The notes under the pieces: generated by a model
What the model was told of the DNA's origin: nothing
The model's database searches: none
The model's input: only the letters and a program-made list of their open reading frames with translations
Shown here: in pieces, positions 1-64,000 of the stretch
How the letters are laid out: each line of letters opens with the position of its first letter
How positions within the stretch are numbered: position 1 is the first letter of the stretch
Made by a program: the position numbers and the translations under genes
Source: an uncultured virus (IMG/VR IMGVR_UViG_3300032134_000001)
Lineage: Duplodnaviria > Heunggongvirae > Uroviricota > Caudoviricetes
IMG/VR virus record: IMGVR_UViG_3300032134_000001
Direction: 5' to 3' (one strand)
Length of the DNA stretch: 64,000 nt

Positions 1-85
1 CGGGTTCGGCAGTCGATTCTCGGCACGCTGGGCGACGAGCTGGACTTCCCGACCGGCACACCCAGCTCTGTGAAGGAGGCCCGCG

Positions 86-610
86 ATGCTATCCCCCAAG
101 GCTGATGCTGCCCACGAGGCCAAGTGCGAGCGGTGTGGGGTCGGCTGCCATGCTGCCGTCCCTCTGGCGGATGGCCGCATGGTGGTGGTCGAGGACCTGC
201 ACTGCAAGTTCTACGGCACCGCCCCTGACGGCAAGCCTGGCTGCACCGTCTACGAGGACCGCTTCGAGAAGGCGCCGTGGTGCCTCCACATCCCTACCGC
301 CCGGTACATGGGGGCGCTCCGCGTCGGCTGCCCCTACTCCACTTCTGACTCCCCGGGGAAGACCCGAGTGGGTCCCGAGGAGTACGACCGGCTCTGGCCG
401 CAGCTTGTTGCCGCTATTCTGGAAAACCCGGTCGTGAACCTCAGCTTTAGCTGGAAGAAGTTCCTTCAGGCAGCGAGCAAGAGGGAGCCAGATCAGGTCT
501 GGGGTCTCTCCACCAACGTGACCGAGACGACAGGGCGGATCACGCGGAAGAAGACAGCCTGGGCTCGGTTCAAGGACAGCTTGCCGGGAGACTCACAGCT
601 GCATAAGTGA
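86..610 (+). CDS. Cys-rich putative metal-binding protein (YkgJ/CxxCxxCC-like)
   Basis: CERCGVGCH...CKFY...CTVYEDRF...WC Cys pattern; SD GGAGG upstream. Confidence 0.5.
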   Translation: MLSPKADAAHEAKCERCGVGCHAAVPLADGRMVVVEDLHCKFYGTAPDGKPGCTVYEDRFEKAPWCLHIPTARYMGALRVGCPYSTSDSPGKTRVGPEEYDRLWPQLVAAILENPVVNLSFSWKKFLQAASKREPDQVWGLSTNVTETTGRITRKKTAWARFKDSLPGDSQLHK

Positions 611-631
611 CGGCTGGCAAAGGAGCCTCCC

Positions 632-1018
632 GTGCAGCTGTCGCCGTTTATCTCCAAGTGGATCGCCTTCTTCCGGCCTCGGCTGGGGTGGGCTGAGATG
701 CTGCGGGAGTTCAAGGCGGGCAAGAACGTCTGGAACATCCCGGGCAAGCCGGACAAGCCCCAGGTGGTTCCCTTCCCGATCGAGTGGATGCCGCATCGGC
801 TGGAGCTGACGGAGGCTGACGATGCCGCAGCTCAGACCCGCGGCTTCGTCTTCCTTCCTGGTGTCTGCGTGGACTCCGGGAAGGAGGTCGAGATCGGCGT
901 GGCCGTGAGCTGCTGTCGGTGTGCTGTGACGCTACACCCCGGCATGGCCGGGATGATCGCAGGCTTCGACCCGCCCTACTGCTCTCGCTGCAAGTGGGTC
1001 ATCAAGCTCGTGCTGTAG
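632..1018 (+). CDS. hypothetical protein with C-terminal Zn-ribbon
   Basis: CCRC...YCSRC pairs; AAGGAG upstream of GTG. Confidence 0.5.
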   Translation: MQLSPFISKWIAFFRPRLGWAEMLREFKAGKNVWNIPGKPDKPQVVPFPIEWMPHRLELTEADDAAAQTRGFVFLPGVCVDSGKEVEIGVAVSCCRCAVTLHPGMAGMIAGFDPPYCSRCKWVIKLVL

Positions 1019-1019
1019 C

Positions 1020-1616
1020 TCAGAGGACCTTGACGAAGAACTCGTCCAGGGTCACGTCGGTGTCGTTGGCCGAGAAGGCTGCCGTCGGGGTGATGGCCAA
1101 GGCAGCGGTCGTGTCGACCGCGGTGCTTGCGAGCACGAAGGGCTCCAGGTTGGTCGTACCGCCCGGCGTGCCGGTGGTGGTCAGGGCGCTGGAGACCACC
1201 GTTCCGGCAGCACCGATCGTGCGGCAGGTGATCTTGGCATCCAGGATGTAGACGTCGCCGTTGGCGCCGTTCACGGCCGCGCTCTCTGCGAGGATCGGTG
1301 TGGTCAACCCGTTGATGCGGAACCGGCAGGTGATGGCGGAGGCGCCGCCTGCATCGGCCAGGGTCAGCCGCGCGTAGAGGTGCAGGACATCGCCAGCGAC
1401 CAGCGAGTTGGCCGGCAGGTTGTACGCGGTGAAGGCTCCTTCTGCGGCTCCAACCACGGCGCCCTGGAGGACTTCGGGGGCCACAGCGGTGTACGCCTTG
1501 CCTGCGATTGTCAGGGCGGTTCCTGCCGTCACACCACGCGTGGTGGTGAGGGCAGTGTCGATGGCGTTGGTCCAGGCGGCGTCGCCGTTCCCGGAGGTTC
1601 CCTGAAGGAGAGGCAT
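1020..1616 (-). CDS. beta-rich Ala/Thr/Gly-rich protein, putative virion (spike/minor capsid) component
   Basis: Alternating hydrophobic strand pattern, strongly biased codons, preceded by the GTAGCAC-49-TAATCT element. Confidence 0.5.
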   Translation of the reverse strand: MPLLQGTSGNGDAAWTNAIDTALTTTRGVTAGTALTIAGKAYTAVAPEVLQGAVVGAAEGAFTAYNLPANSLVAGDVLHLYARLTLADAGGASAITCRFRINGLTTPILAESAAVNGANGDVYILDAKITCRTIGAAGTVVSSALTTTGTPGGTTNLEPFVLASTAVDTTAALAITPTAAFSANDTDVTLDEFFVKVL

Positions 1617-1652
1617 TTGTGGCTCCGCGAAGCTGCGAGGTCTGAGTAGCTG

Positions 1653-1707
1653 AGATTAGCGCAACCCCCTCTCTTGGGCCCGGTTCCGGGGGAATCCCGA
1701 GTGCTAC
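1653..1707 (-). promoter_or_regulatory. putative late promoter GTAGCAC(1707)...TAATCT(1658)
   Basis: 49-nt offset shared with nine other sites. Confidence 0.65.
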
Positions 1708-1730
1708 AAGAGGCTTCTCCTGCGTGCCAC

Positions 1731-1759
1731 TTGACACGCCAGAAGGCGTCCCCTACATG
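1731..1759 (+). promoter_or_regulatory. sigma70-like promoter TTGACA-N17-TACATG with overlapping GACAC-N8-GCGTC dyad
   Basis: Perfect -35, 17-nt spacer, imperfect -10, upstream of the HNH gene. Confidence 0.45.
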
Positions 1760-1785
1760 ACTCGGGAGGATGAGGAGGAGCGTCG

Positions 1786-2385
1786 ATGAGCCAATGGGTT
1801 GTTCCCACGACACGCTGGGCGATCTACCTGCGAGACGGCCTCTCGTGCGTCTACTGCCAGGTCACCCTGGCTGACATCCTGGCCGAGCGGGGAGAGAACT
1901 TCCTGACGCTTGACCACATCAAGTCGCGGAAGCAGGGCGGCTGCAACAGCCCCTACAACTTGGTGACCTGCTGCTACGTCTGCAACAGCCACAAGGCGCG
2001 CTACAGCGTCACCCGATTCTGCCGGGAGTTCAGTCTCACAGCGAGCACGGTGCGCTCTCGCATCAAGGCTCGCCGGGACCGGGACATCGACCAGTACCGG
2101 CTGGCTGCGAGGCTGCTTCTGGGCAAGGTCGACAGCATCCCGGGGGCGCTGATTGCCCAGGCGGTCATCGACCACGATTGGATCGTCAAGCGCCAGTGGG
2201 GGGACTCCTCTATCGACGGCGACTACTGGGAGCACCGCAAGACGCAGGAGGATCTCTTCTGCCCGACCTGCAATGCCTCGGGCGTCGCCCGCGGGGCTGG
2301 AGAGCTGGTTCTTCTGCCTGCTGTGGGGTGGGGAGAATCGGGTTCTTGCGAGCCGGCCTTGGATACGGCAGACATCCCCTTCTAA
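1786..2385 (+). CDS. HNH endonuclease (McrA-like, CxxC...DH...N...CxxCN)
   Basis: RDGLSCVYC...TLDHIKSRKQGGCNSPYNLVTCCYVCNSHK. Confidence 0.85.
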   Translation: MSQWVVPTTRWAIYLRDGLSCVYCQVTLADILAERGENFLTLDHIKSRKQGGCNSPYNLVTCCYVCNSHKARYSVTRFCREFSLTASTVRSRIKARRDRDIDQYRLAARLLLGKVDSIPGALIAQAVIDHDWIVKRQWGDSSIDGDYWEHRKTQEDLFCPTCNASGVARGAGELVLLPAVGWGESGSCEPALDTADIPF

Positions 2386-2394
2386 GGGGCTTTT
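2376..2394 (+). terminator. putative intrinsic terminator
   Basis: CCCCTT-CT-AAGGGG hairpin followed by CTTTT at the HNH stop. Confidence 0.45.
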
Positions 2395-2427
2395 CGCGAT
2401 AGTGGTCAGAAAGGCCTACGTCGACAG

Positions 2428-2456
2428 TTGACACTCTCGGGCGTGTCTCATAGTAG
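2428..2456 (+). promoter_or_regulatory. sigma70-like promoter TTGACA-N17-TAGTAG with GACAC-N8-GTGTC dyad
   Basis: Perfect -35 and 17-nt spacer upstream of the replication operon. Confidence 0.5.
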
Positions 2457-2486
2457 ATGGCCAGAGGATCGAGGAGGACAGAGGGA

Positions 2487-3371
2487 ATGGCGGAGAGCAA
2501 GGTTGTGCTCACCTACGGCCCGTCGGGCGTGGGGAAGACAACAGACCAAGGATTCAGCTTTCCGAGAGCGCTGTTCGCAGCCGCTCCGGGAGCCTTGAAC
2601 TCCATCCAGTCCGTCTGTGGCTACATGCCTGCGACGGTCCAGGCTACGACCATCGAGGACGCTACCAAGCTCATCAAGGACGTGGCCGGGAAGTACGAGT
2701 GGCTCGTCATTGACGACTTCAGCTTCATGGCGGAGCAGACCTTCTCCCGCCTGGAGAAGAAGTTCACCGGCTTCAAGATGTGGGGCAAGCTCCGCGACAT
2801 CGCGCTGGAGTTCCGGGACACGGCTCGCTACGCCAAGGTCTCGGTCGTGATGAACTGCTGGGAGCAGCCTGCCAAGACTCAGGCCAACGGTGCTCGCGTC
2901 CGTGGCGGTCCTCGTCTCTCGGGCAACTTGCCGGAGCAGATTCCCGCGATGTGCGACACCGTGCTTCGTGCTGTCCATGACCTTCACCGCCAGCCCTGGC
3001 CCGCTGTCTACCACTGCAAGCTCGACCCGAGTTGGGTGATGAAGGACCGCTTCCACATTGCGACTTCCGCTCACCCGGCTCCGATGAACCTGGCTGAGAT
3101 TCTCCGCGCCGGCGGCACCGAGGTTGCCCGCCACCCCGACCTGCCCGACCAGGAAGAACTCGTTGCTGCTCTGGCTGACCACTTCGGCTCGATGGACGGC
3201 TTCGCGGCTGTCACGGCCAACGATGTCTACCACAAGCTCAGGAAGGGCGGGATGAGCCCAGTGGTCGCCAAGTGGACCCTCCGAGACGCCCTCGACCGCG
3301 CTGAGATTCAGAAGGCGCTTCTTGCTGCCGCTGACACCTTCATCGACACGTCCAACCCGGCTCTCTTGTAG
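2487..3371 (+). CDS. AAA ATPase, Sak4/AAA_24-like phage recombinase
   Basis: Walker A YGPSGVGKT, Walker B WLVIDDFS, C-terminal KDR; followed by an SSB-like gene; start set at ATG 2487 after the SD. Confidence 0.75.
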   Translation: MAESKVVLTYGPSGVGKTTDQGFSFPRALFAAAPGALNSIQSVCGYMPATVQATTIEDATKLIKDVAGKYEWLVIDDFSFMAEQTFSRLEKKFTGFKMWGKLRDIALEFRDTARYAKVSVVMNCWEQPAKTQANGARVRGGPRLSGNLPEQIPAMCDTVLRAVHDLHRQPWPAVYHCKLDPSWVMKDRFHIATSAHPAPMNLAEILRAGGTEVARHPDLPDQEELVAALADHFGSMDGFAAVTANDVYHKLRKGGMSPVVAKWTLRDALDRAEIQKALLAAADTFIDTSNPALL

Positions 3372-3454
3372 AGCCACACCGCTTGCCCTTCGGGGCAGAC
3401 CAGGCCCTCCGGGGCAACCACCAACGCCCCCCGGGGCATCTGAGGAGTAGAGAA

Positions 3455-4093
3455 ATGGCTGAAGCCACCGAAGAGATCAACGTCCAGCGAGACTGGGACT
3501 TCGACGTCAACCTGAGCGGGCTCATCGCCCCCACCGGCAAGGGTGGGAACCTGCTGCCGACTGGGTACTACAAGGTCAAGCTCGCTGACCTGTACGTGAA
3601 CCCCGACCGGAACGCCAACCGCATCATCATCAAGGTGCAGGTGGCGGAGGGGGCCTTCACCGGGACCATCCGTACCACGGGCTTCAACAAGCCGACCAGC
3701 GACGACGACAAGGTCCGCTACTACTGGCGCGGCCTGGCCGAGAGCGCTGGCTACACTCCCGCCCAGCTGGACGCGGGGATGATCAAGCTCGGTCTGGGCA
3801 CCTTCAAGGACCGGATGGCCCACATCCTGTTCACCGCGAAGGACGAGGAGGCGGGTGTCCAGTACGAGGACATCGACTTCCTGCCCCCGATGGAGTGGGC
3901 CCAGCAGATGCAGAACTTCGAGATGACCGGGGGCAACGAGCCCAAGGCCGCTCCGAAGGGTGCTGCTGGCTCCGCACTCGGCACGACCGAGCCGGCCGTC
4001 ATCGAGGAGCCCAAGGCCCTCGGCAGCGGCGGCGGGAACGAGCTGGGTGGCACCAAGAAGAGCGCCCTCCTGACCCAGCTCGGCGTCAACTGA
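3455..4093 (+). CDS. putative ssDNA-binding protein (DUF669-like)
   Basis: LLPTGYYKVKL N-terminal motif, flexible C-terminal tail, position after Sak4-like ATPase. Confidence 0.5.
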   Translation: MAEATEEINVQRDWDFDVNLSGLIAPTGKGGNLLPTGYYKVKLADLYVNPDRNANRIIIKVQVAEGAFTGTIRTTGFNKPTSDDDKVRYYWRGLAESAGYTPAQLDAGMIKLGLGTFKDRMAHILFTAKDEEAGVQYEDIDFLPPMEWAQQMQNFEMTGGNEPKAAPKGAAGSALGTTEPAVIEEPKALGSGGGNELGGTKKSALLTQLGVN

Positions 4094-4149
4094 GCCACAG
4101 GTGAACGTCGGCCTGGCCGGGGACCCCCTCCCTGTTTCTGCCTCCAGAC

Positions 4150-4680
4150 GTGACAGCTCGGAGAGACGAGCGCCCCTTCCCCCTTGGAGACAGCCCCATG
4201 TTCGGTCCTGACGGAAAGCCCATCAACATCGGCGCAGGCCAGCTCATCGGAGGCCCCAAGACCCTCGATGACGTAGTGCCCTTCAACGACGATACCATCA
4301 CGGCCCTGGAGAACGGAGCGCTTCAGCTCCTCCAGTCCGGCCAGCCGATGGAGGTCCCCGCGGCGATGCCCATGGGTCAGATCGTCCAGATTGCCAAGAC
4401 CCTCAGCGTCCAGCGCGAGCGCATCAAGGAGCTGGAAGCAGCTCAGACTGCTGACCAGGCACTCCTGGCCCGGGGTCTCGACACCCTGCGATTCTCCATG
4501 GCAGAGGTCGTCCACGACCCCCAGGAGAACTGGCCTGCCATCATGGGGCTGGCTGAGAGCCTCCGGGACCACCTGGAGCCCAGCAACGGCGCTGCTGGCG
4601 ACCCCCCGCAGCTCGACCTGACTGGTCTGCTGAACACCTTCCCGCCCACCAACGGCGACGTGTCTGCCGACACGGAGTAG
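4150..4680 (+). CDS. hypothetical protein
   Basis: ORF with genome-typical codon bias in operon; start uncertain. Confidence 0.5.
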   Translation: MTARRDERPFPLGDSPMFGPDGKPINIGAGQLIGGPKTLDDVVPFNDDTITALENGALQLLQSGQPMEVPAAMPMGQIVQIAKTLSVQRERIKELEAAQTADQALLARGLDTLRFSMAEVVHDPQENWPAIMGLAESLRDHLEPSNGAAGDPPQLDLTGLLNTFPPTNGDVSADTE

Positions 4681-4683
4681 CCC

Positions 4684-4938
4684 GTGCAGAAGGGCTGGCT
4701 GGCCTTCCTGTACTGCACTCACTGTCGGGTCTATGCCCCTTCGGGCCACCCTCGAATCGGAGAGTGGGTCAGCTTCCACACCACAGGTGGCTGCGGCAAC
4801 CGCCGCATCCACAGCGACGAGGCTCACATGATGATGTCCGACGACATCGTGGAGGGGTATCGCATGGAGAACGGGCTGAGCCCCATGGAGCTGCTGGCCT
4901 TCCAGGGCACGGCTGACGCGGAAGATGCAGCGTCGTGA
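4684..4938 (+). CDS. small Cys/His protein ending in an SPMELLA motif
   Basis: YCTHC...GC; stop overlaps the polymerase start (GTGA). Confidence 0.5.
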   Translation: MQKGWLAFLYCTHCRVYAPSGHPRIGEWVSFHTTGGCGNRRIHSDEAHMMMSDDIVEGYRMENGLSPMELLAFQGTADAEDAAS

Positions 4939-7900
4939 CCTACGACCCTGTAGCTCACGGCGCCCGGTGCTTCGAGTGTCCCTTGGAGGGATGCAAGGTC
5001 GTCCCCCCGGAGACTCGGGCGAGCGCGATCATCGCGGCGGTGGGCGAAGCTCCCGGAGAGCAGGAGGAGAAGCTGGGCAGGCCCTTCGTGGGTCCGTCTG
5101 GCAACGAGTTTATGAAGGCTGCTCGGATGGCCGGGCTCCGGCGCAACGACCTTCACATCACCAACGCGCTGCTCTGCCGGCCCCCGGGCAACGAGCTGAA
5201 GAAGCTCCTGGCGAAGATCAGCAAGTGGAACAAGAACGAGGCCAAGGAGGCGAAGGCTGAGGGCCGTGAAGCCTCGACGATGGCTACACCCCTGGCGTGC
5301 TGCAAGCCCCGCCTGGACGCGGAGCTGAGCCGCTTCAAGGACTTCATCACGCTGGGTGGGGTCGGGACCAGGGCGGTGGCCGGAACCCAGGGCTCCATCC
5401 TTGGGCTTCGGGGCGGGCTGATGGAGTTGGACCGCAACGAGTCCGAGGCTCGCAAGGCCTACGAGCAGGCCAACCCCCTCGTCGACTTCGCAGATGAAGC
5501 CTCACGCGAGGGGGTCGAGGCGGACTACCTCCAGTGGAAGAAGCAGAATGGGTACACCATCCGGGTGATGCCGACGGTCCATCCGTCCTTCGTGCTCCGG
5601 CAGCAGCGGTGGGCTCACGTCTTTCGCAACGACATGGCGAAAGCTGTTCGCTGGTTCCGGGGGGTCGCGAAGTGGATTCCACCCAAGGTCACCTACAACC
5701 CAGACCCTGAGACGCTGCGGCGCTTCTTGGCCAACCCGGACCGCATCTACACCTACGACATCGAGACCGACGGTATCGAGTGCTTGACGGCGCACATCCG
5801 CTGCATCGCCATCGGGGACGAGACTGACGTGGTGGTCATCGGCTTCCGGCGGAACTCTTGCCCGAAGAGCCAGAGTGGTGTCTTTGTCGACTTCTACGGA
5901 GGTCGGGACGCCTTCCTCATCGAGAAGATCCTGCGGGCCTTCTTCGAGGACGCGGCCATCGTGAAGGCTGGGCACAACGCCGGCTACTACGACCGCCTGG
6001 TGCTCCAGAACCAGATGGGCATTGACCCTCAGAACGTGCTCGACACGATGCTGCTTCACCGCAACGTCGAGTCGGAGTTGCCCCACAGCCTGGCCTACGT
6101 CGCGAGCATCTACACGGAAGCACCTTCCTGGAAGTGCTACGACCCCGAGACGGAGGTCCTCACGCAGGCCGGTTGGGTGAAGTTCCCTGAGCTGATGAAG
6201 GGTATGCCTGTGGCCCAGTGGGACGAGGGTGAGATCAGCTTCGTGGAGCCTCAGGCCTACGTGGACCAGCCCTACAAGGGCAAGGTCTGGGTGCTCAAGG
6301 ACCAGGCCACAGACCTGGTGCTGACTCCTGACCACGGGATGATCTACCGCCCGGCACACAACGCCAAGACCTGCCGCCCGGAGCACAAGAGCAAGCTGAA
6401 GCGGTGCATGGTTCAGGACCTCCCGAAGACCGGCTACCTGCCTCACGTCGGCACTCTCCAGAACGACACGCCCGTCTCTGAGAGGGCGGTGGCCTTCATG
6501 AAGCTGATCGCTGCCTTTCAGGCTGACGGCACCTGGATGTTCAAGAACGCCAAGGAGAAGGCGGAGGGCACCCCCTCCTACCTCGACTTCGGCTTCACGA
6601 AGCAGCGCAAGATCGACCGGCTGAAGGGGATTCTCGCTACCCTGGGGCTGCCCCACAAGGTGACGCAGACCGGCACGGTGAATCCCCGAACCCGCATCTG
6701 GGTGACGACCCACCCCGATGTTGCCCTGCTCTGGACTCACCTCGGCCCCGAGAAGCTCTTCGGCTCGTGGGTGCTTGCCTGGCCTCACGAGCTGCGGCGT
6801 CTCTTCCTCGACGAGCTGCCCCTCTGGGACGGTACGAAGGGCGAGCAGCACACCAACTACAACACCTCCGTCGAGGTGAACGCGGACTGGGTGCAGGCTG
6901 TAGCTGTCCTCTCGGGACAGGCTGCGCGCAAGCTCTTCCACGAGGGCATGTGGAGGGTCAGCTTGCCCAAGGGCAAGAAGCGACGGCGGGAGTGGTCGAA
7001 GCTGGAGAACCTGAAGCGGGAGGAGATCGACTACGACGGTCGGGTGTACTGCGTCTCTGTCCCTGCCGGGTTCCTTGTCGTAAGGCGAGGCTCAAAGGTC
7101 ACTATCGCGCAGAATACCGACCGTGAGGGCAACAAGCTGGCCCTGGGCGGTGAGTCCGATGAGGAGCTTCACGAGTACTGCGCCAATGATGTCGCCATCA
7201 CAGCGCGTGTCCTGTCTCCCCTGGCCGAGCAGGTCGCCCTGCGCAGTCAGAGCGCGGTCTGGCGGATGGACCAGCAGATGCAGCGCATCTGTGGCGACAT
7301 GCACACCGTCGGGATGTACGTCGATCAACCGAAGAGGCTGAAGGAGGAGAAGAAGCTCCTGGGCGTGCGGCACAAGCTGCTCAACGAGATCCGGGACCGC
7401 CTGGATCTCGGTGCGTTCAACCCAGGCTCTGTCTACCAGCTCCGCGATGTGCTCTTCAAGGGCTGGGGCTTGGAGAGCCACATCGACGCCACGGACCTGA
7501 AGGAGAAGGACGTCATGACGGGGGGTGGGGACCGCTCGACAGGCGACCTGATTCTGCGGACCCTGCTCACGCTCAAGACGGTGCCGGACGATCAGCGAGA
7601 GGTCATCAAGCTCATCCGGCGCTACCGCAAGTGCCTGAAGGTCCTCGGCACCTACGTCGTCAAGCTCCGCCCTTGGAACATGGGCGCGAACCTCGGCTGG
7701 GACGATGACGACGACTGGCTCGACCGGGAGACCCGCAAGAAGTACGGCGAGGAGAAGCGGGGCATCGTCGACCCGCGGACTGGCCGGATGCACCCTGGCT
7801 ACAATGCCCATGTTGCGGTCACAGGCCGGCTCAGCTCGTCGAAGCCCATCAACGCCCAGAACTTCCCCGCAGGGCAGCGCGGCATGGTGGTGGCCGCTCC

Positions 7901-8807
7901 TGGCCACGTCTTGGTCGGCGCCGACATGGACCAGCTGGAGCTGCGCATCGCGGCTGCGCTGTGGCGGGTTCAGCTCTACCTCACGGCCTTCGCGGAGAGC
8001 AAGGACCCCCACTCCATGACGGCCTTCGCGGTGTTCGGGGACGAGTTCTGCCGGGCTGCCGGTCTGACAGCCCACCAGTTCCAGCGCCCCGGCAAGCTCG
8101 TGAGTGGCTGCTACGACCCTTCCGGGGTCTTCCTGAAGGGGGCCAGTGCCGACGCCACAGCGATGCGGAACCTCTCCAAGGCCGTGCAGTACGCCAGCCA
8201 GTACATGGCCACGGTCGAGACGGTCCACCAGCTCATCCAGAAGACGGAGCTGCCCTCCGTGGACCCGGTGACGAAGAAGGCCCGGAACGACGGCACCACC
8301 GACCTTCCCTACGCCAAGCTGCCGCTGCGGCGCGTTCGCGAGATGCGCGAGAACTGGCTGACCGGGGCGCGAGAGTTCGAGTGGGGCTGGGAGAAGGAGA
8401 TCGACGAGTACCGCCAGCAGGGCTACCTCTGCGAGCCGGTCGGAGGTCGCAGAAGGGACTTCCTGGACGGGGAAGACCCCAACCAGATCGTCAACTTCAA
8501 GGTCCAGGGTGGCGCAGCCGGTCTCATGAACCGCGCCATCGTCCAGCTTGCTGACGCCATCCCGCTTCACAAGTGGGGGCCGGGGACAGGCATCAACAAC
8601 CAGTGTCACGACTCCATCGTCGTCGAGTGCCCTGCAGATGGGGCCGGTGTAGGCAAGGACGGAGAGATGGTCGTCCCGAAGGGCTCAATCCCCTGGAAGG
8701 TCGCCCGCTTGATGGAAGAGTGCATGAACCAGACCCACCCGAGCCTGCCTGGAGTTCTCTTCTCTGCGTCGGCCGACGTGGGCATGAGTTGGAAGGCAGT
8801 CGGATGA
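4935..8807 (+). CDS. polA: family A DNA polymerase with N-terminal family-4 uracil-DNA glycosylase domain, 3'-5' exonuclease and intein
   Basis: UDG: CFECPL, VGEAPG, RPFVGPSG, TNALLCRPP, HPSFVLR; Exo: YDIETDG, HNAGYYD, YCAND; Pol: TGRLSS, ADMDQLELR, RNLSKAVQYASQY, CHDSIVVE. Confidence 0.93.
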   Translation: MTYDPVAHGARCFECPLEGCKVVPPETRASAIIAAVGEAPGEQEEKLGRPFVGPSGNEFMKAARMAGLRRNDLHITNALLCRPPGNELKKLLAKISKWNKNEAKEAKAEGREASTMATPLACCKPRLDAELSRFKDFITLGGVGTRAVAGTQGSILGLRGGLMELDRNESEARKAYEQANPLVDFADEASREGVEADYLQWKKQNGYTIRVMPTVHPSFVLRQQRWAHVFRNDMAKAVRWFRGVAKWIPPKVTYNPDPETLRRFLANPDRIYTYDIETDGIECLTAHIRCIAIGDETDVVVIGFRRNSCPKSQSGVFVDFYGGRDAFLIEKILRAFFEDAAIVKAGHNAGYYDRLVLQNQMGIDPQNVLDTMLLHRNVESELPHSLAYVASIYTEAPSWKCYDPETEVLTQAGWVKFPELMKGMPVAQWDEGEISFVEPQAYVDQPYKGKVWVLKDQATDLVLTPDHGMIYRPAHNAKTCRPEHKSKLKRCMVQDLPKTGYLPHVGTLQNDTPVSERAVAFMKLIAAFQADGTWMFKNAKEKAEGTPSYLDFGFTKQRKIDRLKGILATLGLPHKVTQTGTVNPRTRIWVTTHPDVALLWTHLGPEKLFGSWVLAWPHELRRLFLDELPLWDGTKGEQHTNYNTSVEVNADWVQAVAVLSGQAARKLFHEGMWRVSLPKGKKRRREWSKLENLKREEIDYDGRVYCVSVPAGFLVVRRGSKVTIAQNTDREGNKLALGGESDEELHEYCANDVAITARVLSPLAEQVALRSQSAVWRMDQQMQRICGDMHTVGMYVDQPKRLKEEKKLLGVRHKLLNEIRDRLDLGAFNPGSVYQLRDVLFKGWGLESHIDATDLKEKDVMTGGGDRSTGDLILRTLLTLKTVPDDQREVIKLIRRYRKCLKVLGTYVVKLRPWNMGANLGWDDDDDWLDRETRKKYGEEKRGIVDPRTGRMHPGYNAHVAVTGRLSSSKPINAQNFPAGQRGMVVAAPGHVLVGADMDQLELRIAAALWRVQLYLTAFAESKDPHSMTAFAVFGDEFCRAAGLTAHQFQRPGKLVSGCYDPSGVFLKGASADATAMRNLSKAVQYASQYMATVETVHQLIQKTELPSVDPVTKKARNDGTTDLPYAKLPLRRVREMRENWLTGAREFEWGWEKEIDEYRQQGYLCEPVGGRRRDFLDGEDPNQIVNFKVQGGAAGLMNRAIVQLADAIPLHKWGPGTGINNQCHDSIVVECPADGAGVGKDGEMVVPKGSIPWKVARLMEECMNQTHPSLPGVLFSASADVGMSWKAVG
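6135..7115 (+). mobile_element. intein (327 aa) with LAGLIDADG homing endonuclease in the polymerase exonuclease domain
   Basis: N-terminal CYDPETEVLT, block B LTPDH, LAGLIDADG-like IAAFQADG and LDELPLWDG, block F VYCVSVP, ends AQN followed by +1 Thr. Confidence 0.9.
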
Positions 8808-9106
8808 ATCAGAGGCACGCAAACCTGAGCTACCACGCAGCCGTCTTGGCTGGATCTACCCACGCTGAGGCCGTAACAGCAGAGCTGACGAACCTGGCGT
8901 CTGTTCTCACGCCGGGGGCGCCGGACGAGAACCTACGGCACGTCCAGGACCGGCTGGTCTCTCTCAGCGGGATCGTGAAGAGGCAGCCACCGGGCCCTAC
9001 GCTGGAGCGCGTCAAGGACGCCTGTCGCCTCCTTCGGGGCACCATCCGAGGCCTCTCGGGCGGGGCACCGGCAGTACGGTCTGCGCTTCGGTTGTTGGAG
9101 GGATAG
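8804..9106 (+). CDS. hypothetical protein
   Basis: ATGA overlap with the polymerase stop. Confidence 0.45.
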   Translation: MNQRHANLSYHAAVLAGSTHAEAVTAELTNLASVLTPGAPDENLRHVQDRLVSLSGIVKRQPPGPTLERVKDACRLLRGTIRGLSGGAPAVRSALRLLEG

Positions 9107-9133
9107 GGTTTGCCGTCCGGCACCTGAGCAGCT

Positions 9134-9568
9134 ATGTCATCTGTCATGACCGCTACCCCAGCCACGCGACCAACGGCTGCTCCGCGCCTCTTGGTCTTCT
9201 TCCCGCGCGGGGTCTCTGAGGATGAGATCGAGGAGGGCTTTCACCTTGTCCGAGCGGCGACGGAGAAGACCGTCGAGCTGGTCGACAGCCTCGCCTGGTA
9301 CGACAGCCGCTTCGGTGCTTGTGGTGGTTGGGACTCCTGGGCACTGGAGGCCGTTACCGGCCGTAGCTACCGGCACAGGCGGGCCTACTTCGATGGCTTC
9401 ATCGTCACCGGCAGCGAGACTCTGACTCAGGGCACCGCAAAGGTCACTTCGCTCGCTCTGAGTGTCCACAAGCCCGTCTACTGGTTGGATGGGATCACGC
9501 TCAAGACAATCGCCAAGGTGACGTCCTCGGACGGCGGCTGGCACATTTCGACAGGAGAATCACCATGA
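9134..9568 (+). CDS. hypothetical protein
   Basis: ORF coupled by ATGA to the downstream HTH gene. Confidence 0.5.
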   Translation: MSSVMTATPATRPTAAPRLLVFFPRGVSEDEIEEGFHLVRAATEKTVELVDSLAWYDSRFGACGGWDSWALEAVTGRSYRHRRAYFDGFIVTGSETLTQGTAKVTSLALSVHKPVYWLDGITLKTIAKVTSSDGGWHISTGESP

Positions 9569-9789
9569 ACGACCAGGCGACCGAGACGGGGGGCACCACT
9601 TCCGCGAAGGCGATGGTCCTCCGGCTGATGGACGACGCCAGCATGACAGCGACCGAGATCAGCGAGGCCCTCGGGCAGCGCGTGTCCCGCCGCACCATCT
9701 ACCGTTGGGCCAAGGGTGAATCCGAGCCTCAGCAGACCAGCGATCTCGTGGAGCTGAGCAAGCTCTACGAACTGAAGTGTGCCTCTTGA
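9565..9789 (+). CDS. helix-turn-helix DNA-binding protein (Cro/XRE-like)
   Basis: MTATEISEAL...VSRRTIYRWAKGESEP. Confidence 0.8.
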   Translation: MNDQATETGGTTSAKAMVLRLMDDASMTATEISEALGQRVSRRTIYRWAKGESEPQQTSDLVELSKLYELKCAS

Positions 9790-11438
9790 ACGGGCAAGGC
9801 GAGCCGCTGGTCTACGCCAAGAAGGTGAAGTCCCCGCTCAAGGGCGGCGTCGACATCGAGCTGGGCCCGAAGACGGTGCTCTGCGGGCTCAATGGCACCG
9901 GCAAGACCGCCATCCTCCAGGCCCTCAAGCTGGGCACGCGAGGCTACGTCGATGACCAGGAGGGCAAGGACCACGTCAGCGCGACTGCAGCGATTGCACG
10001 GCTCTTCCCGCGCGGTGCAGCCCTGACCTCTCAGGTCGAGATGTCTGACGGCAAGGTCTTCACCTGGGCCTCCAAGAGGCGCGGCAAGGGCTTCACCAAG
10101 CCCAAGGCCACCTCCAAGGAACGCCCCTACAAGGTCGACTTTCCCTTCCAGGCAGTGAAGGCGCTGCTCTCCGGGGACGACGAGAAGATCCGGGCCTGGC
10201 TGGAGACGCGGGCAGGAAGCACCCTGACGGTCGACGACCTGATGGAGATGCTCCCGCCGGCGCAGCACGACGACGCCAAGGTCGCCCTGAAGCGCTTCGA
10301 CGAACGCTCCCCTGTGGAGCTGGCCGGAGCCCTCAAGGCCGAAGCTCGCACCCTCCGTGCCGGCGCCACGCGCCAGGAGAAGACCGTCGAGACGCTGGTG
10401 CAGGGCATCCCCCTCCCGCTCTCGGACGCCGAGGTCGAGGAGCTGACCGAGCGGCAGGAGGCCCTCTTCGCCCAGGCCAACCGGCCGGGCCTCATGAGCC
10501 CAGAGGGCCATAAGGCTCTCCGGGCGACCATCGGAGAGCTGGCCGAGGCCCTCGAAGCCGTGGACACGCAGATCGCGACGCTTCCTGCACTCCAGGAGGG
10601 CGAGGAGGAGACCTTCCGCATCGCCTCCAAGGGGCAGTCCCTGGCCCGAGAGCACCTGGAGCACCTCGGAACCGACACCTGCTACGTCTGCCTCCGCAAG
10701 GAAGCCGATGTTCAGGGCTCCTTCGACCGCTGGACCACCGTGCTTGGCGAACTCCAGGCCTCCAACTCCCGCCAGCGCCTCCAGGCGCAGTACGACAGCG
10801 GGCTGGCCGAGGTCCAGGGCCTCGCTACCCGGTACAAGACCGCGGAGGTCGTGGACAGCACGGCTGTCTGGGAGGAGCACGGCTCCATCAAGGCCACGCT
10901 GGCGACCCACCTCGCCAACAAGAGGATCTGGAAGCAGGCCGAAGGGCAGCGCAAGGAAGTGGCCGGCTCTCGGGCGACGGCCGACACCTGCGCGGCGCTG
11001 GCCCGCACCTGGGAGAAGGGGGGGAAGGAGCTTCTTCTTCAGCGCAAGAAGGCCTACGAGGACACCGTGACGAAGTGGCTGCCGGAAGGCGACATCTTCG
11101 TGCTGGACCTCGACGCCGGCCGCGTGGGCCTCACCCACGTCCTCTCCCCGAACGACGTCTACACCTCGCTCTCCGGGGCCGAGCTGTCTCGCGTGCTCCT
11201 GGCCGTGCTCTCGGCTGAGACCGAGGCGAGAGGTAGCACTCCGTCTATCCTCGAACCCGAGGACCGGGGCTGGGACCCTGCTACGTTGTCGGACGTGATG
11301 ACAGCCCTCACCGACTCCCCGGATCAGGTCGTCCTGATGAGCACCGTGCCCCCGAAGGGCATGGAGTTCAACAAGGACACGGGTGCCTTGACTGGAGAGC
11401 CGCCACAGGGCTGGAGCGTCCGCCACGTAGGTGCGTAA
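9777..11438 (+). CDS. Rad50/SbcC-like ABC ATPase with coiled coil and zinc hook
   Basis: Walker A GLNGTGKT, central CYVC, signature SLSGAE, degenerate Walker B ILEPED; start uncertain. Confidence 0.7.
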   Translation: MCLLNGQGEPLVYAKKVKSPLKGGVDIELGPKTVLCGLNGTGKTAILQALKLGTRGYVDDQEGKDHVSATAAIARLFPRGAALTSQVEMSDGKVFTWASKRRGKGFTKPKATSKERPYKVDFPFQAVKALLSGDDEKIRAWLETRAGSTLTVDDLMEMLPPAQHDDAKVALKRFDERSPVELAGALKAEARTLRAGATRQEKTVETLVQGIPLPLSDAEVEELTERQEALFAQANRPGLMSPEGHKALRATIGELAEALEAVDTQIATLPALQEGEEETFRIASKGQSLAREHLEHLGTDTCYVCLRKEADVQGSFDRWTTVLGELQASNSRQRLQAQYDSGLAEVQGLATRYKTAEVVDSTAVWEEHGSIKATLATHLANKRIWKQAEGQRKEVAGSRATADTCAALARTWEKGGKELLLQRKKAYEDTVTKWLPEGDIFVLDLDAGRVGLTHVLSPNDVYTSLSGAELSRVLLAVLSAETEARGSTPSILEPEDRGWDPATLSDVMTALTDSPDQVVLMSTVPPKGMEFNKDTGALTGEPPQGWSVRHVGA

Positions 11439-11828
11439 ATGGCTGTTCTGACTCTCCCGGCGGTTGGCTTCACGCTGACCATCCCCGACATCACCACCCT
11501 GGTGCGTTGCGACGACATCCAGTTCGGTGAGGCCGCTCAGGAGGTCCCGCCGAACTGCCGCACGGTCGTCATCTACAACATGGATGACACCAACCGCATC
11601 TTCATCCAGTGGAACCCGACCACGGAGGTCAACCCGAACTCGATGACGGTGCTCAACAGCACGGTCATCCCGACCCTCTCCAGCATGACCTTCGCGATCG
11701 GCTACCTGGGTGATCGGCCGAACCTGGCAGGGCGGCTCGACGTCTGCCTCTTCCTCATGGCCGAGACCGGCGTGAACGTCGATGTCAACATCACCTACCT
11801 GATGGGCCGCGGGACGCAGCTGCTGTAG
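11439..11828 (+). CDS. small beta-rich protein, possible virion component
   Basis: Beta-strand pattern (RTVVIYN, RIFIQW, VDVNITY). Confidence 0.5.
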   Translation: MAVLTLPAVGFTLTIPDITTLVRCDDIQFGEAAQEVPPNCRTVVIYNMDDTNRIFIQWNPTTEVNPNSMTVLNSTVIPTLSSMTFAIGYLGDRPNLAGRLDVCLFLMAETGVNVDVNITYLMGRGTQLL

Positions 11829-12170
11829 CTACTGCTCCGGGCTCGGTCCTCTGAGCTTCATGGCAGCCACGCCGAGGAACAGCAAGGCCACTTTCGTGGC
11901 GTGGGCCCAGGGTGCCAGCGCGATGACGATGTTGCCGAGAGCCATCTCGAAGGCAGCCGCCTCGGGCTCGGGCTCGGCTGCGTCGATGTGGGCGATTTCC
12001 ACTCGGGTGTACCAGAGGCAGGAGGGGATGTTGACCAGCCAGCCGAGTGCAATCCACTCGTAGCCGACGAGCTGGCCCAGCAGCACCATCGCGATCAGCC
12101 ACATGCCCAGGAGGCCGTGGATGAGGTTGTAGCCCCGGTCGGTCAGCCACTTGATGGCGGGTCTCACCAC
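11829..12170 (-). CDS. small multi-pass membrane protein, holin candidate
   Basis: Several hydrophobic segments; directly downstream of and overlapping the endolysin. Confidence 0.45.
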   Translation of the reverse strand: MVRPAIKWLTDRGYNLIHGLLGMWLIAMVLLGQLVGYEWIALGWLVNIPSCLWYTRVEIAHIDAAEPEPEAAAFEMALGNIVIALAPWAHATKVALLFLGVAAMKLRGPSPEQ

Positions 12171-12991
12171 CAGACAGCCCAGCCTCGCAGGCTGGTCTTC
12201 TTGCGCTTGTTGCTGCCGACCTTCTGGCTCACGTTGCCCTCGATCGTGGTGACCGAGCCGTCGCCGTTGTCGCAGACGTTGAGGGCGGTGTGGCCGGCGG
12301 ACGGGGCAGAGGCTGCATCAGAGCCCGAGCTGCCACGAGCCATCGTGAAGAAGGCCCCTGGAGGACAGACGATGCCGGCGCGGGCGGGGACCCAGACGCC
12401 CTTCGCCTTGGCCCACTTCTCCATGTCCGAGCTGGAGCCGCGGAACGCCTTGCCCTTGGACTTCTCGTCGTAGAAGGGGTGGCCCTTCCAGTCGCCCCAG
12501 GAGGGGTTGGACTTCAGGCCCAGGCTCAGTGCGATGGAGCTGGCGACGAACATCACGCACCAGGCTCGGCGCACGTCGTCTCCGATCTTCCAGTACTCGT
12601 TGTAGCCCTGCACCCACGGGAGGATCTCGGGGCCCCAGTTGGAGCCTGATGGGATCTCGACCAGCCCGAGGGCGTTGCAGGCGATGACCAGGGCGGCCTT
12701 GGCTGCCGGGTCCGCGTCAGCCGGGATCTGAGCCAGCAGCCAGTCCCGCTGCTCCTGGAGCACGTCGCTGGGCGTGGCAGCCTGGCCCTCCGACATCAGG
12801 TGGCACCAGGTCTTGTCCCCGACGATGCCGTCCGCCTTGAGGTTCTCCGAAGCCTGGAACTGACGCACAGCAGCATCGGTCTTCTTGCCGAAGTCGCCGT
12901 CCGCCGTGACGTGGAAGCCGTGCTTGTTGAGCCGCTCCTGACACAGGGTCACGGACGCGCCCGTGGCCCCCTTCTTGATCGTTGCTGCCAT
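12164..12991 (-). CDS. endolysin: peptidoglycan-binding domain + CHAP-like amidase
   Basis: ADGDFGKKTDAAVRQFQ...ADGIVGDKTW (PG_binding_1); AWCVMFV, GHT, TTIEGN (CHAP). Confidence 0.85.
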   Translation of the reverse strand: MAATIKKGATGASVTLCQERLNKHGFHVTADGDFGKKTDAAVRQFQASENLKADGIVGDKTWCHLMSEGQAATPSDVLQEQRDWLLAQIPADADPAAKAALVIACNALGLVEIPSGSNWGPEILPWVQGYNEYWKIGDDVRRAWCVMFVASSIALSLGLKSNPSWGDWKGHPFYDEKSKGKAFRGSSSDMEKWAKAKGVWVPARAGIVCPPGAFFTMARGSSGSDAASAPSAGHTALNVCDNGDGSVTTIEGNVSQKVGSNKRKKTSLRGWAVWW

Positions 12992-13377
12992 CAGTCTGTC
13001 TTCTCCTGGCGGCCACGGACTCGCTGTGCGCGAGCACGGCGACGGGCGGCGACCTTGGGGTGTCCACGTTCTTCGGCCCGGTCTGCCCGGGCGTCGATCT
13101 TGTCCGGGTCACGGTCGAACAGATCCAGCAGCGCAGGCAGGGCCTCCAGAGCCTTGCTGATGGCTGGACCGTCGTTCGCTTCGAGTGCAGAGGCGAGGGG
13201 CTCTGCGATGAAGAGGCGCCAGGCGAGCACGCCGTCGAGGATCTGGACAAGAAGCGCCTGCGCCTCATCCTGATCCAGGCCGTCTCCAATCAGCTCGATG
13301 AGCGCCTCTTGGCCTGCCTCTGCGACGACCTCCTTGGCCTCTTCGGTCAGGGCTTCCAGGGTTTCGTCGGTCGACAT
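12991..13377 (-). CDS. hypothetical protein (acidic N-terminus, basic C-terminus)
   Basis: Stop overlaps the endolysin start; GAGG upstream. Confidence 0.5.
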   Translation of the reverse strand: MSTDETLEALTEEAKEVVAEAGQEALIELIGDGLDQDEAQALLVQILDGVLAWRLFIAEPLASALEANDGPAISKALEALPALLDLFDRDPDKIDARADRAEERGHPKVAARRRARAQRVRGRQEKTD

Positions 13378-13512
13378 GGGCACCTCGGTGTGTCTGCTGA
13401 GCATAACCCTGAGCGCTTTGCAGCACTGCGTCTACAAGAACGCCACTTCGAGATGGGGTGCTACCAGGTAGAACAGGGGCATGGCTTGGGCCGTACCAAC
13501 ACGAGGGCATGG

Positions 13513-13914
13513 ATGCCGACACAGACCGAGGTGCGCGATGCACTCAGGCGGCTCCACGCTGCTGCCCCCGAGGCTACCGCCCTGGTCGAAGAGCAGCTCG
13601 ACGCGCTGGAGCAGCAGCTCACCCTGCACACCTCGGAGGATGCCTTCCGGGCCTTCGTCCTTGCGCAGGCCCAGCAGGCCGGTGTGACCCAAGCCCTCCT
13701 CCAGCGGCTGGACAGTGGAGTGCTGACTGAGTTGGCTCGGGCTGAAGCAGCACGCGCGGAGGTCGACCTCCTCGAAGCCAAGGACCGGGAGCACCGCGCC
13801 CTGACGACGCGGCAGGTTCTCTCTCAGCCAGTGGTCCTCGCTGCCGTGGGCATCATCAGCACCCTGCTGACGGGCCTGATCACCCTCCTCCTCCACCTCG
13901 CAGGAGCGTCCTGA
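13513..13914 (+). CDS. coiled-coil protein with C-terminal transmembrane helix
   Basis: PVVLAAVGIISTLLTGLITLLLHL. Confidence 0.55.
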   Translation: MPTQTEVRDALRRLHAAAPEATALVEEQLDALEQQLTLHTSEDAFRAFVLAQAQQAGVTQALLQRLDSGVLTELARAEAARAEVDLLEAKDREHRALTTRQVLSQPVVLAAVGIISTLLTGLITLLLHLAGAS

Positions 13915-14159
13915 TGGCCCACCTCGAACCCCGCGTCGAGTTCCTCGCTCGCCAGCTCATCGAAGCCTACGAACGAGGTGAGGAGTGCCCCCCTGCGACG
14001 GCCTCAGCTCTGCGAGAGGTGCTGCCGCCCAACCCGGCCTGCCCCAGTGCGTGCCCGTACCACCCGATGAACCATGCCGGCCGGCGTGCGAGGCTTCGGG
14101 CTGGCGCCCACTGTGCTGATCACCGGGCAGCCGGAGCCGACGCTCACGAGGCGATGTAG
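13914..14159 (+). CDS. small Cys-containing hypothetical protein
   Basis: TGATG coupling to the upstream gene. Confidence 0.4.
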   Translation: MAHLEPRVEFLARQLIEAYERGEECPPATASALREVLPPNPACPSACPYHPMNHAGRRARLRAGAHCADHRAAGADAHEAM

Positions 14160-14657
14160 CTACTCCTGGAGCAGTGAGTCCAGGTAGGTGTCCAGCTTCG
14201 AGTGGAGTGTCTGGCGGAAGGACTCCTTCTGAATGACGTTCAGGCTGCGAGCTTCCTCCACGGTCGCGAAGCTCATCTTCAGCCGGATGAACACGTTCTC
14301 CTTCCGCGTCCCGCCTGAGAACTCCACGTCCTCTTCGGCCAAGCTCTGGCCGTAGTAGGCGTCTGTGACGTCGTCCATCACCTCCTGGACCGTCTCGTAA
14401 ACCCCGGCGGCGTAGCGGAAGATCTCCTCCCAGTTCCCCGGAGCGCGGAAGGGCCATCGGCGCCTGCCCCCAGAGGGGACCGGTTCGCGCCCCGGGGCGC
14501 TGTCCTGGCGGGCGTAGGCCGCCGCTGCTTCTCCGATCCCGGGGTACTGCCCCTCCAGTCGGCTCAGAATCTTGCGGGCTGCGTCCTTCTCGCCACCCTC
14601 GCCACCCTCAGCAAGTGCTTTCACTTTGAGGTAGCGCGAGAGGGTCTTCTCATTCAT
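14160..14657 (-). CDS. hypothetical protein with DUF2786-like N-terminus
   Basis: KVKALAEGG...EKDAARKILSRLEGQY. Confidence 0.5.
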   Translation of the reverse strand: MNEKTLSRYLKVKALAEGGEGGEKDAARKILSRLEGQYPGIGEAAAAYARQDSAPGREPVPSGGRRRWPFRAPGNWEEIFRYAAGVYETVQEVMDDVTDAYYGQSLAEEDVEFSGGTRKENVFIRLKMSFATVEEARSLNVIQKESFRQTLHSKLDTYLDSLLQE

Positions 14658-14760
14658 CAGGGCAGCTCGCAGGGATTGTCATTTGACGCACACGTGTGGT
14701 ATCACGGAGAGGCCCTGGGGGCTGTCCTGGCCCTCCGAGTAGTAGACGCAGGAGAGTGTT

Positions 14761-15117
14761 GTGGCAGACAGGTACAGGATGGCTCAAGCGAAGGGAAAAC
14801 GGCATTTTCAGGCCGTAGTTGAGGAGGACACGCGGCTTCTTGCCTCGTTCGGGTTGGGATTGCTCTCGGTGAACAACGGGCTGCGCGTGGTAGTCAAGAA
14901 GTCGCTGCGGGGAGATCGGGTCAACCCCTGGGATGTCATCGAGGTGAACGCGCGCTTCTGGCGGTGGCTTCGCCCGCTCCTGGTGGAGCTGTCCGAACTC
15001 CGAGCTGCCCGGGTCAACGGCGTGAACGGCCACGGGAAGAACGGGCACGACGTGCCGGGCGTGAACGTCGGCGTGAACGGGCACGGCGGGGATTCGATCT
15101 CGGTTCCTCCGCGCTGA
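14761..15117 (+). CDS. hypothetical protein with VNG/NGH low-complexity tail
   Basis: AGGAG SD; VNGVNGHGKNGH...VNGHGG. Confidence 0.5.
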   Translation: MADRYRMAQAKGKRHFQAVVEEDTRLLASFGLGLLSVNNGLRVVVKKSLRGDRVNPWDVIEVNARFWRWLRPLLVELSELRAARVNGVNGHGKNGHDVPGVNVGVNGHGGDSISVPPR

Positions 15118-16288
15118 AGAAGCCCCTTCTGCTCATGAACATCTGAATCTTGTTCACGGCAGAGGCCATCACAGTCGCGTTGAAGCCATAGGGGCCCAGA
15201 GCCCGCTGGATGTCGTAGGGGTCGTACCCTTCCACTCCAATCTGGGTGGTCGGCGCCTCGCGCTTGAGCAGTGCCTCGCTGTGGTCGACCAGGGCCTCCA
15301 GGTCACGCGCCTGGTACTTCTGCGTCGCTGCCCGAGCTTCCTGCTCTGCTGCCTTCACCTCCAGCGCTCGGCGCCGCACGAGGTCGTGGGTCCTGGAAGC
15401 CTGCTGCCGGAGCCGACCGGCAGCCCTCATGCGGGTCGTCCAGATCGCAGCGCTGTGGTCTACCAACGTGCCAATGTTGGCCGCCCAGAGGAGAGCAAGA
15501 GCCTGCTGAACCTCAGGGCTGGCCTCGTCGAAGATGAAGTCCCAGGTGAGCCCCAAGCGCTGGTCCTGGTCGATCTTCTCCAGCGCCCAGTTCTGGCCTG
15601 CATCCCGCTGACTGCTTGCGCCTGCCCCGACGCCGGTGATGGCGTAGTCTGGGTCAGCAGCCCGGTCGTAGATCTCCCCGCTCTCCGGGTCCGTGGCCTG
15701 CAGTCCCTGCTGCTCGCGCGACCGCCGGTACGGGTAGAAGCCCGACTCTGACCGCCTGCCCTTCGCCTCGTCTTCCTCCTCGTGAGACCAGATCGGGTCC
15801 GGTGGCGGCCCGAAGCGCTTGCCCTCCAGCCCGCCCTCCGAGGCCTTCCCAAGCAGCTTGGCGACGCTGGCCTTCCACGCAGGAACTGTTCGCTCCCGCT
15901 CGTTGCCGAAGTCGCTGTTGAGCTGGAACATGACGTTCTGGACCCACTCGTCCTGCTCTACGGGGTCGCCCGACTTCTTGCGCATCCGACTTCGCAGCCA
16001 CGACTTGTAGCGGGCGAGGAAGGCGGCCAGGACGACTGGGCCTCCTCCGCGGGGACCGGGCGTGAAGCCCCGGTCGTCGGGGTCGTCGTGCTCGTCCTCC
16101 TCTTCGGGCTCGTAGGTGCTCTTCGCTGCTGTCGGGAGCCACGGGTCGTCGTCGTCGCCGGGGTTCCTGCGGGCCTGGCTCCGGTCGATGAAGGCGCAGA
16201 GGCCGAAGACCTCCGCGGGCCCGATGCAGCGGTTGTCCAGGCCCCAGGCCAACCTGGCCCTCGCCTGCCTCAGGGGCCGTCCAGCCAT
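15014..16288 (-). CDS. RxNP-tagged protein (MAGRP leader, RRNP, C-terminal RSNP + Arg tail)
   Basis: GGAGGTGA SD; tags at both ends; upstream late-promoter element. Confidence 0.65.
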   Translation of the reverse strand: MAGRPLRQARARLAWGLDNRCIGPAEVFGLCAFIDRSQARRNPGDDDDPWLPTAAKSTYEPEEEDEHDDPDDRGFTPGPRGGGPVVLAAFLARYKSWLRSRMRKKSGDPVEQDEWVQNVMFQLNSDFGNERERTVPAWKASVAKLLGKASEGGLEGKRFGPPPDPIWSHEEEDEAKGRRSESGFYPYRRSREQQGLQATDPESGEIYDRAADPDYAITGVGAGASSQRDAGQNWALEKIDQDQRLGLTWDFIFDEASPEVQQALALLWAANIGTLVDHSAAIWTTRMRAAGRLRQQASRTHDLVRRRALEVKAAEQEARAATQKYQARDLEALVDHSEALLKREAPTTQIGVEGYDPYDIQRALGPYGFNATVMASAVNKIQMFMSRRGFFSAEEPRSNPRRARSRRRSRPARRARSSRGRSRR

Positions 16289-16303
16289 CTCACCTCCAGA
16301 CTC

Positions 16304-16368
16304 AGGGTAGCTCGTAGCACTGGAAGAGTCCGCCAGGCGACACTCGACGCGGTGCTACGCAGTAGGTT
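16304..16368. promoter_or_regulatory. bidirectional putative late promoter: GTAGCAC(16314)...TAGGTT(16363) on +, GTAGCAC(16358)...TACCCT(16309) on -
   Basis: Both offsets exactly 49 nt, between divergent RxNP genes. Confidence 0.7.
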
Positions 16369-16395
16369 GGGGGGAAGACCTACGCGAGGATCATC

Positions 16396-17178
16396 ATGGC
16401 CAGACGCACCCGGACCAACCCCTTCTGGGTCACCCCTCAGGGCACCGCGGTCTACCAGACACCCGACCGCACGACCAAGAAGGGCAAGAAGGTCCAGGGC
16501 CAGTGGAGTCGCTACCAGGCGAAGCACCCGACCCGTCGTCTGCCTCGTCAGGCCTCGCGCGAGGCCGACCTGGAGACCGTCACACTCGACACCGCGCCTG
16601 GCTGGGAGCTGGCTCAGTTCGAGCAGGACGGCCAGCTCGTCACGATCCTGCTGTTCGAGGGACGCGACACCGGGCACTACACCTTGGACCCCCGCAAAGC
16701 GGCCAAGATGACCTTCCAGCTCGACAAGAAGCGGAAGCAGGCGAAGAAGGGCGCCCGCCGTGCCCGCCGCAACCCCGCGAAGACCGAGGCCCAGCAGGCG
16801 TGGCTCGACTACCAGGCAGCCGGCAAGGCCAGGGGCTGGTCCCGCAAGAAGACCTGCTCTCTCTGGGCTCGGAAGCGGAAGGCGTCCCAGAAGCGCGAGC
16901 GGACGGGCAAGGACGTCTACGACGTGGCCTTCGTGGAGATCTACCACCTGGCCGAGAAGGTCTTCGGCCACAGCGAGTTCATCCACTCCAGCGGCATGTT
17001 CGACTGGAGCCGTGAGCGGAAGATGATCAAGGCCGAGCTGTACAGCCCCAAGTGGTCACGCTGGTTCGAGCCCGCACCCCTCAAGACCTTCGTCGCGGGC
17101 CTGCGCAAGATCCAGAAGAAGCACCGGCCGCACGGGCTGAAGATGACCGTCGCGGTGAAGAACCCCCGCGCAAGATGA
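16396..17178 (+). CDS. basic RxNP-tagged protein (RTNP, RRNP, VKNP)
   Basis: MARRTRTNP...RRARRNP...VKNPRAR-stop. Confidence 0.7.
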   Translation: MARRTRTNPFWVTPQGTAVYQTPDRTTKKGKKVQGQWSRYQAKHPTRRLPRQASREADLETVTLDTAPGWELAQFEQDGQLVTILLFEGRDTGHYTLDPRKAAKMTFQLDKKRKQAKKGARRARRNPAKTEAQQAWLDYQAAGKARGWSRKKTCSLWARKRKASQKRERTGKDVYDVAFVEIYHLAEKVFGHSEFIHSSGMFDWSRERKMIKAELYSPKWSRWFEPAPLKTFVAGLRKIQKKHRPHGLKMTVAVKNPRAR

Positions 17179-17429
17179 GCGCCGCGGTCGCCTACGTTCC
17201 TCACACCTGCCCTGAGATCGACCAGGTAGGGGAGGTGATCCACCGCCATGTCGAGACCGGTTCGCTGGACTGGGAGCAGGCGATGGGGACGCTGGAGAAG
17301 CTCAGGCGTGCCAACCTTCAGCTGCGGAACAACGCGGAGCACTTCGAGCGCGAGGCCGCCCTGGCCAACCGCAAGTTCCTCCGAGTCCTCCACCAGCTCA
17401 CCGCCTTCCCGCGACAGGCATGGTCATGA
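17175..17429 (+). CDS. small coiled-coil phage protein
   Basis: PHTCPEID...LEKLRRANLQLR; ATGA overlaps on both sides. Confidence 0.55.
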   Translation: MSAAVAYVPHTCPEIDQVGEVIHRHVETGSLDWEQAMGTLEKLRRANLQLRNNAEHFEREAALANRKFLRVLHQLTAFPRQAWS

Positions 17430-17662
17430 ACACCAAGCTCGACCCCACCAGCGCAGCAATCGGGGCGACCGCCCTGCTCCTCGGTCTGGGCCTCGCCTAC
17501 AAGAAGAGCCAGGGAGAGGAGCCCAGCCAGGAGCACCTGCTGGCCTTCACCGGAGCGACCCTCGGCTTGATTGCCTACGACCGCTGGTACGACGGGATGT
17601 GGCCCTTCGAGAACGCAGAGGCGCCAGGTCGAGTCCACTACGCGCAGCTCAACCCAGGCTGA
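17426..17662 (+). CDS. small membrane protein ending QLNPG
   Basis: Two hydrophobic segments. Confidence 0.5.
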   Translation: MNTKLDPTSAAIGATALLLGLGLAYKKSQGEEPSQEHLLAFTGATLGLIAYDRWYDGMWPFENAEAPGRVHYAQLNPG

Positions 17663-17680
17663 CAAGGCGAGTAGGGCTGG

Positions 17681-17878
17681 TCAGCCCTCGATGAAGCCGC
17701 CAGCCGGTCGGTTCGTGCCGATCACCACGCCCGCGACGTAGAGCAGGGTTCCGCCCGCCAGCATCGCAGCCTGGTGATGCGTCGTCTGCGTGTTCTCCGC
17801 CTTGTTGGCGATGAAGGCCAGGACGGCTCCGACGGCGATGACGCCTGCGGTCTCTTTGGTGCTCAGGTTCCACTTCAT
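17681..17878 (-). CDS. small two-TM membrane protein
   Basis: Two hydrophobic segments. Confidence 0.5.
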   Translation of the reverse strand: MKWNLSTKETAGVIAVGAVLAFIANKAENTQTTHHQAAMLAGGTLLYVAGVVIGTNRPAGGFIEG

Positions 17879-17887
17879 GCTGCTGTC

Positions 17888-18199
17888 CTACGCGGGGAGA
17901 ATGATCTTGGCACCCAGCCAGCCGCCCGCAAGGGCTGCCAGGCCGACAGCCAGGGGGGTTGCTGAGTAGCCCTTGTGCCGCGCCGCGGCAGAAGCCACGA
18001 CCGTACCACCGACTGCGCCGAGGCTGGTCGCCATCCAGGCCCAGTTCAGCATCGTGCCGCTCGGGTAGGGGTACAGGGCACTCTCGTTGGGCTCGACGAC
18101 CTCGGGGTTGTCGTAGGCCAAGTCGTACTCGGTCTCCAGCTCGCGGGCGTAGTCAGAGCCCTCGGGTCGAATCCAGATGGGGTTGCGTCGTGCGCTCAT
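17888..18199 (-). CDS. RxNP-tagged membrane protein
   Basis: MSARRNP start, two C-terminal hydrophobic segments; ATGA overlap. Confidence 0.6.
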   Translation of the reverse strand: MSARRNPIWIRPEGSDYARELETEYDLAYDNPEVVEPNESALYPYPSGTMLNWAWMATSLGAVGGTVVASAAARHKGYSATPLAVGLAALAGGWLGAKIILPA

Positions 18200-18477
18200 G
18201 GGGTCGGTCCTCCCTTCTTGCTGGCTTCCTGCGCAGCCTCGATGGCTTGCAGGGCTTCTTCGATGGTCTGCTGGCCCTCGGTCGGAGCTTCCGGGAGCGC
18301 CAGCAGCATGTAGCCCTCGGGAGGGCACTCGGGAATCGGAGGGCAGGGCAGGCAGGCTGCCTCGTCGTGCGCCTGTGCAGGGACTGAACAGCCCACCACC
18401 TTGCTCATCAGAAGCCCCAGGCCCGCGAGGAGCATGAGGCACACCGCCTCAGTGCGTCCCTTCTTGCGCTCAGTCAT
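18196..18477 (-). CDS. putative lipoprotein (o-spanin candidate)
   Basis: Basic N-terminus, hydrophobic stretch, VVGC lipobox-like, Pro/Cys-rich CLPCPPIPECPP. Confidence 0.4.
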   Translation of the reverse strand: MTERKKGRTEAVCLMLLAGLGLLMSKVVGCSVPAQAHDEAACLPCPPIPECPPEGYMLLALPEAPTEGQQTIEEALQAIEAAQEASKKGGPTP

Positions 18478-18853
18478 TCTGGCACTCCTGGTACGCCTTG
18501 ATCATGGCAGTCTTCGCCGCTTCGAGGGCGGTGGAAAGCGCTTCTTCGCGCGCCTTCTCCTCCGCTAGCGACACAGTCATCAGCTCGACGCGGGTGTTGC
18601 ACGACGCCAGGTTCAACCCGCACTCGTCGCAGCTCTCGGGCTCAATCTTGAAACCCGCGATCTTCCCGCCCGCGACGCCGGCGACCAACAAGACGATGAG
18701 TCCGGCCGCCGCGGGCAGGAACTTGGTCTTGAGCAGGTCGTTGTTGCCGTCACCCACGGGGGCCTCCGAGGTCCCAGAGTAGTCCGTAGGACTCTCTGGG
18801 CACACGGGAAGACCAGAGACGGAGTGCCACGGCCGGGGCTCCCGGTCATCCAC
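18470..18853 (-). CDS. single-TM coiled-coil protein (i-spanin candidate)
   Basis: TM LPAAAGLIVLLVAGVAGG then coiled coil; overlaps the lipoprotein gene; GGAGG SD. Confidence 0.45.
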   Translation of the reverse strand: MDDREPRPWHSVSGLPVCPESPTDYSGTSEAPVGDGNNDLLKTKFLPAAAGLIVLLVAGVAGGKIAGFKIEPESCDECGLNLASCNTRVELMTVSLAEEKAREEALSTALEAAKTAMIKAYQECQND

Positions 18854-19050
18854 CTCCTCACGCGCATCGCCCGGCTGCGTGAGCGCGCCCGCGAGGCCCT
18901 TGAGAAAACCCCAGTGATTCCGGGCACTTACGCAGAGTTACCGAAATGTTATATTTCCGTACCTTTGCTATTCAGGGGTGAGACGAACCGAAACCAGCCA
19001 GGAAAGCCGGTTCTTCGCGCACCACCCCCTTCGGGGGTCGCTGTGGCACT

Positions 19051-19458
19051 GGCCTGGGCTCCTCGCGTGGCCCTCCCCTCCGGGGCGCCTTACATCAGCC
19101 CCCCGGGACAGAGAGAACCCTCCGAAGGAGAACTTCATGGACCCCGCCCTGCAAGTCTTCGTTGACCAGCTCAACGCCCGCCTGGAGAAGCAGGAGGACG
19201 GCTGGTACCACCTGCCCGAGACTGATGAGTCGTATGAGAGTTGGCTCAAGCCCTTCGTGCCCGTGGACCAGTTCCTGCCCTCGACGCCCCACCTGCTCGT
19301 GATGCCCCGCGGCGACGACTTCACGGTGGTCAACAAAGGCACGCGCGAGGCCTTCGGTGACTTCAAGAGCCTGGAAGCAGCCAAGATGAAGGCAGACGCA
19401 GTGATCGCCCAGGCGTAGCACGGGGCCTGGGCTCCTCGCGTGGCCCTCCCCCCCGGGG
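19051..19458 (+). repeat. 35-bp direct repeat (19051-19085 and 19424-19458, 34/35 identical); weaker third copy near 19807-19823
   Basis: GGCCTGGGCTCCTCGCGTGGCCCTCCCC[T/C]CCGGGG. Confidence 0.9.
19137..19418 (+). CDS. hypothetical protein
   Basis: AAGGAG SD before MDPALQVF. Confidence 0.55.
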   Translation: MDPALQVFVDQLNARLEKQEDGWYHLPETDESYESWLKPFVPVDQFLPSTPHLLVMPRGDDFTVVNKGTREAFGDFKSLEAAKMKADAVIAQA

Positions 19459-19469
19459 AGTCCTACACT
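19415..19469 (+). promoter_or_regulatory. putative late promoter GTAGCAC...TGGCCC...TACACT, leaderless spacing to ATG
   Basis: 49-nt offset; ATG 6 nt after the -10 box. Confidence 0.7.
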
Positions 19470-19475
19470 GAGGGC

Positions 19476-19793
19476 ATGGCTGGAAGACCCCTCAGACGTG
19501 CCCGGAGAGCCCGAAGGGCTCGCGAGAACCCACTCGTGGGGTGGGAGAACAAGGCAGGGCTGACTCCGGCCCAGGCGAAGGCCTGGGTTGAAGGCACGCT
19601 CACCCGATTCGACTTGCGCTTCGGCCAGACTTCATGGAGTCCGGGGGAAGAAGCCAAGGCGAGGAACGTCCTGAGCCTCTTGGGCACCCTGCGGGACCGG
19701 GCAGAGTCCACGACAGATCCCGAGGAGAGCCGGCGCATCTTCTCGCTTCGTCAGGCAGGCTGGGCCGAGCTTGCGAAGCTGAACGCCAAGTAG
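19476..19793 (+). CDS. RxNP-tagged protein (MAGRPLRRARRARRARENP leader)
   Basis: Leader shared with the 19851 and 16288 genes. Confidence 0.65.
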   Translation: MAGRPLRRARRARRARENPLVGWENKAGLTPAQAKAWVEGTLTRFDLRFGQTSWSPGEEAKARNVLSLLGTLRDRAESTTDPEESRRIFSLRQAGWAELAKLNAK

Positions 19794-19844
19794 CACTCGA
19801 TCCCTGCCTCGCGCCTGGCCCTCTGCGGCCTGAAGCCGTAGGCT
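19790..19844 (+). promoter_or_regulatory. putative late promoter GTAGCAC...TGGCCC...TAGGCT, leaderless spacing to ATG
   Basis: 49-nt offset; ATG 6 nt after the -10 box. Confidence 0.7.
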
Positions 19845-19850
19845 GGGTTC

Positions 19851-21068
19851 ATGGCTGGAAGACCCCGACGACGCGCCCGCAGGAACGGCAGAGCCCGGCG
19901 CAACAGCAACCTCCGCGACTTCCGCACCTTCATGCGGCGGAAGTACCAGGGCGGAACCGCCGCACCGCGGGCCGGTGAGCCCTCGGCGTGGGGGGCTCAC
20001 ATCCCCCTCGGTGGCGACTACAAGCTGTCCGTCATGGCTGGCTACGCCCAGTACTCCGATCCGCGGGCCGACCAGCCTCATGCCTACTACGACCGCTGGG
20101 AAGTCGCTCTCTTCCACAACGGCGACTGGGTGAGCCCAAAGTGGTGGCCCGACCCCAAGGTCAAGGCCTTCGCGAGCCTGTTCGAGGGTGTGACTGACGG
20201 ACCCAGAGGGCACGATGTCGCTCCCTACATGCCAACAGCCGATGTGCAGCGGCTGGTCAACGCGCTGGAGGGTGCTGTCTGGAACGAAGCAAACTCGGCG
20301 CCGGGTCCCGAGTCCGAAGAGGAGCGGGGCTACGACTGGCAGCAGGAGCAGGAGTCTCGTGAGCGTCAGGAGGCGCGAGATCGACAGGAGACGCGGGAGC
20401 AACGGTTTCGGCAGCAGGAGTCCGGCAACTACGACCGGGGTCTGATGGAGAAGTTCCTCTCGGTCTGCGACCGTGTGCGGCGTGGCGCAACAGTCGGAGA
20501 GCGGAACGCTGCCCGTGGCGTCCTCATGAAGATGGTCGACAAGTACCCAGGGCTCAACGAAGCAGCCAACGAGGCCGCCCGCCGGGGCTTTCCAGACCAC
20601 CGTGGTCGCCGCACGCCGAGGAAGGGGTGCGTGATCCGAGCCAGCACGCCGGCTCCTGAAGCACAGGGCGGCCCTGGTCCTTACGCAGGTCCTGCCCGCG
20701 TAGAGCGAGACGGCAAGGTCGCTGTGCTCTTCTCCCCTGGCTTTGGCTCCGGCTGGACCACATGGGCCGTTGGGGACGATGGGATGAGGGAGATCATGCT
20801 CTTCCACCCCCTGTTTGTAGAGCTGGTCCAGCGCGGCGGTCTGAGCGAGGGGGCTGCCCAAGCGGTCTTCTCTCAGCTGGGCATCGACGAGCGCGACATG
20901 CCCTACCTGGGCGGCTTTGACGACCTGGCTGTGTCCTGGGTGGAGAAGGGCGCCCTCTTCAAGATCCGCGAGTACGACGGCAGCGAGAGCATCGAGGTCT
21001 TCCGCCCGGACAGCTGGACCAAGGCCAACCCGCGCGGGACGCGCAGACCACGCCGGCGGCGCCGATGA
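19851..21068 (+). CDS. mosaic multi-domain protein with Arg-rich leader and C-terminal KANP-Arg tail
   Basis: MAGRPRRRARRN...; DUF2786-like ERNAARGVLMKMVDKY; RDGKVAVLFSPGFGSGW domain; ANPRGTRRPRRRRR. Confidence 0.7.
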   Translation: MAGRPRRRARRNGRARRNSNLRDFRTFMRRKYQGGTAAPRAGEPSAWGAHIPLGGDYKLSVMAGYAQYSDPRADQPHAYYDRWEVALFHNGDWVSPKWWPDPKVKAFASLFEGVTDGPRGHDVAPYMPTADVQRLVNALEGAVWNEANSAPGPESEEERGYDWQQEQESRERQEARDRQETREQRFRQQESGNYDRGLMEKFLSVCDRVRRGATVGERNAARGVLMKMVDKYPGLNEAANEAARRGFPDHRGRRTPRKGCVIRASTPAPEAQGGPGPYAGPARVERDGKVAVLFSPGFGSGWTTWAVGDDGMREIMLFHPLFVELVQRGGLSEGAAQAVFSQLGIDERDMPYLGGFDDLAVSWVEKGALFKIREYDGSESIEVFRPDSWTKANPRGTRRPRRRRR

Positions 21069-21427
21069 GCACCACCCAGACTGCTGACCTCTACCGCTAC
21101 AACGCGAAGGTCACTGACGTCTACGATGGCGACAGCTTCACCTGCGACATCGACTTGGGCTTCGGGGTCTGCCTTCGGGGGCAGAAGGTCCGGGTCGCTC
21201 GCATCAACACCGCGGAGATCCGGGGCGGGACGGCTGAGACCAAGGCCGCAGCTCGGGTGGCCCGTGACCGCGTGAAGCTCCTCATCCTCGACCAGACGGT
21301 TCGGCTCCGCACGGACAAGGACAAGGGGAAGTTCGGCCGCTGGGTGGCTGAGGTCACCACGCCCGACGGTGACAACCTGAGCGACTTGCTGCTGGATGAG
21401 GGTCTCGCGAAGATCTACGGGGCGTAG
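21065..21427 (+). CDS. thermonuclease (SNase-like)
   Basis: VYDGDS, VRVARINTAE, KFGRWVAEV, LLDEGLA. Confidence 0.85.
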   Translation: MSTTQTADLYRYNAKVTDVYDGDSFTCDIDLGFGVCLRGQKVRVARINTAEIRGGTAETKAAARVARDRVKLLILDQTVRLRTDKDKGKFGRWVAEVTTPDGDNLSDLLLDEGLAKIYGA

Positions 21428-21507
21428 CTCAGCGGAACGGCAGTCGACGGTCGTAGAGCGCCGGCCTGCGTAGCCGGAGGACGTGGGTTCGATTCCCACC
21501 GTCCCGA
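21418..21507 (+). tRNA. atypical tRNA-like gene, anticodon GCG (Arg), 25-nt D-loop, no encoded CCA
   Basis: Acceptor CGGGGCG/CGTCCCG, D-stem GCTC/GAGC, anticodon stem CCGGC/GCCGG with loop CTGCGTA, T-arm GTGGG-TTCGATT-CCCAC. Confidence 0.75.
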
Positions 21508-21544
21508 CTTCTTCCTGCGGCTGCGTGACCGGGAGCCCCGCTCG

Positions 21545-21871
21545 CTACTGCCTGCTCTGTGTGTCTGTCGCTGCTCGGACTTCGTCGCGGAGTCCCTGGA
21601 TCAGTTCCTTCCTGCGGGCCGGCGGCATCTGGGCAAGTCGTCGGGCCTCCCGGATGCCGATCAGCCACACCAACCAGTGCCAGCGCGGCTGGCGCAGGTC
21701 CAGTGGCGGGGAGTCGGGGAAAAAGGGCCGCAAGGCTTTGTGGATTCGGGGCCCCTCGGGGCCGCCTGGCATCTCGTGGACCTGGCAGATCTCGCCCTCG
21801 GGAACGTGCCGACCGCAGTAGTTGGAGCCGTAGGCTCCCTTCACCGTGGCATGGCACTGGTCGGGGCTCAC
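21545..21871 (-). CDS. hypothetical protein with N-terminal Cys/His cluster
   Basis: QCHA...YCGR...ICQVH; GTGA overlap. Confidence 0.5.
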   Translation of the reverse strand: MSPDQCHATVKGAYGSNYCGRHVPEGEICQVHEMPGGPEGPRIHKALRPFFPDSPPLDLRQPRWHWLVWLIGIREARRLAQMPPARRKELIQGLRDEVRAATDTQSRQ

Positions 21872-22128
21872 TTCGCGGCCAGGGCCAGCATCTCCAGCGG
21901 CGTCATTGCCTCGCAGTCGCGCTGCTGGCAGATCCAGAGCTTCCGGTCTCGCCCCACGTCTTCCCAGGCTAAGACCTTGCCGTCTCGACAGACATGGACT
22001 GTGGCGACCATCCCCTCCCGGAGGGTGCGAGAGCCCATCTGGGTGCTGTACACTCGGATTCTTGCGCCGGTCTGGACCCAGATGGCGGTGCCATCGGGGA
22101 ACGCCGGCCTGCGTCTCTTTCCCATCAT
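21868..22128 (-). CDS. small protein ending TPLEMLA
   Basis: GAGGAGG SD before MMGKRRR; overlaps both neighbours. Confidence 0.55.
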   Translation of the reverse strand: MMGKRRRPAFPDGTAIWVQTGARIRVYSTQMGSRTLREGMVATVHVCRDGKVLAWEDVGRDRKLWICQQRDCEAMTPLEMLALAAK

Positions 22129-22520
22129 TCCTCCTCGTCGGTGAACTCGACCTGGGCCAGCCTCTCCAGCGGGGTCAAGGGGGCGATCTTCTCCTGCGTC
22201 TCGTCCGAGAGCTGCCAGTAGCCGTCGTGCCAGGTCCAGGGCTTCCACCACACTCGCAGGGAGCGGAAGCGGGCCACACCATCGGTGACGTGCTGCAAGA
22301 CGCTGCCGGTCGATCCTCGCTTCGCCACCGTCCAGTTCCCGCATTGAGGGCAGGGGCCGTCTTCTCCTTCGTCGCGGTGGATGGTGATGGTCCCGTCGTC
22401 GGGTGCTGGCGAGAAGAGGGCAGTGGCGATGACCTGAGCGCATTTGGTGCAGCACAGCACGCCGATGTATCGCCCCCACCGCGTGGTCTTCGGGGTGAAG
22501 TACTTCTCAGCTGTCGGCAT
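22125..22520 (-). CDS. Zn-ribbon protein ending TPLERLA
   Basis: CTKC...CPQC. Confidence 0.55.
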   Translation of the reverse strand: MPTAEKYFTPKTTRWGRYIGVLCCTKCAQVIATALFSPAPDDGTITIHRDEGEDGPCPQCGNWTVAKRGSTGSVLQHVTDGVARFRSLRVWWKPWTWHDGYWQLSDETQEKIAPLTPLERLAQVEFTDEEE

Positions 22521-23004
22521 CGGGCTCGCCTCCGCCCTTGTCTTCCAGCATCGTGGGCATGTTCTCGCCGCCCAACAGCCGGAAGCTCAGCTCGCCCACC
22601 ACCTGGGTGAGCTGTCTGAGGTCCGGGTTTCGGGCTGCGATCTCCAAGGCACGCAGGACGACCTCGGCCTTGGCCAGCTCGATCCGGTCGTCCTCCTGGT
22701 CGAGCTTGCGCGTCTCCAGGGTGGCTTCGAGGCGCAGGCGGGCCTCGGTCTGGGCCGCTTCGAGCTGGAGCTTGTCCCGGTCCATCCCCTGAGCGTGGGT
22801 CTGCTGGTCCTCGCTCTGGTCCTGAACCCGGTCGATCTCCTCGCGTCGGCGCCTCTCGGTCTCCTGCTCGCCCTGGATCTTCCTGAGCTGCTCGCCTGCC
22901 CAGAGGCGCTGCTGCATGGTGACCTTGCCACCTTCCGGGTGGGTGCCTCCTGCGAGCTGGGTGAGCTGCTGGATCTGCTGTTGCGTGGCTGCGTCGATGC
23001 TCAT
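22507..23004 (-). CDS. coiled-coil hypothetical protein
   Basis: Q/E/R-rich heptads; start set at MSIDAA. Confidence 0.55.
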   Translation of the reverse strand: MSIDAATQQQIQQLTQLAGGTHPEGGKVTMQQRLWAGEQLRKIQGEQETERRRREEIDRVQDQSEDQQTHAQGMDRDKLQLEAAQTEARLRLEATLETRKLDQEDDRIELAKAEVVLRALEIAARNPDLRQLTQVVGELSFRLLGGENMPTMLEDKGGGEPDADS

Positions 23005-23058
23005 GAGTCCCCGTATCCGCTTGCGTGCCGACTGGCACACCCCAAGATAGGGGCTGCC

Positions 23059-23526
23059 ATGGTCACGCGCATCATCTCAGGCGGTCAGACTGGAGGAGAC
23101 CAGGGGGGCCTCGCGGCCGGGGTCACGCTTGGGCTCTCGACTGGGGGCTGGGCCCCAAGGGGCTGGAAGACGGAGACCGGTGTTGAGAAGGAGCTTCTTC
23201 GTGGGCTGGGGCTCATGGAGTACCAGACCTGGGGCTACCCGCCGCGGACGAAAGCCAACATCCGGGACTCCGACGGCACCTTCTTGATCGGCAATCCCTC
23301 CAGTGCAGGAAGCAGGCTCACGGACACGGAGGCCAAGCGCAGGGGGAAGCCGCTCTACCTCCTGGTCACCGAGCCGAATCGAGACCTCACCCGGCATGTC
23401 GGGCCCTTCCGAGAGTGGCTTCGAGAGCACCGCATCCGGGTGTTGAACGTGGCCGGGAACCGGGAGTCCGTAGCACCCGGATTGGCGCAGACCACCCACG
23501 ACTTCCTGGTTGCAGCACTGGGGTAG
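23059..23526 (+). CDS. SLOG-superfamily protein (putative molybdenum-carrier/YpsA-like family)
   Basis: IISGGQTGGD...GGWAPRG...RTKANIRDSDGT...LNVAGNRES. Confidence 0.85.
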   Translation: MVTRIISGGQTGGDQGGLAAGVTLGLSTGGWAPRGWKTETGVEKELLRGLGLMEYQTWGYPPRTKANIRDSDGTFLIGNPSSAGSRLTDTEAKRRGKPLYLLVTEPNRDLTRHVGPFREWLREHRIRVLNVAGNRESVAPGLAQTTHDFLVAALG

Positions 23527-23556
23527 GGCTACTCTGCTGGCAGAGAGGAACTGCCC

Positions 23557-24198
23557 ATGCCCATCTACCTCAAGCGCGTCCAGCTCAACCCCCGCGCCCG
23601 CCGAAACATGGCCTACCGCTACGGCCCGTTCTCGGTCGACACGGTGGAAGAGCTGCAGGCTCTCCTGGAGGCCCACCCGCAGTACGACACGGGAGCTGCG
23701 GCGCCAGCGAAGAAGGCGAAGAAGGCGAAGCGGAAGGTGAAAGAGGGGAAGAAGGTCCGCAGGCCCCGCAAGGAGAGCGGAGTCACCAGCAGCAGCGACC
23801 CCTTCGCGTCTGCGATGGCTCGCATCGAGAAGCTGGAGAAGGGCGGCGGTGGGGGCAGTAGCAAGGCCAAGTACCTCTTCCCCGAGCTGCTGGAGTACAA
23901 GTACAACGGGCTGTACCGGGTTCTCGCCCGCTACGTCGGTGGCCAGAAGGCGTTCTGCCCGGCTTTGCGGGCACTGGCGAAGTCCAAGCGGAAGCGGCTG
24001 ACCAACGTGGAGGCCTTCCGGGCCATGGGCGTGGAGCCGGACCGGGCTTCGGGTCTTCTCGACCGCTTCTCTGCGCAGCACGAAGACCTTGACACCCTGT
24101 CTGACGGGCAGGCCGCTGCAAACCTGGCCTTCCTGATGAGCCAGCCCGGTGTGGCGTGCCCGACGACCAAGACCAATCCGAGGCGCCGCCGCCGGTAG
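23557..24198 (+). CDS. basic RxNP-tagged protein (QLNP at N-terminus, KTNPRRRRR at C-terminus)
   Basis: Tags at both termini; GAGGA SD. Confidence 0.7.
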   Translation: MPIYLKRVQLNPRARRNMAYRYGPFSVDTVEELQALLEAHPQYDTGAAAPAKKAKKAKRKVKEGKKVRRPRKESGVTSSSDPFASAMARIEKLEKGGGGGSSKAKYLFPELLEYKYNGLYRVLARYVGGQKAFCPALRALAKSKRKRLTNVEAFRAMGVEPDRASGLLDRFSAQHEDLDTLSDGQAAANLAFLMSQPGVACPTTKTNPRRRRR

Positions 24199-24203
24199 CG
24201 GGT

Positions 24204-24258
24204 GTAGCACTCCGTCCTCCCTGGGCAGAGGTCCGTGAGGGCCGAGCTGTGCTACTTC
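24204..24258 (+). promoter_or_regulatory. putative late promoter GTAGCAC(24204)...TACTTC(24253), with inverted GTGCTAC at 24249
   Basis: 49-nt offset, imperfect -10; upstream of the beta-protein operon. Confidence 0.5.
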
Positions 24259-24338
24259 TTCTTCTGAGCCACGGGAATCAGTCAGCAGTCTCACTCGTGC
24301 TCGTTCCTACTCCTTAGGACTGCGCCCGGAGTTTCCCC

Positions 24339-24725
24339 ATGGCTACCGCCAACATCTGTTCTTCCTTCGACATCCTCATCGAGGGCGTCGACCTCAACGT
24401 CGCCAAGACGTTCACCGCACCTCGCGCGTTCCGCATCACTGGCATCTCTGTCGTGAACATCGCTGCTGGTGCGGGCACGGTGACCGTCGCCGGTGCCACT
24501 GCCGGTACCGTCACGGGAACCACGGCGGCTCCGCCCGTCGCCGGTGCGGGCATCGTCCAGGCCCAGGCCCAGATCGGCCCGACCGCTCCTGTGACCGTGT
24601 TCGCGGCCAACTCCGACATCGCCCTGGGCGAGGTCGTCACGGTGACGGCGAGCGCCATCACCATCACCGCCGTGATCCTCCACTGCGTCGCTTCGGGTGG
24701 CGGCCAGACCATCGCAATCGCGTAG
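24339..24725 (+). CDS. small beta-rich virion protein candidate (paralogue 1 of 4)
   Basis: TFTAPRAFRITG motif; Ala/Thr/Val-rich. Confidence 0.6.
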   Translation: MATANICSSFDILIEGVDLNVAKTFTAPRAFRITGISVVNIAAGAGTVTVAGATAGTVTGTTAAPPVAGAGIVQAQAQIGPTAPVTVFAANSDIALGEVVTVTASAITITAVILHCVASGGGQTIAIA

Positions 24726-24762
24726 TCCTGTCCCTGTTCGCCACTGAAGAAGGAGATTCTGC

Positions 24763-25119
24763 ATGGCTGGCGTGATGAACGACCTGCACGCATTTCGCTT
24801 CAACTTCGTGGCGGACACGGGTGCTCACGACTTCGTTTGCACTCGGGGCTGGCTCGTCTGTGACCAGATCGTAGGCTGGAACGCGACGGCGGGAACGTCG
24901 TTGCGTATTCGTCGCTCTACGGCGGCAGTTCCTACTGTCTTCGCGGACGTGGGGCCGCTTCTCAACGCGGCCACGGTGGACCAGAACGAGTACTGCGAGT
25001 CGATGGTGAGTGCGCAGATCAACTTCGCGGCGGGTGACACCATGCGTGTCCTCGCCGTGGGGAACTGCTCGGCCGACCTCATCGTCGAGGTCGAGCCCAC
25101 CACCTGGATCTTGGGGTAG
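24763..25119 (+). CDS. small beta-rich virion protein candidate (paralogue 2 of 4)
   Basis: DFVCTRGWLVCD motif; AAGGAG SD. Confidence 0.6.
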   Translation: MAGVMNDLHAFRFNFVADTGAHDFVCTRGWLVCDQIVGWNATAGTSLRIRRSTAAVPTVFADVGPLLNAATVDQNEYCESMVSAQINFAAGDTMRVLAVGNCSADLIVEVEPTTWILG

Positions 25120-25122
25120 GGC

Positions 25123-25479
25123 ATGGCACTTCAGTCCGTCAACAACATCATCATGGTCCGGGCCACCCACACGGATGGCACGACCAACGATGAGACCTAC
25201 ACCCTGACTCGTCCGGGCATCGCCTACGACCTCGTGGTCATCTCGACCAACGGCAACGCAGGGACCGTGACCCTCCAGAACGGGGCCAACGCCATCTCGG
25301 GGGCCTTGGACCCGGCTGACGTGATCGACACCGTCATCCGCACGGCTGATGCTGGGGTCTGGAGCGCAGCCAACAAGGTGCTCATCAGCGGGAGCGTCCT
25401 GACCTTCGCTGTCTCGGCAGGAACGCTCGACTACGAGGCGTACTGCTACATCTACCCCACCCTTGGCTTCGCGGCGTGA
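25123..25479 (+). CDS. small beta-rich virion protein candidate (paralogue 3 of 4)
   Basis: TYTLTRPGIAYDL motif. Confidence 0.6.
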   Translation: MALQSVNNIIMVRATHTDGTTNDETYTLTRPGIAYDLVVISTNGNAGTVTLQNGANAISGALDPADVIDTVIRTADAGVWSAANKVLISGSVLTFAVSAGTLDYEAYCYIYPTLGFAA

Positions 25480-25487
25480 GGTAGAGC

Positions 25488-25844
25488 ATGGCAACCACAA
25501 TCTGCAACCCCCTCGTGATCAACATCGCGGCCTTCAACGCCCTGACGGCCGCTGCTGGGCGCACCTACACCGCGACGCGCCAGCTGCGGATGTACGACCT
25601 CAAGAGCTTCCAGGTCGCAGACGCGGCCGGCGCTGTGGCGATCACGGTCTCCAACGGTGCTGCGCTCTGCATCACCCTGAGCATGGGGGGCCCCGCCCAG
25701 TTCAGCCTGACCCGTCTGGGCCAGGCTGACACGGCCAACCTGCTCGACGAAACAAACGAGGTCGTCGCGGCCGGAGGTACCATCGTCTTTGCCAGCGACG
25801 ACAATGCCGACACCCAGGCGTTCCTCTACTGCTGGACCCTGTAG
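25488..25844 (+). CDS. small beta-rich virion protein candidate (paralogue 4 of 4)
   Basis: TYTATRQLRMYDL motif. Confidence 0.6.
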   Translation: MATTICNPLVINIAAFNALTAAAGRTYTATRQLRMYDLKSFQVADAAGAVAITVSNGAALCITLSMGGPAQFSLTRLGQADTANLLDETNEVVAAGGTIVFASDDNADTQAFLYCWTL

Positions 25845-25853
25845 GAGTACCGC

Positions 25854-26210
25854 ATGGCTGGACAACGACCCCTTCGGTACCCGAAGCCGCGCTACGACCA
25901 CCACTACCTGGTGCCGCAGCAGCGGATTCCTGGCTACCTGCCGTACAAGAACCCGGTCGCGCCGGGCAACATCCCGGTGCCCAACGCCTCCAGCGTGGAC
26001 TGGCCCCAGGCGCAGTTCGCCCCGCCCTGGCTTCCTGCTGGCAGCGCGAGCTTCTCCCCCTACGAGTACCCCAACTACGCCGACGACATCGACCTCGGTG
26101 AGGCGATGGGCGCGGAGTGGGCTGAGGAGTGGCGGCCTGTTGGCATGTTCCTCGCGGGACTCGCTGTTGGCTACCTGTTCTTCTCGCCCAACTCACCCAT
26201 GAAGGGCTGA
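25854..26210 (+). CDS. Pro/Tyr-rich protein with C-terminal TM
   Basis: PVGMFLAGLAVGYLFF; AGGAG SD. Confidence 0.6.
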   Translation: MAGQRPLRYPKPRYDHHYLVPQQRIPGYLPYKNPVAPGNIPVPNASSVDWPQAQFAPPWLPAGSASFSPYEYPNYADDIDLGEAMGAEWAEEWRPVGMFLAGLAVGYLFFSPNSPMKG

Positions 26211-26213
26211 GCG

Positions 26214-26474
26214 ATGGCCAGCCTCATCCGGGTCAACCCCGAGCACCGCAAGACCCGCGACCAGACGATGCGCGTCGTCACGGCGTCTGTAGCGGGACCT
26301 GCTCTGATCTACGCCGGGTACAAGTTCCCGGGGACGGCCAGCACGCGGGCCCTGCTCTCGCTGCTCGGCGTGGCACTGGTCTACACCAACTACGCCACTT
26401 TCCGTGAGGTCTTCGATGGCGAAGAAGACGAAGAGGAGGCGCCAGAAGACGACCTCCTCGGCCTCACGGGTTGA
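26214..26474 (+). CDS. small membrane protein with N-terminal RVNP
   Basis: Two hydrophobic segments, acidic tail. Confidence 0.55.
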   Translation: MASLIRVNPEHRKTRDQTMRVVTASVAGPALIYAGYKFPGTASTRALLSLLGVALVYTNYATFREVFDGEEDEEEAPEDDLLGLTG

Positions 26475-26624
26475 GCTGACTCCCGAGGAGCAGCAGGTGG
26501 CCCTGGCTGAGCTTGGGCTCCGCCCGGATCAGCTCGTGCCGCAGCCGACTCCGACCTGGGCCTACTTGGCCGCGGGCGTGATGGTGTTCGGCGCCTTGGC
26601 CCTCTCTGCTCGCTTGGTGACGCG

Positions 26625-27071
26625 ATGAGCATCGGACAGCTGGCTCACGAGCGAGTCACCCATGCTGAGCGGGTTCTGGGTGCGCGATTGCCCGTGACGT
26701 GGGACATTGGGCCGTACAAGCATTTCCGTACCGCCCGAGGCTTCGGCGTGACCTTCACCCAGCACAACAACCCGGCATGGGACACCTGCCACGTCCGGCT
26801 CAGCGCCAAGCTGCTGCAGGCGCCGCGGGCACGCCAGGACGGCATCATCCAGCACGAGCTGGGGCACGTCATCGACCTGACCTTCCCGCCGCACCTGCTC
26901 GACCCGTGGGCTGCACGGCGGGGAATCCGGTTGCCGCCTCAGAAGCACGGTGAGATTCGAGCCGATGCCATCGCCCACGCGGTCTGGGGCAAGCCCCTGC
27001 ACTACGACAGCGACACCGTGCAGAGCACCTGCTGTGGGGTGACTTCGCGTCCCGCCCACCTGGGGCTCTGA
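26625..27071 (+). CDS. zincin metallopeptidase-like protein
   Basis: IIQHELGH...EIRADAIA (HExxH plus downstream E). Confidence 0.7.
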   Translation: MSIGQLAHERVTHAERVLGARLPVTWDIGPYKHFRTARGFGVTFTQHNNPAWDTCHVRLSAKLLQAPRARQDGIIQHELGHVIDLTFPPHLLDPWAARRGIRLPPQKHGEIRADAIAHAVWGKPLHYDSDTVQSTCCGVTSRPAHLGL

Positions 27072-27340
27072 TGGACGAGGTGTTCTCCTTTCATCTGCTG
27101 GGTGGTGTGACGCCTGCCGAGGCTGAGGCCATCGAGGCTGTCCACAAGCCGCACTGGACCCACTGCAAGTGCGGCCGGAAGGCCACAGCCGTCATCCTGC
27201 TGCGGGGCCCCAGTGGGCGCCGTGGTGATGTCCAGGGCACAGCCTTGTGCGCTGAGCACGAGGGCGTCGCCATCGACCTGATTCAGCAGAGCCCGGGCTA
27301 CCAGGGAGCGCGGGTGGACAAGATCAGGAGGGACGAATGA
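27071..27340 (+). CDS. small Zn-finger protein
   Basis: CKCGRKA...LCAEH. Confidence 0.5.
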   Translation: MDEVFSFHLLGGVTPAEAEAIEAVHKPHWTHCKCGRKATAVILLRGPSGRRGDVQGTALCAEHEGVAIDLIQQSPGYQGARVDKIRRDE

Positions 27341-28161
27341 GCCAAGCCTTGGCCGCACCCTCGCATGTCGCCCTCCGCCAGCACCTGAAGCGGCGGGGCT
27401 TGCTTCCGTCCACCCGCGCCAAGTACGAGGAGATCATCGACTCTGCCGGCGGGAAGAACCTCATCGAGTGGATCAACCAGAAGGTCCATGCCCGGACGCC
27501 CATCGGCACTGTGCTCCCGGCCCGCGCGGCGGTGAAGCACTACCTGATGGCCGAGGAGGGCTACACCGAGGCTGAGCTGGAGCAGCTCCTCCCGAAGGCG
27601 AGGGGCCGGAAGACCAAGTACCGGGACGCCCTCTCCCCGCGGCAGCTCGCGCTGTACCACGCTGCCGTCGACCAGGTGGACCGCGAGCCCGCCCACACCA
27701 TCCTGAAGCTCTTGCCCAAGACGGGGCTGCGCATCAGCGAGATCTGTTCCCTCCAGGCGTTCGACATCGAGACCCAGGACGGCAACAGCTACCTGGTCTT
27801 CAGGGGCAAGGGCGACAAGCAGAGGGTGGTGCCGCTGGTCGGCTCTGCTGAAGCCCTGCTCGCTGCCTTCATGGACAGGCGACAGCCTGAGAAGTGGCTT
27901 TTCACCGGCTATATGGGCCGCCCTGTCGGGCCCCACGCCATCCGCAAGTACACGCGCAAGATCGCAGCTGACCATCCTGAGCTGGCGGGGTTGTCCCCTC
28001 ACATCCTCCGCCACACCTTCGCGACGATGGCGCTGAGAAAGGGCATGGATCTCAAGCGCTTGCAGGAGATCCTCGGTCACGAGTCCATCAAGACGACTGA
28101 GCGGTACCTGCATCCGACTCGCAGCGACCTTCACGACGCGATGCGGCGCATGGAAGACTGA
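27337..28161 (+). CDS. tyrosine recombinase (XerC/D-like)
   Basis: TGLRISE, GKGDKQR, HILRHTFAT, LGH...TTERY. Confidence 0.93.
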   Translation: MSQALAAPSHVALRQHLKRRGLLPSTRAKYEEIIDSAGGKNLIEWINQKVHARTPIGTVLPARAAVKHYLMAEEGYTEAELEQLLPKARGRKTKYRDALSPRQLALYHAAVDQVDREPAHTILKLLPKTGLRISEICSLQAFDIETQDGNSYLVFRGKGDKQRVVPLVGSAEALLAAFMDRRQPEKWLFTGYMGRPVGPHAIRKYTRKIAADHPELAGLSPHILRHTFATMALRKGMDLKRLQEILGHESIKTTERYLHPTRSDLHDAMRRMED

Positions 28162-28418
28162 GCACCGGCGTCGAGGACCGCATCATCGACTTCCTCGAAG
28201 GCCTGGGCGTTGGGGTCGTGGTGAGCGGGACCCTCGTGGCCGCCTGCCTGGGCTTCTACGGCGCAGGCAGCTCCCTCGCTTCTCGGCTGTGCAGCATGGC
28301 CGACAAGGGGCTCGTCGTCCGGGTCATGCGGGACGAGCACCACTCCTCATCGGCCACCGCCATGTTCCGGCTGCACCACTACGACGGCGAGCCCGGCCGG
28401 GTGTACGAGGGCCGCTGA

Positions 28419-28832
28419 TCAGGCGTCCCCGGGAAGCCGACTCAAGTGGACGTACAGGGGCGGCTTCGGCGTGAAGCGCTTTCGCAGCTCGTTCCCCCAC
28501 TCTGGCCACACGGACAGGCCGATCTCGATCGCCATGTGGACCGCCTCCATGTTGTCAGCCCTCGACAGCAGGACTGGACGCGGGTCATCCTCGGTCGGCA
28601 TCAGGCCTGCGATGGTGACGAAGAACACCCCATCGTGCTTGCGGATCAAGGTGCCCCAGGCTTCCCGGTGGAGACGCTCCATGTAGGAGTCCTGGGTGAG
28701 AGCCTCCTGGCCGATGCGCTTCATGCAAACGCCGATGATGTCGTCGGAGACAACGACTGCGACGAGCCGATTCTTGCTGTCAACCGCCAGGGTGGGGAGG
28801 ACTTGCTGAGGGGTCGTAAGTTGCTGGATCAT
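28419..28832 (-). CDS. hypothetical protein
   Basis: AGGAG SD, typical codon use. Confidence 0.5.
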   Translation of the reverse strand: MIQQLTTPQQVLPTLAVDSKNRLVAVVVSDDIIGVCMKRIGQEALTQDSYMERLHREAWGTLIRKHDGVFFVTIAGLMPTEDDPRPVLLSRADNMEAVHMAIEIGLSVWPEWGNELRKRFTPKPPLYVHLSRLPGDA

Positions 28833-28857
28833 CGCGCTTCTCCTGTTCTACGCTACC

Positions 28858-30456
28858 TCAACCCCTCTGCCGCTGAAGCCTCCTTCGCATGAGACGCTCA
28901 TTCTTGGCTGAGAGCCGAGCCCCGACGATCACCTTCACGTCCCTGCACACCGGGACGACCGTGAACTCCCGCGGCCGGAAGACTTCGATGGGGTGGACGA
29001 TCAGCTTGAAGCGGTTGTTGAGGCTCACCCGCTTGCTCGGAGCGTAGCCGTTCATCCGGCACCAGCTCGCGGCACTCCGGGTCTTCCACCGGCTCCCAGA
29101 GAACACCACGGCGTGAGTCTGGGAGGGCGTCGGCAGCGGCGGCAGCGGCTCGCCCCGCCCCAGCGTGGTGATGGCCCTCTCTCTGGGGATGAAGCTCTCC
29201 CAGGACCGGACCAGGGACTCGACGTTGGCGATGGTCGTCTCGCCCGTGTTCTCAGCCCGGATGGCTTGCCTGATGATCACCCGCTTGGACCGGACGATAG
29301 CGTCGAGCCGGTCGTCGATGGTCCCGGCGGCGTGCAGGTACCAGATGGTGGTCTTGTAGGTCTGGCCGATGCGCCGGATGCGGTCCTCGGCCTGCTCCTC
29401 GTCCGCAGAGGTGAAGAAGCGCTCCACGAACAGCAGGTGCCGCGCAGCGTGCAGGGTGATGCCCTCCTTGCCCGCCTTGGTGCAGATCAGCACAGGGAAG
29501 ATGTTCGCCTGGAACTGGTCGATGTACTTCTGGCGCTTCTTCTGGCTCGTCTTCCCCTCCAGCACCTGGTGGCGGATGCGCTGCTTGCGCAGGGCCTTGA
29601 CCAGCTTCTTGAGCACGACCTGGTGCTCGACGAAGACCACGACCGGTTCTCCAATCCGCACGGCCCGCGCGATCCAGTCGGAGGCTGCTGGGACCTTCGA
29701 CTCCCCCACCAGCCGGCGGAGGTAGCCGACCTTGGTGAACGCCTCGGCAGCCATCGCCCGCTCGACGGAGGCCTCGGCCATGCCCTCCCCGAGCAGCCTC
29801 TCCTTCTCGCGCCGGAGCCAGGTCTCGAAGTCGTCTCCAGCCTGGTCGTACTCCGCCTGGGCGCGGTCCCTCAGCTTGACGTAGAGGTAGGAGCGCTTCT
29901 TGGGCGGGATCTCGGGCGCCACGTCCTCCAGCAGCCGCCGAATCATGGGGGGCCGCTGTCCGTAGAGCGCGTTCAGAGCGCCCAGCTCGTCCTGCGTGTT
30001 GACGATGGGCGTCCCGGTCATCAGGAGCAGCCCCTTCCGCCCCCGCGTCAGCCGGTACAGGGCCTGACTCCGCAGAGCGTCAGGGTTCTTCGCGAGGTGG
30101 GCCTCGTCCGCGATGACCGCGCGGAGCCGGAGCGAGTGGAACTCCATCTCCCGCGGATCGAGCAGCGCCCAGCTCGTGATGTAGACGTTGGCGTGCTTGT
30201 CCAGCGGACTGCTCATGTCCTCCACGATCTGGACGCGAAGACCTGGAGCCCACGCCCTGAACTCGCGCTTCCAGTTGCGCGTGACGGAAGCAGGGCAGAC
30301 GACCAGGGCAGGTAGACTCCACCGGCCCGTCTCCAGGAGAGCGACCACCGCGATCGGTGTCTTTCCCGTACCGGGGGAGGAGGCGAGGAGCACACGGAGG
30401 TTGTGCCGCTTGATGAGGTCGACGTCCTCGCGCTGGAACAGTCGAAGGGTCTTCAA
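28858..30456 (-). CDS. SNF2-like superfamily 2 helicase
   Basis: PGTGKT, LVVCPAS, IADEAH, MTGTP, EGITL, QAEDRIRRIGQ. Confidence 0.9.
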   Translation of the reverse strand: MKTLRLFQREDVDLIKRHNLRVLLASSPGTGKTPIAVVALLETGRWSLPALVVCPASVTRNWKREFRAWAPGLRVQIVEDMSSPLDKHANVYITSWALLDPREMEFHSLRLRAVIADEAHLAKNPDALRSQALYRLTRGRKGLLLMTGTPIVNTQDELGALNALYGQRPPMIRRLLEDVAPEIPPKKRSYLYVKLRDRAQAEYDQAGDDFETWLRREKERLLGEGMAEASVERAMAAEAFTKVGYLRRLVGESKVPAASDWIARAVRIGEPVVVFVEHQVVLKKLVKALRKQRIRHQVLEGKTSQKKRQKYIDQFQANIFPVLICTKAGKEGITLHAARHLLFVERFFTSADEEQAEDRIRRIGQTYKTTIWYLHAAGTIDDRLDAIVRSKRVIIRQAIRAENTGETTIANVESLVRSWESFIPRERAITTLGRGEPLPPLPTPSQTHAVVFSGSRWKTRSAASWCRMNGYAPSKRVSLNNRFKLIVHPIEVFRPREFTVVPVCRDVKVIVGARLSAKNERLMRRRLQRQRG

Positions 30457-30980
30457 ATGTGAGTCCAGCTATGCCTGTTGACGATGCGCCAGGCAGTCAC
30501 CTTGGTCACGCCGAAGCGGGCACCAAGGCTGGGGCACGTGTGCTTCTTCCCGTCGTAGAGGCGACGCATCTCGATCACTTGGGCTTCGGTCAACTTGGCT
30601 CGGCCGTGCCGCTGGCCCCGAGCTGTCGTGCCCTCCCGCTCTCGGTCCGCGACGTTGGCTTGGTGAGTGTCCCATCGGAGGTGGGCGGGGTTCTGGCACA
30701 AAGCGTTCTGACAGGAGTGGCAGGCTTCCTTCCCTTCCGGGCGAAGACCCTGCCCGGCGTAGTAAAGGGCGAAGTGGTGGGCAAGCTGGAACCTCTTCCC
30801 CTCCAGCTTGGCGGCGAAGCGCCCGTAGGCTTGTTGGCGCTGCTTCCCTACCCACGGCCAGCAGGCCTCAGGCCCACCCGAGCGGTCCACCCGAGAATGG
30901 TAGCGAGCCTCCACCTTGTCCATCTCGCCCTCCTGCAGCACTCGAACTCGCTCAATGTAACCGCCCGTGCCGGTTGGCAA
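30453..30980 (-). CDS. HNH homing endonuclease with C-terminal HTH
   Basis: CWPW...YGRF...AHH...CHSCQNALCQNPAHL...N; AKLTEAQV; true start may be the internal MDKVE. Confidence 0.85.
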   Translation of the reverse strand: MPTGTGGYIERVRVLQEGEMDKVEARYHSRVDRSGGPEACWPWVGKQRQQAYGRFAAKLEGKRFQLAHHFALYYAGQGLRPEGKEACHSCQNALCQNPAHLRWDTHQANVADREREGTTARGQRHGRAKLTEAQVIEMRRLYDGKKHTCPSLGARFGVTKVTAWRIVNRHSWTHI

Positions 30981-31004
30981 GGACTTCGCGTGGTACGAGG
31001 AGAC

Positions 31005-31328
31005 ATGGCTCGAACTCGCCGGAACCCGAGAGGCTACCCCTCACAAGGAGCGGGGCTCGTGGTACGCGTAGGACGGGTCAAGCCCCGGCGAGACGGTGAG
31101 GAGAGCGTCTCGGTCGGTGAGCACACCCACTTCTTCGACGGGTCCGACGTGATCTGCCGCAGCGGAGCCCACTTCCCTGGTGAGCGGAAGTTCTTCCCGG
31201 CCTATGCCCAGGGGAACGGGCCGGGCACGGTGGACACCAGCCGCGCAGCCACCGTCACCTGCTACCGCTGCGCGAAGCTCGGCTCGTTCAACGTGGCCCA
31301 GGGCCGCAACCCCTGGCAGGGCCCCTGA
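31005..31328 (+). CDS. RxNP-tagged small Zn-finger protein
   Basis: MARTRRNP...H...ICRS...TCYRC...GRNP; GAGGAG SD. Confidence 0.65.
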   Translation: MARTRRNPRGYPSQGAGLVVRVGRVKPRRDGEESVSVGEHTHFFDGSDVICRSGAHFPGERKFFPAYAQGNGPGTVDTSRAATVTCYRCAKLGSFNVAQGRNPWQGP

Positions 31329-33667
31329 TGGCCCGGAAGCCCAAGTCCCCATGCAAGGAGCTGCGACAGGCCAAGCTGGGAGACCCCCTCGGGCTCTGCC
31401 AGGACTTCAGCCCGAGCTACCGTGGCCCAGCCCAGGACCCCACGGCAGTCCTCCAAGCCTTCATCGAGGACCTGATCGGCCTCCCCGCCGCCCGCCAGAT
31501 GCCTTCCATGAAGCTGGACGCAGACCTCCAGCTTGAGGAGGAGGACATCGAGTCTCTCCTGGGACCGCGCACGAACGTCGATGTGTCGCTGCTGCTCGCC
31601 CAGGGGACGCTCGGAGACCTGGTGCGCCTGGTCCAGCCCTCCGACTCCCGCGCAGCCTACGAGGCTCGGCTGTCCGACTGCGACCGCATCCTCCGCGAGG
31701 ACGGGGAGGAGGCCTGGAGAGCAGCAGGCTGCAAGAGGGACGGCCACCTGATGCTTCCCCGCGGTCGGATGAGCTTCACCGGACCCGGCGAGCGCTTCCC
31801 CGTGGGCCCGGCCACCAAGCAGCGCTGGAAGGACGAGGAGCCGCCTCTGGGGGCCCGAACACAGAGCCCCGAGGCCCATGCCTTCGCTCAAGCGCGCAAG
31901 GGCCGTCTGGGGCTCCTGGCCGGAGAGATCGAGCAGGGCCTCATCGCCTACGCCATGTCCAGCGGACAGCCCGCAGGTCTCCCCATCGCCCTGCCCCCGC
32001 GGCCGGGCCCCCTGGTCGCTGCCGGCGTCCCCCCAGCGGCGGCCAAGCTGCTCCTGAAGCCTCGCCAGGGCACCCACGTCCGCGCCGTGGCTCGAAAGAA
32101 GCCTGCCTCCGACCTGAACGAGCGCCTGCTCGCCATCTTCGGGCTCGTCCCTCTTCAGGTCAACCACGAGATCGCGGGCGTGCCTCAGGGCACCTACTTC
32201 GACCTCTCAGGCCGCGACCTGCGCCGGGTGCGGAGCACGGAGCTTCACCGCAGGAGCCAGCCCGGCGTGAAGGACAGCATCGTCGATCTGATGGTGCAGC
32301 TCCGCGGACCGAAGCGGCCGAAGAAGGCACGGCGACCCACGACACGGCAGCGGCTGTACGTCTGGAAGGTCCAGGTCGACTACACGGACGGCCGGAAGAA
32401 GGAGATTCCTCTCCGCTCGCAGCACGGCTTCTGGACTGCGCTTGACGCGGCCACGCGGAACCGCAACGACTGGACCCTGGTGATCGACCTGGGAGACAAG
32501 GCCTCCCCGCGGACCCTCCGGTTGCAGCACTCCGTCTTCTCTGGCCCCACAGGCGCGGCCGTACTCCCGGACTACACTACTCTCCGTGGACTGGCTCTTC
32601 CAGAACTGGCCCTCGCTCTCGCCCAAAGGCTCGTGGCTCCTCGCAAGAGGCGACGAGGCAGACGGCAGGACCCTCTCTCTGCGAAGACGAATCCAGTGTC
32701 GACCTACACCCTGACAGCGGAGATGACAGCAGGAATGAAGGAGGGCGATGCCCGCCCCTACACGCCTGGCGCGACTCTCGATCCGCCGCAGGGGCAGTTC
32801 ATCTACTGGAGCAAGCGGAAGGGGCCACAAGTCGTCTCTGCCGCACGTCTTGCCTCGTGGGCTCAGGTTGCCCGCCGAGGCCGTCAGATTCATCAGCTCG
32901 CGACGGATGAGGCCACCTTGGTCCCCGTCACACACAATCCCCGCTCTCCTCAGAGGAAGACCACCATGGCCCGTCGTCGCAAGACCCGTCGCAACCCCCA
33001 GATGCAGAGCACCGATCTGGGACTCTCGTCCAACCGCACGCTGAACAAGTACACCGACTGGTACTACCCCGGCACCGCGTGGGACTACTACGAGGCGGGT
33101 GAGTACGACCAGTACAACTCCTCGGTGCCCGTGAACCGGCGCAACCCGCGCCGCCAGCTCACCCAGAAGCAGATCCTGGCTGGCTTCGGCGGCAAGGCAG
33201 CGCAGGCCAAGGCCCGCAGCGCCAAGCGGAACTCCGGTGCGCGGAAGAACCGCGCCTACAAGGAGCACTCCACGAGCGTCCACCAGTACCGGGACAGCGG
33301 CCACAAGGCCAACGCCTCCAAGGCGATGGGCTTCAAGCACGACTTCGGCATCAGCCTGAAGGAAGCCTGGGCGCACGTGAAGGGCGGCACCACGCCTACT
33401 CGCGGCAACCCCCGCCGCGTCGGCGGCTCGCGGTCCGCAGGCTACTGGCCTCGCCACAGCCCCTACTCGCAGGTCCTCGGCCCCTACGGAGCCAGCGCCC
33501 CGCTGTCCCCGTCGCGTCGCAACCCGCGCGGCGGCAAGACCATGGTCGGCCGGTTCCCCTCGCCCTGCTTCCACTGTGGGGAGAGCATGAAGGGACACGA
33601 GATCCATCAGGTCGGCGTCGGTCCCCGCGGCGGCAAGCAGATGGCTCACGTCAACTGCGGGCGCTGA
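31328..33667 (+). CDS. large protein with C-terminal array of RxNP-separated basic modules (possible internal start at 32966)
   Basis: KTNP, THNP, RRNP x3, RGNP; terminal CFHC...HVNC. Confidence 0.65.
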   Translation: MARKPKSPCKELRQAKLGDPLGLCQDFSPSYRGPAQDPTAVLQAFIEDLIGLPAARQMPSMKLDADLQLEEEDIESLLGPRTNVDVSLLLAQGTLGDLVRLVQPSDSRAAYEARLSDCDRILREDGEEAWRAAGCKRDGHLMLPRGRMSFTGPGERFPVGPATKQRWKDEEPPLGARTQSPEAHAFAQARKGRLGLLAGEIEQGLIAYAMSSGQPAGLPIALPPRPGPLVAAGVPPAAAKLLLKPRQGTHVRAVARKKPASDLNERLLAIFGLVPLQVNHEIAGVPQGTYFDLSGRDLRRVRSTELHRRSQPGVKDSIVDLMVQLRGPKRPKKARRPTTRQRLYVWKVQVDYTDGRKKEIPLRSQHGFWTALDAATRNRNDWTLVIDLGDKASPRTLRLQHSVFSGPTGAAVLPDYTTLRGLALPELALALAQRLVAPRKRRRGRRQDPLSAKTNPVSTYTLTAEMTAGMKEGDARPYTPGATLDPPQGQFIYWSKRKGPQVVSAARLASWAQVARRGRQIHQLATDEATLVPVTHNPRSPQRKTTMARRRKTRRNPQMQSTDLGLSSNRTLNKYTDWYYPGTAWDYYEAGEYDQYNSSVPVNRRNPRRQLTQKQILAGFGGKAAQAKARSAKRNSGARKNRAYKEHSTSVHQYRDSGHKANASKAMGFKHDFGISLKEAWAHVKGGTTPTRGNPRRVGGSRSAGYWPRHSPYSQVLGPYGASAPLSPSRRNPRGGKTMVGRFPSPCFHCGESMKGHEIHQVGVGPRGGKQMAHVNCGR

Positions 33668-33668
33668 T

Positions 33669-34874
33669 CTACCCCCAGGTAGGGCGGAGCTGGGCACTCA
33701 CTGTGGCCGGCACGCCCACCTCGGCAAGGACCTGGACGAAGGCGGCCTGCACAGCGCGGGCCAGCGTAGGCGCCGTCTCGACCGGAACCTGAAGCAGCAC
33801 CCCGTCGTACATCGGAAGCACCAGCCTCAACCCCTCCTCACGGAGCGGGTAGATGAGCTGGAGTGCCCGGTCGAGGATCACGCTCTCCACGCCCCGGAAG
33901 ACGGAGGAGAGGGTGGTCCGAACCGCGCCTTCCAAGAGCCCCTGCGGTGTGCCTTCCCGCACGACGTAGCCGCCCTTCGTCTGGCCGAGGACCGCGGAGG
34001 AGCGGAACTGGTAGCCGCGCTCGTCTGGCAACGTCACCCAGAGAGCGCCACCCTGGGCTGCGGTCTCGCGGTGCATCTCACCCCAGCCGTCCCGGAAGTC
34101 GCGGGCAGCGGGGAAGCCAGCCCACCAGGTGTCCAGCATCCCCTTGGCCTGGCTGCGGGTGGCCTTCACCCCCGCCTCGCGCAGGTACCGGCTCCAGCCC
34201 TGCTCCGTGATGCCACCGAGAGCCGAGAGGTTGAACAGCTTGCCGACCGAGCGCCGCCGGGCCGCAGGGAGGGCCGGGACGAGCAGGTCGCCGGACACGC
34301 GGTGCAAGTCGTCCTGGCAGCCTGCCGCCAGCCTCTCGTCGCCGGAGAGGGCAGCAAGAATCGACGGGAAGCACTGGTCGATGTCCACGTCCAGGAACAG
34401 GGAGCCCGGCGCCGCCTCGAAGTCCTTGCGGTGGTCCCGCGAGATGCTCGACAGTAGGATGCCGCCAGGACGGCGCTCAGACCGCCACCGCTTCTCCCCG
34501 ACGGCGACAGGGCCGGTGTAGTCGGGCAGATGGGTCGGGTACTTTCGGCCTCCCTGAGACTCGCGCCACACCAGATTCGCCTCCAGCACAACGCCAGAGA
34601 CGTGCAGGAGAGGAGCCAGGAAGCCAGGCCCGAACCAGCCCTGAACCTCCGCACGGTGGACCTTCGGCAGTCTCGACGGAGACCGCACCACAGCCGCACC
34701 AGGCGAGAGACAGGCAGAGAGGCGCGGACCGGGGGTTCCCGGCCAAGCGGGAGCCGTCCCCCCTTCATCGGCGCGGTCAGGGAGCCCGCCGCGCTGCTGC
34801 CTTCCCTGTGCCTGCTGGCTGGCTTCGATGTCTTCGAGTCGAGGTGCCCCGCCCAGGAGCGGAATCACGACCAT
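33669..34874 (-). CDS. stand-alone family-A-like polymerase domain (TV-Pol-like), no exonuclease
   Basis: FLDVDIDQCFPSILAALSGD, DLH, RRSVGKLFNLSALGG, LVLPMYDGVLL; start uncertain. Confidence 0.65.
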   Translation of the reverse strand: MVVIPLLGGAPRLEDIEASQQAQGRQQRGGLPDRADEGGTAPAWPGTPGPRLSACLSPGAAVVRSPSRLPKVHRAEVQGWFGPGFLAPLLHVSGVVLEANLVWRESQGGRKYPTHLPDYTGPVAVGEKRWRSERRPGGILLSSISRDHRKDFEAAPGSLFLDVDIDQCFPSILAALSGDERLAAGCQDDLHRVSGDLLVPALPAARRRSVGKLFNLSALGGITEQGWSRYLREAGVKATRSQAKGMLDTWWAGFPAARDFRDGWGEMHRETAAQGGALWVTLPDERGYQFRSSAVLGQTKGGYVVREGTPQGLLEGAVRTTLSSVFRGVESVILDRALQLIYPLREEGLRLVLPMYDGVLLQVPVETAPTLARAVQAAFVQVLAEVGVPATVSAQLRPTWG

Positions 34875-35097
34875 GCTTCGATGGCGTCGGGTCTGAAGCC
34901 TTCTCGCCAGGTTTTCCCCGGCTCGTGGCTCTCGCTGTCCAGCCAGTCAGGGCTCCGGTGCCACACGAGGGCATGGTCGGCCCGAAAGCCGTTCTCCTCG
35001 CCCCAGCCCCGAAGGAGGGGCTCGATGTGGTTCGCCTCTGACATCTGATCGTCAGTCATACTCTGTCGTGCCAGCTGGCGCAAGGTTAGCCTGAGTC

Positions 35098-35337
35098 ATG
35101 CAAGGTGGCGTCACGAGCAACGACTATGACGGCAGAGCAGCACGGCACTGCTCGGCTGGAACTACGCGGACCTTCGAGGTCACCCCCACGGGCGTGGCTC
35201 AGGAGATTGCCTACGACGGCTACGCCGGGGACATCCGAGCTGCTGCCTCTCGGGCCTGGTGCAAGTCCCACGACATGGACGACCTCGCCGTCCGTCAGGA
35301 GTGGGCGAGGAAGTTCTGTGGCGCTGAGGCTGCCTGA
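35098..35337 (+). CDS. hypothetical protein
   Basis: TAGCCT box just upstream of ATG; fills the gap between convergent genes. Confidence 0.4.
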   Translation: MQGGVTSNDYDGRAARHCSAGTTRTFEVTPTGVAQEIAYDGYAGDIRAAASRAWCKSHDMDDLAVRQEWARKFCGAEAA

Positions 35338-36105
35338 TCAGGCTGCGACAGGGCGTCGGGCAGGTCCGGGCTGTCCCGCGGGACGCTTCTTCTTCCGGCG
35401 CCGCTTCTTCTGACCCTTGGGCTTCTTGGTCATCGTGTAGATGAGGAAGCCGCCGACGCCGAACACGGCCAGGCCGCCAACGATGAGCAGGGCACCACTG
35501 CCGCCGCCACCTTCAGTGGTCGCCACGTCCGTGCCTGTACCCTCTGCGATGAACTCGTCCTCGTAGAACTCGTCACCGCCCCCGCCGCCCTTCTTGCCCT
35601 TGGACTTGGACTTGGACTTCGCGGCTGTGGGCTTGTCCCATGCGCCGCCGCCGACCTTGGTGCGGATCTTGCCCTTGCTGTCGAACTCGACGCGGGTGAC
35701 CTTGCCCTTGGCGGCGACCTTCTCATCGAGGGTCTCGGCCTTCAGGAGCTTCTTCTCAGCGCGGCTGAGGATCTTCTTGCACCGCTTGTGGCCCTTGCCC
35801 TTCTTCTTCACGCACTTCCGGTACCGGGTCATCTTCCGGCCGGCAGACCGCTTCTTGCGGTCGCGGCGTCGAGCCTTGGCTCGTGCCGTCCACCACCAGC
35901 CGTAGTCGCCGTAGTCGCCCTCGGGGTAGCCCGCGAGGAACTCCTCCTCCGAGAAGGCGTACTCGTCCGGGTCGAAGTCTTCGTCGAACGCGAAGTCCTC
36001 GTCGTCGTAGTCGTCTTCATCGAACCCGTACTCGTCTTCGTCGTCCCTGGTGAAGTACCAGAGAGCACCGACGCCCAGGAGGATGAGGGGGAGCTTCGAG
36101 TCCAT
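35338..36105 (-). CDS. membrane protein: N-terminal TM, acidic tract ending DYGDYG, basic domain, C-terminal TM
   Basis: Direct reading of the translation. Confidence 0.7.
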   Translation of the reverse strand: MDSKLPLILLGVGALWYFTRDDEDEYGFDEDDYDDEDFAFDEDFDPDEYAFSEEEFLAGYPEGDYGDYGWWWTARAKARRRDRKKRSAGRKMTRYRKCVKKKGKGHKRCKKILSRAEKKLLKAETLDEKVAAKGKVTRVEFDSKGKIRTKVGGGAWDKPTAAKSKSKSKGKKGGGGGDEFYEDEFIAEGTGTDVATTEGGGGSGALLIVGGLAVFGVGGFLIYTMTKKPKGQKKRRRKKKRPAGQPGPARRPVAA

Positions 36106-36111
36106 CGTCGT

Positions 36112-37287
36112 CTACCCCATGCCCAGGCGGGCCTTGAGGTTCGCCTGGCGCTGGCTGCGGTACTCCTTGCGAGCTGACCGAACCTCAGCACGCCCCTTCT
36201 GGCGGGCTGCGATCGTCTTGCCCCGCTTCTTGGCCCGCTTGCTGCGCTTGGCGATGCGCTTCTTCCTGCGCTTCTGGCGAGCCTTGTAGTCGCCGTAGTC
36301 GTCGAGGTACGCCTCTTCGGTGATGGCCCCGAAGCCCAGGTCGAGGATCTGGAGGGCGTTGGTCCGGGCCTGACCGGCATGGTCGATGCCGAAGCCGAGG
36401 ATGCCTGCCAGCTCCATGTTCGCAGCCTGGTCGGCCGTGGCACCGCGGAGGCGGCGGTTCTGCGCGTGACGCATTGCCGGGCCTGCGCGGCGGCGCATCT
36501 GGGGAGGCTGGCCTCCCTGCTCCAGGCTCATCGTCTGCGGCGTGCCAGCCTGCTGGACCTGGATCGCGCGGCGCTGCATGGCGGCCTGGCGGCGAGCGGC
36601 GCGTGCTGCCAGTTGGGCAGGACCCACCCGTCGACCTCCGCCCTTGCGGAGCCGCCGGTTCTTGCGGCGGACCTTCTTGAGCTGCTTCTTGAGCTTGCGA
36701 CGAGAGCGCCACTTGCGCGGGTTCTCGATGGCCTCGGCTGAGCCGCCTGCGGCTTCCAGCTTCGTCTTGATCCACTCGCACTCGCTCTCCGACTTGGAGG
36801 CGAGGCACTGGCTGTAGGCCTGCGCGAGGGGGAGCTTCTTGCCGCCAGGAGCACCACTGCGCCGACGACGGTTGCCACCGCGCTTCATCCCGCCGTGACC
36901 GGCAGGGCGCTGACCCCGCTGACGCCGGTTCTGAGCGTGGCTCATGCTGGGGTTGTTGAGAGCGCCGCCCTCGTAGTCCCAGGCACCCACGCCGTCGAGG
37001 CTCAGGGGGCTCAGCCCAGCAGACCGTCGAGCCTTGTTCCACATGCGGAAGCGCTTCTTGGCTCCCGATGTGCCGGATTCGATCCGCTCGGCTGCACGCT
37101 CCAGGAAGGCCTGGCTGCGCTTGTCGATCATGGCCTTGAGACGGTTGCCCGACTTCCCAGCAGCGACGGCCGCCTGGTACTTCGCCAGGAGGTCCTTCGG
37201 GCCGGGGTTGTTGAGCGCACCGCCCTCATAGTCCCAGGCGCCGTAGGCTCCGTAGACGTCTGCGTCGGTGCTGGTGATGAAACCCAT
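36112..37287 (-). CDS. basic core-like precursor with duplicated GAWDYEGGALNNP and DDYGDY
   Basis: Internal 13-aa repeat; Arg/Lys-rich blocks. Confidence 0.7.
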   Translation of the reverse strand: MGFITSTDADVYGAYGAWDYEGGALNNPGPKDLLAKYQAAVAAGKSGNRLKAMIDKRSQAFLERAAERIESGTSGAKKRFRMWNKARRSAGLSPLSLDGVGAWDYEGGALNNPSMSHAQNRRQRGQRPAGHGGMKRGGNRRRRSGAPGGKKLPLAQAYSQCLASKSESECEWIKTKLEAAGGSAEAIENPRKWRSRRKLKKQLKKVRRKNRRLRKGGGRRVGPAQLAARAARRQAAMQRRAIQVQQAGTPQTMSLEQGGQPPQMRRRAGPAMRHAQNRRLRGATADQAANMELAGILGFGIDHAGQARTNALQILDLGFGAITEEAYLDDYGDYKARQKRRKKRIAKRSKRAKKRGKTIAARQKGRAEVRSARKEYRSQRQANLKARLGMG

Positions 37288-37314
37288 GGTGTTGTCCTCA
37301 GAATCGCGGAAGGG

Positions 37315-38298
37315 TCAGGGGAGGTCGGCGGTGGTGAAGTCTTCGTCGTCGCCACCGAAGAGGGGCTCGCCGGACTGCTTCTTCTTGTAGGCGTAGAAGC
37401 CAGCGCCGCCGAGGATGGCGAGCAGGACGCCGCCGATGAGGAGCTTGTTGGGCCCCTCCTCCTCAACTGCACCCTCTTCGTCGTCGTAGGCTTCCTCGGC
37501 CGCAGCAGGCAGCTCGGCCTGGTACGGGTCCATGCCGCCACCGCCGCCGCCCCCGCCACCACCACCGCCACCGGTGAAGTAGCCGGAGCTGTCGAGGGCT
37601 TCGGGCTGGTACTCGGCCTGGTAGGCCTGCTCGGGGGTCGCGGCCTGGTAGGGGGACTCGTACTGAGCCTCCGTCGCCAGAGCCATCGCCTCCTCAGAGG
37701 TCCGGGGCAGAGCGATGGCCCTGCGGAGTTCGGCCTTGCGCCAACGGCCTCCCTTGCCCGGGGGCCCGACGCAGACCAGCTTGGTGCCGCTGGCCGTGGT
37801 CCGACGAGCGCCGGACTTGCAACGCTGCTGGGACAGCTTGAAGGGAGCCAGCCAGCTCTGGGGGGCGCGAACCTTGGCGGCCATCGCCTTCTTCCGGCGC
37901 ATCTCGCGAAGGGCAGCGCTCTTGACAGCAGCGGCCTTCATCGCGCGGACGCGCTGGATCTTCGGGACTGCCGTGCCCTTCAGGCCCCGCGACTGGCGGA
38001 GAGCCTTGCGGGTGGACTTCCGGTGGGTCCGAATCGCCTTGCGGCCTTCACGGCGAGCCTGGCGCTTCTCCTTGCCCTTCAGCCCGCGGGTCTCCTGGCG
38101 GAGAGTGCGGCGGGCGCTGCGGCGGGTCTTCCGACCCTTCCGGCGGGTCTTGCGGCGTGACTTCCGCTTCTTGCGTCGAGCCACGCGCTCTGCGCGCCCG
38201 GCGTAGTCGCCCAGGTCACCGAGATCACCCAACTCGAACTCGTCCTCTGCGTCGATACCGGCGAGGGTGAGGCCGCTGAAGATTGCGCCGAGGTCCAT
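37315..38298 (-). CDS. protamine-like basic protein with acidic leader (LGDLGDLGDYAG), poly-Gly linker and C-terminal TM
   Basis: Direct reading of the translation. Confidence 0.7.
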   Translation of the reverse strand: MDLGAIFSGLTLAGIDAEDEFELGDLGDLGDYAGRAERVARRKKRKSRRKTRRKGRKTRRSARRTLRQETRGLKGKEKRQARREGRKAIRTHRKSTRKALRQSRGLKGTAVPKIQRVRAMKAAAVKSAALREMRRKKAMAAKVRAPQSWLAPFKLSQQRCKSGARRTTASGTKLVCVGPPGKGGRWRKAELRRAIALPRTSEEAMALATEAQYESPYQAATPEQAYQAEYQPEALDSSGYFTGGGGGGGGGGGGGMDPYQAELPAAAEEAYDDEEGAVEEEGPNKLLIGGVLLAILGGAGFYAYKKKQSGEPLFGGDDEDFTTADLP

Positions 38299-38319
38299 GT
38301 GTGTCTCCGAAAATGCTGC

Positions 38320-41300
38320 TCAGCTATCGTCAGGCTTGTGGGCCCCGGTGAGCTGTTCCAGCCTCTGTTGTATAAGACTCCGCAGCCTTTCGGAATCCCG
38401 CGCGACATGTTCGAGTGCTGCAAGTGGGGAGTTCGCCGGGAAGCGGGTGGGGGTGCTGCCTGCGACCCATCGCGTTGGCTGGCGGTACGGGGCCGTGACG
38501 GGGACGGGAAGAGGAGGGATGGGGTCCGTGGAGCGAGGCACGATCTTGGGGGCGTGAGCCTTTCCGAGCTTGGCCTCGATCTTGTCCTGGGCTGCCTGGG
38601 CCCGCTTGACACGACGCTCCTCTCGGAGACTCAGCGTGTTCGCAGCCCGCGTGGTGGCGAGGAGCGCGTCCTTCGCCCCGCGCCGGAGCCCGGAGAGGTA
38701 GGTGCCGGGGTCCTCTGCGAAGCCTGACACGCCCGTCGTCAGCTCCTTGGGCTTCTTGTTGCTCAGCTCCACCAGCCAGCCGCCCGTGCGGCCGTCCGGG
38801 AGGCGATGCAGTAGCGGGCTTCCGCCGACCCACGGGGTCAGCTTCTCCAGGGCAGGGTAGGCATGGCCTGCCTCCACCAGCTCGGGGTCGGACTCGTAGA
38901 GAAGCTGCTGCCCGGCGAGCGCGATGGCCTTGTACTGGATGCCCAAGCTGTCATCACTCTGGCTGCGGTCGAGGGACTGCAGGTGCCCGTGGAGCGAGTT
39001 GAAGAACCGGTCGTCGCCCAGCACGTTGCGGATCTTCTTCTTCAGCTTCTTGGGGTTGGCCCCCTTGCGCGCGGCCTCGTACATGATGCGCAGCGCCACG
39101 CCATAGCGCCCGACCCGGTCGACGTCTTGGAGGTAGCCGATGGCTTCGGGAGTGAGCGTCCCGTCCACTCGCGCCCAAGGCGTGCCGTAGTTCCACCACT
39201 GCTTGGTGAGCTTGAAGAGCACGGGGTTGAAGGTGTAGTAGAGCCGGTCGCCCCGGTTCAGGTGCTTGGCCATCGCCTGGCCGTACTGGTCAGCGTGGAC
39301 GCTGCTCTGGGCTGCCTTCCTCACCCCCGCAGCGAGGCCGTAGCCCTTCGGGTCGCGAGGGTCCGCACGGTCCAACCCCTCCCGGGCTTCCAGTAGGGTC
39401 AGGCGCTTCCCGGTGTGGCCTGCAGGGGGGAGGCGTCCTGCGTTCTCTGCGACGATGCCGAGGGTCTGCTGCGCTGCCTGCAAGAGGCGCTGAGTGTGGG
39501 CGCCGCCCATGACCTGGTAGATGAAGAAGAGGCCCTGGAGGATCTTGTGTCGGCGCTCGTCCTCCTTGAGGTCGGCCATCTCCGCGGTCGAGAGGTGCTG
39601 AGCAGTGTCCTTCGTGGCTCCCTGCCGCCGTTCCATCTCTTCGCGGTCCGGCCCACTGCCAGGGAACAGGGACAGCGCCCTGATGGTTCCCACCAGGCGC
39701 GAGATTGCCGAGCCGGCCGCAGCCTTCGGAAGCAGCCCTGACCCGACCTGCTTGGTGACGATGAGCGTCGCGAGAGCGGTGCCCCCGTCGATCGGCTTGG
39801 ACCTGCCCACGCTGAGCTGGAGCTGGAGCTTCATGACCTCGCGGTTCAGCTGCCCGAGGAAGGTCTGGGACATCCGTGCCCGGACCTGCTCCAGCAGACC
39901 CTGGTTGTTGTCCTTCTTCGCCCGCGCTTCGTCCTGCTGGAGCCGCTGCCAGGAGAAGTGGTCCTCCGTGAAGGGCCTCCAGGTGAAGCGCTCTGGCAGG
40001 TTGGCGTCGATGCCAGGCACCACACCGACCAGCTCGTCCCCGCCAATGACGCGAGCGACGCTACCCTTGTCCTGCATGACGAGGGCCACAGGGCCCTGGG
40101 CCGCAGCCTTGACCAGGGGCACGAGCGGCAGCCCGTCGGGCTCAGTGGGGCTCTGCCGGATTGAGGCCAAGACCCGGCGCTCTGGCACCTCTGCCGAGAG
40201 CGCCTTCGGGACTCGGGCCAGGCTGACGGCCACGTCCTGCATCCAGCTCGCGAACCAGGCCGAAGTACGGAGGGCGCTGTCGCCAGCCTTGATGAGGCTC
40301 GCCAGGGGCTTGCCGTCGCCTCCACTCTGGATCGTCTTTTCGAGCCAGCGGAGGTTGGAGCCCATCGTGTAGATCGGGCTCCTCAGCTCACGGGCGATCT
40401 CCAAGATCTCGTTGTACTGAGAGGTCGTACACCGCGGGGCTGTGGCGAAGGGATCTGCCGGGACGGTCTCGACAGCACCGGTTGCCTTGTTGCGGACACG
40501 GGTCGTAGTGGACAGGGGGCGCCGCATGGGCTGCCAGGTGAAGAACGGGTCGTGCGCCTTGTTCGAGTTGGGGTCGAAGGGCGGGGAGAAGAGCGAGGAG
40601 AGCCGCTCCATCACGGTCGGAACTTGGCGCCAGGCCGTGAAGGCCAGGAAGCCCTCTCCGGGCACCTCGTAGAAGAAGGTGTCCGCCGGGAGCTGGTACT
40701 CCGAGAACATCTTCCCGCTCTGCGTCTTGGTCGCGGCCGAGGACCGCCCAGTCACGTCGACCGTCCGGGCGCCCCAGGCCTTCTTCGCCCGGCGCTGGCG
40801 GACAGCGGCCGAGGACAGGGCTCGCTCGACCTTGACCCCGACCGGGGGGCGGCCAGCTTCGGCTGCCGCGACCTTCTCCTTCACCTCGTCGCGCTGGGTC
40901 TTGATCGACGCAAGAAGCTGCTTCTCTCGCCGGGTGGCAGCGCTGAGAGCAGCTTTGAACTCAGCTTGATTGCTCTGGGCGTCGACCAGCCGGGCGTAGA
41001 GCGGGAGCGGCAGCGTATGGTCCATCCGAGCCAGGACCTGGCGCTGGTGCCGGCGCAGGTCATCGGTCAGGTTGTAGGAGGCTGCCTCTGCCCAGACGGC
41101 AGCCGTGGCAGCTTCCAGACTCTTCGTCCCGGTCGCCTGCATGGCCGCCTGGGCGAACTTCATGGTGCTGCTGATGCCAGAGAAGTCGTGGCGGGCCAGG
41201 GGAGAGGACTCACTGCTCTCGGCGCTGCGCAGGACTTCGACCCCTGCGATGAGGAAGGACACCCTCTCCATCGCCTGCATCGCTGTGAAGCGCTTGAGGA

Positions 41301-42876
41301 TCGGCGTCTTGGCCACCTTCTTGGCCGCGGCGTAGGCCGCGGTCAGGTTGGCGTCGCGGGTGCGGAGGTCAACTCCGATGTCCTGGCTGCTGTAGCGACC
41401 TCGCTGACCTCGCGTGGGCACTGCCTCGATGATGTCGCCTGCCTTCATCCGGCGGACGTCGGCAGCCGTGAAGTAGATGCGCCTCTTCTTCTGCGTGGCG
41501 TCAGGCTGGGCCTCCTGCCGCCGACCCCGGGGGGTGACCTGGGTGTAGCCGTCAGCCTTCAGGATGCGAGTGAGGATGGCGGCCACACCGTCGTAGTCGC
41601 CCGGCTCCGGCCAGCGCTTGCCGCGGCTGGTGTAGCTGCGCTTGAGCTTCGCCCAGACCTTGTCGGTGATGAGCTTGCGACCCAAGACCTTCTGGCCCGA
41701 GAGCCGGAGGACGTAGATGGAGCCGTCGATGGGGTTCCCGCACAGCTCCCCGAAGTACTTGCTTGGCGTGCGCCACTCCCGCTCGAACCGAGGCGGGTCG
41801 GGCAACACGAAGAAGTTCACAGCTCCAGACCGCTCCACTGCGGCGTGGTCAGACGAGAGGAGGGCAGCGGCTTCACGCTCTCCACTCCGGGCACCGTGCT
41901 CCGTGGTGCCAGGCTCTGAGGTGCCCAGCTCGCGCTCCCGCCTCTTCTCCCAGCGAGCGCTCTCCGAAGACAGGACTTCGCGGCGGCGGTCTCGTCCCTC
42001 CTTCCGCTCGTCAGCAGCCAGTCGCCGTGCGTGCTTGTCCGCGGCGTCGGCTGCTGCGATCTCAGCCTCTGTGGGCTCGGGGGCCGGGGGCTTCGGCTCC
42101 TTCTTCTTCGCCTCTCGCTCCGCAGCCTTCTGCTCCTTCACGGTCGCAGCTTCGGTCTCCGCGAGGGCAGCGGCCTGCTCCGCGACCTTCTGGACAGCCT
42201 GGACCTCCCCCAGCGCGACGGCCAGGCGGTCCCGGGCTCCCTTCTCCGTGACTCGGATGGCTTCGGCCAGCTCGCGGTCAGTAGCGGAGGACGCAAGGCT
42301 GAGCTGTTCGATCAGCTCCTTGCGGCGCTGGGCCATCGCAGGAGCACCCTTCCAAGCATCGCTCAGGGCGACCCATCGGATGTGGTCTTCGAGCACTCCG
42401 GCCTCCGCGAAGAAGCGCTCGGCATCCTCCCGGCGAAGTGGCCCCTGCTCCCGCTCGATGGCCTGGAGCTGAGCAGCAACCTGCTTGAGCTTCGCGGGCA
42501 GGGCCGGGCGGGACTGAGCCTCATCGTACAGCCGCTTCCAGCTCCCGTACTCCCGGAACCGCTGCTCCTCCTTCAAGGACCGACGGTGGGCCTTCTCTGC
42601 GGCTCGCTTCTCCTCCTGCGCAGCGGTGAGTGCAGCCTGAGCGGCCTCATGTGCCTCATCGGCTCCCGGATTCCAGCGAGCACGACGGCCACGGCCTCGC
42701 TTGGGCCGGCGGCGACCGGTGTTGGCTCGCGCTGCGTGGCTCAGGTCGGAGGCAGAGTGGCGCTTGACGAGACGCCCGTAGCGCACGTCCACCATGCCGG
42801 GCGTGAGGTCAACAGCCTCGACAACCCCGGCCTTCCCGCGGAACTGCACGGACTGACCTGGCGTGAACTTCGACAC
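38320..42876 (-). CDS. 1518-aa protein of unknown function with N-terminal SH3-like module and RRARWNP tag
   Basis: Long uninterrupted ORF in the structural block; GAGAGG SD before GTG. Confidence 0.75.
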   Translation of the reverse strand: MSKFTPGQSVQFRGKAGVVEAVDLTPGMVDVRYGRLVKRHSASDLSHAARANTGRRRPKRGRGRRARWNPGADEAHEAAQAALTAAQEEKRAAEKAHRRSLKEEQRFREYGSWKRLYDEAQSRPALPAKLKQVAAQLQAIEREQGPLRREDAERFFAEAGVLEDHIRWVALSDAWKGAPAMAQRRKELIEQLSLASSATDRELAEAIRVTEKGARDRLAVALGEVQAVQKVAEQAAALAETEAATVKEQKAAEREAKKKEPKPPAPEPTEAEIAAADAADKHARRLAADERKEGRDRRREVLSSESARWEKRRERELGTSEPGTTEHGARSGEREAAALLSSDHAAVERSGAVNFFVLPDPPRFEREWRTPSKYFGELCGNPIDGSIYVLRLSGQKVLGRKLITDKVWAKLKRSYTSRGKRWPEPGDYDGVAAILTRILKADGYTQVTPRGRRQEAQPDATQKKRRIYFTAADVRRMKAGDIIEAVPTRGQRGRYSSQDIGVDLRTRDANLTAAYAAAKKVAKTPILKRFTAMQAMERVSFLIAGVEVLRSAESSESSPLARHDFSGISSTMKFAQAAMQATGTKSLEAATAAVWAEAASYNLTDDLRRHQRQVLARMDHTLPLPLYARLVDAQSNQAEFKAALSAATRREKQLLASIKTQRDEVKEKVAAAEAGRPPVGVKVERALSSAAVRQRRAKKAWGARTVDVTGRSSAATKTQSGKMFSEYQLPADTFFYEVPGEGFLAFTAWRQVPTVMERLSSLFSPPFDPNSNKAHDPFFTWQPMRRPLSTTTRVRNKATGAVETVPADPFATAPRCTTSQYNEILEIARELRSPIYTMGSNLRWLEKTIQSGGDGKPLASLIKAGDSALRTSAWFASWMQDVAVSLARVPKALSAEVPERRVLASIRQSPTEPDGLPLVPLVKAAAQGPVALVMQDKGSVARVIGGDELVGVVPGIDANLPERFTWRPFTEDHFSWQRLQQDEARAKKDNNQGLLEQVRARMSQTFLGQLNREVMKLQLQLSVGRSKPIDGGTALATLIVTKQVGSGLLPKAAAGSAISRLVGTIRALSLFPGSGPDREEMERRQGATKDTAQHLSTAEMADLKEDERRHKILQGLFFIYQVMGGAHTQRLLQAAQQTLGIVAENAGRLPPAGHTGKRLTLLEAREGLDRADPRDPKGYGLAAGVRKAAQSSVHADQYGQAMAKHLNRGDRLYYTFNPVLFKLTKQWWNYGTPWARVDGTLTPEAIGYLQDVDRVGRYGVALRIMYEAARKGANPKKLKKKIRNVLGDDRFFNSLHGHLQSLDRSQSDDSLGIQYKAIALAGQQLLYESDPELVEAGHAYPALEKLTPWVGGSPLLHRLPDGRTGGWLVELSNKKPKELTTGVSGFAEDPGTYLSGLRRGAKDALLATTRAANTLSLREERRVKRAQAAQDKIEAKLGKAHAPKIVPRSTDPIPPLPVPVTAPYRQPTRWVAGSTPTRFPANSPLAALEHVARDSERLRSLIQQRLEQLTGAHKPDDS

Positions 42877-42879
42877 CTC

Positions 42880-43263
42880 TCACATGCTCGCGGCCAGGAT
42901 GACGTCCACAGTGGCGTTGGGACCTCCTGCGGGCACGGTGAAGGTGGCGCCAATCATGTTGCAGATCAGCCTTGTAGCGACCAAGAGGGGCGTGCCCAGG
43001 ATGACAGCCTGGGGGATAGTCACCGGGAAGTAGCGAGGCTGAGCAGCGAGATTGTCCACAGCGAACAGGGGGTTGAAGGTACAACCGGCCGGACCCGCAG
43101 CCATGACGCAGTACCAGACGCACGCAGGGAGCGTGTTGCTCTGCAGCTCTGCGAGGTTGACCCCAGAGGTCGTGCCCTGAAGCACGACGAGCGGGAAGCG
43201 CCGAGCGATCTTCGCAGAAGCGAGGACCTGACCACCTGAGATGACGTTGCGAACGAGAGGCAT
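42880..43263 (-). CDS. small beta-rich virion protein candidate
   Basis: Strand pattern; downstream of the capsid candidates. Confidence 0.55.
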   Translation of the reverse strand: MPLVRNVISGGQVLASAKIARRFPLVVLQGTTSGVNLAELQSNTLPACVWYCVMAAGPAGCTFNPLFAVDNLAAQPRYFPVTIPQAVILGTPLLVATRLICNMIGATFTVPAGGPNATVDVILAASM

Positions 43264-43264
43264 G

Positions 43265-43879
43265 TCAGTACATCGCCGCCTGGAAGTGGATGTTGGGCCC
43301 GAGGCCCCCGATGTTGTCCCACTGGAGCTGGAGCTGCCAGTAGCGAATCGGGTAGCCCTCGCCCAGCGTCTCGAACACCAGAACGATGGAGTCCGGCTGG
43401 TCCGTTCCGAGCATGACCTCGGAGCTGATGTCGATGCGAGGGGTCACACGCACGACAGGGTCGCGTCCAATCTGAGCCGGAAAGCCAGTGGACGGAGGTG
43501 TGGGGATGCCGACAGCTCGGGTTGGCCCGGCCTGCGTCACGTTGCCCCAGGTGGTGTTGGCTGACTCTCGGTACCCGACACGGAGGTTGTCCGTGTTCGT
43601 GACGGGGTTGATGAGGTTGAAGAACTGAATGTAGAGCCGAGCGCCGGAGTCCCAGATGGGCACACCGGTCTTCACCCCTCCTGGCTGGGAGGAGCGAAGA
43701 TCAGGGCGCAGGTCGAAGGTGGGGGTGTGCCAGGTAGCGAGGTCGTCGCCTCCCGGACCCACACCAACCCACGGTACAGGCATCCCCGGCTGGGTAGACC
43801 AAAGCGTAGTCGGAATCTCCTTCGCCGCAGGCGAAGGGATACTTCCGTAGGGGTTCCTGTAGTTCTCTTCGCGGCCCAC
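43265..43879 (-). CDS. beta-rich virion protein candidate (minor capsid/penton-like)
   Basis: RLYIQF, LRVGY, IRYWQLQLQW, IHFQAAMY strands. Confidence 0.55.
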   Translation of the reverse strand: MGREENYRNPYGSIPSPAAKEIPTTLWSTQPGMPVPWVGVGPGGDDLATWHTPTFDLRPDLRSSQPGGVKTGVPIWDSGARLYIQFFNLINPVTNTDNLRVGYRESANTTWGNVTQAGPTRAVGIPTPPSTGFPAQIGRDPVVRVTPRIDISSEVMLGTDQPDSIVLVFETLGEGYPIRYWQLQLQWDNIGGLGPNIHFQAAMY

Positions 43880-43891
43880 GGGCGGCTCCGA

Positions 43892-44473
43892 TCAGAAGGA
43901 GAAGTTCCGGGGTCCGCGCATCTCCAGGCACACCAGCGTGATGTCGATCCGAATGGTCGAGGCAGCCAGGGGAATGAGAAGAGGCGTGATGCCCAAGAGA
44001 AGCGTGGCTCCCTGGTCGATGTTGTAGCCGTGCCCGCCGATCTCACCGGGGTTCTCCGCCGTGCCCACCACAGTCGAAGCCAGCCGGGCGGCGGTCTGGA
44101 GCCGGTCCCCCGTCGTGTACTCCGACCTGAACAGGTAGGTGAGGTTCATGTTCTGCTCGGTGACCGTGTTCGGGACCGGCTGCATCGCACCTGCGTTGGT
44201 GAAGTGCGACATGGCTCCGTTGATGGCGATCAACCGGCAGGGCAAGTCGAACTGCACCGTGCGGATGGCCTCGGTGTTGATGGCGAAGTCAGCCTGGTTG
44301 CTGTCCATGCCTGCCGAGTACATGCGCACCTGGTAGCCGACGTTGACGTCGGTGCTGTACCAGGGGGCTGTCGGGTAGAACGGGAACCGGACGAACGGCT
44401 GGACACCACCCCCACCCAGCTGGGCGGAAGTGGGCATCGAGACGAGTGCCTGGCGCTGCTGGTGATCGGACAT
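43892..44473 (-). CDS. candidate single jelly-roll capsid protein 2
   Basis: About eight alternating strands, ends IRIDITLVCLE; has its own late-promoter element. Confidence 0.45.
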   Translation of the reverse strand: MSDHQQRQALVSMPTSAQLGGGGVQPFVRFPFYPTAPWYSTDVNVGYQVRMYSAGMDSNQADFAINTEAIRTVQFDLPCRLIAINGAMSHFTNAGAMQPVPNTVTEQNMNLTYLFRSEYTTGDRLQTAARLASTVVGTAENPGEIGGHGYNIDQGATLLLGITPLLIPLAASTIRIDITLVCLEMRGPRNFSF

Positions 44474-44507
44474 CGGGTTCCTCTCGCTGCGAGATAGCTA
44501 CTTGAGC

Positions 44508-44562
44508 ACCTTACCGGACCAGCTCTTCCTGGGCACGGCAGCGCTTGAACATGGAGGGCTAC
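44508..44562 (-). promoter_or_regulatory. putative late promoter GTAGCCC(44562)...GTGCCC...TAAGGT(44513)
   Basis: 49-nt offset with a one-mismatch upstream box. Confidence 0.6.
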
Positions 44563-44653
44563 AAAGCGCCCCGCGTTATGGTGCGGGGATGAGAAGCAAC
44601 TTCCCGGCCATGGAGATCACGACCAGCCCCCAGTGAGGGGTCGAGGAGTGATC

Positions 44654-44860
44654 GTGAACCACAAGAGGAAGGGCCCCAAGTCTACGCGGGCCGGCTGCTT
44701 GCTGTGCAAGCCCCACAAGCACCAGGGGCACCGGAGTGCCCGCTGGTCCCGGCAGGAGCAGCGAGCCCGTACAGCCGAAGCTGAGCAGCGTGTAGAAGCT
44801 GCTTCTCCAGACACAGAACCCCCGCCACCCGAGGGTGACGAGGGTCCGTGCAGTCGGTAG
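44654..44860 (+). CDS. small basic CxxC protein inserted antisense between the capsid candidates
   Basis: GAGGAG SD, NHKRKGPKSTRAGCLLCKPHK. Confidence 0.5.
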   Translation: MNHKRKGPKSTRAGCLLCKPHKHQGHRSARWSRQEQRARTAEAEQRVEAASPDTEPPPPEGDEGPCSR

Positions 44861-44890
44861 CAGAAGCCCGAAGGCTCCTGCCAGCAGGGC

Positions 44891-45601
44891 TCAGCCCAGC
44901 TCGATGACCGACTTGTAGTAGCCGAGGAGCACGATGCGGACGGCGACGCCCTGGCCCGTCGCTCCGAGACCGGACGCACGGGACCCGAACTGCACCAGGA
45001 CGGCGAAGGTCGAGTTGCCCGGCAGGGCCACGGGGTGACGACGGTACATCCAGATGCCGCCGTTGCCGTTGCCCATGGAACCGGAGTTCGCACCAGCAGC
45101 GTTCTGTGCGATGGCACCGAACGCGCCTCCGCCAGCACCGGCCAACATCAGGGGGCAGATGAACACCTGGGTCTGGGTGAAGTCCCAGAGCAGCACGCCG
45201 TTGTTGATGACGTTCTGGAGGTCGCTGACGAGGCCGAGGGTGTTGGCTCCGGCAACGCCGTCGGCGTTGAAGGGCACGTCGAGCTGGTCGTTGGCTGCGT
45301 CCCAGGCCATGACCTGACCGGCGACGCCGAACACGTCGTAGGCCTGGCCGGACGGGATTCGACCAGCTTCCTTGAGGTTGGTCTCGGTCACGGTCATGGC
45401 CGTGGGGAAGCCCTGGCCGGTCTGCCCGAGGGGCGTCGCGAACAGGCGGTTGCTGGTGTTGGCCAGCGCCGTGGCGGCAGCGGCCGCGCCGAGGGCGACA
45501 GTGCTGTAGAGGGTGATCTCACCGAACCGGAAGAGGTTCGAGGGCTGGTGCTGCGGGACACCGGGAATCGGGCCGGCACCGGGAGAGACGAGGGGCTGCA
45601 T
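44891..45601 (-). CDS. candidate major capsid protein (single jelly-roll type)
   Basis: LYST...LFATPLGQ...TETNLKEAGRIPSG..YDVFGV...VALPGNSTFAVLVQF...VRIVLLGY; Gly/Ala/Thr-rich, strongly biased codons; fold inferred, not computed. Confidence 0.5.
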   Translation of the reverse strand: MQPLVSPGAGPIPGVPQHQPSNLFRFGEITLYSTVALGAAAAATALANTSNRLFATPLGQTGQGFPTAMTVTETNLKEAGRIPSGQAYDVFGVAGQVMAWDAANDQLDVPFNADGVAGANTLGLVSDLQNVINNGVLLWDFTQTQVFICPLMLAGAGGGAFGAIAQNAAGANSGSMGNGNGGIWMYRRHPVALPGNSTFAVLVQFGSRASGLGATGQGVAVRIVLLGYYKSVIELG

Positions 45602-45713
45602 GGTAGCTCCGTGAAGCTGGTTGAAGAGAAGAACTGATGAAGCGAAGAAAGGGGATGGGGCACTCAGGTGGGGGACGAAGCTCCCGAAGAAGCTCCTTCC
45701 CCCTCACTGAACG

Positions 45714-47819
45714 CTACAGGCCGGCACCGCCGAAGACGGTGGCGCCGTAGGCGCCGAAGACGCCACTGACGCCGTCGGGACCGGTCTGGCCGAGAGGGGC
45801 CAGCTCGGGAGCCGACAGCACCTGCTCCTGGGCCTGGACCTGGAGCTGCGAGAACGTGTCGAGCGCGTTCGAGCGGAGCTTCTTGATGACGATGACGCGC
45901 TGCTTGGGCGGCATCGCGGCCAGCTTCTGGACGTTGGCCCAGCCGATCATCTTGATCAGCCAGCCCCAGCGGTGTCCCGGCTTGGAGGCCAGGTGGGAAG
46001 CACCGCCACGGGTTCCGCCCATCCGCTGAACGCGGCGGGTCGGAGCACCGAAGCGCCGGTGGAAGGCACCGCGACCGTTGACGAGGGCCTGGCCCTCACC
46101 GAGGTCGAAGTCGGCCCCGCTGTAGTACGCATCGCCCAGGCTGGCCTGACCGTAGTCGTCGCCTTCCTCTGCGATGGCACCGAGCTGGTAGGCCATGCCG
46201 TCACCGTAGGCATCACCGAAGGTTCCGGTGTTCTCCAGCGCGAGTCCGCTCAGGTCGTCCTCGTAGAAGGCGCCGTAGTTGTCGAGCGCGAGCCCGGCGA
46301 TGTCAGCGTCTTCCGCGCCCTCGTCGTCACCACCGGCAGAGGTGCCGCCGGCGAAGTCGAGGATGGGACCGGCCATGATGATGCCCGTGCCGAGAGCCGA
46401 GCCGTAGGTCGAGAGCATGGGCTGACCCAGCTTCCGTCCCGCGATCTGGCTGATGGCGATCAGTGCGATGCCAGCGATGGTGCCCGAGACGGTGTTGTCC
46501 AGCTCCATGCCGCCGATGACGGGGATGGCATCCGGGACACTGAGGTCCAGGAGCTTCTCACCGATGACCGGGATCTTGGGCAGGAGGTCTTCCACCTTGT
46601 CAGCCACAAAGGCGTGGCCGAGCGCACCAGCCAGGCCCACCAGGACCAGCTTGCCTGCGTCAGCGGCCACGCCTCCGACGAAAGGGACAGGGTTGTCCAA
46701 TGCGAGGGCGCCGTAGTTGTCCAATGCGAGGGCGCCGTAGTTGTCGAGCGCGAGGGCTCCGTAGTTGTCCTGGGCGATGCCGTGCTTCTTGCGGTAGTGC
46801 TTCTTCGGGTGCCGCGGGTTGGCGCGAGCGCCACCCTTGTACATCACCGACAGCTCCTTCATGGAGAGGCCGGAACCCTTGTGGCTCTTGACGAACTTGA
46901 GCCAGGGGTTGTTCTTGGCAGCCTTCTTGGCCGACCGACGACGCTCGGCGGGGGTCCGCACGATCGGCTTGCCGGGGTACTGGGGCTTGAAGCCGCCCGT
47001 GATGAGCGTGCCGGAGCCCTTGGGCTTGCCGGTCTTGTAGTTGTGGCTTCCACCTGCGGCGGCGCCCCAGATGTCGCGGGAGCCCATGCGCTTGGCGCCC
47101 GGGTTCTTGCGAGCACGGACCGAGGCTTCGGCATCGGCCGGGCCGCCCCAGTAGGCGAGGCCAGCCTTGCGACCGACGCGGCCGGCGTTGTAGCCACGCG
47201 ACGTGACGCGGTCGACGATGACCGGCTGGCGGGTCACGTGACCGCGCTTGGTCTTGTAGCGGCGAGCGGGCCCGAGGGTCCGCTTCTTGCCCCACTTCAT
47301 GCGGCCGGCGGCCGTGGTGTGGAAGCGGTCGGAGTAGCCGGGGCGTCCGGTGAGGTCCATCTGGACGAACACGTCGATGACGGCCTGCTTGGCGGCGCGG
47401 CGAATGTCCGGGTCACCCTTGGGGAGACCGGCGTAGAACTTCTTGCGCTGGGCCTTGCTCATGCCCTTCAGCTCTGCGGAGGGCTTGCGGGCGAACTTGC
47501 CGCGGTACTGACCCTTGGCACCCTCGCCCCACTTGCTGGCGGCGGAGGTCCACTCGGCCACGAGCTTCGCAGCGTTGTGGTCGATGTAGCCGTAGGGATC
47601 GTTCGATCCGTAGGCTTCTTTGGTCAGGATGCGGGCGATCTTGTTGACCCGACGGTGGTCGTTCGGGTTGCGACGTGCGGATGCCATTTGGGACTTCCTG
47701 GGATTGGAGATGAGGATCGCCCCGTGGAGAGGCATGAAGTTGGAACTTGACGCGGCCACGGGGGCCTCCCTCCTCAGGGTGTCTTCAGCAATCTCTCGCG
47801 TGGCGGCCCATTTGTCCAT
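45714..47819 (-). CDS. 701-aa core/membrane precursor: basic RxNP-punctuated half, DNYGALAL repeats, hydrophobic segments, acidic YG-rich region
   Basis: ISNP, RRNP, RKNP, KNNP, RANP, LDNP; immediately upstream of the capsid candidate. Confidence 0.75.
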   Translation of the reverse strand: MDKWAATREIAEDTLRREAPVAASSSNFMPLHGAILISNPRKSQMASARRNPNDHRRVNKIARILTKEAYGSNDPYGYIDHNAAKLVAEWTSAASKWGEGAKGQYRGKFARKPSAELKGMSKAQRKKFYAGLPKGDPDIRRAAKQAVIDVFVQMDLTGRPGYSDRFHTTAAGRMKWGKKRTLGPARRYKTKRGHVTRQPVIVDRVTSRGYNAGRVGRKAGLAYWGGPADAEASVRARKNPGAKRMGSRDIWGAAAGGSHNYKTGKPKGSGTLITGGFKPQYPGKPIVRTPAERRRSAKKAAKNNPWLKFVKSHKGSGLSMKELSVMYKGGARANPRHPKKHYRKKHGIAQDNYGALALDNYGALALDNYGALALDNPVPFVGGVAADAGKLVLVGLAGALGHAFVADKVEDLLPKIPVIGEKLLDLSVPDAIPVIGGMELDNTVSGTIAGIALIAISQIAGRKLGQPMLSTYGSALGTGIIMAGPILDFAGGTSAGGDDEGAEDADIAGLALDNYGAFYEDDLSGLALENTGTFGDAYGDGMAYQLGAIAEEGDDYGQASLGDAYYSGADFDLGEGQALVNGRGAFHRRFGAPTRRVQRMGGTRGGASHLASKPGHRWGWLIKMIGWANVQKLAAMPPKQRVIVIKKLRSNALDTFSQLQVQAQEQVLSAPELAPLGQTGPDGVSGVFGAYGATVFGGAGL
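46692..46770. repeat. 24-bp tandem repeat x3 (plus partial) encoding DNYGALAL
   Basis: GTTGTCCAATGCGAGGGCGCCGTA twice, a variant third unit; related copy near 46270-46295. Confidence 0.9.
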
Positions 47820-47890
47820 GTAGCAGAACTGGATTCCTTCAACATGGGATGCTACAGGTTGTGCTACAAACTCACGGATGGAGGTCGAGC

Positions 47891-48136
47891 ATGGCTAAAG
47901 AGCTGGTAGGGCATCACCTCCTGCGAGTACGAATCCGCCGCAGCATCTTCGAGAAGCTACAGGCGACCGCATTGGAAGAGTCCCAGCGAACAGGCGACCA
48001 CGTGACGGTCAGCGACCTGGTCCGGGCTGCCTGCTACAACTACCTGCTCATCCACGAAGCGGTGCAGAAGCTGGAGAACAGCCCGCCCGAGGAGATCGGG
48101 GACGCTGTGCTGGTCATCACGAGCCCGATGCTCTGA
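47891..48136 (+). CDS. ribbon-helix-helix-like DNA-binding protein
   Basis: LRVRIRRSIFEKLQ...TVSDLVRAAC; GGAGG SD. Confidence 0.6.
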   Translation: MAKELVGHHLLRVRIRRSIFEKLQATALEESQRTGDHVTVSDLVRAACYNYLLIHEAVQKLENSPPEEIGDAVLVITSPML

Positions 48137-48139
48137 GGC

Positions 48140-48508
48140 TCAGTCTCGGCTGCTGCTCACGAAGCCCATCACGACCCCGAAGAGCACGACCGGCCAGAAC
48201 CACTCCTTCTCGTAGAAGGGCTGGGGCTCATCGTGAAGCGGCGAGGAGTCGCCTTCCTGCCCGCTGGTGATCAACACCATCTCCTTGTCCCCGACGGGGA
48301 GGGGGGAGAGACCGGGGGAAGTCGCTTCTTCTGCCCGCCGCTTGGCCGCAGCTGCATGGCGGCCCGGGTGCAGGCTCGCCCACGAGATGTCGTTGCCGAC
48401 GAAGGGGATGGGCACCGACGCTTCCGCGCGGTCCGCCTCGAAGAAGTCCCACGAACCAGTCTCGGCCGTCAGGGGCCCCGAGTAGCCAGACGGCTGGAAG
48501 CTCGACAT
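48140..48508 (-). CDS. tail-anchored membrane protein, FQPS leader
   Basis: MSSFQPSGYSG...PFYEKEWFWPVVLFGVVMGFV. Confidence 0.65.
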   Translation of the reverse strand: MSSFQPSGYSGPLTAETGSWDFFEADRAEASVPIPFVGNDISWASLHPGRHAAAAKRRAEEATSPGLSPLPVGDKEMVLITSGQEGDSSPLHDEPQPFYEKEWFWPVVLFGVVMGFVSSSRD

Positions 48509-48510
48509 GC

Positions 48511-49068
48511 TCAGTCCTTCAGCAGGATGACGGCGGTTCCGAGGAGCAGGATGGTGCCCGAGACAGCCACCGGGATGAACCAGGGCTGCTTGTAGAAGGG
48601 CGTGTCTCCGAACGCGCTGCCCGTGTCGAGAGCCGACTGGCCCCCTCCGGTGATGGCCGCGATGGCCGCAGCGGGGGCGGGAGTGGAGGTGCTGCCACCC
48701 TTCTCGACGTTGTGATAGAACCATTTCGCTGCCGACTTCACAGCGGCGGCAGACTTGGGCGCACCCACAGAAGTGGCCCCGGCCTTGATGTCCCCGAAGT
48801 ACTTCGCCAGCTTCTTCGGGTTGGTGACCTTCGATGCTTCTGCTCGCATCGACGCGAGGTTGGCTCGGGTCTCGCCATCAAGGTGGCCGCGCTCAGCTTC
48901 GACAGCCCTGCCGACGTTGGCGAGGAAGCTGCTCATGCCCGCTGCCGTCGTCACCTGGGCCCCTGCGATGTCAGACAACCGAGAGTCAAGGCTCGGGTTG
49001 AGCTGTGCCGCCGTGGGGAGCCCGATCAAGGACTGCCTGTGGCTGTAGGGAGATGGTTGGAAGCGCAT
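48511..49068 (-). CDS. tail-anchored membrane protein, FQPS leader
   Basis: MRFQPSPYSH...PFYKQPWFIPVAVSGTILLLG. Confidence 0.7.
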   Translation of the reverse strand: MRFQPSPYSHRQSLIGLPTAAQLNPSLDSRLSDIAGAQVTTAAGMSSFLANVGRAVEAERGHLDGETRANLASMRAEASKVTNPKKLAKYFGDIKAGATSVGAPKSAAAVKSAAKWFYHNVEKGGSTSTPAPAAAIAAITGGGQSALDTGSAFGDTPFYKQPWFIPVAVSGTILLLGTAVILLKD

Positions 49069-49092
49069 GGCGTGTCCTCGAAGAGTGCTGTC

Positions 49093-49147
49093 AGGGTAGC
49101 TCAGCGCAGGGGAGCGAGCCGCCGGAGGGCTGAAGGTCGAGTGCTAC
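49093..49147 (-). promoter_or_regulatory. putative late promoter GTAGCAC(49147)...TACCCT(49098)
   Basis: 49-nt offset; GAGCTACCCTGA identical to the 16309 site. Confidence 0.7.
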
Positions 49148-49216
49148 CTCGCGGGGCCGTGCTCTCGCTTGACCGGAAGCCCCGCGCCGCGCCTGCTGCC
49201 TCCCGTGCCTGCTTGA

Positions 49217-49867
49217 TCAGTCCGTGATTCCCGGGGTTGGGGACGTGTAGTTGCCGCCGCAGATCCAGAGCCGGCCCTTCGCGTCGCAGCAGAGGATGGG
49301 GAAGTAGCAGCTCATCTCGCCCATGCGGTGGATGTAGAAGCTCGGCCCGTCGTCCTTCTTGTTGGTGTAGTAGACGACAGCGGTCATCACGCCGACGGGC
49401 TTGGCGCTGACGCGAGGGTAGCCGCCCCGGGCGTGTCGACCTCCGGCCAGCAGGGCCCATTCGGAGAGCTGCCGGGCGCCTACGCTGTTGTCACCCCAGA
49501 AGCGACCGGCCAGGCTCTTCCTCGCCTGCGGCTCGATGAGCATGTACAGGCGGTCGTCGGGATGCTCGGGGTCGAAGACCAGCTGGTTCTGCGCGGCCGA
49601 CGACTGAGTGAAGGCAATGGTTGTGTCCCGCCGCCTGCGCGGGTGCGTCCCGTCCTGGCTGGCGTTGGGGGCTCTGACGTGGATGCGGGCGAGGTTCCCG
49701 CACTCGATCAGCACGCCCTCGGGGTAGTCGGGGTCGTCCCACTCCACGAGCTTGAGCTGGCTGTCGAACTCGTCTGGTTCGTACCACTTCCAGTCCGCAG
49801 CCATCGTGCGGCCCCGCTCGTACTGCTTGGGGGTGAGCTTCCCGCGGTTCTTGCGTGCCTTCTTCAT
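49217..49867 (-). CDS. soluble globular protein of unknown function in the membrane-protein cluster
   Basis: Start MKKARKNRG by ATGA overlap; YIHRMGE...PIL...GRLWICGGNY...GITD. Confidence 0.65.
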   Translation of the reverse strand: MKKARKNRGKLTPKQYERGRTMAADWKWYEPDEFDSQLKLVEWDDPDYPEGVLIECGNLARIHVRAPNASQDGTHPRRRRDTTIAFTQSSAAQNQLVFDPEHPDDRLYMLIEPQARKSLAGRFWGDNSVGARQLSEWALLAGGRHARGGYPRVSAKPVGVMTAVVYYTNKKDDGPSFYIHRMGEMSCYFPILCCDAKGRLWICGGNYTSPTPGITD

Positions 49868-50946
49868 TCTCGATTCCTCACGTGCCCGATGACTGCCGAG
49901 GTGGCGACCAGAGCAAAGGAGATGCCCCCTGCCCACGCCAAGACTGTCACGGCACTAACGATGTCTTGGCCCTTCATCTCGCCCACCTTGACGGCGACGG
50001 ACTCCTGATAGGCCAGCTTGGCCTTCTCCTGCGCGACCTGAGCCTTGATCGCTTCGGACTCCTTGTCGAAGCCCCACTCCTCCAGGTTGGCCTGGAGCTT
50101 CTGCTGAAACTTACCGGCTGCGCCCTTCGCGATGGACTGCTTGACCGCAGCCCCGGCGGAGATGGCTCCTGTGACCAGAGCTGCCCCCTCCAAGATCGCA
50201 GCCACGGGGAGTGTGACAATGGCGGTCACCACGGAAGCCGACGCCGCGGCACTGGTGCCGGCTGCGATGTGGAGACCTGCCGAAGCGGCCCCCGTTGCGG
50301 CCGACGTGATGGCGGACCGCTTCATGCTGGCCCCCAGCATGGGGAGGGCTCGGGCAGGCCAGGCGACACCCTCAAGCTCGTGTCTCTGGACGATGCGGCG
50401 GATCTCCCCCGACGCTTTCTTGAGTGAGCCGTGGAAGTTCTTGCCCGTCGCCTTCGCGGCGACGCGGACCAGCTTCTTGTCCTGGGTGGTGCTCTGCTTC
50501 ATCTTCTGCGGCAGCGACTTGACGTTGATGTCCTCGTAGCCCTCGATGCCCGCGAGCTGGAGGGCGGTGAGGCCACCGAGGACGGTGCCGCGCCACTCGC
50601 TTCGGATCTGTGGGCGGGAGGGGCGGTACCCCCGAGCTGCTCCGGTGAGGCCAGAGCCGCCCATTCGCTGCCGCCGATACCAGGGGAACTTCACGGACCA
50701 GAGCTTCTTGTAGGTCGACTTCGGGTGGAGGCTGGGCCTCCGGCCCTTGGCCTTGGCCTTCAGCACGCCGGCCCTGTACTCCAGCCGGTCTGCCGCCTTC
50801 TTGTTCCCCCGCTTCCGCTTGCGCTTGGCGCGCTTCAGCTTGTTCTTGGCGCGGCCCTTCTTGCTCCAGATGTTCTGGAGCCAGCCGTGGTACTCGGCCT
50901 CCGACGCGAAGCTGTGCTCAGAGGGGTGGAACTCCAGCTCATACAC
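49864..50946 (-). CDS. basic membrane protein, FHPS leader (paralogue of 50939..51940)
   Basis: GTG start MYELEFHPSEHSF; EWRGTVLGGLTALQLAG; C-terminal TM. Confidence 0.7.
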   Translation of the reverse strand: MYELEFHPSEHSFASEAEYHGWLQNIWSKKGRAKNKLKRAKRKRKRGNKKAADRLEYRAGVLKAKAKGRRPSLHPKSTYKKLWSVKFPWYRRQRMGGSGLTGAARGYRPSRPQIRSEWRGTVLGGLTALQLAGIEGYEDINVKSLPQKMKQSTTQDKKLVRVAAKATGKNFHGSLKKASGEIRRIVQRHELEGVAWPARALPMLGASMKRSAITSAATGAASAGLHIAAGTSAAASASVVTAIVTLPVAAILEGAALVTGAISAGAAVKQSIAKGAAGKFQQKLQANLEEWGFDKESEAIKAQVAQEKAKLAYQESVAVKVGEMKGQDIVSAVTVLAWAGGISFALVATSAVIGHVRNRE

Positions 50947-51940
50947 TGCGGCCACGCCGGACCCACCACACCAGGCCCCCCACGAGCAGGACCCCGGAGA
51001 CTGCCGTGGCGATCTGGAGCTTCCGGCCCAGCGCCTTGCCCTCGATCTCGGCTTCCTGCTTGGCGACCTCGGTGGCAGCAGCAACTTCCTGCTTCATCGA
51101 GTCGGCCTGCATCCGAGCGAGCTGAACGGACTGCTGGACCCCGGCCTTCTCCAGCCCGCGAGCTGCCTTGTCGGTGAAGGCTGCCGTCTCCTTCTTGAGC
51201 AGCGCCCCGTGGGCGGACTCTTGGGCGGCGATGGCCATGGGGATGAGGCCGTAGGGCATCGGGACGATGGCGGTGGCCACCCCGGCCCCGGCTGCTCGGA
51301 CTGCTGCGCTGATGACAGCAGGCTGGATCATGATGAGCGCCCGGTAGTTCCAGGCCACGTTCTCCAGCTTGTGCTGAATCACCTTGGCGCGAATGGCCTC
51401 GGCAGCTGCCTTGAGGCTCTTCTTGCCCGCCAGGGCCATCAGCTTGGGGTCGTACTTGTTGCTCGGCGCGAGTGGCACCTTCACCTTGGTGAGGTCCAGC
51501 TCGGCGTAGCCGGGCACGCCCGCGGCCTGAAGCGCTTGGAGCCCGCCCAGGATGGTCGAGCGCCACTCCCGGTTCTGGAACATCGCAGGCGGTCGGGAGC
51601 CCTTGGCGATGGGCTGGCTCAGCTTCTCGTAGGCCATCCCGCCGACGAAGGTGTAGGCGACGGCCTGCTTGGCAGTGCTGGGCCGGTCGCCCCAGGGGTA
51701 CTTGGACGCCCACAGTGCCCGTGCCTTGGACTTCTGCGTGAGCTTCTTGAACTTCTTGCCCGACCTTCGCGCGTCGCGACGAGCCTCTCGGGTCGTCTGC
51801 CGCTCCTGCCGGGCCTCCTTGCCCACGAAGCCCTTGACCCGCTCCTTCAGCTTCAGCTCCATCTTGCCGTAGTCGCCCAGGTACTCCGCCTGGCGGGCAC
51901 CGGGGGGCACGAAGCTGTGGGGGGAGGGCTGGAACTGCAT
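50939..51940 (-). CDS. basic membrane protein, FQPS leader + DYG
   Basis: MQFQPSPHSF...LGDYGK; EWRSTILGGLQALQAAG; C-terminal TM. Confidence 0.7.
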   Translation of the reverse strand: MQFQPSPHSFVPPGARQAEYLGDYGKMELKLKERVKGFVGKEARQERQTTREARRDARRSGKKFKKLTQKSKARALWASKYPWGDRPSTAKQAVAYTFVGGMAYEKLSQPIAKGSRPPAMFQNREWRSTILGGLQALQAAGVPGYAELDLTKVKVPLAPSNKYDPKLMALAGKKSLKAAAEAIRAKVIQHKLENVAWNYRALIMIQPAVISAAVRAAGAGVATAIVPMPYGLIPMAIAAQESAHGALLKKETAAFTDKAARGLEKAGVQQSVQLARMQADSMKQEVAAATEVAKQEAEIEGKALGRKLQIATAVSGVLLVGGLVWWVRRGRSV

Positions 51941-52399
51941 CTACTTGAGCTGCGCCTGGAGGAGGCGGCGCTGCATCTTCTCAGTCTTGGTCTTCTGGCG
52001 GACGTAGTTGCCAATGAGCAGGGCAGTCAGGGCACCTGCCGCGAGCAGCACAGCGCCGCTGATCTTGCCCGCCTGGGTGGTGATGACCGCAGCCCTTTCC
52101 TCCCCGACCAGCTCTTCGAGCGCCCGGATCTCGGCCTGGAGGGACCGGATCTTCATCGCGTAGATGTTCCGCAGGAAGGAGCTGGGCGCCTTGTTGTACA
52201 TGTTGGTGTAGTTGGCGAGCGCCGCCTTCTTCTTCTCGTACTTCTCGCGCGGGTCACCGCCGAAGAGGAGAGCCGAGATGGCCGGAGCGTACTGCTCCAG
52301 AGCCTGTGCGGCCTGCTGCTGACTGCCGCCGTCCGCGGCCTCATCTGCACCGTAGGCACCGGCCACGTCGCCATAGTCGCTGGGGATGAAGTGGCTCAT
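51941..52399 (-). CDS. membrane protein, FIPS leader + DYG/AYG
   Basis: MSHFIPSDYGDVAGAYG; C-terminal TM. Confidence 0.7.
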   Translation of the reverse strand: MSHFIPSDYGDVAGAYGADEAADGGSQQQAAQALEQYAPAISALLFGGDPREKYEKKKAALANYTNMYNKAPSSFLRNIYAMKIRSLQAEIRALEELVGEERAAVITTQAGKISGAVLLAAGALTALLIGNYVRQKTKTEKMQRRLLQAQLK

Positions 52400-52866
52400 T
52401 CGTACTCGTCCTCGTACTCATAGTCGTAGTCGTCACTGCCGCCGCGACGGACTGCGACGACCGCTGCTGCGATGAGGCCCACGGTCATGAGGACCCCACC
52501 CACAACGAGGAGAGTCTTGGTGGTGCCGAGGCTCGCGACGGCAGCAGCAGCGCGGTTCGCTGCACCCTGAGCCAGCGACTGTTCGGTCTGGAGAGCCAGC
52601 AGCTTCTCCTGCTGCTTCGCGAGCTTCTGCTCGTGCTTCTGCTGTGACTTCAGCGCGGAGGCCTGGAAGCCCATCGTGATGCCAGTCGAAGCCAAGGCGC
52701 CGACGGCGGAGATCCCCGCAGCCCAGGCGTCAGCCTTGGCTCCCGCAGCTTGGGCCTGCGCCAGCTCTGTCTGTGAGGGCTGGCCGATCGTAGTCGCGTT
52801 GAACAGCTCCTCGGTGGGGTTCCGAAGAGCGTTGGCGCCCGAGTAGGGGGAAGGCTGGAAGCTCAT
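52396..52866 (-). CDS. tail-anchored membrane protein, FQPS leader (paralogue of 52863..53249)
   Basis: MSFQPSPYSG..LRNP; SQQKHEQKLAK...LQTEQ. Confidence 0.7.
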   Translation of the reverse strand: MSFQPSPYSGANALRNPTEELFNATTIGQPSQTELAQAQAAGAKADAWAAGISAVGALASTGITMGFQASALKSQQKHEQKLAKQQEKLLALQTEQSLAQGAANRAAAAVASLGTTKTLLVVGGVLMTVGLIAAAVVAVRRGGSDDYDYEYEDEYE

Positions 52867-53249
52867 TCTTCGTAGTCCTCCTCGTAGGTAGGCGGGCGGC
52901 GGTTGATGACGATGGCCCCCGCGATCATGCTCACCCCGACGAGGACCGCGGCGACGAGGAGGAGGGTCTTCTTGGACCCCCCTTCTTCGAGAACCCCAGC
53001 CGCCCGTGTGGCGGCCACCTGGGCCTCAACCTGCTCGGTCTGGAGACGGATCAGCTCCTCTTGCGCCTTGGCCAGGCCCTTCTCGTGCTTCTGCTGAGAC
53101 GCTTGGGCCTTCTTCCCGGCCGACACGCTGATGCCCGTCGCAGCAAGCTGACCAGCGACACCGATTGCCACTCCTACGACCTGAGCCCAGCCGTAGTCCC
53201 CGGAGTCCGAAGCAGGCCCCGAGTATGCCGATGGCTCGAAGGCCCGCAT
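52863..53249 (-). CDS. tail-anchored membrane protein, FEPS leader + DYG
   Basis: MRAFEPSAYSG...GDYGW; SQQKHEKGLAK...LQTEQ. Confidence 0.7.
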   Translation of the reverse strand: MRAFEPSAYSGPASDSGDYGWAQVVGVAIGVAGQLAATGISVSAGKKAQASQQKHEKGLAKAQEELIRLQTEQVEAQVAATRAAGVLEEGGSKKTLLLVAAVLVGVSMIAGAIVINRRPPTYEEDYEE

Positions 53250-53252
53250 CCG

Positions 53253-54068
53253 CTACTCCTCGTAGTCGTCGTCATCGTCTCGCGTGGCCAGGTACACCCC
53301 GCCGCCGATCAGGCCGAGGACCACGACGCCGCCGATGATGACACCCCAAGGGGCTCCGCCTCCGCCCGTGTCCTCGTAGGTCTCCTCCTCGAAGGTGAGG
53401 TCTTCCTGCGGGCCGAGGATGGACATGAGAGAGGGGAGGAGCTGGGCCGCAGCAGCGCCGATGCCCGCTCCGATGCCCGCACCTGTCGCTGCACTCTTGG
53501 TGGAGCTGGACGAGCTGCCGGAGGAGCCGCCACCCATGAGACTGGCGAGGAAGGAGTTGGCACCACTGCTGGAACCCCCCGCGTCTCCGGGGTGGTCGCC
53601 GTACCACTTGGCGACCTGCTTGGCGCCGGCGTGCGTCGGACCCCAGTGATCGCCCGTGTACTTCTGGCCCTTGGGGCCCACCACGTCCACGGAGTTGTCA
53701 GGGTGCTGCTTGTAGGTGTAGCCGTCGCCCGTGCCTGAGAGCAGGCGAGGCTCAGCCGGAGCCGAGGACGCACTGCTCGTGGAGCTGCTCTTGTCCTTCT
53801 TCCCGAACAGGTTCGCGAAGAAAGCGGTCTGGTCGGTCTTGTCCGCCTTCCGGTCTTCCTTCTTCTGGGCCTTCGCCTCGGCGGCTTCGAGCTTCTCCTC
53901 GTCCGTCTTCTTCTTGAAGATGTCGAAGAGACCGTCGTAGTCGTCCGGGTTGTGGATCGCCTCCATGGTCGGAGCATCCTCACCGACGCGCTGCTGCACC
54001 TTGCCCGGAAGATCGCCAAAGCCGGGCGGGAGGAAGTCCGAGGAGATGCTGCCGAAGTTGTCGTTCAT
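53253..54068 (-). CDS. tail-anchored membrane protein with DNFG/DYDG leader
   Basis: MNDNFG...HNPDDYDGLFDIFKKK; C-terminal TM then acidic tail. Confidence 0.7.
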   Translation of the reverse strand: MNDNFGSISSDFLPPGFGDLPGKVQQRVGEDAPTMEAIHNPDDYDGLFDIFKKKTDEEKLEAAEAKAQKKEDRKADKTDQTAFFANLFGKKDKSSSTSSASSAPAEPRLLSGTGDGYTYKQHPDNSVDVVGPKGQKYTGDHWGPTHAGAKQVAKWYGDHPGDAGGSSSGANSFLASLMGGGSSGSSSSSTKSAATGAGIGAGIGAAAAQLLPSLMSILGPQEDLTFEEETYEDTGGGGAPWGVIIGGVVVLGLIGGGVYLATRDDDDDYEE

Positions 54069-54331
54069 GATGCGTCCTGCCCACCTGTCAGGTTGATGAT
54101 GACCCCGGCCAGGAAGCGCGAGGCCGCCACAGCTGTGTCGTGGTCGAGCATGGGCTTCCCGCCGACCTTCGGGTTCCACCCCTCCATCTTCCCATGGATG
54201 AACAGGGACAGGATCTCAGGCGAGACCTCTGCGCCAGTCGCCCTGAGCATGACGTAGTGGTCCATCCCTTCCTTGAAGTAGGCGCCCAGCTTGGTGAGCG
54301 CGGGGAGGAGAGAGCCGAAGGACACCGCCAT
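54065..54331 (-). CDS. hypothetical protein
   Basis: Coupled to both neighbours. Confidence 0.55.
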   Translation of the reverse strand: MAVSFGSLLPALTKLGAYFKEGMDHYVMLRATGAEVSPEILSLFIHGKMEGWNPKVGGKPMLDHDTAVAASRFLAGVIINLTGGQDAS

Positions 54332-54333
54332 GA

Positions 54334-55092
54334 TCAGCGCCTGCGCAGGAGGAGATAGAGAACACCGACGCCACCAGCGATGACGATGGGGTTCTTGTAC
54401 CAGACCTCGCCTTCCTCGTTGGTGTAGCCGTCCAGCTCGTCGATGTGCTCGTCGAGCGTGGCGAGTGCCTTGTTGGCGTACTCGGGCACGTCCTCCAGGG
54501 AGAACTCGGAGGGGGCGAACTCGGGGTGAGGCTGGTCCTCGGAGGCGGCCTCAACGGCCTCCACCTCCGCGGGGGTGGCCGCAGGAGGAGGCTGGCCGCC
54601 CTCTTCCTCTTCGGTGAGGGCCTCCTGCTCCTGGCCGACCGGGTTGGCCACAGCCCGCTTCCAACCGCGAGGACCGGACTTCACCAGCGTGAGGTCCGGC
54701 TTCCGGGTCGGGAGCGGCGCTGCCACGCCCGTCTGAACCTGCTGGAGCTGTGCAGCAGCCAGCATCTCGTTGAGGGTCTTCGCTTCCTGGCGTAGTTGGA
54801 GCCCGATCTGCCGTCGGCGCTTCCCTGCCGTCTTCGAGAAGAGGGTGGTGAGGCCACGCACCTTCCTCCGCTGGCTGGCGATGTCAGCGCTGAGCTGGTC
54901 GGTCGGCTTGTAGTAGTGCAGGGACGCCTTGAGAGCCGCGATCTCGGTCAGCAGCACGCCGTTTCGCGCCTTGATGGCAGGACGACGGGGCGACGCCGGA
55001 GACAGCTTTCGCAGGATGCCGCGGTTGCGGGACACCTGGGCCTGGCGCTCCGCGATGTTGCGCTTGGTGACGATGAGAGTAGCAGAAGCCAC
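54334..55092 (-). CDS. basic/acidic bipartite tail-anchored protein
   Basis: Basic N-half, VANP, acidic C-half, WYKNPIVIAGGVGVLYLLLRRR. Confidence 0.7.
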   Translation of the reverse strand: MASATLIVTKRNIAERQAQVSRNRGILRKLSPASPRRPAIKARNGVLLTEIAALKASLHYYKPTDQLSADIASQRRKVRGLTTLFSKTAGKRRRQIGLQLRQEAKTLNEMLAAAQLQQVQTGVAAPLPTRKPDLTLVKSGPRGWKRAVANPVGQEQEALTEEEEGGQPPPAATPAEVEAVEAASEDQPHPEFAPSEFSLEDVPEYANKALATLDEHIDELDGYTNEEGEVWYKNPIVIAGGVGVLYLLLRRR

Positions 55093-55113
55093 GAGAGCCC
55101 TCCGTAGACTTCC

Positions 55114-55168
55114 TGTGTACCCCTTCGGCCCTCTGGCGGGAAGCCGGGGGCGCCAGACGCGGTGCTAC
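55114..55168 (-). promoter_or_regulatory. putative late promoter GTAGCAC(55168)...TACACA(55119)
   Basis: 49-nt offset; shares GTAGCACCGCGTCTG with the 62071 site. Confidence 0.65.
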
Positions 55169-55470
55169 AAGGAGTCGCCACTCTCCCTGTATTGGAGCAG
55201 GTCCCACGTCGCCTCTCCGAGGTCGGCCGCGAGCATCAGGTTGCCGTCTACCGCACACTCTGCCATCTGGCGGCGAAGCTCGGTAGCCACCTCTTCCGTG
55301 GACACCTCCGTCTGGTCCAGGAGAGCGATGCGGGCCTTCAGCCTCTTGCGGAGGAACTCTGCGACCTCGCGCTTGGTGTGGTCGTAGGTGACCTCACCGT
55401 CATCGACCCAGGGAGCCGAGGCTCCGAGGAAGGGCAGCTTGTCTCGCGCAGCGGCCATCTCAGCCGCCAT
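55165..55470 (-). CDS. hypothetical protein
   Basis: ORF whose TAG lies within the GTAGCAC box. Confidence 0.45.
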   Translation of the reverse strand: MAAEMAAARDKLPFLGASAPWVDDGEVTYDHTKREVAEFLRKRLKARIALLDQTEVSTEEVATELRRQMAECAVDGNLMLAADLGEATWDLLQYRESGDSL

Positions 55471-55536
55471 AGCCGCAGCCGTAGCCGCAGAGCCAAATGT
55501 GGTGACAGGTGGTGCCAGTCATGCTACCCCTCCTCC

Positions 55537-56148
55537 GTGAAGATCTGTACGTTTGCCGGGTGTGGCCGAAAGCATCAAGCCCTTGGCCTCTGCCAAGCGC
55601 ACTGGAAGCAGCAGCGCAAGGGCACGCCCTTGAAGCCGGTCGGGTGGCGGCTGGGGCCCAACGCTGTTGTGGAAGACGGCGACCGTTGCTGGCTCATCCT
55701 CACAGACATCCACGGTAGGGAGGTGGCCCGAACCTGCATCGACAGGGCGGACCGCGAACAGGTCTCTGCCCACCGCTGGAAGCTCAACGACAGGAAGACG
55801 AGGTACGTCGCTACACTGACGGGAGGAAAGAAGCAGTACCTCCATCGCTTCCTGATGCAACCCCCCGAAGGGTTCGAGGTGGACCACTGGGACAAGGACA
55901 CCCTCAACAACTGCCGCGCCAACCTGAAGGTCGTCGAGCCGCACCTCAACAAGCAGAACGTCTCCCGCCTCAACAACCTCCCCCGAGGCGTGAGCTACCG
56001 GGCCGACCGGGCCAACAGCAAGCCCTGGGTGGCCCGCGTGGTAACCGGAGGCAAGACCTACCGAGAGCACCACCCCACACAGGCTGAAGCAGAGGCAGCG
56101 GCCCTTCGCCTGAGAGCCCTTCACCTCACCCACTCCAACGAGGTGTAG
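55537..56148 (+). CDS. HNH endonuclease with AP2-like C-terminal domain
   Basis: CTFAGC..GLCQAH; YLHRFLM...VDH...LNNCRANL; RGVSY...WVARV...AEAAA. Confidence 0.8.
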   Translation: MKICTFAGCGRKHQALGLCQAHWKQQRKGTPLKPVGWRLGPNAVVEDGDRCWLILTDIHGREVARTCIDRADREQVSAHRWKLNDRKTRYVATLTGGKKQYLHRFLMQPPEGFEVDHWDKDTLNNCRANLKVVEPHLNKQNVSRLNNLPRGVSYRADRANSKPWVARVVTGGKTYREHHPTQAEAEAAALRLRALHLTHSNEV

Positions 56149-56165
56149 CTGGCGGTTGTGGTGCT

Positions 56166-56534
56166 TCAACCCCCATAACCACACAACCAGGCCGCCGCAC
56201 CGTAGATCCACTCGTAGTTCTGTTCGGGGGTTCCGTTGTCCATGGTGGTGTAGGCGTTGCGCCAGAGCTGGGCTTCCGTAGTGCCCTTCGTCTCGCCGTG
56301 GTCCGCGCTCATGCTGCGCATGGTCCGGCCGTGCTGGGCGTCGGTCATCTTGTCGAGGATGTTGGCCCCCTTCTCCAGCACGAGAAGCAGCTTCGCGTCG
56401 CCTGCGCGGGCTGCGCGCCAACCCACGGTAGCGAAGCGCTGGTTCCGCAGTGCCATCGCCTTCTGCGCCATGCCGTGTGCCGCCTCCACCTTCTCCGGGG
56501 TGACGAACTCTTCAATCTCAATGCGTGCGGACAT
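56166..56534 (-). CDS. hypothetical protein
   Basis: AGGAGAGG SD before MSARIE. Confidence 0.5.
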   Translation of the reverse strand: MSARIEIEEFVTPEKVEAAHGMAQKAMALRNQRFATVGWRAARAGDAKLLLVLEKGANILDKMTDAQHGRTMRSMSADHGETKGTTEAQLWRNAYTTMDNGTPEQNYEWIYGAAAWLCGYGG

Positions 56535-56580
56535 GGCCTCTCCTGGATGATTTAGCCTAACCAGGAGTATGCCGGTTGTC

Positions 56581-59500
56581 TTACTCGTCTTCGAGCGCCG
56601 ACAGGTCGCTGAGATCCAGTGTGGGGGCGCTGAGCCCTGTGGCAGCGGCGTCCCCGACAGCTGCCTCCTTGGTGCGCCTGTACTGAGGATAGCTCGACGG
56701 CGGGGCCACCTTCTTCTGCCGGGCCGCGTAGTTCTTGAAGTCCACCTGGGCCCTGTCCCTCGCAAGGACGTGGGCATCGGGGCGTCCGGCCTCGTCGGCC
56801 GCGACCAGGTGGGTGGTCACCTCGCCGCTGTACGCCTTCTTCAGCATCGCCTGCACGTCCAGGTGGTCTCCAGGGCGCCAGAGCTGACGGGTCTGCGCGG
56901 AGCCGATGAGCCCCAGATGCACCCCACCAGCCATGCGGATGGTGCGGATCTGCTTCTCGGCCAGCCACATCACCATGCCCTGGATGGCCTTGCCGAGGAA
57001 GAAGCTGAGAGGCTGGTTGGCCGGCACGAGCATGTCGCAGTCGACGTAGCCCCCGTTTCGGAAGGCCATGACCCTCGTGAGCCCGTCTTCCTTCACGGGG
57101 GGCCCGACCAAGATCCACGCCGTACCCGGCCGGGCGACCGGCAGCATCGGGCTGTAGCCCTTCAGGCGGGCGGCGTTCCGGTACATCTTGCAGAGGGCCC
57201 CCGAGGGGGTGACCATGCTCGCCCGCCGCTTGCTGCGGCGCCGCTCGTCAAGAATCCGCTTCCCTTCCACCAGGCTCAAGTCGGCGTGGCGGGCGAGGTA
57301 GGCCTGGTCCTCCTCGGTGAGCTTCAGCGCCCCGCTCAGGATGGCCTGGCGGAGAGTCTTGTCCCTCTCCGGGTCCACAGCCCCGGGGCGGAAGGAGCCG
57401 AAGAGGTCCTGCTCGCTCACAGCGAGCGCGTCAAGTCGGTCTTGCGTCCGCAGAGCCCGCTGGCTCGCTGCACGGGGGTAGACCTCTTCGACCGCCGAGA
57501 ACATCTCCTCGTTGGTCTTCGGGCGGGAGAAGGAGACGTCCCCCAGCTCTTCGTCCCGCGCCGCCCAGGCAGCTACACGATCTCGCTCATCCCGCGACCA
57601 AGGGTTGTCACGGCTCCGGCCCCGACTGCGGCGAGGTCGCCGGCCGCGGCGACGCCTGCGCGGGTTCTTGATGCCGTGGACCACCCCCTGCACGTCGGGG
57701 TGGAAGAAGTCGCCCATGGTCTCGGCGTCCTCTCCCGTCAGGCCGTAGCGGGCGGGGTGGATCAGGTCGTCCTCCGTGAAGAGGACCTCCAGCTCACCGT
57801 CCTCCGGGTCCATCAGAGCTTCCAGGGCCGCGAGGGCCTCCCGCTCCAGTTGGGGGTCTCCAGGCTGTCCAGCCCGGAAGGGGAAGGGCATCGCAGGGCT
57901 GAGCTTCTCGTCGTCTTCGAGCCCCTCGTTCATCCGCTGCACGATGAGCGGCCACGCAGGACGCATCGCGGCGTACAGGACCTCCTGGTCCGTAGGCGTA
58001 GTCGTGAGGCGGCCCAACCGGAGGTCCTTGACCACCTCGGCAGCGAGCCAGTAGAACCCGCTGCCCTTGAACCCACGCTTGGTCGCCACTCGTGTGGCTT
58101 CAGTCGGACGGCCCCGCTTCTCGCGCTTGCCCTCGATCTCAGCGCCCTCAACGACTGCCTGCACCGCGCCCTTCTGGGTCTCACTGCGCGGGCTGAACTT
58201 GAAGGCCCGCAGGTAGGCGTTGAGGTAGCCGTTGGGCACCGGGTCTTCGCCTGGCCGCATCATCCGCGTGTGCCACTTCCCGTCGCCGCCCTTCATCCGC
58301 ACAGGAAGGGAGAGGAAGAGGTAGGGGGCGGCCTGAGAGGTCCACGGAGGGCTCGCCGGGCGGGCCGGAGTGCCCCTGGCCTTCTCCGAGCGGGCGGGGA
58401 TAGCGGGCTGGGCCGCGTCGGGAGGCACCGGGACGAGGTGAGGGACGCCGACCGTCGAGACACCCACACGCAGAAGGTCGCGCGCAACGCGCGGGATCAG
58501 AGCCGGGGACCCGTAGAAGGGGGAGTAGGAGTCGTCCCAGACCACCTCGCGCTTGACGCGGACGAGGGGCTCTTCGCCCTTCCTTCCGGGGATCTGCTCC
58601 AGCGTCTCCAGCATGGCAGCGCTCTCGGAGCGAGGCAGCGCCAGGAACCACTGCTCTGACCCGAGCGGCAGGGCCTTGGCCCGGAGCAGCGCCCGGATCG
58701 CACCGGGGCTCATGATGGGGTTCTCGCCCGTGTCCTCCACCTTCTTGGCCTCGTCGATGGCGAGGGCCGTGTTGATGAGCATCACCTTGGCCCGGAGGGG
58801 CGCGACGTACTTCTTCGGCTTGTCGACCCAGGCTTCGATGTGGTCCTCGCGGATCTCCTGCAGGTCGTAGACCAGCTGGGGGATGACCGCGCCTCCGCGG
58901 CTTCGGCGGAAGATGACCAGCCGAGTCGGGATGACCATCCCGGCCCCGGGGGTGCCATCCAGCAAGTTCTGGGAGAAGTCCACCTCGGCCCAGGCGCAAG
59001 GCGTCAGGTGGTGAACCCGAAGCTGCTCACGCCCACCCGGCCGGTCGACGGTGAACGACTCGATGGTCCGACGCTGGGAGCCGAACTCCGCGCCCGCCAT
59101 CGTGATCTCGGCACCGTCTCCGATCTCCCGGTAGTGGTGGAGGTGCTGGTCGTGGTCTTCCATCCAGCCCGAGATGGCCGTTCGGTCGATGCCCTGCTTG
59201 AAGCCCCACTTCACGATGTTGTAGTAGACCCCGGGCCAGGCCTGGACCTGCGGGATTTCACCGAAGAAGGAGATCCACTCAGCGCGGGGGGTCGACTGGA
59301 AGAACCTCGGTGGGGTGACAAGAAGCTCCTGCGCTCGTGCCAGGGACGCCTGGTCCGGGAAGTCCATCTTCGCGGCCAGCGCCCGGAAGTGGGTCATCGG
59401 AGAGAGAGGACTCAGCGCCAGGAGCCGCTCGTAGTCCTTCGTGCCCGTGATCTCCGTCTTGGTCAGGCCCATCCCCTTCAGCACGATGGGCGGGAGGAGG

Positions 59501-60990
59501 AAGCAGGCCTCGCGAGCAACCCGCGCCGGGTTCCCCCACAGGAGGGCCTCGCCCAGGGCGATCATGTTGCGGACAGGCTCCACCGTGGGGTTGTTGCCCG
59601 AGATGCGGTAGCCCTCCGTCTGCCCGCGCGGACCGGTAATGACGATGGCGACGGGTACGCCGCCCGTCAGGGAGCGGGTGACCTTGGGCATCGCCCGATA
59701 GAAGGTGGGGTAGACCTTCTTCCCGCGCCAAGCACCCTGCGCACCCTCCCAAGCAACCAGCAGACCGGAGAGGGACGGAGCACCCCGGGCTCCCGGTCCC
59801 GCAGAGTCCCCGCACTGCTTCCTGATCGCAGTCGTGAAGTTGTCCCAGTGCTTGTTGCCCCGCTGAAGGACCGCACCCACGCTGGACTTGCTGCCCGGCA
59901 GAATCTTGATGGTGCCGCTGCTGTACTGCCGACAGTTGTACCCCTGGACGTTGGGGCAGTCCTGGAAGGCTGCGCCGAAGGCGGCCTGGATGGCCTCAGT
60001 CCAGCCGATGGGCGCCAGGACCTCCTCGTAGAAGCCGAAGCGAGGGGGGAGTTCCCCCATGCGGTCCTGGTCCTTCGCTGCATGGTCCTTGCGGAACTTC
60101 CGCCACTTCGGAGACTCGGGGTTGCGCTGGCCTTCATGCCGACGCACGAGGTTCTCGTCCCCCTCGTCGAGGTTGAGGAGGAGCAGCTTTCGGGCGTACT
60201 CCGGGGGGATGTGAAGCGGGATGCCATCGACCACGACCCCACCCACGAGGGCAGTGATCGCTTCGATCTGCGTTGCTGCCTTCTCGATGATGGCACTGAC
60301 CTCGGGCAGGTCGGACATCCACACCAGCACACTCATCACGTACCGCTTCGCGAAGCCTGGGTTGATGGGCAAGACGTAGAGGTCGAGGTTCGTCGCGTCT
60401 GCACAGGAAGGCAGGAGGGGCCCGGTGGCACGAACCTTGGCGCCCTCAGGCGGAGCCCGGAAGAACTCGTAGATGGTGTTCCCGGCTCGATGGTTTTCCA
60501 GCTCGACTCCGGGAGGCGGAGTCATCCCGTACACGCGCACGAAGAACCACTCCAGCGGTGTGTCCTTGCTCACCACGGCTGACCGGACCACCTCGCCCTT
60601 CTCGATGCCCAGCAGCTGCGCGTTTCGGGAGGGCTCAGAGAGGAACCGCAGCCCGCCTGCCTTCAAGGCGTCGTAGGCCTTCTTGTTCGTGGAGAACATC
60701 GGGGCGAGCCCCGCGGCCTTGGCCTGATCGAGTCGGGGCTGGCGCTTCTTCTGGGCTGCGACCTTCTCACGCAGCTTGTGCCGGTCGAAGAGGAGTGGGT
60801 CGCGCTCTGCGGTGAGGCGCTTCTTCTCCGGCTTGTTCTTGGCCTGGCGGGCAGCTTGGAGCTGCTCGTTCAGGTCCTTGATGCGCTCTTCCAGCGCGAG
60901 GAGGTCCTTCTCCAAACGGCTGAGGCCGGGGTTCCTGCGGGACCGGAGCCGGCGCGGAGCCTTGACCCTGATGGGACGGCGTCGACTCAC
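56581..60990 (-). CDS. 1469-aa protein of unknown function with RRNP leader and internal KNP-Arg-RDNP linker
   Basis: MSRRRPIR...RSRRNPG; IKNPRRRRRGRRPRRSRGRSRDNP; GTGA-coupled to the protease gene. Confidence 0.75.
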   Translation of the reverse strand: MSRRRPIRVKAPRRLRSRRNPGLSRLEKDLLALEERIKDLNEQLQAARQAKNKPEKKRLTAERDPLLFDRHKLREKVAAQKKRQPRLDQAKAAGLAPMFSTNKKAYDALKAGGLRFLSEPSRNAQLLGIEKGEVVRSAVVSKDTPLEWFFVRVYGMTPPPGVELENHRAGNTIYEFFRAPPEGAKVRATGPLLPSCADATNLDLYVLPINPGFAKRYVMSVLVWMSDLPEVSAIIEKAATQIEAITALVGGVVVDGIPLHIPPEYARKLLLLNLDEGDENLVRRHEGQRNPESPKWRKFRKDHAAKDQDRMGELPPRFGFYEEVLAPIGWTEAIQAAFGAAFQDCPNVQGYNCRQYSSGTIKILPGSKSSVGAVLQRGNKHWDNFTTAIRKQCGDSAGPGARGAPSLSGLLVAWEGAQGAWRGKKVYPTFYRAMPKVTRSLTGGVPVAIVITGPRGQTEGYRISGNNPTVEPVRNMIALGEALLWGNPARVAREACFLLPPIVLKGMGLTKTEITGTKDYERLLALSPLSPMTHFRALAAKMDFPDQASLARAQELLVTPPRFFQSTPRAEWISFFGEIPQVQAWPGVYYNIVKWGFKQGIDRTAISGWMEDHDQHLHHYREIGDGAEITMAGAEFGSQRRTIESFTVDRPGGREQLRVHHLTPCAWAEVDFSQNLLDGTPGAGMVIPTRLVIFRRSRGGAVIPQLVYDLQEIREDHIEAWVDKPKKYVAPLRAKVMLINTALAIDEAKKVEDTGENPIMSPGAIRALLRAKALPLGSEQWFLALPRSESAAMLETLEQIPGRKGEEPLVRVKREVVWDDSYSPFYGSPALIPRVARDLLRVGVSTVGVPHLVPVPPDAAQPAIPARSEKARGTPARPASPPWTSQAAPYLFLSLPVRMKGGDGKWHTRMMRPGEDPVPNGYLNAYLRAFKFSPRSETQKGAVQAVVEGAEIEGKREKRGRPTEATRVATKRGFKGSGFYWLAAEVVKDLRLGRLTTTPTDQEVLYAAMRPAWPLIVQRMNEGLEDDEKLSPAMPFPFRAGQPGDPQLEREALAALEALMDPEDGELEVLFTEDDLIHPARYGLTGEDAETMGDFFHPDVQGVVHGIKNPRRRRRGRRPRRSRGRSRDNPWSRDERDRVAAWAARDEELGDVSFSRPKTNEEMFSAVEEVYPRAASQRALRTQDRLDALAVSEQDLFGSFRPGAVDPERDKTLRQAILSGALKLTEEDQAYLARHADLSLVEGKRILDERRRSKRRASMVTPSGALCKMYRNAARLKGYSPMLPVARPGTAWILVGPPVKEDGLTRVMAFRNGGYVDCDMLVPANQPLSFFLGKAIQGMVMWLAEKQIRTIRMAGGVHLGLIGSAQTRQLWRPGDHLDVQAMLKKAYSGEVTTHLVAADEAGRPDAHVLARDRAQVDFKNYAARQKKVAPPSSYPQYRRTKEAAVGDAAATGLSAPTLDLSDLSALEDE

Positions 60991-61997
60991 GCCTTCTTCA
61001 CTCGGAGGCCCAGTCGCGGCCGGATGTAGTCGAGGAAGAGCTGGGTCGACACGGAGATGACCACGCCCGTCACGACGGCAGGCAAGATCTTCTTCACGTC
61101 CAGGAGGGTGGCCTTGGCCTTCTGCTCCGGGGTCCAGTCATCTTCCCAGGCCCAGGACGACTTGCCGGGCTGGTCTTCCAGCTCCATCGCCATGCTCGCG
61201 CCGACTGCAGCACCGATGGGGCTCAGAGCCGACTGCCCGTAGTCCGTGCTGTGTTGGCTGGGCTGGAATGAGCCATAGGCCACGTCGTAGGCGGGGCTGG
61301 TGTTCTCGACAGCAGGCAGGCCCCGAGGCCGGAACCCGCGGGGGGCTCGCTTCGACTTCACGATCCGGGGCTTCCCGCGTGGTGCGCTGTCCATCTCAGG
61401 GAGGTAGCTCTTGTGGCCGGAGATGACATCCCAGCCGAGGGGCACGCCCTGCACCGTGGTCTCGCAGTAGTACCAGCGGGTCGGGTTGAACGGGGGCGTG
61501 CCGACCATGCAGTAGATGTGCGCCCACTTGCAGCCCTTGGGGAAGGCCTTGCCCTCGATGTGACGGACCTTCTTGCCGTTGCAGGTACCGCCCAGAACCA
61601 GCTTCCAGGGCAATCTCACGGACTCGAAAAGCGCGGTCAGGACCAAAATCTGGTCGTCGCAATCCCCCCAACCCTGCTTGATTGTGAAAATCGGGTCCTG
61701 GAGACGCTCCCCCGGTTCGTTCACATAATAGATGTTCTTGGGGTCTTGGACCCACTTCAGCAAGGCTGCAGCCTGCTTCTTGTACTCGCGCGGCTTGGCT
61801 TTCGACTTCTTGATGATGTCGACGGCGAGGCTGGCGATGCGGGGGTCTCGCCCACGCATCATGGCGATGTGCCTGATGATGGCCAGGCGCTTGGGGTCCT
61901 CGTAGCCCTTCCAGTCAGGAAGGTGGTGAACCTCCGTCCCGGCCAGGTCCAGGGCATTGAGCCGGGCAGGAAGCTGTTCGACAGGCAGACGAGACAA
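60987..61997 (-). CDS. transglutaminase-like cysteine protease (candidate virion maturation protease) with C-terminal hydrophobic helix
   Basis: YVNEP..E.LQDP, GDCDD, AHIY, WYYCETT (Cys-His-Glu); start moved to TTG 61997 after GGAGG and the -10 box. Confidence 0.8.
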   Translation of the reverse strand: MSRLPVEQLPARLNALDLAGTEVHHLPDWKGYEDPKRLAIIRHIAMMRGRDPRIASLAVDIIKKSKAKPREYKKQAAALLKWVQDPKNIYYVNEPGERLQDPIFTIKQGWGDCDDQILVLTALFESVRLPWKLVLGGTCNGKKVRHIEGKAFPKGCKWAHIYCMVGTPPFNPTRWYYCETTVQGVPLGWDVISGHKSYLPEMDSAPRGKPRIVKSKRAPRGFRPRGLPAVENTSPAYDVAYGSFQPSQHSTDYGQSALSPIGAAVGASMAMELEDQPGKSSWAWEDDWTPEQKAKATLLDVKKILPAVVTGVVISVSTQLFLDYIRPRLGLRVKKA

Positions 61998-62016
61998 GGT
62001 GCTGACCTCCGCCGTC

Positions 62017-62071
62017 ACTCTACCGGCGCAGTCCTTGCCGGGCACTCATCTCGGCGCAGACGCGGTGCTAC
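62017..62071 (-). promoter_or_regulatory. putative late promoter GTAGCAC(62071)...GTGCCC...TAGAGT(62022)
   Basis: 49-nt offset. Confidence 0.7.
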
Positions 62072-62355
62072 GGCTTGAACGGGAGGGCAGCCGGGCCGTC
62101 AGGTGCCCGGTTGAGCTTCACTGTGCCGTCGCGGAAGATGGCCTGGGTCTCCTCGGCAGTCAACATCACCTCCCAAGACATGGGCGGAGCGCCGGGAACA
62201 CCTATCTGGATGGTGGTCGTCGTCTGGTCCTGTCCCCTGTCCTCCGTGAGGGCAGTAGGAATCGAGCCACACGGCAGGTGGAGCAAGCGGTCCTGTGACA
62301 TCGGGAACACCATGAAGGGGTGGTCCCAGATGATCATCGAGCCGAAGCCCGCCAT
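62068..62355 (-). CDS. hypothetical protein
   Basis: TGATG coupling to the upstream gene. Confidence 0.5.
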   Translation of the reverse strand: MAGFGSMIIWDHPFMVFPMSQDRLLHLPCGSIPTALTEDRGQDQTTTTIQIGVPGAPPMSWEVMLTAEETQAIFRDGTVKLNRAPDGPAALPFKP

Positions 62356-62840
62356 CAGCTTGCCGTTCCGGTCTTCTTCGCGCTCTCGGGTTCGGCAGAA
62401 GAATCGCCTTCCGGGGTCTCTTCGTCGTCCTCGCCCTCGTCATCATCGTCGATGAGGGGTTCGAGGCCGAGCATCTTGCGGGCCTGGTTGTAGGCTTCTG
62501 CGACGTCTTCGTTCAGCTCCTTGGGGGCCAGGTAGACCGTCTCGATCTCGGTGAGGTAGATCGGCGTGTCCGACTCCATCATGTAGAACTGGGCGTCCAC
62601 CTGGAGACGAACAGCGATCTCCTGCCCAGCCTGAGCAGCTTCGGGGAACTGGGCCATCAGGCCATCCACCATCGCCCTCTTCACCTGCTGGATCAGGACC
62701 CACTTCGGGTTGAAGACCCGGCGGCTGAGCTTGACTTCGGACCACCCGGCCGGGAGGTCATCGAGGTTGTCGTCATCGAACTGGGGCCCACCCTGGGCGA
62801 CCAGCCCGGAGAGGGCACATTCGTACTCGTAGCGGCTCAT
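62355..62840 (-). CDS. hypothetical protein with acidic tail
   Basis: Start MSRYEYEC by ATGA overlap. Confidence 0.6.
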   Translation of the reverse strand: MSRYEYECALSGLVAQGGPQFDDDNLDDLPAGWSEVKLSRRVFNPKWVLIQQVKRAMVDGLMAQFPEAAQAGQEIAVRLQVDAQFYMMESDTPIYLTEIETVYLAPKELNEDVAEAYNQARKMLGLEPLIDDDDEGEDDEETPEGDSSAEPESAKKTGTAS

Positions 62841-63577
62841 GATGCAGACTCCTGGAGCTTGCGCTTCCATCGGGTCGAATAGTCGTGGAGACCCACGAGG
62901 TCAGGGAAGGCGGCATGTGCCACCTGGGCGATGTTGGCTGAGATGCGGTCGACACGGTCGAGGTCGTCCAGGCCCAGCAGGTGGGCGATGCCCCCCTGCA
63001 GTGAGCCGAACTCGCTGAGCCAGCGAAGGATCGGCAGCGGCCACTGGCCTGAGCCGATGTCCTTGAGCAGGGTGAGCCGATCGGGCTGCTCGACCACAGG
63101 CGTGTCATCCTCCCCCACTTCGCACTCGAAGCCGACGAGCCAGGCGTTCAGGAAGGTGGTGAAGACCTTTCCTGCCTCGGGGTCGAGCCGGACCTGAGCG
63201 AGGTCCACACTTGCGAGGGGCTCTTCGTGCCCGGAGCCGGTCGGGTAGTGCGTGGGAGCTGGGTTGGAGGAGCCGTCCGTCTGGTCGTAGACCGGGTCGG
63301 TGTGGAGCGGCTCCATCGTCGGAGCTGAGAGCACCTCTCCGCTTGCCCGAACTTCAGAGGGGGCAGCCTGGGCCGCCCACTGCTTGACGCGCTGAGCTTC
63401 GTGGGCCTCAGACCCCGGAGCGGGCTGAGATGGAACCTGCTGCTCCGAGACATGCCTCGGCACGATGGAGGGAGGCGGAGCCGCCCCCACCCCCGGCGAG
63501 ATGGCCGGAGAGAGACCCCGAAGCATCTGCATCAGGACTGCGGGGTCGCCCTCGAAGGAGAACTTGATGTCGTTCAC
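62837..63577 (-). CDS. hypothetical protein
   Basis: GTGA/ATGA coupling in operon. Confidence 0.6.
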   Translation of the reverse strand: MNDIKFSFEGDPAVLMQMLRGLSPAISPGVGAAPPPSIVPRHVSEQQVPSQPAPGSEAHEAQRVKQWAAQAAPSEVRASGEVLSAPTMEPLHTDPVYDQTDGSSNPAPTHYPTGSGHEEPLASVDLAQVRLDPEAGKVFTTFLNAWLVGFECEVGEDDTPVVEQPDRLTLLKDIGSGQWPLPILRWLSEFGSLQGGIAHLLGLDDLDRVDRISANIAQVAHAAFPDLVGLHDYSTRWKRKLQESAS

Positions 63578-63867
63578 TCTGCCTCCTGCGCCAGGGCCTT
63601 GAGCCGGGCGTAGTCTTCTTCGGTGTAGGGCACGTCGTCGGGGATGAGTCCGCTGTCTCGCATCGCTTCAACCACGGCTGCCTGGAGGTCCGGGTTGTCG
63701 CTGGCCTCGGCCAGGGCAGCGTCCACCGTGACAGCCTTGATGTAGTAGTAGATGCCGACCTCTTCCGTGATGGCCTGGGTGATCAGCCCCAGCCACTCGT
63801 CCTGGGCAGCTCCTGCCAGCTTCCCGCCCAGAGCCCGGATGGCCTTGCGCGCCTTCTTCTGGTCCAT
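63574..63867 (-). CDS. hypothetical protein
   Basis: Coupled to neighbours; upstream gene runs off the window. Confidence 0.55.
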   Translation of the reverse strand: MDQKKARKAIRALGGKLAGAAQDEWLGLITQAITEEVGIYYYIKAVTVDAALAEASDNPDLQAAVVEAMRDSGLIPDDVPYTEEDYARLKALAQEAE

Positions 63868-64000
63868 CAGGCTGAGCCCGGCCTCCTTGGCCCGTGCCAG
63901 GGTGTTGATCGGCTCTGTGGGGGCTGCCCGAGGAGCAGCAGTCTCGGTGCCTTCGGTGTCGGTACCGGAGTTGTCGTCAGAGTCGTCTTCGTCTTCGTAC

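Follow-up and report, generated by a model that had tools for sequence, protein, structure and literature searches.

Membrane-protein sorting in membrane-containing phages is known only in outline, and tectiviruses have genomes of about 15 kb. In bacterial microcompartments and encapsulins the shell protein reads short terminal peptides carried by unrelated cargo, and these peptides are amphipathic helices or C-terminal Gly-rich peptides of soluble enzymes. The targeting peptide of phage T4 ends in a prohead-protease site of consensus Leu/Ile-x-Glu and is removed after use. This capsid targeting sequence (CTS) is described as a short conserved N-terminal peptide, the sole part common to diverse proteins, that directs them into the assembling particle (PMC3012670). 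A report on PR772 describes P16 as clamping P3 trimers and anchoring the vertex to the membrane, and assigns to the PRD1/PR772 membrane proteins P7, P11, P14, P18, P32 and P34 the delivery of DNA through the wall (PMC6750898).

The locus described here lies in a 64-kb window, the whole stretch of DNA analysed (64,000 nucleotides), which is part of a 167-kb virus-like contig. Seven neighbouring genes of its minus strand (48140-53249) open with M-x(1-5)-F-x-P-S-x-[Y/H]-[S/G] and close with a hydrophobic anchor. As with the T4 CTS, a conserved N-terminal peptide is common to otherwise diverse proteins of one virus, although the peptide sequence differs. The T4 cargo is soluble and resides inside the DNA-filled head, whereas the tagged proteins are membrane-anchored. 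No T4-type prohead protease, scaffold or HK97-fold capsid was matched by Pfam or PHROG in the 64-kb window. A short terminal peptide on diverse proteins also recalls microcompartments and encapsulins, but the tag is of Pro/Ser/aromatic type, probably extended, and is carried by viral membrane proteins. The cluster of small virus-encoded membrane proteins, some putatively wall-acting (a PG_binding_1 domain combined with an anchor in the distant syntenic relative L008), resembles that of PRD1/PR772. In contrast to the tectiviruses, however, the contig measures 167 kb, the tagged proteins show no sequence similarity to PRD1/PR772 membrane proteins, and the double-jelly-roll capsid of PRD1/PM2 is here a weak lead only. 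A shared N-terminal tag is not described for the PR772 membrane proteins in the sections of that report used here (PMC6750898).

Seven neighbouring genes with a common N-terminus

The tagged genes, designated g1 to g7, are as follows.

52863..53249, minus strand: g1, 128 aa; tag MRAFEPSAYSG (Phe codon 53240); weak Gly/Ala-rich hydrophobic segment 24-42, then coiled coil, C-terminal anchor 97-115 and tail NRRPPTYEEDYEE
52396..52866, minus strand: g2, 156 aa, paralogue of g1; tag MSFQPSPYSG (Phe 52860); anchor 119-137, then acidic Tyr-rich tail DDYDYEYEDEYE
51941..52399, minus strand: g3, 152 aa; tag MSHFIPSDYG (Phe 52390); conserved YG at 16-17; anchor 113-131; basic tail
50939..51940, minus strand: g4, 333 aa; tag MQFQPSPHSF (Phe 51934); Lys/Arg-rich N-terminal half, central hydrophobic segment 208-226, coiled coil, anchor at about 309-327
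49864..50946, minus strand: g5, 360 aa, paralogue of g4 (34% identity); GTG start; tag YELEFHPSEHSF (Phe 50931); anchor 329-347
48511..49068, minus strand: g6, 185 aa; tag MRFQPSPYSH (Phe 49062); juxtamembrane PFYKQPWFIPV; anchor 165-183
48140..48508, minus strand: g7, 122 aa; tag MSSFQPSGYSG (Phe 48499); juxtamembrane PFYEKEWFWPV; short anchor

All seven N-termini read in the initial annotation were recovered as quoted, with predicted starts at 50946 for g5 and 48508 for g7. The GTG of g5 overlaps the stop of g4 (GTGTATGA) and the ATG of g7 follows the TGA of g6 after a gap of 2 nt. An in-frame stop lies 0-2 codons 5' of the ATG in g1 and g4, GAGGA-type Shine-Dalgarno-like strings are located 5-12 nt upstream of g1, g2, g3, g6 and g7, and GC3 reaches 0.79-0.89 in all seven reading frames. 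The residue preceding the Phe is, from g1 to g7, A, S, H, Q, E, R and S.

In the 64 kb translated in six frames, the strict pattern F.P[ST].[YH][SG] has eight matches, seven of them at the gene starts; 100 first-order Markov simulations gave 0.19 matches on average and never more than 2. With the looser F.P[STF].[YHF] the same N-termini account for 7 of 11 matches, and the six-frame scan of the 64 kb revealed no further N-terminal copy. The naive chance that at least 7 of 25 genes of the block open with the tag, about 2e-24, is too extreme because some of these genes are paralogues.

Conservation of the tag and family relations

Conservation in homologous genes, on which the initial annotation had made the motif depend, was observed in three families. 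Among 79 metagenomic members of the g1/g2, g3 and g4/g5 families, 70 carry F-x-P-[STFAY] within the first 25 residues, and the Phe is residue 3 or 4 in 62 of these 70. By family, F.P[ST] is found in this interval in 41 of 49 representatives (50% identity) of g1/g2, while the tag is present in 19 of 21 members of g3, both exceptions being short and devoid of the N-terminal part of the alignment, and in 8 of 9 members of g4/g5. In an alignment of the g1/g2 family, whose 42 rows were chosen for carrying the motif, no column is invariant except those of the F, P and S in the tag, and column identity averages 26%. No stretch is better conserved than the tag, and hypervariable residues follow it directly, with less than 1 bit at each of positions +7 to +11 (70 members). 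A second element, Y-(x)-G, lies 7-18 residues past the Phe in 53 of 70 members, compared with 14 of 323 control stretches taken from these proteins. Not every homologue carries the full tag: eight of the 49 g1/g2 representatives are without F.P[ST], four of six tags in L008 have no Tyr, and the g6-like protein of a second relative, L010, begins MAISEQEYAG.

At both Ser positions TCN and AGY codons are used, and Pro is encoded by all four codons (12 instances, four contigs). These switches and the free synonymous variation exclude an RNA-level constraint and indicate purifying selection on the peptide; conservation of the tag acts at the protein level. Together the sequences support selective maintenance of a short peptide on membrane-anchored proteins of a virus-like element.

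Apart from two paralogue pairs the bodies of the proteins had been considered different. Both pairs, g1/g2 and g4/g5, were recovered, but g6 and g7 form a third, loose pair with a common PFY..WF.PV before the anchor, and profile links exist between families. In the coil-plus-anchor part hhalign gave 94.7% for the g3 family versus the g1/g2 family and 65% for the g4/g5 family versus the g1/g2 family. The tagged families may thus be old paralogues, in which sharing of the tag would be partly inherited rather than modular. Such common descent would suit a tag that has no separate function and is the relic of one much-duplicated ancestral gene, or else reflects a constraint on translation initiation in the mRNA. 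This explanation is disfavoured and we regard it as very improbable, since a relic would not be expected to outlast the hypervariable residues that adjoin it, nor an mRNA signal to tolerate the codon changes described above.

Anchors, topology and exchangeable middles

In all seven proteins a hydrophobic segment ends 2-21 residues before the C-terminus, inside the last 25 or so residues where the anchor of a C-tail-anchored protein is expected, and C-terminal anchors are present in at least 12 of the 28 proteins of the block. The view that each ends in a transmembrane helix therefore holds for the hydrophobic C-terminal segment but not for its details, as the g7 anchor is short (best 15-mer KD 2.07, with the 19-mer under the threshold used) and several proteins are not strictly single-span. 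One hydrophobic segment is found in g3, g6 and g7, and a second, central one is present in g4 (208-226) and g5 (234-252). In the g1/g2 family the N-proximal segment is weak (median KD 1.4, reaching 1.6 or more in 10 of 48 homologues) and the topology uncertain, with an acidic N-tail, a positive loop and this weak first segment. An N-terminal signal peptide or hydrophobic segment is absent from all seven, whose first 20 residues are polar. Sec, Tat, lipoprotein and prepilin signals were considered and rejected: the tag is not followed by a hydrophobic stretch, RR and Cys are absent, and the residue ahead of the Phe is in no case the Gly of a prepilin site.

Between tag and anchor the domains are swapped, while the distance of the tag from the N-terminus is fixed. 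Thus g6 and its counterpart in L008 have only the tag and the juxtamembrane-plus-anchor part in common, and the middle of the counterpart is a PG_binding_1 domain (E 1e-11). Two further anchored proteins of L008 contain this domain (4e-9 and 9e-11), so that tag and anchor flank peptidoglycan-binding domains there; the three counterparts score 45.3, 36.9 and 42.3 bits for PF01471 (cut-off 23), and no match above the gathering score was obtained in g1-g7.

These domains point to the envelope, and they bear on the possibility that the motif is directed at the host: the tag would bind a conserved host protein, and the proteins would serve superinfection exclusion, lysis timing or envelope remodelling in the infected cell's membrane. 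Hub proteins typically bind short aromatic/Pro motifs, and homology to structural proteins is undetectable in the tagged proteins. We nevertheless consider a host target unlikely. The genes share a long one-strand block with very large, conserved, unannotatable proteins, an arrangement typical of structural modules, and tag-bearing contigs span 58-66% GC, probably representing different hosts. Moreover, a cytoplasmic peptidoglycan-binding domain that has no export signal would have no access to the producing cell's wall.

An internal copy of the tag and motif look-alikes

Four further genes of the minus strand were also considered.

60987..62045, minus strand: 352-aa protein; weak transglutaminase-like core, internal FQPSQHS-x-DYG (Phe 61268), linker, C-terminal anchor
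54334..55092, minus strand: 252-aa coiled-coil protein; C-terminal anchor, internal FAPSEFS (Phe 54519)
53253..54068, minus strand: 271-aa anchored protein directly upstream of g1; acidic tail RDDDDDYEE
49217..49804, minus strand: 195-aa soluble protein inside the cluster, lacking both tag and anchor; conserved flexible C-terminal tail GGNYTSPTPGITD

The FQPSQHS of the 352-aa protein, which the initial annotation did not include, sits after a domain of 258 residues. The transglutaminase-like core of the protein reaches 21.9 bits for Transglut_core, below the cut-off of 23. By its sequence, the protein joins an enzyme-like domain to a tag-anchor module that follows it, and a free N-terminus may therefore not be required for the tag.

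The internal copy weighs against a role in membrane delivery, in which the tag would be read early, at the ribosome exit or by a holding chaperone, and would confer insertion competence or delivery to an assembly patch. Anchors at the extreme C-terminus, here 2-21 residues from the end, are not readable co-translationally, whereas the tag is made first and is position-fixed, as such a signal should be. In known tail-anchor pathways, however, the recognised part is the hydrophobic segment and not the N-terminus, and a chaperone-like gene was not identified; delivery thus appears quite improbable.

The enzyme-like domain, in turn, bears on a tag that acts as a site of processing or modification, its first 8-20 residues being trimmed by a viral or host protease or its Ser/Tyr being modified at maturation. 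Such a role could coexist with targeting, as in T4. It would agree with the fixed distance of the tag from the N-terminus, with its conserved Ser and Tyr, both modifiable, and with the presence in the same operon of a cysteine-enzyme-like (transglutaminase-core) protein that has its own internal tag and anchor. Against this, no protease family was detected above threshold in the window, where a sub-threshold transglutaminase-like hit is all that was obtained, and the low information at +7 to +11 leaves no scissile-site pattern, of the Leu/Ile-x-Glu type or otherwise. Gln occupies position +1 in just 31 of 70 members, so the tag is not a transglutaminase Gln substrate. Processing is accordingly judged to have a low probability.

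Two peptides had been listed as similar to the tag. The FAPSEFS of the 54334 reading frame is internal, is missing from the L008 homologue and probably matches by chance, and MGFITS (37287) does not match the motif and belongs to a protein with no anchor. It is possible that residues 11-17 of the 271-aa protein (FLPPGFG) are a degenerate tag; the corresponding stretch of its positional counterpart in L008 reads ALPSGYG, although the two proteins are not significantly similar.

Viral context and a putative receptor

The window encodes PolA-UDG, an SNF2 helicase, an integrase, HNH and a PG_binding_1+CHAP lysin, one related contig is listed in IMG/VR, and the closest ESM Atlas clusters are 80-100% viral. 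Across the whole late block there is no significant Pfam or PHROG match, and in the 64-kb window of the 167-kb contig neither database matched a capsid, portal, terminase or packaging ATPase. The P-loop proteins of the window are of AAA_24 and AAA_23 types, with no FtsK/HerA-type packaging ATPase among them. The only other sizeable genes around 37287, at 35338-38298, encode Lys/Arg-rich low-complexity products, two of them membrane-anchored, which do not look like shell proteins. Better capsid candidates are located at 43265-45601, where language-model leads to PM2/PRD1 capsid families are weak: for the 236-aa and 193-aa proteins the closest named ESM Atlas clusters are PM2 P2 / PRD1 P3, at 0.75-0.77 and thus under the lead line of 0.9. 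The candidates gave nothing in Pfam at E<=1, and the AF2 model of the best one, at a pLDDT of 34.8, gives no usable fold.

The initial annotation proposed a docking motif that recruits membrane proteins to the capsid lattice or the protease. A short conserved peptide on membrane-anchored viral proteins is borne out, but no capsid or protease partner was identified. Our preferred reading, held tentatively and at somewhat less than even chances, is that the tag is a virion-incorporation or docking tag that works like the T4 CTS. It would be a short linear recognition label, carried by late proteins of a large uncultured bacterial virus at the end opposite their membrane anchor. Recognition by a single common conserved receptor, putatively a shell or scaffold protein or some other assembly factor, would draw membrane proteins that are otherwise unrelated into the particle as it assembles. 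The proteins are modular, with the tag, an exchangeable middle (coiled coil, Lys/Arg-rich region or peptidoglycan-binding domain) and the C-terminal anchor. Since there is no export signal, the N-terminal part is expected on the cytoplasmic side when it is made, and the peptidoglycan-binding middles of the relatives suggest a role at a later stage, on contact of the particle with the next host's wall. The motif, its conservation as protein, its fixed N-terminal position, the modular build and the viral context are observed, whereas the binding role of the tag, the virion membership of the proteins and their orientation are what we infer. A defined tag and receptor would show how membrane proteins are sorted into the particle of a large bacterial virus, and the tag could double as a portable loading tag.

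A sizeable lineage

A broader version of the docking-tag reading, possible but doubtful, is that the tag is the sorting code of large (about 150-190 kb) bacterial viruses that form a lineage not recognised so far and have a lipid membrane in the particle. This membrane would be studded with at least a dozen tail-anchored proteins, each docked to one conserved viral receptor by a bipartite F-x-P-S-x-Y-S ... Y-G, and peptidoglycan binders and enzymes would be recruited by placement between tag and anchor. The tag would then serve as a sequence key listing the particle membrane proteome of a lineage that has no cultured member and essentially no annotation. Such a lineage would be almost invisible to virus catalogues. 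In IMG/VR the lineage of the 195-aa protein is represented by just the one related contig, and this protein has no match in 50,697 GenBank phage records. The lineage is sizeable, as the 195-aa protein has 141 homologues (90%-identity cluster representatives, E<=1e-3) on contigs of up to 187 kb. It is the best conserved gene of the block, and its position is kept in both L008 and L010.

Seven gene starts share a peptide tag

The seven minus-strand genes at 48140–53249 (g1 to g7, with g1/g2 and g4/g5 as paralogue pairs) encode proteins with a C-terminal hydrophobic anchor and an N-terminal tag, M-x(1-5)-F-x-P-S-x-[Y/H]-[S/G]. The N-termini quoted in the initial annotation are correct for all seven genes, which start exactly as given there. 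In a six-frame search of the 64 kb, the loose expression F.P[STF].[YHF] has 11 matches, 7 of them at these gene starts, while the strict form F.P[ST].[YH][SG] has 8 against a mean of 0.19 and a maximum of 2 in 100 simulated sequences. The starts of g5 and g7, originally deduced from the motif, are independently backed by the gene junctions: the g5 GTG overlaps the stop codon of g4 and the g7 ATG lies two bases past the g6 stop. Starts further upstream are impossible for g1 and g4 because an in-frame stop is located 0–2 codons before the ATG. A GAGGA-like string is found 5–12 nt upstream in 5/7 tagged genes. A looser signature, a start followed by F-x-P within 5 codons, adds the 1518-aa protein of the window (VSKFTPGQS) and a 595-aa protein of the IMG/VR relative L010 (MSNFMPLSG); it was dropped because F.P by itself turns up often and neither of the two proteins is conserved from the window to L010.

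Conservation of the tag in homologues

When related contigs and homologues were scanned for the motif, the tag proved to be kept in the g1/g2, g3 and g4 families. Among eight g4 homologues of 45–69% identity it stands at the start of seven (for example MEFQPSQYS, MTTFLPSAYS and MTQFQPSRFS), the eighth being called from a downstream Met, and 19 of the 21 g3-family members carry it, the other two being short sequences without the N-terminal part of the alignment. The g1/g2 family, collected by searching 1.84 billion representatives exhaustively with HMMER, comprises 49 proteins including the query, with F.P[ST] in the first 25 residues of 41 and the full F.P[ST].[YHF] in 33. Pooling the families gives F.P[STFAY] in 70/79 members. 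Of these 70, 62 have the tag Phe as their third or fourth residue, 67 have Ser directly after the Pro, 57 have Tyr, His or Phe at +5 and 62 have Ser or Gly at +6, with positions -1, +4 and +7 onward unconstrained. A second element, Y-(x)-G, lies 7–18 residues past the Phe in 53/70, versus 14/323 control stretches of the same proteins. The same fixed positions might mark a site of maturation or modification, which is considered unlikely. Prepilin, Sec, Tat and lipoprotein signals were ruled out from the sequence itself, as were sorting signals of the PEP-CTERM/LPXTG type and a transglutaminase Gln substrate, Gln being present in just 31/70. The g6-like protein of L010 begins MAISEQEYAG and counts against a universal tag.

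In an alignment of 42 g1/g2 members, whose rows were picked for carrying the motif, mean column identity is 26% and no column anywhere in the protein is invariant except the tag's F, P and S. P0159, P0167, P0178, P0181, P0192, P0193, P0198 and P0201, which have no F.P[ST], were left out of this alignment, as was P0196. Twelve instances of the tag, drawn from four contigs, use TCN ten times and AGY twice for the first Ser, TCN five times and AGY six times for the second, and all four codons for Pro. The tag codons vary among synonyms and the constraint therefore acts on the peptide, not on the RNA. An inherited relic or an RNA-level constraint is accordingly very improbable, being disfavoured by these codon data and by the contrast of the tag with its hypervariable surroundings.

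Synteny and exchangeable middle domains

The short marine contigs L005 and L007 each contain adjacent g3 and g4 homologues, with the tag in 4/4. The window gene order is repeated in L008, a distant 10-kb contig with 58% GC and a g4 homologue of just 39% identity.

Gene order and tags of the distant syntenic relative L008
First part: coiled-coil anchored protein, 88-aa protein, anchored acidic-tail protein
Middle: g1/g2-like, g3-like and g4-like proteins, further anchored protein
End: 195-aa soluble protein, then g6/g7-like proteins
Tags: MAFVPSNTYS, (M)SKFIPYGTAYG, MTHTRFVPSTPADF, MSKFIPSTLADH, MTFQPSTFS, MFHPSPMSY

Comparison of the L008 tags therefore leaves F-x-P-S as the surviving core. 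The match between g6 and the L008 g6-like protein is confined to the juxtamembrane-plus-anchor part (BLASTP E 0.001), and both have the tag at their start. The middle of the L008 protein is a PG_binding_1 domain (E 1e-11), which is also present in a second tagged L008 protein (4e-9) and in the L008 anchored acidic-tail protein (9e-11). The middles differ between tag and anchor, which thus frame an exchangeable middle. In the window this module recurs behind an enzyme-like domain: a 352-aa transglutaminase-like protein has an internal FQPSQHS-T-DYG at residue 259, and its anchored end comes 93 residues later.

Further proteins with an internal tag or an acidic tail
60987–62045 (-): the 352-aa protein, with a transglutaminase-core domain below threshold (Cys-enzyme-like, GWGDCDD), then the internal tag and the C-terminal anchor
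52863–54068 (-), with homologues P0156–P0203: many of these proteins end in an anchor, 1–2 basic residues and an acidic Tyr-rich tail

The acidic tails (YEEDYEE, DDYDYEYEDEYE, DDDDDYEE) recur in distant homologues, and in the window their GAG GAG codons double as the Shine-Dalgarno-like string of the next gene.

A putative address label

The tagged proteins have no export signal and their anchor sits at the far C-terminus; the N-terminal part is therefore expected to be cytoplasmic when made. For tail-anchored proteins of this kind the tag might serve as a delivery signal, a reading regarded as doubtful, and somewhat less so is a ligand for a host protein, acting in the infected cell, which is nevertheless improbable. 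A peptidoglycan-binding domain in the producer's cytoplasm would be of no use to the producing cell, and would make sense if the protein travels with the virion and encounters the next host's cell wall. The protein could sit at the outward side of an internal membrane, lie beneath an envelope able to fuse with the outer membrane, or be ejected; in each layout the tag would be at the end facing other particle proteins during assembly. Fixed in position, selected at the protein level and the sole constant part across swapped middles, the tag is tentatively read as a putative address label. The charge pattern of the g1/g2 homologues, with an acidic N-tail in 40/48 and a positive loop in 40/48, is also compatible with a hairpin that would put the tag across the membrane. 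For the address label, the best-studied parallel is the T4 capsid targeting sequence (PMC3012670), and P16 of PRD1/PR772 is an example of a small membrane protein clamping shell proteins to a viral membrane (PMC6750898). The finding belongs with terminal targeting peptides, which are already known. Literature searches on N-terminal motifs of tail-anchored phage proteins and on internal-membrane phages gave nothing relevant among the titles and abstracts listed, and no description of this peptide; none of the family libraries matches the tagged proteins.

The 195-aa core protein

The best conserved gene of the late block, the tight minus-strand gene block on the right of the window, lies within the membrane-protein cluster at 49217–49804 (-) and encodes a soluble protein of 195 aa. 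Homologues number 141 at E<=1e-3 (90%-identity cluster representatives), on contigs of up to 187 kb, and its C-terminal tail GGNYTSPTPGITD is invariant yet flexible. The AF2 model is confident (pLDDT 88.7), yet Foldseek finds nothing for it in PDB or BFVD at E<=0.001; the best VIA-align Z is 3.6, and the profile has 0 matches to PDB sequences. A likeness to tail-tube/Hcp proteins, with many rows at Z 2–3.5, was too weak for use. Complex prediction of this protein (alignment A3) with residues 1–40 of the g1/g2 family (alignment A6), run without controls, gave 0.06 against a mark of 0.32 and counts neither for nor against an interaction.

Capsid candidates and particle type

The proteins at 35338–38298 are Lys/Arg-rich, of low complexity and partly anchored, and are not shell-like.

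35338–38298 (-): proteins of 255, 391 and 327 aa, pI 9.6–11.5, with long Lys/Arg runs, acidic Asp/Glu/Tyr patches and, in two, C-terminal anchors

These proteins resemble membrane-tethered factors that condense nucleic acid. Three acidic proteins of 193–236 aa at 43265–45601 make better shell candidates; for two of them the nearest named Atlas clusters belong to the capsid families of PM2 P2 and PRD1 P3 (0.75–0.77), a lead only, and the 236-aa candidate gave an AF2 pLDDT of just 34.8 from a two-row alignment. Atlas clusters of 55–380 members show these candidates to have homologues. The IMG/VR relative encodes a PHROG 1645 protein ('virion structural protein', E 2e-82), of a family known in cyanomyoviruses, phage HMO-2011 and Virus Rctr197k, and the particle may therefore be tailed; the family is absent from the window.

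Lineage and organization of the element

The window, of 64–68% GC, is part of a metagenomic contig of 167,369 bp, and its left half holds replication/recombination genes.

Features of the window outside the tagged cluster
4935–8807 (+): PolA with N-terminal uracil-DNA-glycosylase-superfamily domain and 3'-5' exonuclease, 1290 aa
12164–12991: PG_binding_1+CHAP lysin
24763–26210 (+): four tandem ORFs, each exactly 118 aa, head to tail, after a 128-aa ORF; no family match
33669–34874 (-): second PolA-like gene, partial
Left half: AAA_24, AAA_23 ATPase, SNF2 helicase, tyrosine integrase
Window: HNH nucleases; one tRNA-Arg

The best GenBank phage match of the PolA fusion is Virus Rctr197k, at 27% identity. 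The element behaves like a virus, and the nearest Atlas clusters of two late-block proteins are 80–100% viral. In IMG/VR one related contig, of 41 kb, was found and no other turned up; matches to L001 and L002 were weak and of low complexity, and those to L003 and L004 were unrelated pattern matches. Four late-block proteins have no tblastn match among 50,697 GenBank phage records, and a pattern scan of GTDB species genomes (alignments A1 and A3) found no copy, in a prophage or elsewhere, and gave no hint of the host. Otherwise the catalogues lack this lineage, which is essentially undescribed.

Rightward of ~33.7 kb, up to the end of the window, the genes are almost all on the minus strand and form one tight block. 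Its proteins have nothing significant in Pfam, PHROGs or NCBIfam, save an HNH insertion that lies on the plus strand; a Transglut_core match is sub-threshold; PDB sequence searches with the 1518-, 1469-, 779- and 352-aa proteins returned no match. A hydrophobic segment adjoins the C-terminus in at least 12 of the 28 late-block proteins examined. Homing-type HNH endonuclease genes occur inside the block at different places, at 55162–56148 (+) in the window and at 5414–7204 in L010, where the gene is fused to a DNA methylase domain; L008 has no HNH gene at the corresponding site, between its 124-aa and 497-aa genes.

The 701-aa protein at 45714–47819 (-) contains DNYGALAL three times in tandem (in L010, at 2748–4487, GVFGGIALDNE), along with several basic-x-N-P motifs (ARRNP, ARKNP, AKNNP, ARANP) and hydrophobic stretches rich in Gly, and GAWDYEGGALNNP occurs twice in the 391-aa protein (36112–37287). 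The repeats and motifs of these two proteins may be a second short-motif family, or cutting sites. Between the 701-aa gene and g7 the opposite strand carries a small conserved gene (MAKELVGHHLLRVRIRRSIFEKLQ..., 47900–48136 (+)), whose position is kept in L010 (2291–2959 (-)) and which may be a regulator of the late block. In the IMG/VR relative G001, L013 1197–1826 (+) encodes an untagged protein with a Phage_lysozyme domain (E 8e-18) that ends in a short hydrophobic stretch, below the anchor threshold, and then basic residues; it may act on the wall as a further C-terminally tethered enzyme.
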